DNA of 64,000 nucleotides from an uncultured Gemmatimonadales bacterium (GTDB lineage: Bacteria; Gemmatimonadota; Gemmatimonadetes; Gemmatimonadales; GWC2-71-9): positions 465,302 to 529,301 of the forward strand of contig CAVOGR010000005.1 of assembly GCA_963695555.1 (NCBI GenBank), in the 5' to 3' direction. This document shows, in pieces, positions 1 to 64,000 of this stretch. The notes under the pieces were generated by a model. It worked only from the letters and a program-made list of their open reading frames with translations, had not been told where the DNA came from and made no database searches. The position numbers were made by a program, and so were the translations under genes. Position 1 is the first letter of the stretch, and each line of letters opens with the position of its first letter.

Positions 1-1
1 C

Positions 2-2011
2 GCGGATCGTCTGCTGCAGGAGCCAGCGGCAGACCGCCTGTCGCCAGCCCTTTGCACCGGCCCTGTCGAGAACAGCCAGCGTGGCCGCCAGGCTGTCCTG
101 CGCCAGGCGTTCCCAATCCGGCTCCGCCCCGGGGTCGCCGCCGGGGCCTGTGCCGTAGGGGGGGAACGGAACGCGCCGCGCGCCGCGCGCCCGCGCGTCC
201 CGCAGCAATTCCAGCGGGCCCGTCGGATAGCGATGCAGCGTCACCACGTTTCGCCCGTAGCGGAAAACCGCCGTCTGCCGCAGCCAGCCGTTGAAGACCG
301 TATCCTCGGACACTCGCAGCCCCGGGGGGAAGTAGCCTGTGCGCACCAGCGCAGGGCGCGCATAGGAGACCCCGTAGTGCGAAACCTCCGCGTCGGGCGT
401 ATCCCGCCGCCGCCGCCGGTGCATCAGCGCGTTTGCAGCCCTGGAGATGGGGTTGCGGGGTCGGTGCGGAATGACCGGGGAGGATACCGCCTCGGCCCCG
501 GCACGGTGCAGCGCCAGCCGCTGCGCGACCCACCCCGGCCGGGCGATGCAGTCGGCCGCCAGAAAGGCCACGAACGGCGCGGTTGACGCATCCACCCCGA
601 TATTGCGGATCGCCCCCACGAACAGCGGCTCGGCAACCTCGATCAGCCGGATCCGATCGAGATGGGGCGCCAGCAGCCGGCGCGGGCTGACACCCCCGGA
701 ATTGACGACCACGATCTCGGCCCCGGGCTCCTGTGCGCAGACCGATGCGACCGCGGCACGCAATGCGGCCGGCGCGCGAAAGGCCAGCACGACTACGGCA
801 AGCTCCGCGCCGGTGTCGACGCGCGCGCCCTCTCGCAGGCGGGCGGGTCCCGCGGTCCAGCGCCGCCATAGTGCGCCGGGTCCCTTGAAGCGCGCCATGC
901 TCGTCCGCAGCATCGCGGCCTGCTGGCGCGCGAGCAGACTGCCCGGGGCGCAGCGCAGCGCATCCTTTGCCGCTGCGCGCGCCTCCTCCAGCCTGCCCTG
1001 AGCCGCTAGCGCCCGGCTCATGAACAGATGCGCGGCTGAACTCTGCGGGTCGGCCGCCGCCGCCGCCTCGGCCGCCGCCAGCGCCGCAGCCGTCTGCCGC
1101 GCGTCCAGCGCCGCGCTAGCGGTCAGCAGCTGCAGGTCGCTGTCGCCGGGCGCCGCGTCGGCGAGGTCCCGCGCGACGCGGTATGCGCCGGCCGTGTCCC
1201 CAGCCGCGCGCTGGGCCGCGATCAGGTGCAGGCGGTTCGCGGGGCTGTCGGGCACCGGAGCGCGCGGCAGACCACCGGGCGCGGACCAGAGCCTGCCGTC
1301 GTCCCGGTGCGGGGGATGGTACTCCCGCCCAGCCGGGATCTCCTCCAGCACCGCGTCGCGCTCGTCGACGAGGTAGTCGTAGCCGATGGCCTGATGCGCG
1401 CGCTCCGGATCGGCTGCTGCATAGAGATCGCGCCGGCGTTGGCGCCGCTGGGGCGAGATCATGTTCAGATGATAGAGATTGATCCCGGTGCTGCGCCGGA
1501 CGACCCCGGAGTTGTCGGCGATCCAGCCGCCGTGCAGCGCCGCGGGGGAGGCATTCAACGCCGGCAGGCAGGGAAACAGCCGCATCGCCTTCTTGCGACC
1601 CCACAGCCCGTCGACGCGATAGGCGTCCGGGGTGAACATCTCGCGCAGCTCGAACGACCAGCGCGTATTGGGGGGCGCCGCCGTGAGTTCGCCGATCCGC
1701 TCGGCCAGGGTGGCCTCGAACCGCTCGTCCGGGTCCACGGCGAGGATCCAGTCCGCGCCCATGTCGCGCGCGGCCGCCAGCAGCAGGTTGCGCCGGGTCG
1801 GCTCGTCGCTCAGCGCATCCTTTGCCCTGCGATCATCGAATGCCGCCCAGCCATGCACCACGCCCGAGAGGTTCTCTATCAGCGCAGGAACCAGATGCGC
1901 GTCGTAGCGGTAGGAAAAGACCCCGATAACACGGGCGCACGCGGCCGGTTGGATCCGGCTTGTGTGTGTCTCGAGACCTGGCATTGCGAAGCTGTGCCAC
2001 TCATTACTCAT
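2..2011 (-). CDS. Glycosyltransferase family 2 domain - TPR-like - glycosyltransferase family 2 domain fusion; 3' end apparently runs off the window start (alternative start 1984)
   Basis: Manually translated (absent from the ORF track; read open down to about 480): ...RVIGVFSYRYDAHLV...ADWILAVDPDERF (DxD)...LYHL..., Ala-rich helical repeats (AAAADPQSSAAHLFMSRALAAQGRLEEAR), then LAVVVLAF...EIVVVNSG...IRNIGVDASTAPFVAFLAADC. Confidence 0.7.
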   Translation of the reverse strand, partial: MSNEWHSFAMPGLETHTSRIQPAACARVIGVFSYRYDAHLVPALIENLSGVVHGWAAFDDRRAKDALSDEPTRRNLLLAAARDMGADWILAVDPDERFEATLAERIGELTAAPPNTRWSFELREMFTPDAYRVDGLWGRKKAMRLFPCLPALNASPAALHGGWIADNSGVVRRSTGINLYHLNMISPQRRQRRRDLYAAADPERAHQAIGYDYLVDERDAVLEEIPAGREYHPPHRDDGRLWSAPGGLPRAPVPDSPANRLHLIAAQRAAGDTAGAYRVARDLADAAPGDSDLQLLTASAALDARQTAAALAAAEAAAAADPQSSAAHLFMSRALAAQGRLEEARAAAKDALRCAPGSLLARQQAAMLRTSMARFKGPGALWRRWTAGPARLREGARVDTGAELAVVVLAFRAPAALRAAVASVCAQEPGAEIVVVNSGGVSPRRLLAPHLDRIRLIEVAEPLFVGAIRNIGVDASTAPFVAFLAADCIARPGWVAQRLALHRAGAEAVSSPVIPHRPRNPISRAANALMHRRRRRDTPDAEVSHYGVSYARPALVRTGYFPPGLRVSEDTVFNGWLRQTAVFRYGRNVVTLHRYPTGPLELLRDARARGARRVPFPPYGTGPGGDPGAEPDWERLAQDSLAATLAVLDRAGAKGWRQAVCRWLLQQTIR

Positions 2012-2294
2012 TTGCCGTGAGCATGGAAGCCGCCCGCGGGCCTTGTCAACTCTCAACCCGCGCGGCGCGCTCGCCGCCGTGGCCGTGACGTTCGCGGGCA
2101 TGCTGGTATTCCGCGGCCCGACGCTCTGGGTGTTCCAGAAGGGCGCATCAAGCGATCGGCGGAGCGCCCTGGTCTCGCGGGGCGTGGCGCTTGCAAAGGC
2201 GCAGACGGGTCCGCACAGTAGCAGCATCGAGCCCTGCCCGGATCGTCATGCGGACACGCCGTATCCTCCGTTCCCCGACCGCGACGTGCGCCGC

Positions 2295-3488
2295 ATGCAG
2301 CGGCTGAGCCAGTCGCCGCGGGAGGCGGGTTTCGTCCAGGACCCCTACCCGTTCTATGACCGCGCCCGGGCGGCGGGGCCGCTGTTCTTCTGGGAGGACT
2401 ACGGGTTTCCCTGCGCAGCCGGGTATGACGCGGTGAACGCCATCCTGCGCGACCGCCGCCTCGGGCGCGAACCGCCGGAGGAGATGAAGCCGGCGCGGCC
2501 CGCACATCTCGCCGCCTTCTACGCCGTGGACGACCTCTCGATGCTCGACCGCGAGCCGCCGGCGCATACGCGGCTGCGCGGTCTGGTGCTGCGCGCCTTC
2601 ACCTCGCGGCGGATCGCGGCGCTGGAGCCGGAGATCGCGGCGGTGGCGACGGGGCTCGTCGATCGGATCGAGGGACCGGAGATCGACCTGATCCCGACTT
2701 TCGCCGAGTTGCTGCCGGTCATCGTGATCGCGCGCCTGCTCGGCGTGCCGGAGGACATGGCGGGGCAGCTTCTGCGCTGGTCGCACGAGATGGTGGCCAT
2801 GTACCAGGCGCGGCGCGATCGCGAGGTCGAGGAGCGGGCGAACCGCGCTGCCGGGGAATTCGCGGCCTTCCTGCGCACCCACGTCGAGGCGCGGCGGGCG
2901 CGGCCGGGGGACGATCTCATCAGCCAGCTGAACGCGGCGGAGGACGGCGGCGACCGACTGAGTTCGGACGAGCTGATCGCCACCTGCATCCTCTTGCTGA
3001 ATGCCGGGCACGAGGCGACGGTGCATGTGATCGGCAACGGGCTCAATGCGTTCTTCGCCGCGGGCTGCGATCCCGGGGCAGTGTTCGGCGACCCGGGCCG
3101 GACGCGCGCGGCGGTGGAGGAGATGCTGCGCTTCGATCCTCCGCTGCATCTCTTCACCCGCATCGCGCGCGAGGACGTGGAGATCCTGGGCGTGCGGCTG
3201 CGGCGGGGCGAAGAGGTCGGCTGCCTGCTGGCCGCGGCCAACCGCGACCCGGCGCGCTTCGAGGACCCCGGCCGGTTCGACCCGGGCAGGGCGAATGCGG
3301 GGGCGCAACTGGCTTTCGGGGCGGGCATCCACTTCTGCGTCGGCGCGCCGCTCGCCCGGAGCGAGCTGGCGGTGGCGCTGCCCATTCTGTTCGAACGGCT
3401 GCCGGGGCTGCGGCCGACGGGACCTTCGATCTTTGCCGACCGCTACCATTTCCGCGGGCTGACGGCGCTGCCGATGTGCACCGTCTGA
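2295..3488 (+). CDS. Cytochrome P450
   Basis: AGHEAT I-helix, EMLR (ExxR), FGAGIHFCVG heme-Cys motif; likely start MQRLSQSP inside ORF 1962..3488. Confidence 0.95.
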   Translation: MQRLSQSPREAGFVQDPYPFYDRARAAGPLFFWEDYGFPCAAGYDAVNAILRDRRLGREPPEEMKPARPAHLAAFYAVDDLSMLDREPPAHTRLRGLVLRAFTSRRIAALEPEIAAVATGLVDRIEGPEIDLIPTFAELLPVIVIARLLGVPEDMAGQLLRWSHEMVAMYQARRDREVEERANRAAGEFAAFLRTHVEARRARPGDDLISQLNAAEDGGDRLSSDELIATCILLLNAGHEATVHVIGNGLNAFFAAGCDPGAVFGDPGRTRAAVEEMLRFDPPLHLFTRIAREDVEILGVRLRRGEEVGCLLAAANRDPARFEDPGRFDPGRANAGAQLAFGAGIHFCVGAPLARSELAVALPILFERLPGLRPTGPSIFADRYHFRGLTALPMCTV

Positions 3489-3567
3489 CGCTGATCGCGA
3501 ATCGTCTCGCGCGGCGCAGGGTTCCGGCGTATCTGGATCGCGCTGATTCACAGCACAGGGGGTAACC

Positions 3568-4254
3568 GTGTTCAACAAGCTGTCCGCCGAGGCTTTCGGC
3601 ACATTCTGGCTGGTGTTCGGAGGCTGCGGCAGCGCCGTGCTCGCCGCCGGCTTTCCGGAACTCGGCATCGGTTTCGCGGGGGTCGCACTTGCGTTCGGTT
3701 TGACCGTGCTGACCATGGCCTATGCCGTCGGCCCGATCTCGGGCGGGCATTTCAACCCGGCGGTCACGCTGGGCCTCGCCGTGGGCGGGCGCTTCGAGTG
3801 GAGCGAGGTTCTCCCCTACTGGATCGCCCAGGTCGTCGGCGGCACGATCGCTGCGCTGATCCTCTACATCATCGCCTCGGGGGCGCCGGAGTGGAGCGCG
3901 GGCGGCTTCGCCAGCAACGGCTATGGCGCGCTCTCGCCGGGCGGCTACAGCCTCATGTCGGCACTGCTGATCGAGATCGTGCTGACCGGGTTCTTCATCA
4001 TCGTTATCCTCGGGGCCACCAGGGCGACGGCGCCGGCGGGCTTCGCGCCGATCGCCATCGGCCTCTGCCTGACGCTGATTCACCTGATCTCGATCCCGGT
4101 GACGAATACCTCGGTCAACCCGGCGCGCTCGACGGCGGTGGCGTTCTTTGCCGAGACGGCGGCGCTGGGGCAGCTTTGGCTGTTCTGGGTGGCGCCGCTG
4201 ATCGGTGCGGCACTGGGCGCGCTGATCTGGGCCGGTCTGCTCGGCCGCGACTGA
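3568..4254 (+). CDS. aqpZ: Aquaporin Z
   Basis: [10 protein letters not shown] and [13 protein letters not shown] motifs, [23 protein letters not shown]. Confidence 0.97.
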
Positions 4255-4258
4255 GCGG

Positions 4259-5082
4259 ATGCGCGACGACCGCAGCCCGCCCGATCTGCCGGAATCTGGC
4301 GTTGCCCGGCTTCTGGCGATCATGTCGCGGCTGCGGGACCCCGACCGCGGTTGTCCCTGGGACGTCGTACAGGACTTCGACACGATCGCGCCCTACACGA
4401 TCGAGGAGGCCCACGAGGTGGCCGACGCGATCGCGCGGCGGGACATGGGGGGCTTGCGCGACGAGCTGGGCGATCTGCTGCTCCAGGTCGTCTACCACGC
4501 ACAGATGGCCTCGGAGGCGGGGGACTTCGGGTTCGACGACGTGGTGGCGGGGATATCTCGGAGAAGATGGTGCGGCGGCATCCGCATGTCTTCGGGGATG
4601 CCTCGCGCGACAAGAGTGCCGCCGATCAGACCCGCGACTGGGAGGCGATCAAGGCGGCGGAGCGGGCGGGGCGTGACGGCAGCGCGAGCGCGCTCGACGG
4701 GGTGATCGAGGGGCTGCCGGCGCTGACGCGGGCGGTGAAGCTGCAGAACCGGGCAGCGCGGGTCGGGTTCGACTGGCCGGACGCAGGCGCGGTGCTCGAC
4801 AAGATCGCCGAGGAGACGGCGGAGCTGGTCGAGGCGCGGGACGCAGGCGATGCGGGGGCGCTGGCCGAGGAATACGGCGACCTGATGTTCGTGATGGCGA
4901 ACCTGGCGCGGCATCTGGGGATCGATCCGGAGGCGGCGCTGCGGAGGGCCAATGCCAAGTTCACCCGGCGGTTCCGGGGGGTCGAGGCGGCGCTGGCCGC
5001 GGAGGGGCGGCGGCCGGAGGGTGCCACGCTGGCCGAGATGGATGCGCTCTGGGATGCGGTGAAACGGGACGAAAAGAAGTAG
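4259..5082 (+). CDS. mazG: Nucleoside triphosphate pyrophosphohydrolase MazG (frameshift near 4550)
   Basis: RLRDPDRGCPWD...TIEEAHEV...DELGDLLLQVVYHA in one frame; KMVRRHPHVFG...GFDWPD...EYGDLMF...ANAKFTRRF in another. Confidence 0.92.
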
Positions 5083-5101
5083 GCCCGCGCAGGATAACCA
5101 G

Positions 5102-5169
5102 TGCGGAGATTTTTCAAATAGTTGAAAAACAACGATAATCGTGGTTAATCGAGAGTTAACGGCACGCCC
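5102..5169. repeat. Dispersed intergenic element, family 1, copy A (IHF-like site plus CtrA-type TTAA-N7-TTAAC at 5145-5160)
   Basis: Gap-free 42/62 nt match to 22175-22236; lies between convergent mazG and the ArsR gene. Confidence 0.6.
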
Positions 5170-5181
5170 GCGGGCCTCGGA

Positions 5182-5523
5182 TCAGGGCCGCGCGCAGAAG
5201 ATGGCGTGCAGCGCCGTGACCAGCTGCTGCACCCGATCGTCCCCGATCGAATAGTAGATCGCCTTGCCCTCGCGGCGGCTGGTGACCAGGCCCTCGAGCC
5301 GCAGGCGGGCGAGTTGTTGGGAAACGGCCGCCTGGCGCGCACCGATCAGGTCCTCGAGCTCGCTGACCGATTTCTCGCCCTCGACGAGGTGGCAGAGGAT
5401 CATCAGCCGGCCCTCGTGGGCGAGCGCCTTCATCAGGTCGGAGGCGGCCCGCGCCTGTGCGGCCATGCCGCTCGCATCGGGTCCGCGCATCTCCGGCTCG
5501 GCAAGGATTGCATCGGTCGTCAT
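5182..5523 (-). CDS. ArsR/SmtB family regulator, SqrR/BigR-like persulfide sensor
   Basis: LMKALAHEGRLMILCHL...SQQLARLR...YYS...IFC; Cys pair in helices 2 and 5. Confidence 0.85.
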   Translation of the reverse strand: MTTDAILAEPEMRGPDASGMAAQARAASDLMKALAHEGRLMILCHLVEGEKSVSELEDLIGARQAAVSQQLARLRLEGLVTSRREGKAIYYSIGDDRVQQLVTALHAIFCARP

Positions 5524-5603
5524 CGACAAACGCCCTCTACGGCGATCATATCGGGACACTCATATAGAGAAAGTCGAAGATGATGGAAAGCCCCCTGTCG
5601 CGG

Positions 5604-5765
5604 CTACGGACAGAACCCCGGGCCTTCCTGGCGACGTAGCCAGTGCGCGGCAGCCGGTATCGCGGCCACGGCCTCCACACCCTCGCCTGCCGCGAGATCC
5701 GCACGTGCCGGGAGCGGCGCGAGCAGCGCCAGAAGCGCGATGCCCGCCAGAAGATGTCCAGCCAC
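5604..5765 (-). CDS. Small putative exported protein (53 aa) or gene remnant
   Basis: GTG start after AGGAGGGGAGG RBS; signal-like GHLLAGIALLALLAPLPARA then DLAAGE. Confidence 0.35.
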   Translation of the reverse strand: MAGHLLAGIALLALLAPLPARADLAAGEGVEAVAAIPAAAHWLRRQEGPGFCP

Positions 5766-5854
5766 GGCCTCCCCTCCTGTCGCTGGTGGTCCTCGTGATG
5801 AGCCTGCGACCGATACGGTCGCCGCGATAACGCGCGCACCCGATCGGGATCGCG

Positions 5855-8725
5855 TCAGCCGCAGGCGCCCACATGGCCGCAGGCGGTGCAGAAGTCGCAG
5901 CCGTCGCGGCGGATCAGGGTGGGGTGGCCGCATTCGGGGCAGGTGCGACCGGGCAGCACGGCTTGTCCGGGGGCGCCGGGCGCGGGGGCGTCGCTCCAGA
6001 GCACCGTGCCGCCGGCGACCGGATAGCCGCCGGCGTCGAGCACGCCGAGCATCTGGTACCGGTGGATCAGCAGCCGTGCGACATAGGCGATGGTCGAGGG
6101 CTGCACCGCCTGTTTCTCGCTGCCCGGCACGCGGGCGAAGAAGTCGCCCTGCGCCTCGGGCAGGTCCTTCAGGCCGCGCAGCTTCTTGCCGATCCAGGCG
6201 GGGTCGATGACGCGCATATCAAGGCTCAGCGACTTCGTGAGGCCGTTGAACTCCAGCGGATAAGCGCCCGACAGCCATACGGAAAACGGGCGCTTGGTGC
6301 CGTCGGGCAGTACGCATTCCTTCACGAACATCGCGAAGTCGTCGCCGGTGGTGGGGTTGAGGATGTCAACCGTCCAACTCAGCGTGCCATCGGCGCCGGA
6401 CTTCGGCTCCTTGCGCGAGAAGAGCGCATCGACCAGCGGTGTGCCGCCCTCCGGCCCGTCGAAGACGCCGAGCGCCGTGCAGCGGTATTCCAGCACCTTG
6501 GCGAAGGCGCTGACGGCACCCGCCACCGGCACTAGCCGGCCGTCGGGAGGCATTGCCATCTCGAATGGGGCGCCGGGGGTCTTGGCGAGGCTGTCGAGCT
6601 TCATCTTCAGCCAGCCGCGGTCCTGGGCGCGCAGGTCCATCGACATGTTCTTGGCCAGCGCGCCGAGGCCGCGCGGGGCTTCCTCGCCGTTCACCCAGAC
6701 CTCGAAGGGCTGGGCGGTGCCGTTCTCGACATGGCCCACGAAGACCGCGAAGCGGCGGCCGGGCGCCTCGACCATGTAGGTCCACGACGGCGAGCCCGGC
6801 CGTGAGCTTCGGCCGGTGCGGCCAGCGCAGGGCGGCGAGCGCCACCTGCGGCGCGCCCGTGATGCGGATGCGGCGGTCGGGCTCGGACTGGTCGAGGTCC
6901 TGCGGCGGGGTCTCGACCGAGAGGACCGAGCCGAGCACGCTGTTGGGGCGGTAGGTGGTGATACCCTTCAGGCCGGCCTTCCAGGCCTCGAGGTAGAGGG
7001 TCTCGAACTCCTCGAACGGATAGTCCTCGGGAACGTTCACGGTCTTGGAGATCGCCTGGTCGATGAAGGGCTGGATGGCCGCCTGCATCGCCATGTGGTC
7101 GCGCGCGCCGATCTCCAGCGCGTTGACGAAGGCGGCGGCAGCGCAGCGGTATTGCCGCCGCGCGCCTTCCAAAGCCGCCAGGCATGGTCCTCGACGGTGT
7201 ATTCGCGCATGCTCGCCGTCGGGTTCGCGCTTCTTGCGGGTGTAGTGCCAGGAATAGGCCGGCTCGATGCCGTTCGAGGCGTTGTCGGCGAAGGCGAGGC
7301 TGATGGTGCCGGTGGGGGCGATGGACAAGCAGGTGGCTGTTGCGAAGGCCATCCCCGGCGATCTGGGTGCGGATGTCGTCGGGCAGGCGTCTTGCCATGC
7401 CGGAGTCGAGGAGTTTGTCCGCATCGAGGAACGGGAAGCTGCCCTTCTCGCGGGCCAGCGCCACCGAGGCGCGGTAGGCGGCGTCGCGCAGGCGGCGGGC
7501 GAGGCCGGTGGCGGCGTCGCGACCCTCGGCGCTGTCGTAGCGCAGGCCCATCAGGATCAGCGTGTCGCCGAGACCGGTGAAGCCGAGGCCGATGCGCCGC
7601 TTGGAGGCGGCCTCCGCCGCCTGCTGGGGTAGCGGCCAGACAGTGGCGTCGAGCACGTTGTCGAGCATGCGCACGGCCACGGCCACGGTTGCCTCGAAGC
7701 CGTCATGGTCGAAGCCGGGGGTCTCGGAGAAGGGTCCGGTGACGAATCGCGTCAGGTCGATCGAGCCGAGGCAGCAGCAGCCGTGGTCGGGGATGGGGAT
7801 CTCGCCGCAGGGGTTGGTGGCCTCGATCCGCTCGCAGTAGGCGAGGTTGTTCTCGGCGTTGATGCGGTCGAGGAACAGCACGCCCGGCTCGGCGGCGTCA
7901 TAGGTGTTGCGCATGATCGTGCGCCAGAGTTCGCGCGCGCGGATCGTGGCATAGACCCAGAGGCCGTCCGCCCGCTGGTGCGCGCCCGCCGCGACCTGCA
8001 CCGGAGCCGGCTGGGCCTTGTGGACCAGCTCGAAGGTGCCGTCGGCCTCGACCGCCGCCATGAAGGCATCGGTGACGCCGACGGAGATGTTGAAGTTGTT
8101 GAGCCTCGCCCGCCTGGCGCTTGGCAGAGACGAACTCCATCACGTCCGGGTGGTCGCAGCGCAGCACGCCCATCTGCGCGCCGCGCCGCGAGCCCGCGCT
8201 CTCGACGGTGGCGCAGGACTGGTCGAAGACATGCATGTAGCTGATCGGGCCGGAGGCGGCGCTGTCGGTGCCGTGGACGCGGGCGCCGCGGGGCCGGATG
8301 GCCGAGAAGTCGTAGCCGACCCCGCCGCCGCGGCGCATGGTCTCGGCGGCCTCGCGGAGTGCGATGTAAATCCCGGGCTTGCCGTCCACGGTTTCGGAGA
8401 TCGAATCGCCCACCGGCTGCACGAAGCAGTTGATCAGGGTTACCTCCTCGATCCCGGCCCCTGCCGCAGAATTGATCCGCCCGCCGGGGATGAAGCCGTC
8501 CTCCAGCGCCTTGAGGAACACCGGTTCCCAGGCCGCCGGGTCGGCCTCGACTGCCGCCAGCGCGCGGGCCACGCGGCGGCGCACGGCGCGGGCCATGTCG
8601 GGGCCGTCGAGGTCGCGTTCCGCGCCCTTGGCGTACTTTTCGCGCAGGACGTCGAGGCTCACCTCCTGCCAGGGCAGGGCGATGGCGGTGTCCTCGCCGA
8701 AGTCCCGGCTGTCGGGTTTGTTCAT
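5855..8725 (-). CDS. nrdJ: Adenosylcobalamin-dependent (class II) ribonucleotide reductase, about 4 frameshifts
   Basis: [79 protein letters not shown] and a C-terminal CPECG...CDFCTACG zinc ribbon, spread over ORFs 7898..8725, 6691..8061, 6366..7424 and 5855..6775. Confidence 0.92.
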
Positions 8726-8760
8726 CGGGCAGACGCCTCTGGGGATGCGGATGACCTTTG

Positions 8761-8789
8761 AATGTAGGCGCCCGGTCCTGCAGGGTCAA
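8761..8789 (-). promoter_or_regulatory. Sigma70-type promoter of nrdJ
   Basis: Minus strand TTGACC-17 bp-TACATT about 35 bp upstream of the ATG; partial NrdR-box-like CCACAACATATG at 8824-8835. Confidence 0.55.
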
Positions 8790-8866
8790 TCGCGCGACGA
8801 TCTGGACGATGGGTAAAATCCGGCATATGTTGTGGAGCAGGGATCATCAGACAGCAAGCGGTGGAC

Positions 8867-9301
8867 ATGGCGGCATTGCATCTCCTCAAGCTTTGCGTGG
8901 GGGCGGACGGGGTGGAGGACCTCGTCGAGTGGCAGGCGGAGCGCATCGCCGAAGCGCGGGCGGCCGGGCAGGACGCGCGTCCCGCGCATGTCACCCGCAT
9001 GTGGCCGCGGCGCGAGGCGGAGCTTCTGGACGGAGGCTCGCTCTACTGGGTGTTCAAGGGGCTGGTGCTGGCACGCCAACGCATCCTGGGGCTGGAGCCG
9101 CGGAGGGGGGCCGACGGGATCGAACGCTGCGCGATCCGGCTCGATGCGGACGTGGTGCAGACCCATCCGCAGCCGCGGCGGCCCTTCCAGGGCTGGCGGT
9201 ATCTGCGGGACGAGGATGCACCGCGCGATCTCATGGCTCGCGGTGCCGCCGGCCTGCCGCCGGGCCTTGCGGCCGGGCTCGGCCTGGTCGGGGTGCTCTG
9301 A
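8867..9301 (+). CDS. DUF1489 family protein
   Basis: LHLLKLCVG...HVTRMWPRR...GGSLYWVFKG...PFQGWRYL...PRDL. Confidence 0.85.
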   Translation: MAALHLLKLCVGADGVEDLVEWQAERIAEARAAGQDARPAHVTRMWPRREAELLDGGSLYWVFKGLVLARQRILGLEPRRGADGIERCAIRLDADVVQTHPQPRRPFQGWRYLRDEDAPRDLMARGAAGLPPGLAAGLGLVGVL

Positions 9302-9302
9302 G

Positions 9303-9740
9303 ATGCGGCGGGTTCTCGCGGCCGTGCTGTCCGCCGCGCTGGGTACGGCGGTACCGGCGGCAGCCGATTACAACTGGAACGATCTGGCCGCCGAGTTCTG
9401 CCGCCTGACGCTGACCGGCGACCTGCCGGCGCTGCGGCCGCTCATCTCCGACGAGCTTGCCGCCGACATCGCCGCTGCCAGCGCCAACCCAGCGATGCCG
9501 CCTGCCCGCGTACTCTTCCAGACCTACGCCAACGAGGTGCCGGTCTGCCAGGTGCGCACCCGCAACGCCGCCATCGTCGAGGTCCGCCGCAGCAACCCCG
9601 GGGGCGCGGCGCCGGCCTGGACCGAGTACCTGGTCATCGTGCCCGAGCGCGACGGGACCACGCGGATCGACGATGTGCTCTTCGCCACCCGCCGCAGTGA
9701 CACGCTGCGCGCCCGCCTCTACAGCTACGCCGGGCGCTAG
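9303..9740 (+). CDS. Hypothetical exported protein
   Basis: Signal-like MRRVLAAVLSAALGTAVPAAA; starts 1 nt after the DUF1489 stop. Confidence 0.65.
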   Translation: MRRVLAAVLSAALGTAVPAAADYNWNDLAAEFCRLTLTGDLPALRPLISDELAADIAAASANPAMPPARVLFQTYANEVPVCQVRTRNAAIVEVRRSNPGGAAPAWTEYLVIVPERDGTTRIDDVLFATRRSDTLRARLYSYAGR

Positions 9741-9803
9741 GGCGGTTGAACAGCGGAGCGGCGGGTGATTTACCGGAAGGCCAGACATCTAGCGAGCAGA
9801 ACC

Positions 9804-10544
9804 ATGAAGATCGGCATCCTGGAGACCGGCGAGGTCAGCCCGGACCTGAAGGCACGGCACGGCGACTACCCGGCGATGTTCGAGACCATGCTCGGTGCCG
9901 CCGACCCGGGCCTCGAGTTCGTCACCGTGCGGGTGGTGGCTGGTGAGATGCCGCGCGCACCTGGCGAGGCAGACGCCTGGCTCGTCACCGGCTCGCGGCA
10001 CGGGGTCTATGACGGGCTGCCCTGGATCGAGCCGCTCAAGGCCTTCCTGCGCGCCTGCCTGGCCGCAAGGGTGCCGGTGGTGGGCATCTGCTTCGGTCAC
10101 CAGATCCTCGCGGAGGCGCTGGGGGGGCGGGTGGAGAAGTCGGACAAGGGCTGGGGACTGGGCGTGCAGGACTACGAGCTGGTTGCCCGCCCCGGCTGGA
10201 TGACCGATCTGCCGGACCATTTCGCGGTGCGCGCCCTGCATCAGGACCAGGTGGTCACGCTGCCGCCCGACGCCACCGTGCTGGCCCGCTCGGCGCATTG
10301 CGACTATGCGGCCCTGGCCTACGGCGACCCCGAGGCGCCCGAGGCGATCTCGCTGCAGCCGCATCCCGAGTTCGGCGCCGCGTTCATGGACGACCTGATC
10401 GCGCTCCGCACCGGGACGGTGCTGGCCGAGGACGCGGCCGCCGAGGCGCGGGCGGGTCTGGCGCGCGAGGTCCACAGCGACAACTGGGCGCGGCTGATCG
10501 TGGGCTACCTGCATCGCATGGAGGCCATCCGCGCGGCGGCCTAG
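9804..10544 (+). CDS. Type 1 glutamine amidotransferase
   Basis: MKIGILETG, VTGSRHGVYD, GICFGHQ nucleophile elbow, QPHPE. Confidence 0.92.
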   Translation: MKIGILETGEVSPDLKARHGDYPAMFETMLGAADPGLEFVTVRVVAGEMPRAPGEADAWLVTGSRHGVYDGLPWIEPLKAFLRACLAARVPVVGICFGHQILAEALGGRVEKSDKGWGLGVQDYELVARPGWMTDLPDHFAVRALHQDQVVTLPPDATVLARSAHCDYAALAYGDPEAPEAISLQPHPEFGAAFMDDLIALRTGTVLAEDAAAEARAGLAREVHSDNWARLIVGYLHRMEAIRAAA

Positions 10545-10549
10545 GCTTC

Positions 10550-11164
10550 TTAGGTCCGCGCCTTACCGACAATAGTGTTGCGGAGCACAGCTAGAGCAAC
10601 CAGAAAGAACCCCGCGCCGACCGCCAGCCAGTAGCCTAATTTCAGAGCCCCGGTGAACCTGGTGTTACCACCTGTCATGGGATTGGGAACTACCGAAGTT
10701 CCAAGAAAGCTGACACCGCCGCCTCCGGCCCTCAGGTGAGCGATAACGAGAGCAGTTCCGACGGCGATCAGGTATGAGAGGCCAACGATCCCAATCAGCA
10801 CCTGGGGTAGCGAGAGCTTGAACCGGCCCAGTGTGATCCGTTTCTCCACGAAAAGGCTTACTGCCAGCGCCAACATACATATCCCCAAATACAACCACAT
10901 GAGGGGGGCAAAGAACGCCGGCATGGAATAGAGGGAGCTATTGGCGTAGGTTCTGATTTCGGGCGCAGCTATCTCAACCCCCCAGGGGCGCAATAGGATG
11001 TGATCGGCGCCTGACAGGTCGCTGATACGGGCTCCCCACCACGGGCTGAACCACGAGAACAACATGAGACCGGCAGCACCGACGACCAGGGCACGGAAAA
11101 GCCACAGCCTGAGACTACTCTGAGTGGTGCCTGTCGCCTGCGCCGCTGCCATGAGATCCTCCAT
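10550..11164 (-). CDS. Hypothetical integral membrane protein (about 4 TM helices)
   Basis: Four hydrophobic stretches in a 204-aa ORF; lower-GC codon usage; last gene of the flavoprotein cluster. Confidence 0.75.
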   Translation of the reverse strand: MEDLMAAAQATGTTQSSLRLWLFRALVVGAAGLMLFSWFSPWWGARISDLSGADHILLRPWGVEIAAPEIRTYANSSLYSMPAFFAPLMWLYLGICMLALAVSLFVEKRITLGRFKLSLPQVLIGIVGLSYLIAVGTALVIAHLRAGGGGVSFLGTSVVPNPMTGGNTRFTGALKLGYWLAVGAGFFLVALAVLRNTIVGKART

Positions 11165-11337
11165 TCGCCGGGCCTGCCCAGCTCTCCTGGGACAAAAAAT
11201 GCGTTATACCTTGGCTACACGCAGTCGACACTGAACCAACTGCCGCCGCACAAGACCTGACCGGAGCGGTCAAGTGATCTGAACCAGACAGGACCCTTCG
11301 TTGCTCAACCACCAAATCTCAACCACAGGCGCTGACA

Positions 11338-12286
11338 TCAGGTTGCGTAGTGCGAAACAGGATCGTCGGGAGGATCCGGTGCAAGCTCTGCCCTGACGGT
11401 GATGCGCTCCGTCACCTCGACGGTCCTCGCGGTGGCTGCGTACTTGGTCCCGGCAACGAGCAGCTTGTAGGTCCCTTTGACGACCTTGAGCGTCGCCACG
11501 CCGTTTTCGCCAGTGAAAGCCCGGTAGGGTTGCATGACAACTCGGGCGTTGCTGATCGGGGTCTGATTTGCAGCGTCGAATGCCTCCACGGTTACTTCGC
11601 AATCAGGCGGGTCCACGACCTGAACAGCGAAGGCGAGCGCGCCGGCGGAATGGGGGATCCCTGAACCCGCCGGGGGGATCCTGAGCCTCCCACGTCTGGT
11701 GGCCGGCGGCGAGTGGTGCCTGGCCTTCCACCTCGGCGAAGAAGAGCGTGCTGGTGCCCGGCCAGACCTCATCCTTCAGGGTTCCGGCAACCACCTGGAT
11801 CCCCTCGCCGTTGACGATGCTCACCTCCCTGCCGGCAAGATTGCAGCCGCACGAGCATTTGATGCCGACCTTTAGGGTGAAACGTTCGCCGCCGACGATC
11901 GCCGTCGGCAGGCCCCAGACGGTCAGCCGCATCGCGTGCGCCTTCACCACGAACGCGAACTCGGTCGAGACCTCGTCGTGCGGGGTGCCGGCCTGCTCCG
12001 GGGTTATGAGAACGGCCCGCAGCACATGCTCTCCCTCCGTCAGGGGCGCATCGAGCGGGATCTGGTCGGTGACGTAGATCTGGCCCTCGGACTTCGTCAG
12101 CTCGGCGAATGCCAGCTCGTCTTCGTCCAGATTCCGGATGGAGACGCCGAGATCGCCGTGGTCGCGTCCGGGTGGAACCGCGACCTGGCATCTCACGGTG
12201 AACTCGGCCCCGGCATCCACCTCCGGGGGCGAGATCTCGACGAACCATGGGGATAGTTCAGTAGGGGTATCGATTTCCGCAGTCAC
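11338..12286 (-). CDS. Beta-sandwich / carboxypeptidase-regulatory-like domain protein (frameshift near 11685)
   Basis: ORF 11603..12286 joins ORF 11338..11772 (PISNARVVMQPYRAFTGENGVATLKVVKGTYKLLV); KCSCGC motif; no signal peptide. Confidence 0.6.
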
Positions 12287-12368
12287 AGAACCAGCTCAAT
12301 TCTTGCGCGTACATGAATGCCGGTGGGTCATGCGACCCACCGGAACCGTTCAGACGATCGCCAGCGAT

Positions 12369-14462
12369 TCAAACCCCTTCCTGGGCGATGTTCGTGCCGG
12401 CGATGAAGCCGGTGACGTGGGCCCTGGCAAGACCGTGCTGGTTGCCGCTGCCGCTGGCCTCGCCCCCGGTATAGAGGCCGGGGATCACCTGGCCCTCCAT
12501 GTCGAGGACCTGGGCCTTTTCGTTGGTCCGCAGACCACCGTAGGAGTCATGCCAGACCACCATGAGCGACGCCGCGTAGAAGGGCGGCGTATTGATCTGG
12601 TGCATCGGCGCATCGGCCCCGCGCCCGAACTCTTCGTCCGTGCCGGCGGCCGCGGCGGTGTTCCAGTTCTGCACCGTCTCAGCAAGGTACGTCAGCGGAA
12701 CCCTCTGGAACTCGTGGCCGGCCTCGATCTGCGCGACCAGGTCCTCGATGGTGTCGGCAACGAAGAAGTAGCCGTTCTCGAGCGAGGTGAAGGGCGGATC
12801 GATGTTCCACCCGTCACGTTCCACCGCGGCGCTGTCGAAGATCGCCCACAGCGGGCCGGAGTAGTAGTCCGGAGCGGTGGAGCCCTCGTTCATCGCCAGC
12901 GCGGCATCGACGCCGGCGTACCGGTCGTAGATCTGCCGAACGAAAGCGGGGTCGCAGTTGCGCCAGTCGAGCGGCACATGTGCGACACCGGTGTTCGGCG
13001 TGCCGGAGGCAGGCCCGCCGGGAAACCAAGACAGGCCTATGCGCTTGGTCAGATTGATTTCGTTGTAGAACCTCTTCCCGACCTGGTTGACGGCGATCAG
13101 GTGCTCGAAGGAATTGGTGCCGAAGAGCGCGATCCCCGTCGATTTCCTCGACGAGAACGTCGGGTGTCCGGGAAGCTCGCCGCTGTAGGCGTCCCGGGTC
13201 GCGAGCCTTTGCGGAATATGGTAGGTGATCGGTATCGCAAGGTTCTGCTGCATTCCGGACAAGGTGGCGCCGGCCCTGATGCCCGCGATGATCCCGCTCG
13301 CATCTTGACCGCGAGGCCCGAGCACAGCCCAGGTGCTCGCCGGGAAGGCCGGCTCCCGCATCGCAGGATAGAACATGCTGCGGTACTGCGGATTGCCCGA
13401 GTGTCCGCCCGTGGCGATCATCACCCCCTTGAGGGCCCGCACGGTGATGGTCTCCCGCGTTTCCTCGACGTTGCCGTTGTTCCACAGGCTCTGGAGCTGC
13501 TCGCCGGTGTCCGGGTCATGGCGCGGCGAGTAGGAGGCCCTGATTCCCAACACCCGGCCCGAGAGCGGCTGCTCGCGGATCAGCGCGTCCATGTGGCGGT
13601 TGAGTATGAACTCGATGCCCTTTTCCCGCGCGCTGAACTCCAGGCACCTTGCCATGCAAGCGCCAGCACCCACGGTATCCGGCCCGGCCACGTCACTGGT
13701 ATCGTTCAAAGGGATGGGGGCGAAGTGACTCGCGTGCACGTTCAGCGTGCCGGCATCCTCGCGGGTGATCGTTCCCGCCTTGATGTCGGTCACGGCGCCC
13801 AGCTTGAGGAAGGGACCGGCCTGCCGGGCGCGCGAGATGCCCGAATTAGGATTCGAGCCGCGGATCCGGGCAAAGCGAACGTAGTTGTCCATCATCAGCT
13901 GCCGTGCGCCAGAGGCATTCTCGGCCATCGCGCGCTGAATCGCACGCTCATTGTACCGGTATGGCGCCTGGGCCGCGGCGTCTATCACCGACCAGTCGGT
14001 CCATTCTGTGAAGAGGCGCTCCACATCGTCGGTCAACTCCTCCGCTGTATGCGGGGAAGGAACCGTGATGAATCCTTCGGGGTCGCTTTCGCCCGCAAGG
14101 TCGCGCAGCTGTATCGGGTCGCCGCCGCCGAGCGAGGTCTGCCCGCCGCTGTGAAGCATCTTGCCGCCGACATCGAAATTCCCTTCGATCACCAGCACAG
14201 ACGCCCCGGCATCCCGGGCACGAATGGCACAGAGCAGACCCGAAGCCCCACCGCCGCAAACAACAACGTCGGCTTCATAGTCCCACTGGATGCCGTCGCT
14301 CGCCGGCGCGTCCTGCGCCTGCGCAACACTCGGACCGGCCAGAACGCCTGCGCCGACCGCTGCCGCAGCGCCCGTCCGGAAGAATTCACGCCGACTGAAG
14401 GCGCTCTCCTCAAGCGTCTCGATCTCTTTGACGGCGCCCGTCTTCTTTACGTTGTCGGTCAT
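12369..14462 (-). CDS. Tat-exported FAD-binding oxidoreductase (flavocytochrome c / FAD_binding_2 family)
   Basis: FSRREFFRTG twin-arginine signal with AQA cleavage; YEADVVVCGGGASG; GVMIATGG; HDSYGGLRTN; VIPGLYTGGEASG. Confidence 0.88.
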   Translation of the reverse strand: MTDNVKKTGAVKEIETLEESAFSRREFFRTGAAAAVGAGVLAGPSVAQAQDAPASDGIQWDYEADVVVCGGGASGLLCAIRARDAGASVLVIEGNFDVGGKMLHSGGQTSLGGGDPIQLRDLAGESDPEGFITVPSPHTAEELTDDVERLFTEWTDWSVIDAAAQAPYRYNERAIQRAMAENASGARQLMMDNYVRFARIRGSNPNSGISRARQAGPFLKLGAVTDIKAGTITREDAGTLNVHASHFAPIPLNDTSDVAGPDTVGAGACMARCLEFSAREKGIEFILNRHMDALIREQPLSGRVLGIRASYSPRHDPDTGEQLQSLWNNGNVEETRETITVRALKGVMIATGGHSGNPQYRSMFYPAMREPAFPASTWAVLGPRGQDASGIIAGIRAGATLSGMQQNLAIPITYHIPQRLATRDAYSGELPGHPTFSSRKSTGIALFGTNSFEHLIAVNQVGKRFYNEINLTKRIGLSWFPGGPASGTPNTGVAHVPLDWRNCDPAFVRQIYDRYAGVDAALAMNEGSTAPDYYSGPLWAIFDSAAVERDGWNIDPPFTSLENGYFFVADTIEDLVAQIEAGHEFQRVPLTYLAETVQNWNTAAAAGTDEEFGRGADAPMHQINTPPFYAASLMVVWHDSYGGLRTNEKAQVLDMEGQVIPGLYTGGEASGSGNQHGLARAHVTGFIAGTNIAQEGV

Positions 14463-14751
14463 CGTTTCCTCACCCGGTTTTGTCTTCTGCGGAACCGCCC
14501 AACTGGCGAAACTCTTCCGGCGCCTTCAGTGCCGGATGTACGAAAGGGCGCAGGCCACTCGCGTGCGCGAACCCGTCGCCACCGATTTCTATGTCGGCGC
14601 GCGTGCTGAATGGCGCTGCACTAACGGAATAGCTCTTGCGCCGGCTGCGCTTTCCTCCCGTACGAACGTCAGTTTAGGAGCGACTGGTCGTCTGCGTCCA
14701 AGGCATATTCTGCCTGACACCAAGCTGATTTTTGCGGTAGCAGCCTCGGGA

Positions 14752-15696
14752 TCAAACTAACCCGTCGACGATGCTTCCAAGGTGCACGGCCCGGCTGCCC
14801 GGAGCCGTGCAGGCTTGAAGGATAACCCTGTCCAGGAACCTGAAAGGTTCACGATCCGCGAAACTGTCGAGAACTCTGTTGCCGATCACGAATGACGTGG
14901 TCAGCTTCAGCTTGGGATCGATGATCTCGCGCGCCTCGACGAGGCCTTGCGCAGCCTCCAGGGCCACCAGTTCGAAGGTCAGGATGCTGGCCGAAAGGCC
15001 GCGAAGCACCATGCCCTTTGCGGCGAATATCGATTCGACGGGATAGCGCAGATCGACCGAGAGCCCGAGATCGGCCGCGAAAGTCCGCACGACTTGTATG
15101 GTGGTACTGTTCGGCCCGAATGCCAGCGGGAATTGCAGCGCGTCCCGAAACGCGATCGGGGTACTCCCTGCGTCCGTGTGCGGGGGCGTCACAAGGGCGA
15201 GGTACTGCTCGAACACCGGAATGCTGGTGGTATCCGGGAGAGGCTCCGCATCCTGAATGAAGGCGCAGTCGATCTGGTGTCGGGTCAGCTGGACCATCAG
15301 CGACCGACTGACCGACCCGACGACGTGAAAGTGGATTCCGTGCAGACCGGCCGGGTCGGCCGCGGCGATTTCGGGGCCGATCATCGTGGAGATACTCGGC
15401 GGTAGCCCGACCCGGATGTCTATCTGATGGCTCTGCAAGGATCTGATCCGATCCTCAAGATCCTGTAATCGTTCAATCAATGCGACGCCGTCGCGGTACA
15501 GAAGCTGCCCTGCCTTCGTCGGCGTCACGCCCTTGGAATGCCGATTGAGGAGCGGCAGACCCATCTGCTGCTCGAGGGCCCGGATCTGCAGTCCGAGCGC
15601 CGTTTGCGCGACGTTGAGGTCCTGGGACGCGCGCGTGATGTTCCCTGTTTCCACGACATGAAAGAAGTAACGAAGCTGCTTCAGCGTCAGGGACAT
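14752..15696 (-). CDS. LysR family transcriptional regulator
   Basis: MSLTLKQLRYFFHVVETGNITRASQDLNVAQTALGLQIRALEQQMG HTH. Confidence 0.9.
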   Translation of the reverse strand: MSLTLKQLRYFFHVVETGNITRASQDLNVAQTALGLQIRALEQQMGLPLLNRHSKGVTPTKAGQLLYRDGVALIERLQDLEDRIRSLQSHQIDIRVGLPPSISTMIGPEIAAADPAGLHGIHFHVVGSVSRSLMVQLTRHQIDCAFIQDAEPLPDTTSIPVFEQYLALVTPPHTDAGSTPIAFRDALQFPLAFGPNSTTIQVVRTFAADLGLSVDLRYPVESIFAAKGMVLRGLSASILTFELVALEAAQGLVEAREIIDPKLKLTTSFVIGNRVLDSFADREPFRFLDRVILQACTAPGSRAVHLGSIVDGLV

Positions 15697-15814
15697 AGCA
15701 AACCCAAGTGCACCCAAGAGGCTAATTCGACCGGCGCCCCGCAGTCAATTTCCATCTCGAACCCCTGGTAGCAAACTGACGTTACCTCTTGTTTTTCCGC
15801 GACAGGCATCGATG

Positions 15815-16050
15815 GCAACTGCTCACGCTCCGGCACTTTCCCTTTGAACGGTTGAATCGGGCGTGATTCAAGCTTGGGATGAACCGGACAGACCTTGATG
15901 TCCTGAGCCGGAAGCATCTGATCGAGCTGGTGCTGGGCCGGGCGGAGTTGATGAGACGGCTGGAGCAGCGGGTGGCCGAGTTCGAAGCCAGGCTCAGGCT
16001 GCCGCCGAAGACGCCGGCGAACTCGAGCGTTCCACCCTCGCAGGGGCACA
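15815..16050 (+). mobile_element. IS66-family transposase 5' remnant
   Basis: Coiled coil followed by LPPKTPANSSVPPSQG, typical of IS66 TnpC N-termini (ORF from 15879); truncated; GCAACTGCTCA at 15815 resembles a degenerate IS66 left end. Confidence 0.6.
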
Positions 16051-16059
16051 GGCCGCAAG

Positions 16060-16304
16060 GCCTGGAAACAGGAGACCCGCAACCAGCGGCGCTCCCTCGC
16101 CAAGACGGCGATGGGCCGCTACGAGGCGATCATCGGGCCACGCCTGAAGGCCCGCACCTTCGACCGCCAGCAGGTCGAAGCCGCCCTGGCCGCGCGCTAC
16201 CTCATCTACTTCACCGCCCACGGTATGCCAAAGACCCTCAGGATCGCCTGAGATCGCGGGAGAAAGGGGGCGATCCAACCCCGACAGTTCCATGCAACAA
16301 CGCC
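16060..16304 (+). mobile_element. IS5-family (IS903 group) transposase 3' remnant with right end
   Basis: WKQETRNQRRSLAKTAMGRYEAIIGPRLKARTFDRQQVEA...GMPKTLRIA* (stop near 16251); terminal TGCAACAACGCC at 16293-16304. Confidence 0.7.
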
Positions 16305-16581
16305 TCCCTTTGATGCTGCTGCGTCTTCCCGAGCCGCGCCCCGAGCTGACTAGTAAATAGACCAATTCCCCCTTGACGACCGCTGGCACCGCAAGTCCGG
16401 CTCGTACTCCCGGCCCCGGCGAGTTTGACTAGCTCGAAAAGCTGTGACGGTTCTCCCGAGGATTTCGTATACCATCGGTATGCTTTTGTCACCATCAATT
16501 CACGGTGTGCGGTCTTTGTGCCGTGCCCGAGCGCCCGGCGGGCGCCTTCCCCGGCGTCACGGTCGAGGCATGAACCAAAGC

Positions 16582-17550
16582 TTAGGCGAGGATCGCTTCG
16601 GCGAAGCGGTCGGCATCGACGTTGCCGCCGCTGGCCACCACGATCACCGTATCACCCGCGATCTCGTCGGCGCGGAACACCGCCGCCGCCAGCGCCACTG
16701 CGCCGCCGGGCTCCAGCACCAGCTTGAGGTGGCGGAAGGCGAGCGCCATCGCGCGCATGGCTTCGGCGTCACTCACCACCAGACCCGGCCCCGCCAGCCG
16801 CGCCAGCACCGGGAAGGTCAGCGCACCGGGCTGCGGGCTCAGGATCGCGTCGCAGAGCGATCCGGCGGTGCGCGGGTTGCGCTCGCGCCGGCCCGAGACC
16901 AGAGAGCGCGCCGTGTCGTCGAAGCCCTCCGGCTCGACGGTGCGGACCCTGAGGCCCGGCGCCTCGGCCTCCAGCGCCAGCGCGGTACCGGCCGAAAGCC
17001 CGCCGCCACCGCAGGGGATCAGCACGTCTGCCACGCCGACGCCGGCCTCTGCCACCTGCCCGGCCAGCTCCAGCCCCACGGTGCCCTGGCCGGCGATGAC
17101 CTCGACATGGTCAAAGGGCGGGATGAGCGTGAGCCCGCGTTCGGCGGCAAGCCCTGCCCCGAGCGCGTCGCGGTCGGTACCGGCGCGGTCGTATAGCACG
17201 ACCTGGCCCCCCAGCGACTTGGTGCCCTCGATCTTTGACGCGGGCGCATCCGACGGCATCAGGATCACCGCCGTGGTGCCATGCGCCGCCGCCGCCCAGG
17301 CGACGCCCTGGGCATGGTTGCCCGAGGAATAGGCCATGACGCCGCGCTCAAGTGCTTCCGGCGTCAGCGCCGAGACTGCCGCCCAACCGCCGCGCGCCTT
17401 GAACGAGCCGGTGACCTGAAGGCTTTCGGCCTTCACCAGCACCCGCCGCCCCGCCAGCGCATCCAACGCCGGGTTGGCGAGGAGCGGCGTGCGCCGCACA
17501 TGCCCCGCGATCCGGCCCGCTGCGGCCCGGATCGCAGCGATCCCGGTCAC
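16582..17550 (-). CDS. PLP-dependent serine/threonine dehydratase
   Basis: RRTPLL, KAESLQVTGSFKARG, SSGNHAQG, PCGGGGL, EPGGAVALAA, SGGNVD; GTG start overlaps the upstream stop. Confidence 0.92.
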   Translation of the reverse strand: MTGIAAIRAAAGRIAGHVRRTPLLANPALDALAGRRVLVKAESLQVTGSFKARGGWAAVSALTPEALERGVMAYSSGNHAQGVAWAAAAHGTTAVILMPSDAPASKIEGTKSLGGQVVLYDRAGTDRDALGAGLAAERGLTLIPPFDHVEVIAGQGTVGLELAGQVAEAGVGVADVLIPCGGGGLSAGTALALEAEAPGLRVRTVEPEGFDDTARSLVSGRRERNPRTAGSLCDAILSPQPGALTFPVLARLAGPGLVVSDAEAMRAMALAFRHLKLVLEPGGAVALAAAVFRADEIAGDTVIVVASGGNVDADRFAEAILA

Positions 17551-18398
17551 GGCGCCACCCGCGCCAGGAAGGCCGCAATTGCCGCCACCGCCTCCGGCTC
17601 GTCCAGGAACGGCACATGCCCGCGATCCGCCACCACGGTCACCACCAGATCGGGCCGGCGGGCGGCCATCGCCTCGACCGTGGCGGGCGAGAGGAGATCG
17701 GAGTTCGCCCCGCAGAGCAGCGCCAGCGGGACCATTGGCAGCGCATCGAAAAGCGGCCACATGTCCGGCAGCGGCGCGCCCGGCTCCAGCGCCGCGAGGC
17801 CCGCCTCGAAGGCGTCGCGCAGCCGCGGATCGTAGCGCAGCGCCACCCCCCCGCCGGGAAGTTCGCGCCAGATCCGCGTCGCATGCACCCGCCAGGCCGC
17901 CACCGACACCCCGGGGAACCGATCGCGTGAACTGGCTTGCAGCGCCACGGCGCCGGCCTCGTAGTCGGCATAGGGCGGAACCCGGCCGATATAGTCTAGG
18001 ATGCGGTCGACGCCGCCCTTCTCCAGCACCGGCCCGACGTCGTTGAACATCACCCCGGCCAGCCGCTGCGGGGCTGTGGCCGCGATCACCATGGCCAGAA
18101 TCCCGCCCCGCGACGTGCCGAGCACCGGCACGCGGGCAATCCCGAGGTGGTCCAGCAGCTCCAGCGCGTCGCGCGCCTCGACGCCGACGTTGTAGTTGGC
18201 CGGGTCGGGATCGAAGTCCGAGGCCCCTCGCCCGCGCGGATCGAGCCGGATCAGCCGCAGCCCCGCCCCGAAACGCTCGGCCACCGGGTCGAAATCGGCG
18301 CCGTTGCGGGTGAGGCCCGGCAGGCAGAGGAGCGGCGGCCCGACACCCTCGTCGCGATAGGCGAGCGACAGGCCATCGGACGTGGTGAAACGCTTCAT
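17547..18398 (-). CDS. Alpha/beta hydrolase
   Basis: MKRFTTSDGLSLAY, PGLTRNGADF, GTSRGG, GHVPFLDE. Confidence 0.92.
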   Translation of the reverse strand: MKRFTTSDGLSLAYRDEGVGPPLLCLPGLTRNGADFDPVAERFGAGLRLIRLDPRGRGASDFDPDPANYNVGVEARDALELLDHLGIARVPVLGTSRGGILAMVIAATAPQRLAGVMFNDVGPVLEKGGVDRILDYIGRVPPYADYEAGAVALQASSRDRFPGVSVAAWRVHATRIWRELPGGGVALRYDPRLRDAFEAGLAALEPGAPLPDMWPLFDALPMVPLALLCGANSDLLSPATVEAMAARRPDLVVTVVADRGHVPFLDEPEAVAAIAAFLARVAP

Positions 18399-19084
18399 GC
18401 GAGCCTCCGCGCGAGGTCGGGAACGCCGGTGAGATCGGCCGCCACATGGCCGGGCACCCAGGGCAACCGGTCGCGCGGCGCGCCGTCGCGGTTCACCCAG
18501 AGCGTCACGAAGCCGAACCCTGCGCCGGCAGCCGCGTCCCATCCATTCGACGAAACGAACAGGACCTCGCCTGGTTCCATGCCGAACCGCCGGCCGACCA
18601 GGTCGTAGACCACCCGCGCCGGCTTGAAGACCCCGACCTCCTCCACCGAGAGGATCGCGTCGAGGAGGCCGCCGACGCCGGCGTTGCCCACCGCCGCGTC
18701 CAGCATGGCCGGCGATCCGTTCGACAGGATCGCGGTGGCGAGCCCGCCCGCACGAAGGCCCGCGAGCATCGCGGGCACTTCCGGATAGGCCTCGAGCTCG
18801 TGGTAGAGCGCGAGCAACCGCGCGCGCAGCGCCGCGTCGCCGCCGAGGCCGGCCGCCTCCAGCGCCCAGTCGAGGCCGTCCTGGGTCACCTGCCAGAAGT
18901 CCGCATGCGCGCCGGTGACGGCCCGGAGCCATGTGTATTGCAGCTGCTTCAGCCGCCAGTCCCTCGCTACCGCCGCCCAGTGCGGCGCGAGCCGGGCGAA
19001 AGCCGGTTCACCTGCGGCGCGCCGGGCGGCGGCGGCCACGTCGAAGAGCGTGCCATACGCATCGAAGACGACAACCTTGATCAT
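18395..19084 (-). CDS. Haloacid dehalogenase type II
   Basis: FDAYGTLFD, WRLKQLQYTWL, LSNG, KP, FVSSNGWD. Confidence 0.93.
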   Translation of the reverse strand: MIKVVVFDAYGTLFDVAAAARRAAGEPAFARLAPHWAAVARDWRLKQLQYTWLRAVTGAHADFWQVTQDGLDWALEAAGLGGDAALRARLLALYHELEAYPEVPAMLAGLRAGGLATAILSNGSPAMLDAAVGNAGVGGLLDAILSVEEVGVFKPARVVYDLVGRRFGMEPGEVLFVSSNGWDAAAGAGFGFVTLWVNRDGAPRDRLPWVPGHVAADLTGVPDLARRLA

Positions 19085-19096
19085 CCAGCTGTGCCG

Positions 19097-19900
19097 TCAG
19101 AGGTTCTCCGGCTGCGCCATGCCGGTGACGTGGTAGCCGCCATCGACGAAGATCACCTCGCCGGTGGTGCAGGCGCCCAGATCCGAGGCCAGATAGACCG
19201 CCGTGCCCCCTACCGCCTCCAGCGTCGCGTTGGCGCGCAGCGGCGCGTTCATCTCGGTGGCGTGGTAGACCTTGCGCGCCCCGGCGATGGCCGCGCCCGC
19301 CAGCGTGCGCATCGGCCCCGGCGAAATCGCGTTCACCCGGATGCCCTGCGGCCCGAGGTCATTGGCGAGGTAGCGCACCGCGCTCTCCAGCGCCGCCTTG
19401 GCCACGCCCATGACGTTGTAATGCGGCGTCACCCGCTGCGCACCGAGATAGGTCATCGTCATCACCGACCCGCCTTCGGTCATCAGCGGCACCGCCCTGC
19501 GCGTCAGATCGACCAGACTGTAGCAGGAGATGTCGAGCGAGTTGAGGAAGTTCGCCCGGCTGGTGTCGAGAAACCGCCCGTCGAGCTCGGCCTTGTCCGA
19601 ATAGGCGATCGCGTGCACCAGCACGTCGAGCCGCCCCCACTCAGCCGCGATGCGGGCACAGAGCGCGTCGAGCGAGGACGCGTCCTGCACGTCCGCCGGC
19701 GCAATGATCGCCGCTCCCAGCAATTCCGCCAGCGGGATCACCCGCCGCCCGAAGCCCTCGCCCTGGTAGGTGAAGGCGAGCTCGGCCCCCTGCTTGTGCA
19801 GCGCCTTCGCGATGCCCCAGGCGATGGAATGGTCGTTGGCGACGCCGAGGATCAGCGCGCGCTTGCCCGCCAGCAGACCGCCGGGCACGGCGTCACCCAT
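19097..19900 (-). CDS. fabI: Enoyl-ACP reductase
   Basis: [37 protein letters not shown]. Confidence 0.95.
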
Positions 19901-21119
19901 GATAACGGCTGAGTGCCAGCGTGGCGTTGGTGCCGCCGAAGCCAAACGAGTTTGAGATCACCGTGTCGAGGCCGGCGTTGTCGATGCGCGTGGTCGCAAT
20001 TTCGTCGGGCCGGAGCGCGGGGTCCAGCTCGGTGACATTGGCCGAGGCGGCGATGAAGTCGTCCTGCAGCATCATGAGGCAGTAGATCGCCTCCTGAACG
20101 CCGGTCGCCCCCAGCGAATGCCCGGTCAGCGACTTGGTCGAGGAGATCTTCGGCATGCTGTCCTCGCCGAACACCCGGCGGATCGCCATCACCTCGGTCA
20201 CGTCGCCCGCGGGCGTCGAGGTGCCATGCGCGTTGATGTAGCCGACCTTGCGGTTGCCGATTGTCGAGAGCGCAAGCTTCATGCAGCGCTCCGCCCCCTC
20301 GCCCGAAGGCGCCACCATGTCGTGGCCGTCGGAGGTGGCGCCGTAGCCGGTGACCTCGGCGTAAATCTTCGCCCCGCGGGCGAGGGCGTGCTCGAGTTCC
20401 TCGAGCACCACCACCCCGCCGCCGCCGGCGATCACGAAGCCGTCGCGGGTGGCGTCGAAGGCGCGGCTCGCCGTCGTCGGCGCGTCGTTGTACTTCGAGC
20501 TCATCGCGCCCATGGCGTCGAAGAGGCAGGACAGCGTCCAGTCCAGCTCCTCGCCGCCGCCGGCGAAGACGATGTCTTGCTTGCCGAACTGGATCTGCTC
20601 CACCCCGTTGCCGATGCAATGCGCCGAGGTCGAGCAGGCTGAGGTGATCGAATAGTTGACCCCCTTGATGCGGAAGGGCGTGGCGAGGCAGGCCGAGTTG
20701 GTCGAGGACATGCCGCGGGTGACCATGAAGGGGCCCATCCGCTTGGGCGAGCCCTTCTCGATGACGATCCGGTGCGCCTCGAACAGGTTCTTGGTCGAGG
20801 GCCCGCCAGAGCCCATGACAAGGCCGGAGCGCACGTTGGAGACGTCGCTCTCCTCCAGCCCCGCGTCGGCGATCGCCTGTTCCATGGCGATGAAGTTGTA
20901 GGCCGCGCCATCGCCCATGAAGCGCAGCTGACGCTTGTCCACGTGCTCGGCCACGTCGATGTCGGGGCGGCCATGCACCTGGCTGCGGAAGCCGTGCTCG
21001 GCGTAGTCGGGGGCGAAGGAGATGCCCGAGCGGCCCTCCTTGAGCGATGTCATCACCGCGCCGGCGTCAGTGCCGATCGACGAGACGATGCCGAGGCCGG
21101 TTATCACGACACGGCGCAT
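19893..21119 (-). CDS. fabB: Beta-ketoacyl-ACP synthase I
   Basis: [44 protein letters not shown]. Confidence 0.97.
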
Positions 21120-21131
21120 GGCCGGTCCTCC

Positions 21132-21638
21132 TCAATCCTGGAACAGTCCGACCTTCATGTCGGTGGCCGTATATATGAGTTCGCCGTCCGCGCGCATCTC
21201 CCCGTTGGCGATGCCCAGCTTCAATTTGCGGTCGATGACGCGGGTGAAGGTCACCGTGTACTCCACCAGCTTCACGACAGGTGTCACCATGCCGGTGAAC
21301 TTCACCTCGCCCACGCCGAGCGCCCGGCCGCGGCCCTGCATGCCGCGCCAGCCGAGGTTGAAGCCGGTGAGCTGCCAGAGCGCGTCGAGCCCAAGGCAGC
21401 CCGGCATCACCGGGTCGCCGACAAAGTGGCAGGCGAAGAACCAGAGGTCGGGGCGGATGTCGAACTCGGCCACGACGTGGCCCTTGCCCTCGGAGCCGCG
21501 GTCGGAGGAGATGTCGGTGACGCGGTCCATCATCAGCATGGGCGGCGTGGGCAGCTGCGGGTTGCCGAGGCCGAACATCTCGCCGCGGGCGCAGGCCATC
21601 AGTCCGTCGAAGTCGATGCGGGTGGGCCTGTCCTGCAT
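21132..21638 (-). CDS. fabA: 3-hydroxydecanoyl-ACP dehydratase/isomerase
   Basis: [33 protein letters not shown]. Confidence 0.97.
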
Positions 21639-21784
21639 GCGGGCTGTGTGCTCCCGGTCCCTGTCCTTCGTTTCCGGCCGACCTCTAGCACCCGGGCGGA
21701 CAATCGCGCAAGTAGCGCTCCGGCTTCTGCGCCGGGCGGCGATCGGCTAGGTTTCCGGCAAGATTGTCGGGCAGGGAGGATGCC

Positions 21785-22135
21785 ATGGCCTACGTCGACG
21801 GATTTCTGATCGCGGTGCCGACCGCCAAGCGCGAGGCCTACCGCGACCTGGCGGCGATGGCCGCACCGATCTTCCGCGAGTACGGCGCGCTCTCGGTGGT
21901 GGAGTGCTGGGGCGACGACGTGCCGGCGGGCAAGCTCACCTCCTTTCCCATGGCGGTGAAGCTGGAGCCCGGCGAGACGGTGGTCTTCTCCTGGATCGTC
22001 TGGCCGTCGCGCGAGGCGCGGGACGCGGGCAATGAGAAGGTCATGGCCGACCCCCGCATGCATCCCCCCGGCGAGATGCCCTTTGACGGCAAGCGCATGA
22101 TCTTCGGCGGCTTCGAGGTGCTGGTGGAGGGCTGA
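21785..22135 (+). CDS. DUF1428 family protein
   Basis: MAYVDGF...VVECWGDDVP...VVFSWIVW...MPFDGKRMIFGGF. Confidence 0.9.
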   Translation: MAYVDGFLIAVPTAKREAYRDLAAMAAPIFREYGALSVVECWGDDVPAGKLTSFPMAVKLEPGETVVFSWIVWPSREARDAGNEKVMADPRMHPPGEMPFDGKRMIFGGFEVLVEG

Positions 22136-22174
22136 CCGGGACCGGCGGAAGGAGGTTCCGCCCGGCACAACAAA

Positions 22175-22243
22175 TGTGGAGATTTTCTAAGTTTCTGAAA
22201 TTACACTATGAACGTGGTAAATGCGGGATTAACGGCGACGCCC
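22175..22243. repeat. Dispersed intergenic element, family 1, copy B
   Basis: Aligns gap-free with 5102-5163; lies between convergent DUF1428 and nitronate monooxygenase genes. Confidence 0.6.
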
Positions 22244-22246
22244 TGC

Positions 22247-23326
22247 TTATCGACGAAGCCCGCCGCCGATCAGCTCCAGCGCCTCCGAGGCCAGGCGCCG
22301 GGTCAGCGCGCCGGCGGGCTCCTCGCGGCCGATTGCCGCCGCCTGCCCCGCCCAGAGCGACATGAAATCGCCCGAGCCCGCCGGCTCGGTCGCGGCGCGC
22401 AGCGGCGCCAGCGCCCCGGCGGCCAGCGGGAAGTCGGGCGCAAGCGGCGAGACAGGCCCCACCTCGCGCACCACCCGGTTCACGATGCTCCGCGCCGGCC
22501 GGCCGGTGAAGACGTTGGTGAGCGCGGTGCCGTCGTCCCGCGCGGCCCGCAGTGCTGCGCGGTGCGGCGCCGCAACCCGCGCCTCGGGGCAGAAGAGATA
22601 GGCCGTCCCGATCTGCACTGCCGCCGCCCCCAGCGCGAAGGCGGCCGCGATTCCGCGCGCATCACCGATGCCGCCGGCGGCGATCACCGGCACGCGCACC
22701 GCGTCCGCCACCTGCGGCACCAGCGCGAAGGTTCCGGGCTGGCTGGCGATGTCGGCGGTGAGGAACATCCCGCGGTGCCCGCCGGCCTCGGCGCCCTGGG
22801 CGATGACCGCGTCGCAGCCCGCGTCCTCCAGCCAGCGCGCCTCGGCGACGGTGGTGGCCGAGGCCATCACCATCGCCCTCGTGGCCCGCACCCGCGCGAA
22901 CAGGGCCGGTTCCGGCAGGCCGAAGTGAAAACTGACGACCTCGGGGCGGAACTCCTCGACCAGCGCGCAGGCCGCCGCGTCGAAGGCGGCGCGGGCGGAA
23001 CCCGTCACGGCAGCCGCGGGGTCGAGGCCGAACTCAGCGTAGTAGGGCGCGAGCCGCGCCCGCCACGCCGCCTCGCGTGCGGGATCGTCGGCCGGCGCGC
23101 GGTGGCAGAAGAAGTTCATGTTCACCGGCCGCGCGGTCTGCTGGCGGATGATGCTCATCTGGCTGCGCATACCGCCCCCATCGAGGAAGGCGCAGGGCAG
23201 CGAACCGAGCCCTCCCGCCTCGGCCACCGCCACCACCATCTCCGACAGCACCGGCCCTGCCATCGGCGCCTGCACGATGGGATGCTCGATCCCGAACAGC
23301 TCCTGGATGCGTCGGTCCGGCCACAT
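22247..23326 (-). CDS. Nitronate monooxygenase family flavoprotein
   Basis: PIVQAPMAG, QGAEAGGHRG, VIAAGGIGD, TNVFTGRPAR, LWAGQ. Confidence 0.92.
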   Translation of the reverse strand: MWPDRRIQELFGIEHPIVQAPMAGPVLSEMVVAVAEAGGLGSLPCAFLDGGGMRSQMSIIRQQTARPVNMNFFCHRAPADDPAREAAWRARLAPYYAEFGLDPAAAVTGSARAAFDAAACALVEEFRPEVVSFHFGLPEPALFARVRATRAMVMASATTVAEARWLEDAGCDAVIAQGAEAGGHRGMFLTADIASQPGTFALVPQVADAVRVPVIAAGGIGDARGIAAAFALGAAAVQIGTAYLFCPEARVAAPHRAALRAARDDGTALTNVFTGRPARSIVNRVVREVGPVSPLAPDFPLAAGALAPLRAATEPAGSGDFMSLWAGQAAAIGREEPAGALTRRLASEALELIGGGLRR

Positions 23327-23337
23327 GGTCGCCTCCC

Positions 23338-25849
23338 CTATCCGTCCGCGCGGATGCGCGCGTTTTCCGGGTCGTACGGGCTGTCGCGGACGATCTCCGC
23401 GTCCCACAGCCGGTCCTGCATCCGCACCCTCAGCCGCGTCCCCGGCACGGCCAGCGCGGGCGTCACATAGCCCATGCCGATCGACTTGCCGAAGGCCACC
23501 GACCAGCCGCCCGAGGTCAGCCGGCCGACCTTCACGGCCCGTCATAGCAGCGCCTCGCGCCCCCAGGGGTCGGCGTCGTCCGGGCCGTCGATCAGCACGC
23601 GTGACGCATTTCGAGCGGATGCCCGTGTCGACCATCGCCTCCTTGCCCTGGAAGTCCTTGGTGAGGTCGACGAAGCGGTCAAGTCCGGCCTCCAGCGGGG
23701 TCGCGTCGCGGCCAAGCTCGGTGCCGAAGGCGCGGTAGCTCTTCTCCTGCCGCAGCCAGTTCTGCGCGCGGGCGCCGACGAGCTTCAGCCCATGCGGCTC
23801 GCCCGCCTCCATCAGCCGGTCGAACAGGTAGTTCTGCATCTCGATCGGGTGGTGCAGCTCCCAGCCGAGCTCGCCGGTATAGGCCACGCGGATCGCCGTC
23901 GACCGGGCACATGCCGAGCTCGATGTCGCGCGCCGAGAGCCAGGGGAAGCGCTTGTTGCCGAGCGCGGTGGCGGGCTCGGCGTCGTGGATCGAGCGTCGC
24001 GCAGGAGTCGCGCGAGCGTTCGGGCCGGCAAGCGCGAAGACGCCCCACTGGGTGGTGACGTCGTGACAAGTCGATCCGGCCGAACTCGGGCCGCCCATGT
24101 CCTCGGCGGCCTTGCGCAGGAAGTCGGCGTCATAGGCCGTCCAGGCGCCGGCGGAGACCAGGTAGTAGTCGTCCTCGCCGTCGCGGACGATGGTGTATTC
24201 GGTCCGCGTCGTGCCCGCGTCGGTCAGCGCATAGGTCAGGTTGATGCGGCCGACCTTCGGCAGCCGGTTGCAGGTGAACCAGTCGAGGAAGGCGGTCGCG
24301 CCCGGGCCCGCAGACCACAGTGCTTGGCGAAGGCGGTGGCGTCGATCAGTCCCGCCGTTCTCGCGCATCGCCTTGGCCTCCGTCGACGGCATATTGCCAC
24401 CAGCCGCCGCGGCGGAAGCTGCGGGCGTCGTGGTCGAATCGCAGCCGCATCGACGGGGCCATAGTAGATCGGGCGCTCCCAGCCGTTCACCTGCCCGAAC
24501 TGCGCGCCGCGCGCCTTCTGCCGGTCATAGGCAGGGCGCGGTGCGCAGCGGGCGGCAGGCCTCGCGCTCCTCGTCGGGGTGGTGCAGGATGAAGACGTGG
24601 TCATAGCATTCCTCGTTCTTGCGCGCGGCGTATTCGGTCGTCATCCAGCGAGCCGTAGCGCTTGGGATCGAGCGAGGCCATGTCGATCTCGGCCTCGCCG
24701 TCCACCATCATCTGCGCGAGGTAGTAGCCGGTGCCGCCGGCGGCGGTGATGCCGAAGGAGAAGCCCTCCGCCAGCCACATGTTGCGCAGGCCCGGCGCGG
24801 GGCCGACCAGCGGGTTGCCGTCCGGCGTGTAGCAGATCGGGCCGTTGTAGTCGTCCTTGAGCCCGACGCTCTCGGACGACGGGATGCGGTGGATGAAGGA
24901 CATGTACTCCGCCTCGATCCGCTCCAGGTCGAGCGGGAAGAGGTCGGCGCGGAAGCTGTCGGGCACGCCGTATTCGAACCGCGCCGGGGCGCCCTTCTCG
25001 TAGGGGCCGAGGATCCAGCCGCCCGCGCTCCTCGCGGACGTACCATTGGCGTCGGCGTCGCGCAGCACCGGGTGTTCGGGGTGGTCCTTGCGGAACGCCT
25101 GACCAGCGCGGGGTCGGGCTCGGTGACGATGTACTGGTGCTCGACCGGGATCGCGGGGATCTTGATGCCCAGCAGCCGCGCGGTGCGCTGGGCGTGGTTG
25201 CCGGTGGCGGTGACCACGTGCTCGGCGCGGATCTCGAACGGTCTCGTCGGAGGGCACGAGGTTGCCGCCCTCTCCACCATCTGTGCGCCCGAGACGACCC
25301 ACTCCGACCCGGTCCAGGCGTAGCCGTCGACCTGGGCGCGGCGCACGATCTCCACACCCATCTGCCGCGCGCCCTTGGCCATGGCCTGCGTGACGTCGGC
25401 GGGGTTGATGTAGCCGTCGTGGGGTGGAACAGCGCGCCGACGAGATCCTCGGTGCGGACGAGCGGCCAGCGGGCGTTGATCTGCGAGGGCGTCAGCCACT
25501 CGTGGGGATGCCGACGGTCTCGGCGGTGGTGGCATAGAGCTGGTACTCGTCCATCCGCGCGTCGGGTCTGCGCCATGCGCAGGTTGCCCACCACCGAGAA
25601 ACCGGCGTTCAGCCCGGTCTCGGCCTCCAGCGCCTTGTAGAGCTCGACCGAGTAGTCGTGGATGTGGCTGGTCGCATAGCCCATGTTGAAGAGCGGCAGG
25701 AGCCCCGCCGCGTGCCAGGTGGAGCCGCGAGGTCAGCTCGTCGCGCTCCAGGAGCATCGTGTCGGCCAGCCCGCCTTCGCCAGGTGATAGGCGATGCCCG
25801 TCCCCACCGCGCCACCGCCGACCACCACCGCGCGCACATGGCTCCGCAT
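23338..25849 (-). CDS. Dimethylglycine dehydrogenase-like FAD oxidoreductase / GcvT family; many frameshifts
   Basis: MRSHVRAVVVGGGAVG; NGPICYTPDGNPLVGP; GFSFGITAAGG; NGWERP; VAYTGELGWELH; LRQEKSYR; SPYDPEN, spread across about 10 frame segments. Confidence 0.85.
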
Positions 25850-26023
25850 CGCATCCTCCCTCGCGCTGCCGCCCCTTTCTCTAGCCGCGCGCGCCCCCGC
25901 GCAAGGGGGGCGGGCCGACCCATTCCGGGCGGATTGCGACGCGGGCGCCTGGCGGGTGGGGCTTGACCGCGACGCCTTGCCCGGCCATCTGTCCGGCCGG
26001 ACACGTGGTCTGGTGAGGATTGC

Positions 26024-28045
26024 ATGAACACGCTCATCGGGAACTGGAACACGCCCTTCGGCCTGCCGCCGTTCGGCGAGATCGAGACCACCCATTTCGC
26101 CCCTGCCTTCGACGCGGCCCTCGCCGAGGACCGGGCGGAGGTGGACCGCATCGCCGCCGACCCCGAGCCGCCCAGCTTTGCCAATACCATCGAGGCCATG
26201 GAGCGGTCGGGCCGCGCGCTGGACCAGGTGGCGGCTGTGTTCTTCAATCTCGCGGGCGCCCATACCAACGACGACATCGAGGCGCTGCAACGCGACCTGA
26301 GCCCGCGGCTGGCCGCCCACAGCGCCGCCACGATGATGAACGCGGCCCTCTTTACCCGCATCGACGATCTTGTGTCGCGCCGCGCTGACCTCGGGCTGAC
26401 GGCTGAGCAGGACCGGGTGCTCGGGCTCTATCACCAGATGTTCGTGCGCGCCGGCGCCCGGCTCGAAGGCGCCGACCGCGAGCGGCTGACCGAGGTGCTG
26501 CAGCGGCTGGCGAGCCTCGGCACCGCCTTCGGCCAGAACGTGCTCGCCGACGAGCGCCGCTGGTCGCTGGCCCTCGATGTGGCCGACCTTGAAGGCCTGC
26601 CCGACTGGCTCGTCGGCGCCGCGGCCGAGGCGGCGAGCGAGAGGGGCAAGGACGGCCACGCCGTCACCCTGTCGCGAAGCCTGATCGTGCCGTTCCTGAC
26701 CACCTCTCCCCGCCGCGACCTGCGCGAGACGGCGTTCCGCGCCTGGGTGGCGCGTGGCGAGAACGGCGGCTCGTCGGACAACCGGGCCGTCATTGCCGAG
26801 ATGCTGGCGCTGCGCGAGGAACGCGCGCGGCTGCTCGGCTATCGCGACTTCGCCGCCTACCGGCTGGAGCGCGAGATGGCCAGGACCCCGGAGGCCGTGC
26901 GCGACCTCTTGATGCAGGTCTGGGCGCCGGCGCGCGCCCAGGCCGAGGTAGACGCGGCGGCGCTGGAGACGCGGCTCAACGCCGACGGGATCAACGGCAC
27001 GCTGGAGCCCTGGGACTGGCGCTATTATGCTGCCATCCGCCAGCGCGAGGAACACGCGCTCGACGAGGAGGAGGTGAAGCCCTACCTGGCGCTCGACGCC
27101 GTGCGCGAGGCGGCCTTCGACGTGGCGGGGCGACTCTTCGGGCTGAGCTTCACGCCCTTAGACGTGCCGCTCTACCACCCCGACGCCCGCTGCTGGGAGG
27201 TCCGCAAGGGTGAGCGGCACATGGGCGTCTTCATCGGCGACTACTTCGCCCGCCCCTCCAAGCGCTCCGGCGCCTGGTGCTCGTCCTTCCGCAGCCAGTC
27301 GCGGATGGACGGCGAGGTGCGGCCCATCGTCGTCAACGTCTGCAACTTCGCCAAGGCCCCGAAGGGCGAGGCGAGCCTGCTCACCTTCGACGACGCGCGC
27401 ACGCTCTTCCACGAGATGGGCCACGCGCTGCACGGGCTGATGTCGGACGTGACCTACCGGTTCATCTCCGGCACTTCGGTGGCGCGCGACTTCGTGGAGC
27501 TGCCGAGCCAGCTCTACGAGCACTGGCTGGAGACGCCGGAGGTGCTGGAGGCCCACGCCCGCCACGTCACCACCGGCCAACCAATGCCGCGCGACCTCCT
27601 GGACCGGCTGATCGCGGCGCGCAACTTCGACCAGGGGTTCGCGACGGTGGAGTACCTCGCCTCGGCGCTGGTCGATCTCGACTTCCACGCCGGCCCCGCC
27701 CCCGCCGACCCGATGGCGGCACAGGCGGCGACGCTGGCGCGGATCGGCCTGCCGCATGCCATTGTCACGCGCCACGCGGCCCCGCATTTCCAGCACGTCT
27801 TCTCGGGCGACGGCTATGCCTCGGGCTACTATTCCTACATGTGGTCCGAGGTAATGGACGCCGACGCCTTCGCCGCCTTCACAGAGGCGGGCGACGTCTT
27901 CGACCCCACCATTGCCGCCCGTCTGGCCGAGAACATCTACGCCGCGGGCGGCTCCCGCGACGAGGCCGAGCTCTACACCGCCTTCCGCGGCCGGATGCCC
28001 GGCGTCGATGCCCTGCTCGCCAAGCGGGGTCTGAAGGCGGCCTAG
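26024..28045 (+). CDS. dcp: M3 family peptidyl-dipeptidase
   Basis: TLFHEMGHALH (HExxH), DFVELPSQ, KRSGAW, GYYSYMWSEV. Confidence 0.93.
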   Translation: MNTLIGNWNTPFGLPPFGEIETTHFAPAFDAALAEDRAEVDRIAADPEPPSFANTIEAMERSGRALDQVAAVFFNLAGAHTNDDIEALQRDLSPRLAAHSAATMMNAALFTRIDDLVSRRADLGLTAEQDRVLGLYHQMFVRAGARLEGADRERLTEVLQRLASLGTAFGQNVLADERRWSLALDVADLEGLPDWLVGAAAEAASERGKDGHAVTLSRSLIVPFLTTSPRRDLRETAFRAWVARGENGGSSDNRAVIAEMLALREERARLLGYRDFAAYRLEREMARTPEAVRDLLMQVWAPARAQAEVDAAALETRLNADGINGTLEPWDWRYYAAIRQREEHALDEEEVKPYLALDAVREAAFDVAGRLFGLSFTPLDVPLYHPDARCWEVRKGERHMGVFIGDYFARPSKRSGAWCSSFRSQSRMDGEVRPIVVNVCNFAKAPKGEASLLTFDDARTLFHEMGHALHGLMSDVTYRFISGTSVARDFVELPSQLYEHWLETPEVLEAHARHVTTGQPMPRDLLDRLIAARNFDQGFATVEYLASALVDLDFHAGPAPADPMAAQAATLARIGLPHAIVTRHAAPHFQHVFSGDGYASGYYSYMWSEVMDADAFAAFTEAGDVFDPTIAARLAENIYAAGGSRDEAELYTAFRGRMPGVDALLAKRGLKAA

Positions 28046-28085
28046 CCCGCCGCGACCGCCCGCACGCTTCGGGCGAGCCCGGCGA

Positions 28086-28454
28086 CTATTCGCCGTGCAT
28101 GAAGGCTTCCATCTCCTCGGGCGTGACGCCTCCGTCCGCATTGGCGTCCATGGCGGTGAACACGCGCGCATGCACCGCCTGCATCTCCTCGAGCGAAAGC
28201 GCGCCGTCGCCGTCGGTGTCCATCACGATCAGCATCATGCGCATCATCCCGGGCCCCATCATGCCAGGCCCCATCATGCCAGGCCCCATCATGCCAGGCC
28301 CCATCATGTCATCCCGGTTCCCCCATCGCATCATGTTGGCCCATGGGCCCCAGCCTTCGCGGTCGGGTCCCATCATTGGCCCGCCGGGGGCCTGCGCGAT
28401 GGCCCATGATCCGGCAGATATGGCGACGAGTGCTGTCAGTATCGCGGTTCTCAT
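28086..28454 (-). CDS. Exported EF-hand protein with Met-rich MMGPG repeats
   Basis: Signal peptide; MMGPG repeats; EF-hand loops DTDGDGALSLEE and DANADGGVTPEE; AAGGAGG RBS. Confidence 0.85.
   Translation of the reverse strand: MRTAILTALVAISAGSWAIAQAPGGPMMGPDREGWGPWANMMRWGNRDDMMGPGMMGPGMMGPGMMGPGMMRMMLIVMDTDGDGALSLEEMQAVHARVFTAMDANADGGVTPEEMEAFMHGE
28247..28308. repeat. 15-bp coding tandem repeat (about 4 copies, CCCCATCATGCCAGG) encoding MMGPG
   Basis: Direct reading of 28247-28308. Confidence 0.9.
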
Positions 28455-28567
28455 TGGCTCCTCCTTGATAGAGCCAGCCTGCGGGGCGCCCATGGTCGGG
28501 GCGTTGATCCAGGTCAAAGGCAAGGCGCACCAGGCCAAAGGTGCCGGAGACGTGATGCCGCGCTCGC

Positions 28568-28888
28568 TCCGAGGAGAGGATCGCCTCGAAATTCCTCGCT
28601 GACCGGCTGAAGGCGCTGACGGCCGCCGGCCTGCTGACCCGGGCGCCCGATCCGAGCCACCGGCAGAGGGCGATCTTGAGCCTCACCGGGGCCTAGATAG
28701 CACTCCTCCCGGTAATGGCGGCGCTGGGTGCCTGGGGGCGGCGCCACCTAGCGGTGAGCGAGGAGCTGGCCATCCGGGCGCAGCTGCTAGAGGAGGGTGG
28801 GCCAGCGCTCTGGGACAAGTTCATGGCCGAGCGGCTGCACGCCGCCTTCCAGGAGGTCCCCGCGCGAAACGCGCGAGGACCGGGCTAG
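28568..28888 (+). pseudogene. HxlR-family winged-helix regulator remnant (5' truncated, in-frame TAG at 28694)
   Basis: SEERIASKFLADRLKALTAAGLLTRAPDPSHRQRAILSLTGA*IALLPVMAALGAWGRRH...SEELAIRAQLLEEGGPALWDKFMAE. Confidence 0.7.
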
Positions 28889-29533
28889 CCGTCGAGGATG
28901 AAGACGTGCAGCGCCACCGGACCGTGGGCGCCGAGCTGCAGCACCTGGCCGATATCGGCCGAGCGCGAGGGGCCGGTGACGAAATTTAGCGTGCGCGGAT
29001 CGAGCCCGCGGGCGCGCCAGGCGGCCCAGAAGTCCTCGAAGCCGCCGCAGATGTCGGAGGCGCGCAGCACCGCGAAATGCGTCTCGCCGAGGAAGGTCAG
29101 CGTCACCGGGTTGTCGGGCCCCGACGCCAGCGCCAGCGTGCCGGTTTCGGCCAGCCCGAACTCCGCCCGGCTGAGGGTCGCGGGCTCTTCGAGCCGCCCC
29201 ACGCCGCGGCGTGGCCTCCAGCGTACCCCAGTCGAGCCCGGCGAACAGCGGATCGGCGCCCATGCGGATCCCGGCCGGCAGATTGCGCTTGCGCAGCTCG
29301 TGCGCCACCGCCTTCGGCAGCTCGGCGAGGCTGGAGACGCGCCCCACCGTGGCCGCCGCCGCCTCCAGCTTCTGCATGAACTGCACCAGCCGCTGCGGCC
29401 CGTGGCTCGCGCCCTGCCGCGGCTGCGGCCCGCCGCCCCGCGCCGCGATCCAGGCCTCGACCGCCGCCGCCCGATCCCCCGTACCGCCGGCCGCCGCGCG
29501 AACGCGGCTCAGAATGCGATCGCGCGCACTCAT
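28885..29533 (-). CDS. lutC: Lactate utilisation protein C (LutC/LldG), frameshift near 29205
   Basis: MSARDRILSRVR...; GLAETGTL; NFVTGPSRSADI; GAHGP. Confidence 0.88.
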
Positions 29534-30951
29534 TTCCGCGCCTTCCACTGGTCCATGAAGGTCCGCCCCGTCGGCGCCGGCAGATCACGCTGACCGGTCC
29601 AGCCCGAAGCCAACGGAAGCGAGGCGATCCGCCCCCGCTTGCCACCGATCCCGCGCAGCACCCCGTTGCCGACCCGCGCCAACAGCCGGTAGAGCCTCGG
29701 CCGCTGCGCGAACCACCCCCAGACGCCGAGGCCGGCGCGCACAGTCGAGGGAGTCAGCTTCTTCTCGAACTCGCGCTCGCGCCAGTGGCGCATCATCTTC
29801 GGCAGGGGAATGCGCATCGGGCAGACCGCCTCGCAGCGCCCGCAGAAGGTCGAGGCGTTGGGCAGCTGCCCGCCGGTCTCCACGCCGATCAGCGACGGCG
29901 TCAGCACCGCCCCCATCGGCCCGGGATAGACCCAGCCGTAGGCATGGCCGCCGACCGCCTGGTAGACCGGGCAGTGGTTCATGCAGGCGCCGCAGCGGAT
30001 GCAGCGCAGCATGTCCTGGAACTCGGTGCCGAGCATGTTCGACCGGCCGTTGTCGAGCAGCACCACATGATACTCCTCCGGCCCGTCCGGATCGCCCGGC
30101 CGCCGCGGCCCCTTGGAGAAGGTCGTGTAGACGCTCATCTCCTGGCCGGTAGCCGAGCGCGCCAGCACCCGCAGGATGGTCGCGGCATCCTCCGGCGTCG
30201 GCACCAGCTTCTCCAGCGAGGCCATGACGATATGCACCTTGGGCAGCGACTGGCTGAGGTCGCCGTTGCCCTCGTTGGTGACGATCACCGACTGCCCGGT
30301 CTCGGCGATCAGCACGTTGGCGCCGGTGATCCCGACCTCGGCCTCGAAGTACTTGCTGCGCAGCACCCCGCGCGCCTCCTTCAGCAGCGCATCCAGCTCC
30401 GACAGATTGCGATTGGCCGGAAGGTGGGTATGGGCCTTGCGGAAGGCGGCCTCCACCTCGGGCACGGTGACATGCACCGCCGGGGCGATGATATGGGAGG
30501 GGATCTCGCCGCGCAGCTGGATGATGTACTCGCCGAGGTCGGTCTCCACCGGCGTGATGCCGTTCGCCGCCAGCATGTCGTTGATCCCGCATTCCTCGGA
30601 GATCATCGTCTTGCCCTTGTTGACTGCCTTTGCCCCGGCCTTGCGGCAGATGTCGAGCACGATGGCGCGCGCATCCTCGGCGGTCTCGGCCCAGTGCACG
30701 ACCCCGCCGCTCGCCGTCACCGCCGCCTCGTAGCGCTCGAGGTAGAGGTCGAGGTTTGCAAGCACGTGGTCCTTCAGGTCCCGCGCCCGGTCGCGCAACT
30801 CGTCGAACTCGGGCAGGGCCTCCAGCGCGATGGCCCGCTTCTTGATGAAATTTCCGCGGCTGCCGCGCAGCGCACTCTGCAGATTGACGTTCGCCAGCGC
30901 CGCCCTGGCATTGGCCTTGAAGGCCGGCGTGGTGGCCTCATCGACGTTCAT
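29530..30951 (-). CDS. lutB: Lactate utilisation Fe-S protein B (LutB/LldF)
   Basis: ETDLGEYIIQL, PSHIIAPA, CIRCGACMNHCP, STFCGRCEAVCP. Confidence 0.95.
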   Translation of the reverse strand: MNVDEATTPAFKANARAALANVNLQSALRGSRGNFIKKRAIALEALPEFDELRDRARDLKDHVLANLDLYLERYEAAVTASGGVVHWAETAEDARAIVLDICRKAGAKAVNKGKTMISEECGINDMLAANGITPVETDLGEYIIQLRGEIPSHIIAPAVHVTVPEVEAAFRKAHTHLPANRNLSELDALLKEARGVLRSKYFEAEVGITGANVLIAETGQSVIVTNEGNGDLSQSLPKVHIVMASLEKLVPTPEDAATILRVLARSATGQEMSVYTTFSKGPRRPGDPDGPEEYHVVLLDNGRSNMLGTEFQDMLRCIRCGACMNHCPVYQAVGGHAYGWVYPGPMGAVLTPSLIGVETGGQLPNASTFCGRCEAVCPMRIPLPKMMRHWREREFEKKLTPSTVRAGLGVWGWFAQRPRLYRLLARVGNGVLRGIGGKRGRIASLPLASGWTGQRDLPAPTGRTFMDQWKARK

Positions 30952-31706
30952 CGCTCGGCTCCGATCGCCGGCGTGGCGAGATCACCCGCCAGCACCTCGA
31001 CCACGTGGCGCGCCCGGAAGGCCCGCCCCTCGCGGCTGGCCTTGCCGGCCATGTTCATCAGACAGCCGAGGTCGCCCGCCAGCACCATGTCGGCGCCGGT
31101 GGCCGCGATATTCCTGGTCTTGTCGCCGACCATGACGTTGGAGATGTCGGGATACTTCACGCAGAAGGTGCCGCCGAAGCCGCAGCAGACGTCGCGCTCG
31201 GCCATCTCGCGCAGCTCCAGCCCCTCGACGCTGGCCAGAAGCTGCCGCGGCTGCGCCTCGACCCCGAGGCTGCGCAGGCCCGAGCAGCTGTCGTGGTAGG
31301 TGACGCTGGCATCGAGGCGCTGCGGCACCGACCGCACGCCCAGCACGTCGGTGAGGAACGAGGTGATCTCATGGGTCCGCGCGCCCAGGGCCCGGGCACG
31401 CTCGGCCCAGGGGTCGCCGGGCTCGAACATCGCCGCGTAGTCCTTGGCGATGGTCGCCGCACAGGAACCCGAGGGCGCGACCACGTGGTCGTAGCCCTCG
31501 AAGGCGGCGATCACCTGCCGCGCAATGGCCTGCGCGCCGGCGCGGTCGCCGGAGTTCCAGGCGGGCTGGCCGCAGCAGGTCTGCGCGCCGGGCACCTCGA
31601 CCGTGCAGCCGGCATCCTCGAGGAGCCTGACCGTGGCGAAGCCCACCGAGGGGCGGAACATGTCGACCAGGCAGGTGACGAAAAGCGCGACGCGCGGGGC
31701 CGGCAT
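30948..31706 (-). CDS. lutA: Lactate utilisation protein A (LutA/LldE, CCG domains)
   Basis: [37 protein letters not shown]. Confidence 0.95.
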
Positions 31707-31800
31707 TCAGTTCTCCTCGGAGCCTCGTCCCGAGACTTACGGGCTTTGCGCACACTGGACAAGCGCGCGCTCCGAGATGCCCGCGCGCCACGCGCGGCTG

Positions 31801-32452
<652 letters not shown>

Positions 32453-32557
32453 GGGATGGCTCCTCTCTCGCGGATTCGCGTCGCCGCAGATGTAAGCGCC
32501 CGGCGCGGGTTTCCAAGGTGAACATGTGCAGTGGCCGCTGAAGTCAAGTGCGCATGG

Positions 32558-33082
32558 TCATTGCGGCGGAGCGGCGCTACAGAAATCGGCTGTCGCGACG
32601 AGAGATATCCCGAGCTTCTTAGGGTAGCTCAGGATGATATCCGGCAGGTAGGGCCGCTCCCTGAGGATTGATCTCATGGCCGCGCCGTGGTCCGGTTTGG
32701 CCAAGGCTGAAACCATTGTTTGGCGACCAGCCGTGATTTCGCCGATGGCCAATGCATCTGCAAGCTTGAGAGCGTCGGCAAGTCTTGTTTCCGACACAAC
32801 GCCCGTTCTGTGATCGTGCGCCTGAATGGCCAACAGAGCTACGGGCGGCAGATCGCTCTTCAGCCACTCGGCCGCTACCAAACCATGCTGGCTTCGGTCG
32901 CTCTCGGTTTCGGCGAAATCCAGGTCATGACAAACCCCGGTGATCTGCCACAACTCGGCGTCCTCATCGAGGAGGTTCGCAAGGTGCTTCATCAAGCGTC
33001 CGACATGGATCGAATGACGAGCGCGCGGGCTGCTGCCCAGATGTCTGTCCACCAGTGAAACGGCGTGTTCGAGCGTGATCAC
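32558..33082 (-). CDS. HD-domain (HDIG-like) metal-dependent phosphohydrolase
   Basis: RHSIHVG, GVCHDLD, QHG, IQAHD, LADAL; lower GC than neighbours. Confidence 0.8.
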   Translation of the reverse strand: MITLEHAVSLVDRHLGSSPRARHSIHVGRLMKHLANLLDEDAELWQITGVCHDLDFAETESDRSQHGLVAAEWLKSDLPPVALLAIQAHDHRTGVVSETRLADALKLADALAIGEITAGRQTMVSALAKPDHGAAMRSILRERPYLPDIILSYPKKLGISLVATADFCSAAPPQ

Positions 33083-33220
33083 TCTATGACCTAAGCGTAT
33101 AGTCAGCACATCCGCAACGGCCGAGACCCAACTCCTGGCCGTCAAGGTGGTAGTCTCTTCAGCGATCGCCCAAGGGGAAGTATGGTCGGCGGAGGACGCC
33201 GGCACCCGTCGCAGCCGCCG

Positions 33221-34256
33221 TCAGATCGCCACCGGAAACGGGTTCCGCTCGAATCCGTCCTGATGCCAGTAGGGATAGGCCGGCGTCTGCCGGCTGGCCG
33301 CGTCGAGGGCCGCCATGTGCTCGGGCGTGAGGCTCCACCCCAGCGCCCCGAGGTTCTGGGTGAGCTGCTCCTCGGTCCGCGCGCCCGACCAGCACGCAGG
33401 CGACGGTCGGCCGCTGCAAGAGCCAGTTCAGCGCAATCTGCGGCACCGTGTGGCCGGTCTCCGCCGCCACCGCGTCGAGCGCGTCCACCACCCGGAACAC
33501 GTGCTCGTCCTCGAGCGGCGGTCCCCGGTCAAGCACCTCCGGCGTCTTCAGCCGGCTCACCTCGGGCGCCGGCTGGCCGCGGCGGATCCTGCCGGTCAGC
33601 CGCCCCCAGCCGAGCGGGCTCCAGACGATGGTCCCGACGCCCTGGTCCAGCCCCAGCGGCATCAGTTCCCACTCGAAGCTGCGCCCGACCAGCGAATAGT
33701 AGGCCTGGTGCGCCACGTGCCGCACCCAGCCGTGGCGGTCAGACACCGCCAGCGCCTTCATCAGCTGCCAGCCGGAGAAGTTCGAGCAGCCGATGTAGCG
33801 AATTTTCCCCGCCCGGACCAGGTCGTCGAGCGTGCCCAGCGTCTCCTCCAGCGGCGTCGCCGCATCGAAGGCGTGCAGCTGGAAGATGTCGATCCGGTCG
33901 GTCCGGAGCCGCCGCAGGCTGCCCTCCACCGCCGCCGTCAGGTGCTGGCGCGACGAGCCCACGTCGTTCGGCCCGCTCCCGGAGCGGAACGTCGCCTTGG
34001 TCGAGATCAGCACCTCCTCGCGCCGCCCCTTCAGCACCTCGCCGAGAACCGTCTCGGACTCGCCGCCGCTGTAGATGTCGGCCGTGTCGAACAGGGTCAC
34101 CCCGGCGTCGAGGCACATGTCCACCAGGCGCCGCGCGGTCGCGACCTCCGTGCCGCCGAACCCGCGCGATACCTTGTCGCTTCCGCCGAAAGTCACCGTG
34201 CCGAAGCCGAAGGCGGAAACCTTGAGCCCCGAGCCGCCCAGGTATCGGTATTCCAT
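33221..34256 (-). CDS. Aldo/keto reductase (frameshift near 33385)
   Basis: MEYRYLGGSGLKVS, FDTADIY, SLRRLRTDRIDIFQLH, GKIRYIGCSN, WSPLGWG. Confidence 0.93.
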
Positions 34257-34340
34257 GTGGCCTCCCCTTGCCGGAAATTACGCCCTCCCGGTCCTACCCC
34301 GGTGCCGCGGGATTGGCGAGCGGATTTGGGCGTCTTCAAT

Positions 34341-34390
34341 ATTTTCGTTCAAATTCAATGGCATGATGCGTGTATCATCGTGATACACCC
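34341..34390. repeat. Dispersed intergenic element, family 2, copy A, with palindrome GTGTATCA-TCG-TGATACAC (34370-34388)
   Basis: Gap-free 33/50 nt match to 50704-50753, with compensatory changes in the palindrome. Confidence 0.55.
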
Positions 34391-34396
34391 TCGCCG

Positions 34397-35828
34397 TCAG
34401 CTCGCCAGCACGTTCTGGAACTGCCAGGGATCGCTCTCGTCGATCTCCTCGGCGAACTGCGCCCAGCGGGTCGAGATCGGGGTCCAGTCGGTGTAGTGCG
34501 CCTCGACCCGCCCGAGGTAGGGGCGCTGCACGGCGAGGCAGAAGGCGTGGTCCATCTCATCGGTCTCCACGATACCCGCCCGCGGGTTCTCGAGCGCCCA
34601 GACCATGCCGGCGAGCACGGCGGAGGTCACCTGCAGCCCGGTCGCGTTCTGGAAGGGCGCCAGCGCGCGCGCCTCCTCGATCGACAGCCGCGAGCCGTAC
34701 CAGAGCGCGTTCCTGGTGTGGCCGTAGACCAGCACGCCGAGGCAGTCCTCCCCCCAGAGGATCTCGTTCTCGTCGAGGATCTTCATGCTGGTCCTGGACC
34801 TTGCCCGAGCCCAGCATCTCGTGCAGCGACAGCACCGCCTGGCCGCAGGGATGGTAGGCGTAGTGGCAGGTCGGGCGGAACGCCGGCGTGTCGCCCTCGC
34901 CGACGGTGTAGTAGTCGGCGATCGAGATCGCCTCGTTGTGGGTGACGAGAAAGCCGTACTGCGGCCCCGGCCTCCGGCGACCAGGTGTGGACCTGGGTGA
35001 GCAGCCCGGGCGTGTCGAGGTAGATCGCCGCCCGGCAGCCCTCCGCATGGCGGTGGCCGTTCGGCGGGGAACCAGGTCTCGTGGGTGCCCCAGCCGAGCT
35101 CGGCCGGCTGGAAGCTCTCGGCGATGAAGCCCTCCACCGACCAGGTGTTGACGAAGGTGCCGATCGGCTTCGGCTCGCGCCGCGCCTGGGTGTCGCGCTC
35201 GGCGATGTGCACGCCCTTGACGCCGAGGCCCTGCATCAGCCGCGCCCAGCCGGCGCGGTCGGCGGGCGGGGCGGCGTCGTGGCCGGTGTCCGCGGCGAGG
35301 CGCAGCAGCGCCTCCTTCACGAACCAGGAGACCATGCCGGGATTGGCGCCGCAGCAGGAGACGGCCGTCGGACCGCCGGGATTGGCGCGCTTCTCGGCGC
35401 GGACGGCCTCGCGCAGCGCGTAGTTGGTGCGGTCGGCGGGTTGTCGCGCGGGTCGAAGTAGTAGCCCGCCCAGGGCTCGACCACGGTGTCGATGTAGAGC
35501 ACGCCGAGCTCGCGGCAGAGGCGTCATGATCTCCAGCGATCCGGTATCGACGCGAGAGATTGACGCAGAACCCCTTGCCATCGCGGAATATCGCCGAGCA
35601 CCTCGCGGTGGTTCTCGCGGGTCACGGCAGTGTGGACGAAGTGCACGCCGCGCTGCGTCGAGGAAGGTGCGGTGCGTCGTCCGAGGGCTCGATCACGTGC
35701 AGCTTGCGCGGGTCGTAGGTGAAGTGGCGCTCGATCAGCGGCAAGCGTGCCCCTGACCGATGGAACCGAACCCGATGATCACGATCGGGTCCGTCGATGC
35801 GGCCGTGGTTGGGGCGGGTCGTGGGCAT
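34397..35828 (-). CDS. hss: Homospermidine synthase (multiple frameshifts)
   Basis: LYIDTVVEPW, CCGANPGMVSWFVK, HIAERDTQ, FVNTWSVEG, THNEAISIADY, HYAYHP, QNATGLQVTSAV, PWQFQN. Confidence 0.92.
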
Positions 35829-35907
35829 CGGGCGTTCCTCCGGGGCGGAAAAGCCGAAGGGCCGCGCGATCCGCGCGGCCCTTCGTGTCAGCGCATTCGC
35901 GGATGGA

Positions 35908-36532
35908 TCAGTTCTTGGCGTAGTATTCGACGACAAGGTTCGGTTCCATCATCACCGGGTAGGGCACGTCCGTCGAGGCTCGGCGTGCGCACGAACTCGG
36001 CGCGTCATCTTGGAGTGGTCGACCTCCAGATAGTCCGGCACGTCGCGCTCGGGGCTGCCGACCGACTCGAGCACGAGGGCGATCTGGCGCGACTTGTCGC
36101 GGAGGTCGATGACGTCGCCTTCCTTGACGCGGTAGGAGGCGATGTTCACCCGCTTGCCGTTGACCGTGACATGGCCGTGGTTCACGAACTGGCGGGCGGC
36201 GAAGATGGTGGGCACGAACTTGGCGCGGTAGATCGACCGCGTCGAGCCGGCGCTCCAAGCAGGCCGATAGGTAATTCTGAAGTATCGCCGCGCTGGCGCT
36301 CGGCGTCGCCGTAGATGCGGCGGAACTGCTTTTCGGTCAGATCGCCGTAGTAGCCCTTGAGCTTCTGCTTGGCGCGCAGCTGCGTGCCGTAGTCGGACAT
36401 CTTGCCCTTGCGGCGCTGGCCGTGCTGGCCGGGGCCGTATTCGCGGCGGTTCACCGGGGACTTCGGGCGGCCCCAGATGTTCTCGCCCATGCGGCGGTCG
36501 ATCTTGTATTTCGCGCTCGTACGCTTGGTCAC
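35908..36532 (-). CDS. rpsD: 30S ribosomal protein S4 (frameshifts, probably artefactual)
   Basis: [22 protein letters not shown]...PGQHGQRR...[49 protein letters not shown]. Confidence 0.95.
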
Positions 36533-36565
36533 GCAGGACTTCCTTGTGTCATTTCAAACATTTGC

Positions 36566-36629
36566 GGCGTCCTCCTCTTGCCGGTTCTCACCGGCCGACA
36601 GGCTTCCCCTTGCGGGGTCCACGGACGCC
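36566..36629 (-). promoter_or_regulatory. Structured 5' leader of rpsD (candidate r-leader)
   Basis: GGCGUCC/GGACGCC closing stem enclosing CCCC-GCAA-GGGG and GCCGGU-GAGA-ACCGGC GNRA hairpins. Confidence 0.55.
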
Positions 36630-36669
36630 AATAGTGCCCGCCGCCCCAATCGGACGGCAGGAAGCCGCG

Positions 36670-36697
36670 CTTATAGCGGCGCGGCCGCCGGTGTCAA
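36670..36697 (-). promoter_or_regulatory. Sigma70 promoter of rpsD
   Basis: Minus strand TTGACA-16 bp-TATAAG. Confidence 0.75.
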
Positions 36698-36956
36698 TGG
36701 CAGCAATCGGCGGGCGTCCGGGTCGCTGGACCGGCTCGGTGGAAAGGGCGCAATTCCAAAGGTTAACGTCGGATTCGCGGCGTATGGAATGCATATGAAA
36801 CCCGTAAGAAAACTATATGCTAACTAATTTTGTCGGGATTGAATCGTTAACGCAGGCCCTGCGCGCCGAACGCGCCGATCCGCGCAAGCGGGTTGGCGGT
36901 CAGGGACTTCTCGGCTGCGCAGCGGTAGGCTAGGCTCGCGCCAAAATCGGAGGGAC

Positions 36957-38148
36957 ATGCAGATGGCCGCAACCCGGCAATCCCGCCCTGCCCACCTCGC
37001 GGTTGCCGCCGCGGTCATCGGGGTGCTGGTGCTCGCCGGTTGCGCCGGGACGTCGCGGCAGGCGGTCCCCGAGCCGCTGGTCGACGTGGCGGCGGTGCCC
37101 GGATATGGCAATATCCGGTTCTGGGGCGACGACGCGAGCAGCATCAGTCGCAGCGGGATCATCACCGAGGCGCGGGAATTCGCGCCGACGCCCGGGATCG
37201 GAGTGGAACTTCCTGGCGATCTCGGGCGGCGGCAGCAACGGTGCCTTCGGGGCCGGGCTGGTCACCGGCTGGACCGCGAACGGCACCCGCCCGGAATTCG
37301 ACATCGTCACCGGGGTGAGCACCGGATCGCTGACCGCGCCCTTCGCCTTCCTAGGCCCCGGCTATGATGCGCAGCTGACCCAAGCCTATACCGACGTCAG
37401 CACCGACAGCATCTACAAGCGCGAAGGGCTGTCCGGCATACTGCGCCTCGGCGGGCTGGTGAATGACGCTCCGTTGCGCAAGCTGGTCGAAGGCTTCGTC
37501 ACCGACGCGATGGTCGCCGACATCGCCCGCGCGCACCTGACCGGGCGCCGCTTGCTGATCGGGTCCACCAACATCGACGCCGAGCGCCCGGTGGTCTGGG
37601 ATATCGGCGCGATCGCCACCAGCGGCGTGCCCGGCAGGCGCGAGCTCATCGTCGACGTGCTGGTGGCTTCGGCCTCGATCCCGGGGCTGTTTCCGCCGGC
37701 GCGCATACAGGTGGTCGCCGACGGGGTGGCCTATGACGAGTTGCACGTGGACGGGGGGGCGGTGAACGAGTCGTTCCTGTTCCCGCCAAACTTCACCGCC
37801 GCGGATTTCGATCTCTGGACCGACAACGCGCGGAGCCGGCGGGCCTTCATCATCCGCAACGGCAAGGTCAAGCCGGAATACAGCGTGGTGAAGCCTAGGG
37901 TGCTGCCGGTGGTGGAGAGGTCTGTCGACCTGCTGATCAAGTCGCAGGGCGTGGGCGACCTGTTCCGGATGCACGATACCGCCCGCAGGGTCGGGCTGGA
38001 GTTCAACGCGATCTGGATCCCGGCGAGCTTCACCGCGACCGAGCCGAAGCCATTCGATCAGGGATACATGCGCGCGGTCTACGCGCTGGGGCGCCAGCTG
38101 GCGGCGAGCCCGGGCGGCATCCCCTGGTCGAGGCTGCCCCCTCAGTAG
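36957..38148 (+). CDS. Patatin-like phospholipase lipoprotein (frameshift near 37200)
   Basis: Lipobox LAGC; SGGGSNGAF, GVSTG, HVDGG. Confidence 0.88.
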
Positions 38149-38690
38149 CCCGGCGCCACCCGCAGCGCCTCGGCCGCGGCGACCGACGACATGGCGGTGG
38201 TGAGATGGTGCACGGTGGTGCGGGTGTAGGAGCGCGGCACCATGAGGTCGAAGCCGCCCGCCGCCGTCACCAGCAGGCAGGGCGTATGGTGCAGGACGCT
38301 GCGCAGGGCGCGGTCGTCGGGCAGGACCTTCGGGTCGAGGTCGATGGGCAGCAGGCGGGCGAGGGTCGCGCGGGCGCCGGCGCCTTCGAGGCGCAGGCCG
38401 GCCCAGGCGTCGGTCTGGTCGGTCACGGCGGCGTCGGCGGTCGTTGGGCGCGGTCCTTCGACGAGCCAGAGGTCGAGGCCCGCCCAGATCACCCGGCCGC
38501 CTTCGGGCAGGTGACGCACGGCGCCGGGGGCCGGCAGGCCGCCGAGCGCCTCGGCCACGGTCGCGGTCCGGCCGCGGAAGGGGGCGAGTGACCAGCGGGG
38601 CCCCGGGGGGAGTGCCGACAGGACGGTTTCGCCGGTGCGGATGGGCAGGTCGCGCCCGGCGGTGGCTGGGGTTGCGGTCAGGTCAGCCAC
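38142..38690 (-). CDS. soxG: Sarcosine oxidase subunit gamma
   Basis: TDQTDAWAGLRLEG, LARLLPIDL, VPRSY; last gene of soxBDAG. Confidence 0.88.
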   Translation of the reverse strand: MADLTATPATAGRDLPIRTGETVLSALPPGPRWSLAPFRGRTATVAEALGGLPAPGAVRHLPEGGRVIWAGLDLWLVEGPRPTTADAAVTDQTDAWAGLRLEGAGARATLARLLPIDLDPKVLPDDRALRSVLHHTPCLLVTAAGGFDLMVPRSYTRTTVHHLTTAMSSVAAAEALRVAPGY

Positions 38691-41616
38691 GCAGGCGCGC
38701 TCCTTCGGGATCGACGAAGGCGGGAAGCACGATCTCGCAGGGCGTGTCGAGGCCGCGCAGGTGGCAGACGGCGCGCAGGGTCTCGCCCATGCGCGCGCGG
38801 CCACCTCGCACGAAGGCCAGCGCGATGGCGTGGCCGAGCGTCGGCGAGTGGCAGGCGGAGGTCAGGTAGCCCTGGTCGTTGGCGGCCACGGGGTCGGCGC
38901 CGGGGGCGACGACGTGGGCGCCGGCGGCGAGGGGGGCCGTGGGGTCGAGGGGCTTCAGTCCGACCAGTTGCTCGCGGTCGGGGTCGAGGAGGCCGGGGCG
39001 GCGGGACATGGCCTTGCCGATGCAGTCCTTGCCCGCGGCGACCATGCGGCCGAGGCCGAGATCGTCGGCGGTGGTGCGGCCGTGCAGCTCGGCGTGGGTC
39101 AGGAGGCCCTTCTCGATGCGCAGGACGTTCAGCGCCTCGAGCCCGTAGGGGCCGCCGCCGAGGTCGCCGGCGAGGGCGGTGAGGCGGGTCCAGAGGGCGG
39201 CGCCGTAGCGGGCGGGGACGGCGATCTCGTAGCCGTGCTCGCCGGAGAAGGAGACGCGGAAGAGCCGGGCGGGGATGCCGGCGAGGCTGACCGGCCCGCA
39301 GGACATGAAGGGGAAGTCGTCCGGGGCGAGCGGCGTGCCGAACAGTCGGCCGACCAGTTCGCGGGCGCGGGGGCCGGCGATGGCGGTCTGCGACCATTGC
39401 TCGGTGACGGAGATGGTGGCGACGTCGAGGTCGGGCCAGAGGCACTGGGCGGCGAATTCGAGATGCGCCATGACGTCGCCGGCGGCGGCGGTTGTGGTGG
39501 TGAGGAGGTAGTGCGCCGGGCCGAGGCGGGCGACGACGCCGTCGTCCATGACGAAGCCGTCCTCGCGCAGCATCAGGCCGTAGCGGCAGCGGCCGATGGG
39601 GAGGGTGGAGACGGTGCCGGTGTAGATGCGGTCGAGGAAGGCGCTCGCGTCGGGGCCCTGGACGTCGATCTTGCCCAGCGTGGTGACGTCGGTGACGCCG
39701 ACGGTGGTGCGGACCATGGCGACCTCGCGGTCGCAGGACTGGCGCCAGGCGGTCTCGCCGGGGGCGGGGAACCAGCCGGGGCGGTACCAGAGGCCGGCCT
39801 CGAGCACCGGCGGCGCCGGCGGCGGTGATCGCGTCGTGGGCGGGGGTGAAGCGCTGGGGCGGCGAGGCCGGTGCCCGAGCCCCCTGCCCCGAGCGCGGCG
39901 ATCGGGACGGGCGTGTAGGGCGGGCGGTACGTGGTGGTGCCGGTCTCGGCGATGGTGCGGCCGGTGAGCGTCGGCGAGGATGGCCAGCGCGGTGACGTTG
40001 CCGGTCTTGCCCTGGTCGGTGGCCATGCCCAGCGTGGTGTAGCGCTTCATGTGCTCGAGGGCGCGGAAGTTCTCGCGGCACGGCCTGGGCGACGTCCTTG
40101 GTGGTGACGTCGTTCTGGAAGTCGAGCCAGGCGCGGCCCTTGGCGCCCGTCACCTGCCAGAAGGGGGTGATCGTCGCCGGCGCGTCCTCGGCCTCGGGCA
40201 GGTCCATGGCGGGGACGGCGAGGCCGAGGTCGGCGCAAGCGTCGGCGGCGGCCTGCGCGCCCTGGGCCAGGGCGGCGGCGGTGGAGAAGGCGCCGTTGGC
40301 GGCACCAGCCGCCGTCAGGCCGGGGACGGCGCCGGGCGGCGGGACGAAGGCGGCGATGCCCTCGTCCCAGACCGGGCGGCCGCCCATGTGGCAGGCTAGG
40401 TGGACGGCCGGGTTCCAGCCGCCGGAGACGGCAAGGCCGTCGGTCTCGATCCAGCGGGTGCCGGTGGCGTCGCGGACCTCGACGGCCTCGAGCCCGAGCC
40501 GGCCGCGGGTGTTGACCGACCATGGCCGCCGGGGAAGCGCCACCAGGGGCCTTCGGGCAGGCTGGCGCCGGGGGTGGGGTCGATGAGAGCGGTGACCTCG
40601 ATGCCGGCGGCGGCGAGGTCGGCGGCGGTGCGGGGGCCGTCGTCGTTGGTGGCGAAGACCGCCACCGACGGCCCGGGGCCGCGGCCCAGCGGTTGAGGTA
40701 GGCGCGCACGGCGCCTGCGCAGCATGATGCCGGGGCGGTCGTTGTCGCGGAAGGCGATGGGGCGCTCAAGGGCGCCGGCGGCGAGGATGGCGCGGGCTGC
40801 GGCGATGCGCCAGAAGCAGGTGCGCGGGGTGGCTTCGGGCGCGAGGGCGGTATGCTCGGAGACCCGCTCCAGCGCGCCGTAGGTGCTGCCGTCGTAGGCG
40901 CCGGTGACGGTGGTGCGGGGCATCAGGCGGACGTTGGGCAGGGCGGCGAGTTCGGCCGCGGTGGCGGCGGCCCAGGCGGCGGCCGGCTGGCCGCCGATGT
41001 CCATGCGTTCGGCGTTGAGGCGGCCGCCGGGGCGGAAGTCCTCGTCGGCGAGGATGACGCGGGCCCCTGCCCTGCCGGCGGTCAGCGCGGTCATGAGGCC
41101 GGCGGGGCCGGCGCCGATGACGAGCAGGTCGCAGAAGGCGAAGGCCTTTTCGTGGCGGTCGGTGTCGGCGTCCGGGGCGAGGCGGCCGAGGCCGGCGGCG
41201 CGGCGGATCAGCGGCTCGTAGAGGCGCTCCCAGAAGGGTTTGGGCCACATGAATGTCTTGTAGTAGAAGCCGGCGCCGATCAGGGGGGCGAGGAGGTCGT
41301 TCAGCCCCATCGCGTCCCAGGCCAGCGAGGGCCAGCGGTTCTGGCTGAAGGCGACGAGGCCGTCGTGGGCCTCCTGTGTGGTGGCGCGCAGGTTGGGGTT
41401 GCCGCCGATGGTGACGAGCGCGTTGGGTTCCTCGGAGCCGGCGGTGAGGGTGCCGCGGGGGCGGCGGTACTTGAAGCTGCGACCCGTGAGACGCACGCCG
41501 TTCGCCATCAGCGCCGAGGCGAGCGTGTCGCCGGGGTGGGCGGTGAGCGGGCGGCCGTCGAAGGTAAGCTCGAGGGTGCGGCGGCGGTCGATCTGGCCTC
41601 CGGTGGCGAGACGCAT
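38683..41616 (-). CDS. soxA: Sarcosine oxidase subunit alpha (several frameshifts)
   Basis: GDTLASAL, GRSFKYRRPRG, AGFYYKTFMWP, DFQNDVT, KRYTTLGMATDQGK, DVTTLGKI, VSFSGEHGYE, LRIEKG. Confidence 0.93.
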
Positions 41617-41879
41617 CAGCGGGGAACCTCGCGGGCGAGGGCGACGTCGAGGATGGCGTGGTCGCGGGTGTCGCGGGTGACGCGGAGCCAGGCGCGGCAG
41701 CCGGCGGCGTGCTGCCAAAGCTCGGGGTTGGGGCCGGCGGGGTTGTCGCGGAGGTTGACGTAGTCGTGGAAGGCCGGGGTGCCGGCGTCGGGCGCCGGGC
41801 GGGCGAGGAGCGTCGCCGCGCCACGGTAGGTGAACTCGCGCAGGTCGCGGGGGCCACAGATGGGGCAGGTCAGGCGCAT
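41616..41879 (-). CDS. soxD: Sarcosine oxidase subunit delta
   Basis: CPICGPR...RDNPAG...WQHAAGCRAW. Confidence 0.93.
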   Translation of the reverse strand: MRLTCPICGPRDLREFTYRGAATLLARPAPDAGTPAFHDYVNLRDNPAGPNPELWQHAAGCRAWLRVTRDTRDHAILDVALAREVPR

Positions 41880-43131
41880 TCAGTGCAGGTTCGGCTGAGC
41901 ACCGGTCCCCTCCTCGTCGATGGTAAGGCCGGTCTCGAACCGGTCGAGGCGCAGGCGGGTGGCGGCGGGGTGCGGGCGGCCGGTGGCGATCAGGTGGGCG
42001 AAGCAGTCGCCGGAGGCCGGGGTGGCCTTGAAGCCGCCGTAGCACCAGCCGCCGTTGAGGTAGAGCCCGTCCACGGGGGTGCGGTCGATGATCGGCGAGC
42101 CGTCCATGGTCATGTCGGTGATGCCGCCCCAGGAGCGCAGGACGCGGGCGCGGCCGATCATCGGCATCAACGCCATGCCGGCCTCCATGACGTGCTCGAC
42201 CGTGGGCAGGTTCCCGCGGGCGGCGTAGGAGTTGTAGAAGTCGAGGTCGCCGCCGAACACGAGCCCGCCCTTGTCGGACTGGCTGATGTAGAAGTGGCCC
42301 ATGCCGAAGGTGACGACGCCGGGGAGCACCGGCTTCAGACCCTCGGTGACGAAGGCCTGCAGGACGTGGCTCTCGATCGGCAGGCGCAGGCCCGCCATCG
42401 CGGCGACCTGCGAGGTGCGGCCCGCGACGACCATGCCGACCTTGCGGGCGGTGATCGTGCCGCGGGTGGTCTCGACGCCGCGAACCTGGCCGTTGTCGAT
42501 GCGGATGCCGGTGACGTCGCAGTTCTGGATGAGATCGACGCCGAGGCTGTCGGCGGCGCGGGCATAGCCCCAGGCCACGGCGTCGTGCCGCGCGGTGCCG
42601 CCGCGGCGGTGCAGCAAGGCCGCCACGGATCGGGAAGCGGGCATCGTCGAAGTTGAGGAAGGGAGCGACGGCGCGCACGCCGTCGCGGTCGAGCAGTTCC
42701 GCATCGTCGCCCTGGAACCGCATGGCGTTGCCGCGGCGGGCGAAGGCGTCGAACTGGCCGTCGGAGTGGCAGAGGTTCAGGACGCCGCGCTGCGACATCA
42801 TGACGTTGTAGTTGAGCTCCTGCTCCAGGCCCTCCCAGAGCTTCAGCGAGTGGGAGTAGAACTCGGAGTTGCCGGGCAGCAGGTAGTTCGCCCGCACGAT
42901 GGTGGTGTTGCGGCCGACGTTGCCCTCGCCGAGCAGGCCGCGCTCGAGAACGGCGATGCGACGGATGCCGTGCCTGCGCGCCAGGTAGTAGGCGGTGGCA
43001 AGCCCGTGGCCGCCGCCACCGATGATGATGACGTCATAGGCGGGCTTCGGCGTGGGGTCGCGCCAGACCGGCGGCCAGCGCCGGCCACCGGACAGCGCGT
43101 TGCGGAATATCTCGAAGCCGGAGTAGCGCAT
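41880..43131 (-). CDS. soxB: Sarcosine oxidase subunit beta (frameshift near 42620)
   Basis: IIGGGGHGLATAYYL, GRNTTIVRANY, TARHDAVAWG, GWCYGGFKATP. Confidence 0.94.
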
Positions 43132-43305
43132 GTCCCGTCCGTTGCCTGCGGCGGCGAGCAAAGCCTGTTGCGGCGATGCGTGCAAGCCCGATGCCAGGCC
43201 CGGACGGAGGGCAGCGCCCGGCGCGAGGGGTGGGTGGGCGGGAGCGTGCCGGGCGCTGCCCGGGCCGGCCGGGCGGGCGGCCATCGGGACCGGCCGGCGA
43301 ATCCG

Positions 43306-44820
43306 CTACGCCTTGAACAGACCGGCGAAACGGTTGCGCAGCTCGTTCTTCTGCACCTTGCCCATGGTATTGCGCGGCAGGCTGTCGATCAGCTCCAGCG
43401 CCTTGGGTTGCTTGAACCGCGCAAGGCTCTCGCGCAGGGCGGCGTCGATGGCGGCGAGGTCCGGCTTCCGGCCGGGTTCCGGCACCAGAACGGCCAGCAC
43501 GGCCTCGCCGAAATCGGGATGCGGGATGCCGACGACGGCGCTTTCCAGGACGCCGGGCTGATCGTCGAGGATCAGCTCCACCTCCTTGGGATAGACGTTG
43601 AAGCCGCCGGTGATGATGAGATCCTTCTGCCGCCCGACGATGGTCAGGTAGCCGTCGGCATCGAAGCGCCCCAGGTCGCCGGTGATGAAGAAGCCGCTCT
43701 TGCGCAGCTCCTCGCGCGACTTCTCAGGCATCCGCCAGTAGCCTTTGAAAACGTTCGGTCCCCGTACCTCGACCACGCCCGTCTCTCCCACCGGCAGGGG
43801 CGTGCCAGTCGCGGGGTCGGCCACGATCACCTCCACCCCCGGCAGCGGCGGCCCGACCGTCCCGGCGCGGCGGTCGCCGTCGTAGGGGTTGGAGGTGTTC
43901 ATGTTGGTCTCGGTCATCCCGTAGCGCTCCAGGATGCGGTGGCCGGTGCGCGCCTCGAACTGCACATGGGTCTCGGCCAGGAGCGGCGCGGAGCCGGAAA
44001 TGAAGACCCGCATGCCGCGGGTCAGGTCGGCGGTGAAGCGCGCATCGTCGAGGAGGCGCGTATAGAAGGTCGGCACCCCCATCATTGCCGTCGCCTCCGG
44101 CAGGAGCCGCAGCACCGCCTCCTGATCGAAGCCGGGCAGGAAGATCATCGAGCCGCGCGCCAGCAGCATCACGTTGGTGGCGACGAAGAGCCCGTGGGTG
44201 TGAAAGATCGGCAGCGCGTGCAGGAGCACGTCGCGGTCGGTGAACCGCCAGTGCCGTACCAGCGTCTCGGCGTTGGACAAAAGGTTGCCCTGCGTCAGCA
44301 TCGCCCCCTTCGATCGCCCGGTGGTGCCGGAGGTGTAGAGCAGGGCCGCGAGGTCGTCCTCGACGCGGGCCACAGGGGCGAAATCGGCCCCCTGCCCCGC
44401 CGCCAGGCCGGTGAAGCTGCCCTCACCCGCGGCATCCAGCGTCAGGAGCCGCGCGCCGTGCCGTGCTGCGGCCCCGGCGAGGGCGGCCTCCTTCGCCGGG
44501 TCGCAGATCAGCAGCTTCGGGGTGGCGTTGCCGAGGAAATAGTCGATCTCGGCGGCGGTATAGGCGGTGTTGAGCGGAAGGAAGACCGCCCCCGCCGCTA
44601 CCGCCGCGCCATAGACCGCCAGGGCCTCGGGCGTCTTGGCGATCTGCACCGCAACCCGGTCACCCGGAACCACGCTCGCGGCGCGCAAGGCGTTGGCGGC
44701 GCGGCCGATCAGGGCGAGGAACGCGGCACCGGACAGGCTGCCGCCATCGGGCAGGCGCAGGAGAGGCGTCTCCGATGCCGCGAGCGGGGCGAAGAGCGCG
44801 TCGTAGAGAGGGTTGGCCAT
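43306..44820 (-). CDS. matB: Malonyl-CoA synthetase
   Basis: LYTSGTTGRSKGAM, LPIFHTHGLFVA, ILERYGMTET, PRNTMGKVQK. Confidence 0.92.
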   Translation of the reverse strand: MANPLYDALFAPLAASETPLLRLPDGGSLSGAAFLALIGRAANALRAASVVPGDRVAVQIAKTPEALAVYGAAVAAGAVFLPLNTAYTAAEIDYFLGNATPKLLICDPAKEAALAGAAARHGARLLTLDAAGEGSFTGLAAGQGADFAPVARVEDDLAALLYTSGTTGRSKGAMLTQGNLLSNAETLVRHWRFTDRDVLLHALPIFHTHGLFVATNVMLLARGSMIFLPGFDQEAVLRLLPEATAMMGVPTFYTRLLDDARFTADLTRGMRVFISGSAPLLAETHVQFEARTGHRILERYGMTETNMNTSNPYDGDRRAGTVGPPLPGVEVIVADPATGTPLPVGETGVVEVRGPNVFKGYWRMPEKSREELRKSGFFITGDLGRFDADGYLTIVGRQKDLIITGGFNVYPKEVELILDDQPGVLESAVVGIPHPDFGEAVLAVLVPEPGRKPDLAAIDAALRESLARFKQPKALELIDSLPRNTMGKVQKNELRNRFAGLFKA

Positions 44821-44938
44821 GGGCTCGGTCCTTCCTTCCCGCTTTGGCCGCGGCGGGGCTGGCGGCCTGAGAGGTCATAGCTGCACTCCGCCAGGGCTCC
44901 AAGGCCCCGGTGCAGGACCGCTACGCCGGACCACACGC

Positions 44939-45529
44939 CTAGCGCCCTGTCTTCATCGCATTGAGCGCGGTGGCAATGACCGCGGTCATGCGGCGCTCGG
45001 CATGGGGGTGTGCCACCGCAAGATCGACCACGGACAGGCCGACGGCCAGGGCGTGAAGCAGAAGGCGGTTCTCCTCCGTCGCCGGGATGCCCAGCGTCTC
45101 GAGCAGCTTGCCGGCGCGCTGCCAGACGCCCTCGGCGAGGTGGCGGAAGACCTCGCGGATCGCCGGCTCCTGGTCGGCCGCCTGGGCGAGGGCCAGCAGC
45201 ACCCGGGTGTTCTCCTGCCGCCCCGCGAGATGCGCGAGAACCGCCGCGGTGGCGTCGATGGATGCGCCCTCAGCCATGGCATCGACGGCGTTCAGCTGGC
45301 CTTCGGCTGCCGCTCGGGCGACCGCCTCGAGCAGGTCGGCGCGGGTGGGGAAGTAATAGGTCAGGTGGCTCTGCCGCATGCCGACCTCGGCGGCGACGCG
45401 CGGCTGGGTGAAGCCCGGGTAGCCGTGCGCGCGGAGCACGTCGAGTCCGGCTTCGACGATCTCGCGGCGGCGATCCCTGCGCCCGGGCGGGTTCATGGGC
45501 GTGCTTCCTTTCGGCCGGGGCGGCATCAT
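44939..45529 (-). CDS. TetR family regulator
   Basis: RREIVEAGL...FTQPRVAAEVGMRQSHLTYYFPTRADLL. Confidence 0.88.
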   Translation of the reverse strand: MMPPRPKGSTPMNPPGRRDRRREIVEAGLDVLRAHGYPGFTQPRVAAEVGMRQSHLTYYFPTRADLLEAVARAAAEGQLNAVDAMAEGASIDATAAVLAHLAGRQENTRVLLALAQAADQEPAIREVFRHLAEGVWQRAGKLLETLGIPATEENRLLLHALAVGLSVVDLAVAHPHAERRMTAVIATALNAMKTGR

Positions 45530-46635
45530 TCGAGGCGGCTGCGGAAGAGCCAGGCGGCCGCACTCAGGGTGACCACCGCGATCAGCGCCAGCGGGATGGT
45601 GAGCGACAGCACCTCGCCCGCCGGGATGTCCTTGAGGAACACCCCGCGCACGATCACCAGGAAGTAGCGCAGCGGATTGGCGTAGGTGACCGGCTGCAGC
45701 CAGGCGGGCATGTTCTCGATCGGCGTTGCGAACCCCGAAAGCAGCATGGCCGGCACCAGGATCAGGAAGGCGCCCAGGATCGCCTGCTGCTGGGTCTTGG
45801 ACAGGGCCGAGATCAGGAGGCCCATGCCGACCACCGAGGCCATGAACACGATGGCGCTGGCGTAGAGCAGGACCAGCGAGCCCCTGAGCGGGATGCCGAA
45901 GATCACCACCGCGGCGATGATGTAGAGGGTGATGTGGAAGAGCCCGATCAGCACCGGCGGGATCAGCTTGCCGATCAGGATCTCATGGGTGCGCAGCGGC
46001 GAGACCATCAGCTGGTCGAAGGTGCCGAGTTCGCGCTCGCGGGCGACCGACAGGGCGGTGACGATGAGGCCCATCAGGAGCGCGATGCTGACCACCAGGT
46101 TCGGCACCATGAACCACTGGTAGATCAGGTTCTGGTTGAACCAGTTGCGCGGCACCACGCTGATGACCGGCGCGGTGCTCCGCCTCGCGCCCGGGGTCTC
46201 CGCCGACAGCCCGCCGATGATCCGCTCGAGATAGCCGCCGACGATCTGCGCCGCGTTCGAGCGGCGGCCGTCAAGGATCAGCTGCACCTTTGCGGGTCGC
46301 CCGGCCTCGATGTCGCGCGAGAAGCTCGGCGAGATCTGCACCGCCGCGATAACCCGCTGCCGGTCGATGGCCTCGCGTAGCACCTGGGGCGAGTCGGTGA
46401 AGCTGACCTCGCGGAAAGACGGCGAGGCCTCGATCCGCTGGGTGAGTTCCCGGCTCCAGTGCCCGGCGTCGCGGTTGAGCACCATGACGTCCACGTTGCG
46501 CACCTCAAGCGTCGCCGCGTAGGAGAAGATCACGAGCTGCATGATCGGCGGCACGATCAGGATGACCCGCCCGCGCGGGTCGCGCAGCACCGCCAGCAGC
46601 TCCTTGACGATCAGCGCCCGCAGCCGCGTCCACAT
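45526..46635 (-). CDS. ABC-2 permease (YbhR-like)
   Basis: KELLAVLRDPR, ARERELGTFDQLMVSP, LLSGFATPIENMP. Confidence 0.9.
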   Translation of the reverse strand: MWTRLRALIVKELLAVLRDPRGRVILIVPPIMQLVIFSYAATLEVRNVDVMVLNRDAGHWSRELTQRIEASPSFREVSFTDSPQVLREAIDRQRVIAAVQISPSFSRDIEAGRPAKVQLILDGRRSNAAQIVGGYLERIIGGLSAETPGARRSTAPVISVVPRNWFNQNLIYQWFMVPNLVVSIALLMGLIVTALSVARERELGTFDQLMVSPLRTHEILIGKLIPPVLIGLFHITLYIIAAVVIFGIPLRGSLVLLYASAIVFMASVVGMGLLISALSKTQQQAILGAFLILVPAMLLSGFATPIENMPAWLQPVTYANPLRYFLVIVRGVFLKDIPAGEVLSLTIPLALIAVVTLSAAAWLFRSRLE

Positions 46636-46636
46636 C

Positions 46637-47762
46637 TCAGGCGATCCGCTTGCGCATGTTGCGCGCGGAGAGCGCAAAGAGCACCGCTCCCATCAGCAGC
46701 AGGACCACGATGGCGCGCGCGAACATCGGCCAGATGTCACCGGCGAGGAACACCGTCTGCATGCTCGGGATCAGGTATCCGGCCGGAACGACATAGGTGA
46801 TCCACTGGATGACCCGAGGCATCGAATCGATCTCGAAGAGGAAGCCCGACAGCAGGAACGCCGGCAGGAAGCCCGACATCAGGGCGAGCTGCGAGGCGAG
46901 GAACTGGTTCCTCGTGACAGCGGAGATCAGGATCCCCTGCCCGAGCGCGGGCATCAGGAAGGCGGCGCTGAGCGCATAGAGGGCCACGACGGAGCCGCGG
47001 AACGGCACGGCGAAGACCAGTACCGCCAGCAGCACGCAGATCGTCATCGCGGTGAGACCCAGCAGGAAATACGGAATGATCTTGCCGATCAAGAGCTCGG
47101 CCGCGGTGACAGGCGTCGCCATCACCGCCTCCATCGTGCCGCGCTCCCATTCGCGGGCGATGACCAGCGAGGTCAGCAGCGTGCCGACCAGCGTCATCAC
47201 GATGGCGATCGGAGCCGGGCACCAGGAAGTTGCGGCTGGCCAGTTCGGCGTTGAACCAGAAGCGCGGCTCGGCCTCGATAGGCAGCACCTGCGGCGCGCC
47301 GATCGCGCTGCGCAGGGCGCCGAGGTTGGCGACCACACCCTGGCTGTAGTTCTGCACGAAACTGGCGTTGTTGGGCTCGGTCCCGTCCACGATCACCTGG
47401 ATCTGTGGATTGCGGCCCGCTGCGAAGTCGGCCGCGAAGCGCTCCGGGATGACCACGATGCCGCGAACCGCGCCGCGCACCAGCGCCTCCTCGAACTCGC
47501 GGCGGTCGCGGCCGTAGACCACGTCGAACGAGGGCGAGGCCTGGAAGGCCGAAGCGACCCCCTGCGTGACCGGCGTCATCCGCTCGACGACGACGCCGAT
47601 GCGGGTGCGCGCGGCGTCGAGCGAGACCGCGTAGCCGAAGAGGAACAAGAGCAGCACCGGCAGGACCAGCGCGATGAGGATGCTGCTCGGGTCGCGCAGG
47701 ATCTGCCAGCTCTCCTTGCGGACCAGCGTCGCGAGCCGGCGCAGGCGGCCGGACCCGGTCAT
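46637..47762 (-). CDS. ABC-2 permease (YbhS-like), frameshift near 47215
   Basis: KESWQILRDPS, AREWERGTMEA, LLSGFLFEIDSMP. Confidence 0.88.
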
Positions 47763-49524
47763 GCGGCGGCCTTCACGTCCGCCTCGGAGGCCGCGACGAG
47801 GGCGATGAACGCGTCCTCCATGGTCGGGTCGGGCATCGCGGCGGTGGCCACCCTGGCCTTGAGCTCGTCGGGCGAGCCCAGTGGCGACGAGCGGCCGCGG
47901 TAGATCAGCGCGATCCGGTCGCAGTACTCGGCCTCGTCCATGAAGTGCGTGGTGACCATCACGGTCACGCCCTTCTCGACCAGGCCGTTGATATGGGTCC
48001 AGAACTCGCGGCGGGTGATCGGATCGACGCCCGAGGTCGGCTCGTCGAGAAACAGCACCTCCGGCTCGTGCATGACCGCGCAGGCCAGCGCCAGCCGCTG
48101 CTTGAGGCCCAGCGGCAGGTCCTCGGCCGACATGGCCAGGCGCGGGCGGAAGTCGAAGATCTCGGTCATCATCCCGATGCGCTCGCGCCGCCGCTTGCCC
48201 GACAGACCGTAGGCGCCGGCGAAGAACTCGAGGTTCTGCGCGACGCTGAGATTCCCGTAGAGCGAGAATTTCTGCGCCATGTAGCCGAGGCGGCCGCGGG
48301 CCGCCGCGCCATCGCGGCGCAGGTCGAACCCCGCCACGCGGCCCTCGCCCGAGGTCGGCTTCAAGAGGCCGCACAGCATCTTGAAGGTGGTGGACTTGCC
48401 CGCGCCGTTGGGACCGAGCAGGCCGAAGATCTCGCCCGCGGGGAACGGCGAAGGTGATGTCGTCCGCGGCGGTGAAGTCGCCGAAGCGCTTGGTCAGCCC
48501 GCGCGCCTCGATCACCGGCCTGCCGCCATCGGCCGGCAGGGTGCGCGCGGCCTCGGCCAGCGCCGAGCGCCCCGCCGGGCCGCCGCCGAGCATGTCGACG
48601 AAGGCGTCCTCGAACCGCGGCGCTGCCGGCTGCATCGCCACCCCGGCCCCGGCCCCGTCCGGTATCGCCCGCGCGGGATCGGTGCCCGCCTGCGAGCACC
48701 AGCCGGATCGCATCGCCCTGGATGACGCCGTCGACCACGCCGGCGCGGTCAAGCGCCCGCGCGAGCACCTCGCGCTTGCGCCCCGTTGTGCCGGTAAGCC
48801 GCCAGACCCGGCCCGCGACCCGCGCGGTCAGCTCGGCCGGCGGGCCTGCGAACATCGGCTTGCCCTCGTTGAGCAGGAGCACGCGGTCGCAGCGCTCGGC
48901 CTCGTCGAGATAGGCGGTGGACCAGACGACGCCGATGCCCTCGCGGGCCAGGTCCTCGACCATCTTCCACAGCTCGCGCCGCGAGATCGGATCGACCCCG
49001 ACGCTCGGCTCGTCGAGCAGCAGGAGCCGCGGCTTCTTCAGCAGCGCGCAGGCGAGGCCCAGCTTCTGCTTCATGCCGCCGGAGAGCTTGCCGGCGAGCC
49101 GCGCGGTGAAGCGCCCCAGGTCGGTGAAGGCCAGCAGCTCGTCGTAGACCGCCGGCCGCTCCGCCTTCGGCAGGCCGCGCAGGTCGGCGTAGAGGTCGAG
49201 GTTCTCGCGGATCGTGAGATCCTCGTAGAGGCCGAAGCGCTGCGGCATGTAGCCGATCACCGCCTGGATCGACGCGGCCTCTGTCACCGTGTCGAAGCCG
49301 AGCACGGTCAGCTTTCCCGCCTCAGGCACCAGCAACCCGGTCATCAGCCGGATCAGCGTGGTCTTGCCGGCGCCGTCCGGCCCGACCAGCCCGGTGATCT
49401 CGCCGCCGCGGATCGCCGCGGACACGCCATCGAGTGCCGGCGCCCCCGAACCGAAGCGCTTGGTCACCTCCGACAGGAGCACGATGTCGGGCCTGTCGTC
49501 CGCTCGGGTGGGCGTGTCGGTCAT
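47759..49524 (-). CDS. Tandem ABC ATPase (YbhF-like), frameshifted
   Basis: GPDGAGKTT, LSGGMKQKL, LDEPSVG; second NBD with LPLGLKQRL and LDEPTSG. Confidence 0.88.
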
Positions 49525-49543
49525 GATCCGGCCCGGGTGCCGG

Positions 49544-50566
49544 TCAGCCAGCATCGCCGGCGGCCGGCGGCGCCGGCAGCCTGACCGTCACCGGCATGCC
49601 CTGGCGCAGCCCCTCGTCCGGCGCATCGATGATCACCCGCAGCCGGTAGACGAGATCGGTGCGGAGCTGCGGGGTTTCGACCGACTTCGGCGTGAACTCC
49701 GCGACCGGCGAGATGAAGCCGATCAGGCCACGGTAGGGCCTGTCGGGCGCGCTGTCGGTGACGACCTCGACGATCATGCCGGGATGGATGCGCCCCAGGT
49801 CCGGCTCGGCGATATAGGCGCGCGCCCAGACGCTGTCGGTCAGAGACAGGGCGAAGACCACGTCGCCCGGCGACACGATGGAACCCGGCTCGCGCACCCG
49901 CGACAGCACGATCCCGTCCGAAGGCGCAAGAAGCTCGGTGTCACCGAGCTCGGTCCGGCTGGCGGCGAGGTTGGCCTCGGCGTATTGCAACTCCGCCCGG
50001 GCGGCCTCGATGTCCTCCATCCGGTTCCCTTCCTCCAGCAGCCGCAAGCCTTCCTCCGCCATCTCCGCGGTGGCATGGGCGCGGTCCCGGTTGGCGGTCG
50101 CTTCGTCGAGCGCCGCCTGGGCAACGGTGTCGTTGCCGCGCAGGCTCGCCGCCCGCTGGAAGGCGAGTTCGGCGTTGCGCAGCTCGGCCAGGCGCGCGTC
50201 CCACTCCGCTCTGGAGCGGGCGATCTCGGCCGGGCGCGGGCCGTTCACGAGCTTGTCCAGCGCCGCCCGCCGCGCCCTCACCTGCGCCTCGGCCGCCGCG
50301 ACGGCCTCCCGGTAAGGCGTGGCGTCGAGCCGGGCCATGAGATCGCCGGCCCTGATCACGTCGCCTTCGTCCACCGCCGTCTCGACGATCCGCCCGCCGA
50401 CCCTGAGGCCGAGCTGCACCTCGCGGATGTCGACATTGCCGTAGAGGACGGGCTGGCCGGCACGCACGCCCCCCGGAAGTAAGCGGCCCGGCAAGTCGAA
50501 CCACCAGCCCAGGCCGATACCGATGGCCAGCAGCAGAAGAGCGATCCGAATGACCTTCCCGCGCAT
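49544..50566 (-). CDS. HlyD-family membrane fusion protein (YbhG-like)
   Basis: [39 protein letters not shown]. Confidence 0.9.
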
Positions 50567-50612
50567 GGCTCCGATCCCTCCGGCGATGCGGCGACGGCGT
50601 GGCCGCACGAAT

Positions 50613-50654
50613 TTGGTTGACCTACCAACTACCGCCGAGCCGGTCCGGTGTCAA
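50613..50654 (-). promoter_or_regulatory. Promoter and candidate TetR operator of the efflux operon
   Basis: Minus strand TTGACA-17 bp-TAGTTG; imperfect palindrome TTGGT-N6-ACCAA (50613-50628) overlapping the -10. Confidence 0.6.
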
Positions 50655-50703
50655 TATGTTTCCGACCGCGAAGAATCAGGGCGCCAGTGGCGCGTTCACG
50701 AGA

Positions 50704-50753
50704 ATTTGTGTTGTATTACAATGTCTTAATTGGCGTAACAACATGTTACGCCC
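50704..50753. repeat. Dispersed intergenic element, family 2, copy B, with palindrome GGCGTAACA-ACA-TGTTACGCC (50732-50752)
   Basis: Aligns gap-free with 34341-34390. Confidence 0.55.
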
Positions 50754-50939
50754 GGATGGCGCGGGTCCGCTCGCAGCCCGGCCGGCGCGCAAAGTTACCG
50801 GCGGTCCCCGCTGGGCGCGATGCCGGCGGCCGTCCGCCCGCCGGTCCCCGCCGATCGAGACGGCGGCTGGCTCAGGTATGCTTCTTCAGCCCGCTCAGCT
50901 GATCCGGCACTTTGAGTGGGCTGGTGCTGTCTGGGCCGG

Positions 50940-51175
50940 TGCCCGGTGAGCCAGATCACGACGTTGTCGTGACGGCTGGGCGACATGTCGGGACCGGAGA
51001 CCTTCAGCTTCTGGAAGCCCGCGAGGCTGTCCCGCAGATCGAGCACCTTGTAGGCGACGCAGAGGGCGTTCGACCACTGCGACATGAAGGTGTCGTCGCC
51101 TTTCTGCCTGCCTTTCACGCTCATATAGATGCGTGATTTTGTACCGTCACCGCGGTCGGGACACTCCACCACGGT
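50940..51175 (-). pseudogene. Gene fragment, weakly HopA1-domain-like
   Basis: Coding-like stretch KSRIYMSVK...FQKLKVSGP...RHDNVVIWL with no clear start. Confidence 0.3.
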
Positions 51176-51198
51176 TCGCTGCTGGTGTTGGATCCGCA

Positions 51199-52243
51199 TC
51201 AGTGATCTGCAACCCGGGCAATATGGGCTGCTGCAAACTCGGCTCGAAAACCTGTCGGCGTCTTGCCCGTCCATCGCCTGAATGCCCTGTCGAAGGCGGC
51301 CGGGCCGGAAAGGCCTGCCTGAAGTGCGATTTGCGAGATGGGTAGCGTTGTGTTCGACAGGAGGTCTTCGCTGACGCTCTGGCGCACGTCGTCTTTCATC
51401 TGGCTGAAGGATGTGCCCTTTGCCTGTATGATGCGCTGTACACGACGTGGATGCAGGCCACAGATTGCGGCAAATGAATCAAGAGTCAGATCCTGGTGAG
51501 CGAGGTTATCCGCAAGCACACTGCGAAAATAGGAAAGGGTTGCTTCGCTGGCGCTGGCCCCATCCGGCGCGAATTCCCCTCGTGACGCTTCCACCAGGTC
51601 CCAGTCCAGCGAAAATGGCGCCCAAAGCCATTGCGGCGGAAACGAAATCCGCAAGCCGTTGATCCCGGATGTGATAAGCGCCTGTTTCGGCAGAAACCCC
51701 CGGCGGAAGACCTACGGTGGTCGGCACAGTGACGAGAATATCATTGGGGTCGAAAGTGTCACCGATACCCTGTCTGATCACGGTCACATAGAACGCGACG
51801 CCGACCGCATCCAACTGTCTTGATGGCTTCGACACATTGATCGTGCGCTGAATCTCCAAGCTTGCAACGTCGGGTGAAACGAATACGGAATACCGTACAT
51901 TATCAACTTGCTTCGAAACTTCCACCACCACCCGGGAGAGGAAATCTCCCAAGGTGAGCGCACGGCTCGCCGCCTCCCGGAGCCCGGGCGTCCCCTTCCT
52001 GGCGGTTTCGATCGCCACCGTTGCGCCAAAATACGGGTCGCCGAGAGTTTCGGCCATGTCCTCCAGGGCAGCATAACAGGCGCTCGCCTCAACCAGCATC
52101 GAAGGATCGCTCAGCGCGCCAAGCGGAATCCTGTTGCGGGCAAGCACAGCTTCGACATCGCCGCCGCGCAAGGCGAATGCCTTGGCGAGCGGGAACAAAA
52201 TCAACATTGCTCGGGTGAATTTCGGGGCAGATGGCTTGCTCAT
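51199..52243 (-). CDS. AraC family regulator (frameshift near 51695)
   Basis: N-terminal ligand-binding region (ORF 51506..52243) plus HTH LTLDSFAAICGLHPRRVQR...ISQIALQAGLSGPAAFDRAFRRWTGKTP. Confidence 0.88.
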
Positions 52244-52418
52244 CCGAACTCTTCCCTCAGCTTTCAGGGGTTATCCCCAGAGGACCGGATTGTGCCACCT
52301 CTGGCATGAGATGCAAACACCTGACCTCACGGGCATGGTAGTTTTCAGGCCAGACATGAAGAGAATGAGGCAACGTGCGCGCTGCGCTGATGACCTCTGC
52401 AAGCGCAGGAGCCTGAAA

Positions 52419-53976
52419 ATGCTACGAACAAGGACCTTGGGAGCCGCCACGATGGTGGCTCTGCTGTTGTCGACCACGGCCGTGCTGGCGAATGACATCG
52501 TCATCACCGGCGGGCGGGTGATCGACCCCGAAACTGGTCTCGACGCCATCCGCAACGTCGCCATCGAGGGCGACAAGATTGTGGCGATCAGTGAATTTCC
52601 GCTCGAGGGCGATGTGGTGATCGACGCCAGCGGTCATGTCGTGTCGCCGGGCTTCATCGATATGCATTCCCATGGCCAGAACATCGGCGACTACCGGATG
52701 CAGGTGATCCAGGGCGTCACCACGGCGCTGGAGCTTGAATCCGGTCTTGTGCCTGTCGGCGACTGGTATGACGGTCAGGCCAAGAAGAACCTGCCGATGA
52801 ACTATGGCGCGTCGGCAGGCTGGATCCACAGCCGGATCGCGACCTTCAGCGAAACCGATCCCTTGGCCACGGTGGACTATTTTCAGGATGCGCAGGGCCG
52901 CACCGACTGGAAGATGGACATCGCCAGCCCGGACCAATCCGAGCGCATCATGTCGATGGTCGAACAGGGCCTGAAGGACGGTGCGCTCGGCATCGGCGTC
53001 AACGCCGGCTATGCGCCGGGGTATGGCCATAAGGAGTATTACGCGCTCGCCGAACTGGCCAGGAAATACAACGTCCCGACCTATACCCATGTTCGTTATG
53101 CCAGCAACACCGAGCCGCAAAGCTCGTTCGAGGCGATCCAGGAACTGATCAGCCTCGCCGCCATCACAGGCGCACACATGCATCTATGCCATATCAATTC
53201 GACCTCGCTGTCGGACATCAAGGCCACGATGGCGCTGGTGGAAGAGGCGCAGGCCAAGGGTATCAACATCACGACCGAAGCCTATCCCTTTGGCGCGGCC
53301 AGCACGGTGGTCGGCGCGGCGATGTTCAGCGGCCCGGATTGGCGCGACCGGATGGATTCGACCGCCAACAACTTCCAGCTTGGCGCGGATCGGATGAGCG
53401 AGGACGAGCTGGCCGATTATCAGGCCAACAAGCCCGGCACCTGGATCGTCTGGCATTTCCTGGACGAGGCCGATCCTGAAGCTCTGTCGCTCTTGGACAT
53501 CTCGGTGACCAATCCCGCGACAGCCATCGCCTCGGATTCCGTGTTCTGGTCCTATTTCGACGCGGACGGCAAGATCCAGAACTACGACGGTGACGCGTGG
53601 CCGCTGCCCGATGGTGTCTTCAGCCATCCGCGCTCAACCGCATCCTATACCAAGATCCTCCGCTCTTACGTGCGCGAACGCGGGCTGCTGTCGCTGAACG
53701 AAGCGATCCGCAAGATGTCGCTGCTGCCGGCGCAGACGCTGGAGGAGAGCGTGCCGCAGATGCGCACCAAGGGCCGGCTTCAGGTGGGCATGGACGCGGA
53801 CATCGTTGTCTTCGATCCCGCCACGGTCGCTGACTTGGCCACTTTTGAAAACGCCAATCAACTGACTGTAGGCGTGCAAACCGTGATCGTGAACGGCGGC
53901 ATTCTCGGTGCGTGACGGAGAGTTGGTGCTTGATGCACCCAATGGCAGGGCGATCCGTAATGCGGTCGTGAACTGA
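52419..53976 (+). CDS. Exported D-aminoacylase-like metallo-amidohydrolase 1 (C-terminal frameshift near 53900)
   Basis: Signal peptide ending AVLA; GGRVIDPE, PGFIDMHSH, HVRY, HLCHINS, ASD, HPR, KGRLQVGMDADIVVFDP. Confidence 0.88.
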
Positions 53977-54023
53977 AACTCTTCCAAACGGATAGAAAAT
54001 AACCCGAGAAACAGGAAAACTCC

Positions 54024-55652
54024 ATGAAAGCCAAAACAACCATTTTGACAACAACACTTATTGCCGGGCTGCTGACCGTTTCAGCGGCCTTCGCGCAAGA
54101 CTATGATCTGGTGATCAACAACGGCAGGGTCATCGATCCGGAAACGCTGTTCGACGACATCGCCAATGTCGGCATCACGGACGGGCGCATCGTCGCGATC
54201 AGCGAGGACCCGCTGACGGGTACCGAGACCGTGGATGCCACCGGCCATATCGTGGCGCCGGGCTTCATCGACACCCATTTCCACTTTCAGATGCCGATCG
54301 GCTATTCCCTCGGGCTGCGCGACGGGTTGACCAGCAGCATGGATTTCGAGATGGGCTGTGCGGGATCCTATATGGCGGAATGGTACGAAGCGCGCGCCGG
54401 CGTGACCGGGGCCAACTATGGCTGCGCGGTCAGCCACGAAGCTGCCCGCGCGATGTTCATCGACGGGTCAGACGGCGATTACATGAAAGACGGCCCTTTG
54501 GCCGCTTATGAAACCCGGAAGAAAACGGGCTGGAGCGTGACGCGCCCGACCCTGGAACAGGGCAACGCGATCCTCGAAGAGATTGACAAGGGCCTGAGGC
54601 TGGCGCCCTTGGCGTCGGCAGCACCGTGGGCTACATGCGGGCTGGCGTCTCTTCACGCGAGATGTTCGAGGTGCAGAAGGTCGGGGCACGGTATGGCCGC
54701 GCGACCGGCGCGCATACACGCTATACGCTCGGCACCGACACGTCCGAGGTTAACGGCGCGCAGGAACTCATCGCAAACGCAATATCGCTCGGCGCGCCTG
54801 CGATCGTCCTGCACTACAACAACCCCGGCTGGCGAGTGACACACGAACTGATTTCAGGGTTGCAGGAAAGGGGCTTCAACATCTGGGGTGAAATCTATCC
54901 CTACGCTGCGGGTTCTACCACGATCAATGCGGAGTTTCTGGTGCCGGAGGTCTGGCTCGATCAGTTTGGCAATCGCTATGAAGATACGATGCTGGATCCG
55001 GTGACGAATGAGTATTATACCCTGGAGACCTACAAGGAGACCGTCGCATCCGACCCGACCAGGCCGATCGTCATTTTCAAGATGCCCGAAGAAGACCAGG
55101 CGAAGTGGCTGACGCTGAAGGGCGTGACCATGGGCAGCGATGCGGTTGGTGCCACGCCGTACGACGCCCCGTGGGATTATCCGTTTGACCAGTTGGGCGG
55201 CACCCACCCCCGCACGGCTGGCGCCCGTGGTGCTACGATCCGGCTCGGTCGGGAAAACAACATCCCGATGATGCAGTTGATGTCGATCCTCAGCTACAAC
55301 GCCGCCAAGCATCTGGGCGATACCGGGCTGAAGTTCATGCAAGAGCGCGGCCGCATCCAGGCCGGCATGGTCGCCGATATCGTGGTGTTCGACCCCGAGA
55401 CTCTTCACGGACAATTCGACCTACGAAAAGGGCGCCATCCCGTCGACGGGCATGAAAGCCGTGATCGTCAACGGTCAGGTCACCGTGCGGGACGATGTGG
55501 TGCTTCCTGTTTTCGCCGGTCAGCCGATCCGGTTTGACCCCGAAGACAAGCCGCGCTTCGTGCCGATCTCGGAAGCGGCGTGGAATGCCGAATTCTCGAC
55601 CGGGATGCCTGGTGACTTCACGGGTGCCTTCCCTGTGGACGGTGGCAACTGA
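54024..55652 (+). CDS. Exported D-aminoacylase-like metallo-amidohydrolase 2 (frameshifts near 54600 and 55400)
   Basis: Signal ending AFA-QD; PGFIDTHFH, HTRY, GSD, HPR, RGRIQAGMVADIVVFDP. Confidence 0.88.
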
Positions 55653-55684
55653 TCGTGATCACAGCCAAGCAAGGAGGCTGGACC

Positions 55685-56351
55685 ATGCGGTTTTTGACCT
55701 CCGTCTTCGTGGCGGCCATATTGGCCGCCACTCAAGCATCGGCAGAACCGGAGGCGATCGAGTTCTCCGACTTGGCGGATCCGTTCGCCGTTGCCTTTGA
55801 AGACCCCTACGCAGCCATGGGGGTCGACATGCTGAACGAACTGAAACTGTTGGTTCAGTCGGACGAGAAGCTCGCCGGCACTGATCTGGACGAGGAGACA
55901 CGCACGCGTCTGGAGGCCCGCCGCACCGCGGCGCAGGAAAAGCTCGAGGCGAATGGATCACAAGGTCGATGTGTTGCTGGAGCAGCGCTGGGATGTCGCC
56001 AAGAAGCGGCAGACCGCCCGTATGGCCACCAACCCCATTTTCGATGGGGTTGAGGTTTCGATCTCTGGCTACATCATTCCCGCACCACAGGCCGCGGATG
56101 GCAGCGGGTTCGGCTATCTGGTCCCGCAGGTCGGAATGTGCAGCCACCTTCCGCCGCCACCGCCAAATCAACTCGTGCGGGTCAGACTGCGCGCAGATCA
56201 GCAGGTCGAGTCCCTGTATCTACCGGTTCGGGTGTCGGGGCTGCTGCGCGTCGAGCCAAGCGATGAGACCATATTCATCCTCGACGGGGAGTCGCGCATG
56301 CTGAGCGGCTGGACACTCGAAGCGGACACCGTCGACCGACCGGAAAGTTGA
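55685..56351 (+). CDS. DUF3299 (ZrgD/PA4066-like) exported protein (frameshift near 55950)
   Basis: Signal peptide; IEFSDL; VSISGYIIP; YLVPQVGMCSHLPPPPPNQLV. Confidence 0.82.
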
Positions 56352-56517
56352 GGCAGGAACGGCCATTCCTGCTTCTTTGAACGAAACCGTCAGCAAAGAC
56401 GCCACGCGGCGACGAATCCGCGACGATTGACATACGGCTCAGGACGGAGCGGCAGCGACGGGCGGTCGCCGCTGATCCGGATCACCCGAAACAGATCCTC
56501 GTGGAAGGACCCACCGA

Positions 56518-58146
56518 ATGACGAAACGATTCAACCTTATGGCCAGCACACTCCTCGCTGGTTTCATGGCCGCGGCGCCGGCCTTGGCACAAGACTATGA
56601 CCTCGTGATCAACAACGGCAGGGTCATGGACCCTGAAACCCTGTTTGACGACATCGCCAATGTCGGCATCAAGGACGGTCGCATTGTCGCGATCAGCAAA
56701 GACGCTCTGGAGGGCACCGAGACGGTGGATGCCACCGGCCATATCGTGGCGCCGGGCTTCATCGACACGCACTTCCACTGGCAGGCGCCGCTCGGCTACG
56801 CCATCGGGTTGCGCGACGGGCTGACCAGCAGCATGGATCTCGAACTCGCCTGTCCAGGGACGTTCATCGCAAGCTGGTACGAGGCGCGCGCCGGTGTCAC
56901 CCAGGCGAATTATGGCTGCGCGTCCAGCCACGAGCAGGCACGCCAGATGGTGATGGACGGGAAAATGAGCGACGAAATCTACGAGAGAGGTCCCATGGCC
57001 GTTATGGAGGCCAGAAAGAAAAATGGCTGGAGCCTCGATCGCGCGACCCTCGAGCAGGGCAACGAGATCCTCGAGATCATCGACAAGGGCCTTCAGGACG
57101 GCGCGATCGGCGTCGGCAGCACCGTGGGATACATGCGTGATGGCGTGACGACGCGCGAGATGTTCGAGGTGCAGAAGGTCGCGGCGCGCTATGACCGTTT
57201 GACCACCGCACACACCCGCTTCACGCCTGACAACGACGTCATGGAAAATGTCGGCGCGCAGGAACTCCTCCTCAATGCGGTGGCACTGGGTGCGCCAGCC
57301 ATCGTTCTGCACTTCAACAACCCCGGCTGGCGGTTTACGCAAGAACTGATTTCCCGCCTTCAAGATGCGGGGCACAATGTTTGGGGTGAAATCTATCCCT
57401 ACGCTGCCGGCTCTACCTTTTTGAATGCGGTTTACCTGACTCCGGACCAGTGGGTCGAGAGAATGGGCCACCGCTATGAGGATACCCTGCAGGATCCGAT
57501 CACTGGCGATTTCTATGACCTGGCGAGATACAATGCCGACATGGAAACCGATCCGACCAAGCTGATCGTGCTCTACAAGATGCCGCAGGAAGACGTGCCG
57601 AAATGGCTGACGCTCAAGGGCGTGACCGTGGCCAGCGACTCGGTTGTTGCCGAGCCGATTTTCGGCCCGTGGGATTTCCCGTTGGACCAGCTGGGCGCCA
57701 CCCATCCCCGCACCTCCGGCACCCGTAGTCTCTCATTGCGGTTGGGTCGGGAAAACAACATCCCCATGATGCAGCTGATGTCGATCCTCAGCTACAACGC
57801 GGCCAAGCACCTGGGCGATACGGGCCTGAAGGCGATGCAGGAGCGTGGCCGTATGCAGACCGGGATGGTTGCAGATATCGTGGTTTTCGACCCCGAACTC
57901 GTCACCGACAATTCGACCTATGACAATGGCGCTATCCCGTCGACGGGCTACAAGGCCGTGATCGTCAATGGTCAGGTCACGGTGCGTGACGACGAGCTGC
58001 TTGGTGTTTTTGCCGGCCAGCCGATCCGGTTTGAACCCGAAGACAAGCCGCGCTTCGAGCCGATCTCGGAAGCGGCGTGGAATGCCGAATTCTCGACCGG
58101 GATGCCCGATATTACGCCTGCCTTTCCGGTGAATGGCGGCAACTGA
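56518..58146 (+). CDS. Exported D-aminoacylase-like metallo-amidohydrolase 3 (intact paralog of enzyme 2)
   Basis: Signal ending ALA-QD; PGFIDTHFH, HTRF, ASD, HPR. Confidence 0.92.
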   Translation: MTKRFNLMASTLLAGFMAAAPALAQDYDLVINNGRVMDPETLFDDIANVGIKDGRIVAISKDALEGTETVDATGHIVAPGFIDTHFHWQAPLGYAIGLRDGLTSSMDLELACPGTFIASWYEARAGVTQANYGCASSHEQARQMVMDGKMSDEIYERGPMAVMEARKKNGWSLDRATLEQGNEILEIIDKGLQDGAIGVGSTVGYMRDGVTTREMFEVQKVAARYDRLTTAHTRFTPDNDVMENVGAQELLLNAVALGAPAIVLHFNNPGWRFTQELISRLQDAGHNVWGEIYPYAAGSTFLNAVYLTPDQWVERMGHRYEDTLQDPITGDFYDLARYNADMETDPTKLIVLYKMPQEDVPKWLTLKGVTVASDSVVAEPIFGPWDFPLDQLGATHPRTSGTRSLSLRLGRENNIPMMQLMSILSYNAAKHLGDTGLKAMQERGRMQTGMVADIVVFDPELVTDNSTYDNGAIPSTGYKAVIVNGQVTVRDDELLGVFAGQPIRFEPEDKPRFEPISEAAWNAEFSTGMPDITPAFPVNGGN

Positions 58147-58177
58147 TCGTGACACACCCAGGCAAGGAGGCGGGATC

Positions 58178-58213
58178 ATGCGGTTTTTGATCTCCGTCTT
58201 CTTGGCGGCCATC
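58178..58213 (+). pseudogene. 12-codon stub of a duplicated DUF3299 gene
   Basis: MRFLISVFLAAI versus MRFLTSVFVAAI at 55685, with the same upstream GCAAGGAGGC RBS context. Confidence 0.75.
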
Positions 58214-58309
58214 CGCGCAGGTCTGGCTCGCGCGACGCCGCCCGTTCGGCTTTTTCACCATCGAGCGGGACACTCCCGAAACTCATTTCACAAGAAGGAG
58301 AAACCGAAC

Positions 58310-59310
58310 ATGAAGTATCGTCCTATTATTATTGCCCTCGCGATTTCCGCGGCGACTACCTTCGGCCCGGCATACGGCCAGACAACGGAAGGACAGTCCG
58401 TTGGAGCCGCGATCGAGCGGGTCGCGACCGGGCTTGCCGGACGCATAGGCTTTGCGGCGCAGGAAATCGGCGGCGACGACGTCATCGCGTTCAATGGCGA
58501 TGAGACCTTCGTCATGGCCAGCGCCTACAAGGTTGCGATCGCCACGGCCGTGCTGGATCGCGTGGACAGGGGCGAACTCAGGCTCGACCAACTGGTCGAA
58601 GTCACGCCCGACATGATGGTCGTGGGCGAAACTGCGCTTGCCGAGACATTCGTGCACCCCGGGCTCCAGCTCTCGGTGGCGAACCTGATCGAGGTGATGA
58701 TCACGGAGAGCGATAACACGGCGACCGACGTCTCTATGGGACTGGCAGGCGGACCAGCGGCGGTGACCGAGAATCTGCGCAGGTTAGGGATCAACGATTT
58801 CAGGGTCGATCGGCTGACCGGCGAGATTCTCAGGGATGTCTACGACCTGCCGGGACTGGCCACACCAGAAGTCGTCGCGGAGGCCTACAGGAACAACCCG
58901 GCACTCGTGACGTCAGGCAGTATCCGCAATCCGGACTTCGAGGCGGATCCCGCGCGACCACGCAACGCCCCTTGCGATGTTGCAACTTCTGCTTGCCATC
59001 GACAGTGGCACGGCGATGAGCCCCGAGAGCCGCGACGTTCCTGCTGGGAGTCATGTCGCGCACGCGCACTGGCGATGGCCGTATCAAGGGGCTGCTGCCG
59101 AGGGGAACGCCCGTCGCGCACAAGACCGGAACCACCGGCGGAGTGGCCAACGACGTCGGTTATGTCACGCTGCCCGACGGTCGACGGTTTGCCATCGTCG
59201 TGTTCACGAACAGCAGCGAGACAACCGTGTCGGACAGGGATCGCGCGATTGCCGAGATCGCCCGCTCGCTGTTCGACTACTTCTACATTGGGCAGATGGC
59301 GAAGCAGTAA
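58310..59310 (+). CDS. Class A beta-lactamase-fold serine hydrolase with atypical omega loop (frameshifts near 58950 and 59040)
   Basis: Signal peptide; MASAYK (SxxK), ESDNTATD (SDN), AHKTGT (KTG), NDVG. Confidence 0.88.
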
Positions 59311-59480
59311 ACGGGCAAACGTCTTGGGGGTGCACGCTCTGCCGGTGCGCCTCAACCAACGCAATCACGGACTGGTCGATGACACACAAGACAGACGAGT
59401 CCGGCGCGAGAAGCGATCCTGCACGGCGACGATTGAACTCTTCAAGAAATACCCTTTCCACCGCCAATAGGAGCAACCGA

Positions 59481-60834
59481 ATGCGGAAGATAAGCCCAAA
59501 GAACCTGACCGCGGCGCTTGCCGTCGCCGTGAGTGTCGCCCTGCCGGCGGCCGCTCAAGACGCCTCCGGGCCGATCCTGTTCACGAACGTCAACGTCTTT
59601 GACGGCGTGAACGAAGCCCTGATCGAAAACGCCAATGTCGTGGTGACGGACAACCTGATCACCGCAGTTTCGACCGAACCGCTTGCTGTCGCGGGTGGCA
59701 CGGTGATCGACGGCGGCGGACGGACGATGATGCCGGGCATGATCGACGTGCACTGGCACACCTACTTCGCGAATTTGACGGTGGGACAGCTTCTGAACAC
59801 CTCTGACATGTCCGACATTGCGATTGCCGGATTGCTGGGCAACGAACAGGTGCTGATGCGCGGGTTCACGACCGTCCGCGACATTGGTGGAAACCCGTTC
59901 GCGGTAAAGAAAGCCATCGATGCCGGGAAATTTCCCGGTCCCCGCATGTTGGTGGCCGGACCGCCGCTGGGTCAAACCGGGGGCCACTTTGATCTGTATC
60001 CCTATAATGACGTGCCGCGCCAGCCATCGGACTCGCTGCCTTACCTGGAGCGCAACGGGGTGGTCGCGATTGCGGACGGTGTTCCGGATGTGACGCGCAA
60101 GGCGCGCGAAATCCTGCGTATGGGCGCCCACCACATCAAGATCGCGGGCGGCGGCGGCGTGACCTCGATTTATGATCCGTTGGACGTCACCCAGTACTCT
60201 CTTGAAGAGATGCAGGCGATCGTCGGTGTGGCGGAGAACTGGAACACCTATGTCGCCGCGCACATCTTTACGGACAAGGCCATCCAGAGGGCGATCAAGG
60301 CCGGGGTCAAGACGATCGAACACGGCAATCTCATCATGGAGGAAGAGACCCTCCAGATGATGAAGGACAACGGCGTCTGGCTGAGCGCGCAGCCGCTCAT
60401 CGACGACGAGGACAGGCTGGTGTTCGACAATCCCACGAGCACCGCGAAGTGGATCGAAGCCACCGACGGAACCGGCAGGAATTACGAGGCGGCCAAGGCG
60501 ATGGGCGTCAAGATCGCGTTCGGCACGGACATGTTGTTCGATCCTGCGGCCGCAGCGAAGGCAGGGCAAGATGGTGACCAAGCTGAAGAACTGGTTCACC
60601 CCCTACGAGGCGCTCAAGATGGTGACCTCGGACAACGCCGAGCTGCTGATGCTGAGCGGTCCGCGCCACCCCTATCAGGAAGGCCCGCTCGGCGTGATCG
60701 CGGAAGGCGCCTATGCCGACCTGATCCTGGTCGACGGCAATCCGCTGGAAAATCTCGACCTCGTCGGCGACGCCGAGGCCAACTTCGACCTGATCATGAA
60801 GGACGGCGTCATCTACAAGAACACGCTTCAGTGA
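59481..60834 (+). CDS. Exported Xaa-Pro dipeptidase / carboxypeptidase-like binuclear amidohydrolase (frameshift near 60560)
   Basis: Signal ending PAAA-QD; PGMIDVHWH, GFTTVRDIGG, TGGHFD, HIKIAGGGG, AAH, IEHG, FGTD, GAYADLILVDGNP. Confidence 0.9.
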
Positions 60835-60890
60835 AATCGGCCGCTCGTCGCGAAAGCGCGGCGGGCCGTTCATGGCCGGGAGGCCGATAT

Positions 60891-61577
60891 TTGCAGCCAT
60901 TGCGGATTGAACGGCTTGTCTACCGGTGGCCGGGCGCGGAGCGCAGCACGCTGGGGATTGGCGCGCTGTCTCTGGCGTCCGGCGAGAGCGTGTTCCTGTA
61001 TGGACCGAGCGGCTGCGGGAAATCGACCTTGCTGTCCGCGATCGCAGGAGTGGTCGATGTGCCGAAGGAGGTCATCCGCGTAGCGGATCAGGATATTGGC
61101 GGCCTTCGCGGTGGTGCGCGGGACCGGTTCCGGGTGGATCACGTCGGCATGATCTTCCAGGTATTCAACCTCATTCCGTGGCTGAGCGCGCTCGAGAACG
61201 TCCTTCTGCCCTGCACATTCTCGCAGCGTCGCCGCGCGCGTGCGGGCGAGGATCCTGCGGGGACGGCCCGGCGTCTTCTCGACGAACTGGGTCTGTCCGA
61301 TCCGTCTCTTGCATCGAAGCAGGCCCACGAGCTCAGTGTCGGGCAACAACAACGGGTTGCCGCCGCGCGCGCGTTGATCGGCACGCCCGATCTGATCCTC
61401 GCGGATGAGCCGACCTCGGCCCTGGATGAGGCGGCCAAGACGGCGTTTGTCGATCTGCTGGCGCGGGAATGCGCCGAAGCGGGCACCGCGCTGCTCTTCG
61501 TCAGCCATGACCGCGGCCTGGAGCGTCATTTCGACCGCAGTGTCGACTTCCTCGAACTGAACCGGAGCGCCGCCTGA
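60891..61577 (+). CDS. ABC ATPase (ZrgB/PA4064-like)
   Basis: TTG start after GGGAGG; GPSGCGKS, LSVGQQQRVAAARALIG, LADEPTSALD, FVSHD. Confidence 0.88.
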   Translation: MQPLRIERLVYRWPGAERSTLGIGALSLASGESVFLYGPSGCGKSTLLSAIAGVVDVPKEVIRVADQDIGGLRGGARDRFRVDHVGMIFQVFNLIPWLSALENVLLPCTFSQRRRARAGEDPAGTARRLLDELGLSDPSLASKQAHELSVGQQQRVAAARALIGTPDLILADEPTSALDEAAKTAFVDLLARECAEAGTALLFVSHDRGLERHFDRSVDFLELNRSAA

Positions 61578-62953
61578 TGCCGGGGTTCAGCCTGCGCAGC
61601 CTGTGGAACCGCCGGTTCGTCGCCGGCCTGACCGTGCTGGCCATCAGCCTCAGCGTCGCGCTGATCCTCGGTGTCGAGCGGCTCCGGGACGGCGCGCGCG
61701 ACAGCTTTGCCAACTCCGCGTCTGGGATCGACCTGATCGTGGCGCCGCGCGGCAATTCCGTTCAGATCCTGATGGCAACCGTTTTCGGCGTCGGCGGCAC
61801 CGGAACAGGCATGACATGGGACAGCTTCGAGTGGCTGGAAGATCGGCCCGAGGTGGCCTGGGCAGTCCCGATCCAGATGGGCGACAATCATCGCGGCTAT
61901 CCGGTGATCGGGACGGATGCTTCGTATTTCGAGCATTTCCGGCACTCCGGCGGTCAGCCGCTCTCTCTGGCGGCTGGCACGTTCTATACCGGCGATGGGG
62001 CGGACGCCGCCGTGATCGGGGCCGAAGTCGCGGCGCGGTTCGGCTATGCTCCCGGTGCGGTGATCGTCAACGCCCATGGCTCCGGCGAGGTCTCGTTCGA
62101 CCTCCACGACGACGCGCCGTTCACCATCTCGGGCGTGCTCGCGCCGACCGGCACCGCCGTCGACCGGATGGTCTTCGTCACGCTCGAGGGCTTCGACTCC
62201 CTGCATGCGCAGGAAGACGCGCCGCTGGCCGACCCCCTGGACTCGACCGCCACGCCCGCCGACGGTCATGGTGAGGATGACGCGCACGACGACCATGACG
62301 CGCACGACGACCGTGAAGCGCATGGCGACCATGAAGCGCGCGACGACCACGAAGATCATGGCGACCACGAAGGCACGGAGGTCGGACACGGTCACGAACC
62401 GGACCGGATCAATGCCGTCTATGTTGGGCTGATCGATCGGACGAATGTCCTCGGCCTGCAGCGGGCGGTCAACGAACGTCCCTCCGACGCGTTGAGCGCC
62501 GTCCTCCCGGCGGTCGCGCTCGCCGAGCTCTGGGGGATCACCGGGACGGCTGAACGCGCGATGCGGCTGATGGCGTGGGCCGTGGCTTTGGCAGGAATGA
62601 TCGGCATGGTGGTCATGCTCTCTGCGACCCTCGACACCCGCCGCCGCGAATTCGCGATCCTGCGGTCCGTTGGCGCCACGCCCACCCGTATCTTTGCGCT
62701 GATCGTCACCGAAGCCGCCGTCCTCACCGCGGCGGGACTGGTGCTCGGCCTTGTTCTGCTCACGGTGGCCACGTTCGTGACCGACCCGATCCTGTCCGCC
62801 CGTTTCGGTCTGCGATTGGGATTGAATGTCTTCGGCGCGCGCGAACTGGCCACCCTTTTCGTCATCTTCTGCGCAGGGCTTCTTGCCTCGCTTGTCCCGG
62901 CAGTCCGGGTCTATCGCATGACGCTGGCCGACGGGCTGTCGGTTCGGCTATGA
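61577..62953 (+). CDS. MacB/FtsX-type ABC permease (ZrgC/PA4065-like) with His/Asp-rich loop
   Basis: SLWNRR, SGIDLIVAPRG, AVPIQMGDNHRGYPVIGT, GVLAPTGTAVDR, RRREFAILRSVGA, TLADGL. Confidence 0.9.
   Translation: MPGFSLRSLWNRRFVAGLTVLAISLSVALILGVERLRDGARDSFANSASGIDLIVAPRGNSVQILMATVFGVGGTGTGMTWDSFEWLEDRPEVAWAVPIQMGDNHRGYPVIGTDASYFEHFRHSGGQPLSLAAGTFYTGDGADAAVIGAEVAARFGYAPGAVIVNAHGSGEVSFDLHDDAPFTISGVLAPTGTAVDRMVFVTLEGFDSLHAQEDAPLADPLDSTATPADGHGEDDAHDDHDAHDDREAHGDHEARDDHEDHGDHEGTEVGHGHEPDRINAVYVGLIDRTNVLGLQRAVNERPSDALSAVLPAVALAELWGITGTAERAMRLMAWAVALAGMIGMVVMLSATLDTRRREFAILRSVGATPTRIFALIVTEAAVLTAAGLVLGLVLLTVATFVTDPILSARFGLRLGLNVFGARELATLFVIFCAGLLASLVPAVRVYRMTLADGLSVRL
62261..62398 (+). repeat. Degenerate 18-bp coding repeats giving a His-rich tract
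   Basis: DGHGEDDAHDDHDAHDDREAHGDHEARDDHEDHGDHEGTEVGHGHE (11 His in 46 aa). Confidence 0.85.
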
Positions 62954-62973
62954 CAATTCAAGGGGACTTCTCC

Positions 62974-63630
62974 ATGACCTTGTTCGCTCGTCTCGTCTTG
63001 ATACTCTCGCTTGCCGTTTCTCCGGAGCTGGCACAGGCGGCTGACCCTCGGGACATTTCCTGGGATACGCTCGCGCCTCCGGCCGCCGTGATCGAGAACC
63101 CCTTTGAGGACCTCACCGACGACCAGATGGACACCCTCCGCCAGATCCTGCGGTTCGAGACACGGGCCGAGCGGAGCGACGACGCCGAAGCTGGCGCCGA
63201 GGCGCAAGCGTTACGCGGCCAACTGGCCAAGGACGGCCTCGATGTCGACGGATTGTTCGCCGCGCGTCTGACGATCATGGAGAAACGCGAGGCGGCGGCC
63301 ACCGGGGTGAACGAGGACCTCGTCGGCACGAGTGTCCGCCTGCCTGGATATGTGCTGCCGCTGCAATTCAAGGACCGCAAGGCCGTCGAGTTCCTTCTCG
63401 TGCCGACCGTCGGCGCCTGCGTCCACACCCCGCCGCCCCCCGCCAATCAGGTCGTCCATGTGGTCTATCCCGAGGGAATCGAGGTCAACGGACTCTTCAC
63501 CCCCGTGTGGATCACCGGGACCATGCTCGCGCAGAGTTCGGTTCAGGACGTAGGGTACGTCGACGGACAGGCCCCGGTCTCCGTCAGCTATTCGATGCAG
63601 CCGGTTCTGGTCGAGAAGTATGGCGGGTGA
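62974..63630 (+). CDS. DUF3299 (ZrgD/PA4066-like) exported protein (alternative start 62950)
   Basis: Signal ending AQA; ISWDTL; VRLPGYVLPL; FLLVPTVGACVHTPPPPANQVV; PVWITG. Confidence 0.9.
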   Translation: MTLFARLVLILSLAVSPELAQAADPRDISWDTLAPPAAVIENPFEDLTDDQMDTLRQILRFETRAERSDDAEAGAEAQALRGQLAKDGLDVDGLFAARLTIMEKREAAATGVNEDLVGTSVRLPGYVLPLQFKDRKAVEFLLVPTVGACVHTPPPPANQVVHVVYPEGIEVNGLFTPVWITGTMLAQSSVQDVGYVDGQAPVSVSYSMQPVLVEKYGG

Positions 63631-63819
63631 ACGCGAGCGCTCGGACCCAGATCCTCATTCAAGCATGGCGGGCTATACGTGGTGGCGAAAGCGTTACGTG
63701 CACGAGACCTCGGATCGAGATGGGTCGGATGCTGCCCTCCCAAGGAAGCATCGTGCGGTGCCGGGCCAGTGCGTCCGAAACACCCACTGCCTGAGAGGGT
63801 GTCTTACAACAGCATATAA

Positions 63820-63874
63820 AATCAATTTCTTAAGAGTCGGAGAACGTTAGACCTCAGGCCCGTTCCCTCCGCCA
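63820..63874 (+). mobile_element. Candidate att remnant: IHF consensus plus tRNA-Ser-like 3' end
   Basis: AATCAATTTCTTA (WATCAANNNNTTR) at 63820-63832; CCCTCCGCCA at 63865-63874 without the rest of a tRNA. Confidence 0.5.
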
Positions 63875-64000
63875 CTCGCCCTCTCGAAAGCGTTCTCCCG
63901 AATCCCGGCTGCGGCCGGATTTTTCCGTTGTTTTCGAGGGTTATGCGGGAGGGGCTGAGCACCTCCCTCGGTGCCAGAAGGCTGGGAAGCGGTCTCTCAG

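Follow-up and report, generated by a model that had tools for sequence, protein, structure and literature searches.

An AraC-family gene and nine genes divergent from it occupy a low-GC island at the end of the 64,000-nucleotide stretch analysed here (the window). Our best explanation, to which we give an even chance of being correct, is an AraC-controlled mobile island that combines exported hydrolases with a metal-handling accessory unit of DUF3299 proteins and a transporter. Such an island would send to the periplasm a set of amide hydrolases that depend on metal, along with a serine hydrolase of the class-A beta-lactamase fold, and their most likely task there is the cleavage of unusual amides or peptides. 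Lactams, C-terminal residues, and N-acyl compounds or compounds containing D-amino acids are the probable substrates. The accessory unit, i.e., two DUF3299 proteins and a membrane transporter (in the window, a split MacB-type ABC system whose permease has a His-rich periplasmic loop), would serve Sec-exported enzymes, whose metal must be acquired outside the cytoplasm. Its most likely action is to gather zinc (or Co/Ni) in the periplasm and to pass this metal on to the hydrolases. As the best reading, we infer metal handling for the exported hydrolases, including the arrival of metal at these enzymes, the metal concerned, and its direction of travel. DUF3299, a poorly explained family, would thereby gain a testable job, probably that of handling metal for secreted hydrolases.

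Gene content of the island

Pfam assignments bear out the families and the layout claimed in an earlier note on this DNA: the AraC gene on the minus strand is divergent from nine co-oriented plus-strand genes, namely three Amidohydro_3 genes (AH1, AH2, and AH3), one Amidohydro_1 gene (AH4), a Beta-lactamase2 gene, two DUF3299 genes, an ABC_tran ATPase, and a MacB_PCD+FtsX permease (Table 1). The proposed lack of a substrate-binding (solute-binding) protein, an importer, and a cytoplasmic catabolic gene also holds, as none was found by Pfam and open reading frames from 51.2 kb to the contig end at 64,000.

Table 1. Features of the island, in window coordinates
Feature	Positions	Strand	Basis and remarks
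Low-GC island	51171..64000	.	Composition and isolate homology; reaches contig end
AraC-family regulator (Arabinose_bd N-domain + HTH_18)	51178..52243	-	Pfam; one frameshift at ~51697-51701 in C5 run
AH1, exported D-aminoacylase-like amidohydrolase (NCBIfam PRK09061 type)	52419..53976	+	Pfam Amidohydro_3/1; frameshift 53901 near C-terminus
AH2, exported D-aminoacylase-like amidohydrolase, AH3 paralogue	54024..55652	+	Pfam; frameshifts 54597 (-1), 55398 (+1)
DUF3299-1 (DUF1 type)	55685..56351	+	Pfam DUF3299, E 1e-19 on second piece; frameshift 55957 (+1)
AH3, exported D-aminoacylase-like amidohydrolase, 542 aa, intact	56518..58146	+	Pfam
Class-A beta-lactamase-fold protein	58310..59310	+	Pfam Beta-lactamase2; frameshifts 58952, 59036 (both +1)
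AH4, exported cog1228-type amidohydrolase (prolidase / carboxypeptidase / ochratoxinase group)	59481..60834	+	Pfam Amidohydro_1; frameshift 60559 (+1)
ABC ATPase, DevA/LolD/FtsE/MacB type, intact	60891..61577	+	Pfam ABC_tran; TTG start
MacB-type permease (MacB_PCD + FtsX)	61577..62953	+	Pfam; start overlaps ATPase stop
DUF3299-2 (DUF2 type, ZrgE/PA4066-like), exported, intact	62950..63630	+	Pfam DUF3299, E 9e-34
Frameshift sites	AraC 51701; AH1 53901; AH2 54597, 55398; DUF3299-1 55957; beta-lactamase 58952, 59036; AH4 60559		Versus intact orthologues

Seven proteins are predicted to be exported, as each has a basic N-terminal segment and a hydrophobic core, with an AxA-type site at residues 20–26. 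The proposed signal peptides are thus supported by a simple script, used in place of SignalP, which found a twin arginine in none of the seven. The predicted signal peptide is MLRTRTLGAATMVALLLSTTAVLA (before ND) in AH1, and ends in SAAFA (before QD) in AH2 and in TQASA (before EP) in DUF3299-1.

AH1, the open reading frame of which stops at 53915 as assembled, matches the PDB D-aminoacylase 1m7j (E 3e-30), and its orthologue in L017 clears the cut-off of 340 bits with a score of 712 (NCBIfam PRK09061). AH2 is 80–88% identical to its L017 counterpart across three frames (tblastn), and AH3 has homologues in 70 loci at 63–92% identity. Residues H96, H98, C123, H243, H276, and D385 (L017 AH2 numbering) are invariant in 23/23 sequences of the AH2/AH3 family; this HxH, Cys, His, His, Asp set corresponds in the 1m7j alignment to the D-aminoacylase motifs. 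The AH4 orthologue of the Rhodobacterales isolate L026 (93% identical) matches PDB 3mkv (E 1e-68) as well as 3feq/3n2c prolidase, 4c5y ochratoxinase, and 3mtw Cc2672, and the HxH, K, H, H, D motifs of AH4 align with 3mkv. The beta-lactamase-fold protein has SxxK, SDN, and KTG motifs, the conservation of which was assessed across 35 orthologues, and an enlarged omega loop; its L017 orthologue passes the NCBIfam bla_class_A model (223.6 vs. 200).

DevA, LolD, and FtsE are the best NCBIfam matches of the ATPase, the start of which was set by comparison with L026 and L017. The periplasmic domain of the permease contains a loop, about 50 residues long, that is rich in His and Asp. Such a His-rich loop (six or more His within 40 residues) is present in 41 of 61 permease orthologues, and its length varies, with a 27-base indel relative to L026. 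DUF3299-1 consists of an exported helical N-terminal part and a DUF3299 barrel with the GMCSHLPPPPPNQ motif. The start of DUF3299-2 (ATG at 62950 or 62974) overlaps the permease stop, and residues G155, C157, H159, P163, and N166 of this protein are invariant.

Mobility of the island and integrity of its genes

The GC content of the island is 0.60 vs. 0.70 (by segment, 0.58–0.67 vs. 0.69–0.73 upstream), and homology to isolate islands begins at 51171–51222 in DNA comparison. Identity to L026 is 91.8% over 51222–55719 and 86.1% over 56581–63963. The window is the end of its contig, the last gene lying 370 bases from it. No match to the island was found in three of four genomes of the same genus, and one same-genus genome (G004) has related pieces at 79–86% DNA identity. 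The island is mobile and occurs widely among bacteria of the sea and of sediments; isolates that carry it include Roseibium aggregatum IAM 12614 and Primorskyibacter aestuariivivens.

In the assembly, eight single-base frameshifts within 9.4 kb interrupt six of the ten genes; the four with intact open reading frames are AH3, the ATPase, the permease, and DUF3299-2. Relative to intact orthologues, seven frameshifts are +1 and one (AH2, 54597) is −1. In-frame stops are absent, and identity to orthologues is 70–89% on either side of each break (tblastn). The intact L017 AraC orthologue, for instance, aligns in two frames, 52267–51701 and 51696–51178, and the shift is +1 relative to L026. Unrelated short-read contigs from four other public runs have one base fewer at 51697 (run X3), 55399/55403, 55959 (runs X1 and X3), 58952, 59037, and 60558/60560, so that the extra base is missing at six of the eight sites, 53901 not among them; at 54597 they give only loose ends, compatible with an intact version. 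By one criterion, a frame-switch detector found 18 breaks in 51 kb outside the island and 4 in the 13 kb of the island, a similar density, and 363 breaks genome-wide. Split housekeeping genes (Pfam) include those of ribonucleotide reductase (three pieces), ribosomal protein S4 (rpsD, two pieces), GCV_T, DAO, and MazG, the first two being on the island's own contig. We read the eight breaks as almost certain assembly indel errors, not pseudogenes: rpsD and ribonucleotide reductase are broken on the same contig, and at six sites the extra base does not occur in the other-run contigs.

An island that is decaying or foreign, pseudogenised after transfer or misassembled onto the contig, and functionless in the source organism, would account for so many frameshifts in 9.4 kb, for the GC step combined with 92% DNA identity to a Rhodobacterales isolate at a contig end, for a junction near 51,170 that no other-run contig was seen to bridge, and for the three same-genus genomes without a match. 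However, the breaks of the same kind in rpsD and ribonucleotide reductase, the lack of in-frame stops with orthologue identity retained on both sides, the +1 sign of 7/8 frameshifts together with the six sites without the extra base in other runs, and the related pieces in G004 all argue against it, and we assign it the lowest probability of the explanations considered.

Recurrence of the association

Neighbourhood analysis demonstrated that the association recurs in other genomes, as the hypothesis of the earlier note requires. Among the 70 AH2/AH3 loci, which are not independent because the neighbourhoods come from related, often horizontally shared islands, a DUF1-type DUF3299 gene is present in 44 (directly downstream of AH2/AH3 in 41), a beta-lactamase-like gene in 46, an AH4-like (prolidase-like) gene in 45, and the ABC ATPase, the permease, and the second DUF3299 (DUF2) in 17. 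The module is found across genomes and phyla: full synteny is seen in isolates including L017, L023, L045, L073, and L027, and a compact order AH-DUF1-DUF2-ABC-permease in the distant lineages L028, L065, L069, and L079.

From the DUF3299 side, 51 of 80 loci contain the ABC ATPase and permease. In 33 of 70 tree rows, genes for exported amidohydrolases, MlrC/M81, or metallo-beta-lactamase-fold proteins share the strand of a DUF2-type DUF3299 gene and lie at most 9 kb upstream or 1.5 kb downstream of it; in the other 37, none of these is nearby. The upstream 2-kb bins of DUF3299 loci contain hydrolase genes in 14/56, 18/55, 14/53, and 11/32 cases, the downstream bins beyond 2 kb in 1/57, 2/55, and 2/52. 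The hydrolase partners of related ABC-DUF3299 modules bear Sec or Tat signals.

No adjacent DUF3299 gene is present in 29/70 amidohydrolase loci, and in four of five hydrolase genomes of this kind (completeness not given) none was found anywhere in the genome; therefore, the hydrolases do not need DUF3299 everywhere.

The link to metal

All five longer DUF2 homologues and 11 of 15 longer DUF1 homologues are fusions of DUF3299 with NicO (PF03824), named nickel/cobalt exporter or RcnA by JGI. Planctomycetota have, in place of the ABC pair, a NicO/RcnA metal transporter to which both DUF3299 domains are fused, encoded directly behind the amidohydrolase (4/4 loci: L169, L170, L171, and L041); the fusion gene begins about 45 bases past an AH2-type gene of 84–88% identity. 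A His-rich loop lies between the membrane helices of one such protein, P0017, and is predicted from topology to be cytoplasmic if the N-terminal domains are outside. A metal role for the ABC/DUF3299 unit is strengthened by the permease loop, the NicO fusions, and the exported metallohydrolase neighbours. The idea that this unit supplies metal to the hydrolases is supported in part, namely as to metal, and the loci and genomes that lack DUF3299 speak against an obligate role.

FtsEX-type systems control periplasmic hydrolases. By analogy with them or with LolCDE, ATP-driven movement of the periplasmic domain might activate, release, or position the hydrolases via DUF3299 with no metal transfer, consistent with the scores of the ATPase against the FtsE and LolD models (NCBIfam) and with the position of the DUF1 gene directly downstream of AH2/AH3 in 41/70 loci. 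Yet a NicO transporter cannot stand in for a mechanotransducer, and it replaces the ABC pair while both DUF3299 domains and AH2 are kept; movement-driven activation would also explain neither why Zrg relatives are regulated by zinc nor why His-rich loops occur. We consider this mechanism very improbable.

The same replacement and the His-rich loops point to metal ions, not organic products, which disfavours a MacB-kind efflux pump with DUF3299 as adaptor that clears the periplasm of products or toxic substrates, e.g., opened lactams or peptides. Efflux would fit the MacB family assignment (Pfam, NCBIfam), the proposal of PA4064/65 as an exporter in the available part of PMC11481552, and eight related loci with an HlyD-type adaptor directly upstream of the ABC genes (order Lactamase_B-HlyD-ABC-permease-DUF3299); in the island itself, a membrane-fusion or outer-membrane factor gene is absent (Pfam). 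Such a pump appears improbable, although somewhat less so than movement-driven activation.

Comparison with Zrg and PA4063–4066

The earlier note matched the ATPase-permease-DUF3299 genes to the zinc-linked Zrg and PA4063–4066 systems, and as a match of type this stands. According to the accessible portions of the respective papers, ZrgE is a DUF3299 protein (PMC9817125), and PA4066 is PDB 4hsp (PMC8561739). The match of DUF3299-2 to 4hsp has E values of 2.6e-19 in the sequence comparison and 2.9e-11 in the fold comparison, where 4hsp is the top Foldseek match of its AF2 model (pLDDT 85.5). Excerpts of PMC9817125 and PMC11481552 describe the ZrgE/PA4066 operons as repressed by zinc; in those of the latter, zinc binding by PA4066 is not evident, and PA4064/65 is assigned to pyochelin-cobalt export. 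As the available text of PMC9820375 assigns Vibrio Zrg to zinc uptake, the direction of transport is contested.

The ABC/DUF3299 unit might accordingly be a Zrg-like device for metal uptake or scavenging on behalf of the cytoplasm, present on the island only because its enzymes raise the zinc demand of the cell, or because the hydrolases release metal from chelating amide substrates for the unit to import. Vibrio ZrgABC aids growth under zinc limitation (PMC9820375, PMC9817125, in the parts available), the NicO family of Pfam also includes importers by its description, and the His-rich loop of the permease lies on the periplasmic side, as in capture devices. On the other hand, a TonB-dependent receptor, a Zur/Fur-type regulator, and ZrgA are absent among the island genes (Pfam), the outer-membrane genes of related loci are small barrels or porins, and, according to the available part of PMC11481552, no route for import is known for the MacB fold. 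Moreover, the fused NicO proteins are labelled exporters, the P0017 loop is predicted to be cytoplasmic, and the tight same-strand place behind AH2 in four phyla exceeds what shared demand needs. We therefore regard uptake for the cytoplasm as unlikely, while giving it more weight than efflux. A Zur-box consensus matched 1 of the 180 loci scanned, a set that does not include the window.

Returning to the preferred explanation, an accessory unit for exported hydrolases, the island does not represent a full Zrg system, because ZrgA (PF10986) was not found in the source genome by profile search; rather, it carries an ATPase-permease-DUF3299 part of the Zrg/PA4064–4066 type that sits under an AraC gene.

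Gene Content and Boundaries of the Island

Pfam assigns the nine plus-strand genes of the island to three Amidohydro_3 proteins (AH1–AH3), one Amidohydro_1 protein (AH4), one Beta-lactamase2 protein, two DUF3299 proteins (DUF3299-1 and DUF3299-2), an ABC ATPase, and a permease with MacB_PCD and FtsX domains. Together with the minus-strand AraC gene, these are the families that the earlier note had read from the sequence alone. The signal peptides claimed there were likewise confirmed: a simple script, as distinct from a trained predictor, found a basic N-terminus, a hydrophobic core, and an AxA-type site at residues 20–26 in all seven proteins expected to be exported, and a twin arginine in none of them.

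The window is the final 64 kb of a 529-kb contig, and the island stops 370 bases short of the contig end. The GC content steps from 0.69–0.73 to 0.58–0.67 at about 51 kb. On the right-hand side, a MAG contig (L107:559) is 98.9% identical to window positions 63247–63803 and diverges beyond 63803, and a terminator-like hairpin follows (Table); the right-hand boundary of the island, or an assembly break, may lie within 63803–64000. Just outside the island, the minus strand carries an operon of host GC content that consists of an HlyD gene, a region encoding an ABC ATPase, and two ABC-2 permease genes. The operon is preceded by a TetR gene and has four apparent frame breaks. In the corresponding island of the isolate Primorskyibacter (L017), the AraC gene is adjoined by a Peptidase_M15_3 gene from the family of VanY-like D-Ala-D-Ala carboxypeptidases, which fits a theme of D-amino-acid peptides.

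Frameshifts and Assembly Quality

Six of the ten island genes are interrupted as assembled, by eight single-base indels in all. The breaks were mapped with the intact proteins of L017 and the DNA of the closest isolate loci (L026, from Rhodobacterales, and L045). Orthologue identity is 70–89% on either side of every break, and comparison with the L017 orthologues revealed no in-frame stops in the broken genes.

Frame breaks occur outside the island as well. A codon-usage Viterbi detector trained on the genome's own long ORFs reported, in 3.57 Mb, 363 cases where the frame switches on one strand with no stop close by (genome-wide candidates, clustered by region). Under the same strict rule, the island contains 4 switches and the remaining 51 kb of the window 18, and the frame-break density of the contig that ends with the window is 0.17 per kb. 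When Pfam was applied to the pieces of split genes, ribonucleotide reductase was recovered in three consecutive profile segments (three or more pieces), GCV_T in three, and ribosomal protein S4 (rpsD), DAO, MazG, and LUD in two each. No cell would be viable with these genes broken, and hence the assembly carries indel errors in this region.

Contigs from four other public runs (two sediment DNA and two estuary RNA libraries; contigs at least 92% alike) omit one base at 51697, 55399/55403, 55959, 58952, 59037, and 60558/60560, i.e., at six of the eight sites. At 53901 these contigs displayed no left-out base, and at 54597 they provide loose ends only, which agree with the intact version. The island frameshifts are very likely assembly errors, a rating that stops short of proof because the run contigs derive from relatives, not necessarily from the same strain. 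A homopolymer cause was considered and rejected as a pure pattern, as only some of the sites lie within homopolymers of at least four bases. Synteny at the DNA level with genomes of the same genus was also discarded as a control, the identity (64–89% in matches of about 40–680 bases, the long ones at 64–71%) being too low. Pseudogene calls in this genome need read-level support.

Table. Coordinates of frameshifts, split genes, and other features of the window (unless a locus is named)
Feature	Position	Remark
AraC frameshift	51701	+1
AH1 frameshift	53901	+1
AH2 frameshift, first	54597	-1
AH2 frameshift, second	55398	+1
DUF3299-1 frameshift	55957	+1
Beta-lactamase-like frameshift, first	58952	+1
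Beta-lactamase-like frameshift, second	59036	+1
AH4 frameshift	60559	+1
MazG, split	4253-5079	
Ribonucleotide reductase, split	5954-8758	
GCV_T, split	23341-24446	
DAO, split	24637-25421	
rpsD, split	36003-36532	
LUD, split		
HlyD/ABC-2 operon	45532-50587 (-)	frame breaks at about 47210, 47765, 48447, 48694
Terminator-like hairpin	63905-63918	
Peptidase_M15_3 gene, Primorskyibacter	L017:3966-4697	
Zur-box-like palindrome, Shimia biformata	L133:7782-7793	
DUF3299-DUF3299-NicO fusions, Planctomycetota	L041:1384-3126; L169-L171 about 7960-10260	proteins P0006-P0018

Origin and Habitats of the Island

Island DNA matches the Rhodobacterales locus L026 at 91.8% identity across one stretch of 4.5 kb and at 86.1% across another of 7.4 kb; the DNA on the flank is as GC-rich as the host. 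Several Rhodobacterales isolates, and Roseibium aggregatum as well, are fully syntenic with the window. Among four genomes of the same genus, in a tally that covered 41 genomes and counted G018 as one of them, one (G004) has related pieces at 79–86% DNA identity and three have no match to the island. No contig or read was seen to bridge the junction near 51,170 in the contigs of the four runs, and a chimeric join may be located there. Window positions 54024–58146 hold the order AH2-DUF3299-AH3, the same as in L017; opposite them, L026 has one amidohydrolase gene (10064–11698) that can be aligned with both AH2 and AH3. This difference reflects either a duplication in the window or a deletion in L026 by recombination between paralogues.

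Contigs at least 92% alike from the two estuary RNA libraries cover 29 and 28 of 30 island bins; stemming from many organisms, such contigs are a hint of transcription at most and not a proof. More broadly, 31-mers and contigs at least 92% alike to window positions 51100–61000 are present in many estuary metatranscriptome libraries (X2, X11, and 11 further RNA libraries), and also in sediment, soil, and wetland metagenomes. Judged by these matches, the island or relatives of it may be common in those habitats and perhaps expressed.

Recurrence of the Module in Other Genomes

The recurrence of the module in other genomes, on which the earlier note had made its proposal depend, was seen from both the amidohydrolase side (70 loci) and the DUF3299 side (80 loci). 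A scan with AH3, using one genome per species, yielded 176 relatives, of which the best 70 distinct loci were used for the counts. By record title, these belong to Alpha- and Gammaproteobacteria, Flavobacteriaceae, Cytophagales, Acidobacteriota, Gemmatimonadales, Planctomycetota, and others. The AH3-type proteins are 63–92% identical across the best 70 of the 176 relatives, and identity of this level across phyla points to horizontal spread. A table of genes specific to the L4 lineage of Vibrio vulnificus (section 15 of PMC12777771) lists a compact cluster in consecutive rows, uncommented in the passages covered: a permease, an ATPase, two DUF3299 proteins, a “D-aminoacylase”, a “PER-1”, and an “N-acyl-D-glutamate deacylase”; thus, the island reaches Vibrionaceae as well. 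In those passages, the paper shows the cluster in these rows only.

The feature counts in the 70 loci are lower bounds, with several loci ending at contig ends. A DUF3299 gene of the DUF3299-1 type (DUF1) is present in at least 44 loci, and immediately 3' of an AH2/AH3 gene in at least 41. Beta-lactamase-like and AH4-like genes were found in at least 46 and 45 loci, respectively, AH1 in at least 21, and the ABC ATPase, permease, and DUF3299-2-type gene (DUF2) together in at least 17. A compact form, AH-DUF1-DUF2-ABC-permease, is found in distant lineages. Other common neighbours include MlrC/M81 peptidases, class-C beta-lactamase-fold proteins, more amidohydrolases, and small outer-membrane barrels or porins. 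Since barrels and porins are common and no TonB-dependent receptors occur in the common neighbour clusters of the 70 loci, the arrangement fits a porin-fed periplasmic degradation battery. An adjacent DUF3299 gene is missing from 29 of the 70 loci. Five genomes of this kind were searched for DUF3299, and four of them (Eudoraea, Seongchinamella, Pseudohalioglobus, and a Flavobacteriaceae MAG) yielded none at all. Hence, the partners appear to be helpers of the hydrolases rather than a requirement.

A scan with a DUF3299 alignment gave at least 597 relatives, of which the best 80 loci were kept; as these are relatives of one another and often have the island in common, the counts are not independent. 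The ABC and permease genes precede the DUF3299 gene in 51 of these best 80 loci. An Amidohydro_1 or AH2/AH3 gene followed by ABC, permease, and DUF3299 genes is a recurring order, as are orders in which other hydrolases, Amidohydro_3 or MlrC, stand ahead of the ABC gene. In Ruegeria, the order is an exported metallo-beta-lactamase-fold (MBL-fold; Lactamase_B) protein, HlyD, ABC, permease, and DUF3299 (L127, L131, L132, L134, L136, and L145; about 5–10.7 kb). In Shimia and its relatives, the ABC pair is missing and DUF3299 directly precedes this same MBL-fold gene (L144, L147–L150, and L153; about 9.6–12 kb), and in L157, L159, and L160 an Amidohydro_1 gene adjoins DUF3299, also without the ABC gene. 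The partner hydrolases of the DUF3299 loci bear Sec or Tat signals. As an internal distance control, hydrolase genes were counted in 2-kb bins: they occur upstream in 14/56, 18/55, 14/53, and 11/32 loci and downstream, beyond 2 kb, in 1/57, 2/55, and 2/52. A quick tree with SH-aLRT support was built for 70 DUF2-type rows, leaving out 10 of the 80 loci that lack a usable DUF3299 ORF. The neighbours are amidohydrolases or MlrC in 23 of these rows and MBL-fold proteins in 10; the other 37 rows have neither. Given the well-supported branches, each of these two neighbour labels must have changed three times or more.

Amidohydrolases and the Beta-Lactamase-Like Protein

AH1–AH3 match D-aminoacylase (1m7j), N-acyl-D-glutamate deacylase (3gip), and the deacetylase OngB (9kb1) with E-values of 1e-20 to 3e-30. 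They fall into the same Amidohydro_3 branch as these three proteins, the first of them from Alcaligenes faecalis, but are distant from them and align over parts of the sequence only. Unlike the characterised enzymes of the D-aminoacylase group, which to our knowledge are cytoplasmic, all three have signal peptides. The residues H96, H98, C123, H243, H276, and D385 of AH2/AH3 are invariant (23/23 aligned sequences) and sit in motifs (HxH, Cys, His, His, Asp) aligned with the metal and catalytic residues of 1m7j, under the residue numbering that we presume for that protein; AH1 has a serine at the position aligned with the cysteine ligand. The AH1 orthologue passes the NCBIfam model PRK09061, and AH2 and AH3 are narrowly under it (327–330 vs. 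a cut-off of 340).

From end to end, the AH4 orthologue can be aligned with the cog1228 group of prolidases, carboxypeptidases, and ochratoxinase, with E-values from 1e-68 (3mkv) to 1e-36; the members compared were the prolidases Sgx9260b/c (3feq/3n2c, 3mkv), the arginine carboxypeptidase Cc2672 (3mtw), and ochratoxinase (4c5y). All motifs of the binuclear site are present as aligned to 3mkv (HxH, carboxylated Lys, His, His, Asp). With 236.5 bits, the orthologue falls short of the cut-off of 500 that NCBIfam sets for its Caulobacter Xaa-Pro dipeptidase equivalog.

The beta-lactamase-like gene is broken at two sites in the window. Its intact orthologue from L017 passes the generic class-A model NF033103 (223.6 bits vs. 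a cut-off of 200) and is under the cut-off for class A2 beta-lactamases, i.e., the PER, VEB, and CblA types (182 vs. 320). Across 35 orthologues, the motifs SxxK, SDN, and KTG are kept at 95% or more. The orthologues have about 40 extra omega-loop residues, and the stretch after a conserved VDR, which we take to correspond to Glu166/Asn170 in TEM numbering, is variable. Judged by these features, the protein may be an inefficient beta-lactamase; the longer omega loop and the variable stretch make a different substrate possible.

Histidine-Rich Permease Loops and NicO Fusions

The periplasmic domain of the window permease contains about 50 His/Asp-rich residues. At least six histidines within 40 residues were found in 41 of 61 orthologous permease ORFs, the loop being variable in length and sequence. 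ZrgA (PF10986) has no match among the island ORFs or in the genome (87% complete); it has none in 14 control genomes either, and as a Pfam search for DUF3299 was likewise without match in these, the controls are uninformative. Given the absence of ZrgA from the genome, the histidine-rich permease loop may substitute for it.

All five longer homologues of DUF3299-2, and 11 of the 15 of DUF3299-1, are fusions of DUF3299 with NicO (PF03824), annotated by JGI as nickel/cobalt exporter or RcnA. Those of about 765 residues have the architecture DUF1-DUF2-NicO, with an HTLGPGHGK motif and a histidine-rich loop between membrane helices. In all three Planctomycetota loci in which the fusion was found, plus L041, the fusion gene starts about 45 bases past an AH2-type gene whose product is 84–88% identical to that of the window. 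Thus, the amidohydrolase and both DUF3299 domains are retained, and the membrane engine is swapped for a known kind of metal-ion transporter. Such a swap is hard to reconcile with product efflux or with purely mechanical activation of the hydrolases, and it fits a metal-handling unit that serves the amidohydrolase. The loading of exported enzymes by metal exporters is known in principle for copper P-type ATPases; we know of no demonstrated role of this kind for RcnA-type proteins. The model of DUF3299-2 (pLDDT 85.5) matches the fold of 4hsp and otherwise generic OB folds only, with no known metallochaperones among the listed fold-search matches.

Possible Function and Significance

The earlier note suggested that the ABC transporter and DUF3299 supply metal to Sec-exported apo-hydrolases. 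A metal role as such gains from the recurrence of the module, the histidine-rich loop, and the NicO swap; the four of five genomes that have the hydrolases and no DUF3299 speak against an obligate role. As to the metal, its direction of travel, and the substrates of the hydrolases, we infer them. We regard the island as a Zrg-type metal module that has been recruited to a mobile battery of exported hydrolases.

More speculatively, and with rather less than even confidence, we suggest that DUF3299 proteins, including ZrgE and PA4066, could be periplasmic metallochaperones that, together with a membrane engine, would be dedicated to inserting metal into Sec-exported metallohydrolases. Either a MacB-type ABC transporter, carrying the energy of ATP into the periplasm by mechanotransmission, or an RcnA/NicO exporter would act as the engine. 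In the periplasm, such a system would parallel the NTP-driven insertases of the cytoplasm, such as the accessory proteins of urease or hydrogenase. If this is true, Zrg-type systems would work on the periplasmic metal pool instead of importing zinc.

The island and its relatives link DUF3299 pairs with defined exported metalloenzymes, and the ABC engine is exchangeable for a known kind of metal-ion transporter. This tie makes the role of DUF3299 testable through the metal content and activity of the enzymes with and without their partners. The island also represents a widely shared and perhaps expressed periplasmic hydrolase set of estuarine and sediment bacteria, including a class-A beta-lactamase-fold protein, and its substrate could bear on the turnover of D-amino-acid peptides or lactams.

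Comparison with Known Systems

ZrgABCDE of Vibrio cholerae and V. parahaemolyticus and PA4063–PA4066 of Pseudomonas aeruginosa are described, in the parts of the reports covered, as zinc-repressed operons (PMC9817125, PMC11481552). These excerpts disagree on import versus export: Zrg is argued to take up zinc in Vibrio (PMC9820375, PMC9817125), and PA4064/65 is proposed to export pyochelin-cobalt, with no evident zinc binding by PA4066 (PMC11481552). The same excerpts assign no function so far to the DUF3299 protein ZrgE/PA4066.

The window shares with these operons a split MacB-type ABC transporter (ABC_tran and MacB_PCD/FtsX on adjacent, overlapping genes according to Pfam) followed by an exported DUF3299 protein (ZrgE/PA4066, PDB 4hsp), which was recognised by Pfam (E 9e-34), by 4hsp in sequence (E 2.6e-19) and fold (2.9e-11), and by its signal peptide. 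Both have a histidine-rich periplasmic metal-binding sequence, located in the window on the permease and not on ZrgA. They differ in that ZrgA/PA4063 is missing from the island and the genome, that the island has two DUF3299 genes, one of them tied to an amidohydrolase gene, and that the neighbouring regulator is AraC, with no described Zur operon. Moreover, the battery of exported hydrolases around the island module is absent from the covered portions of the published Zrg accounts. Two Zur-like palindromes, built on a consensus that is perhaps unsuited to these taxa, gave 0 and 1 matching loci among 180 comparison loci, the scan being confined to these. The one match is a perfect ATGTTATAACAT palindrome in Shimia biformata, which we take to resemble a Zur box; it precedes, by some 60 bases, the ABC gene of an ABC-permease-DUF3299 module that has no hydrolase. 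The Zrg-type match proposed in the earlier note therefore stands for the ATPase-permease-DUF3299 core and does not extend to ZrgA or a described Zur context; the module works like the Zrg/PA4064–4066 type and is partly a member of it.

In comparison with MacAB-TolC, Pfam revealed neither a membrane-fusion (HlyD) nor an outer-membrane factor gene in the island; an HlyD gene stands ahead of the ABC genes in eight related loci. Finally, with respect to RcnA/NicO, the window has no NicO gene; the Planctomycetota fusions have a NicO domain with the HTLGPGHGK motif and a histidine-rich loop and occupy the gene position of the ABC pair.
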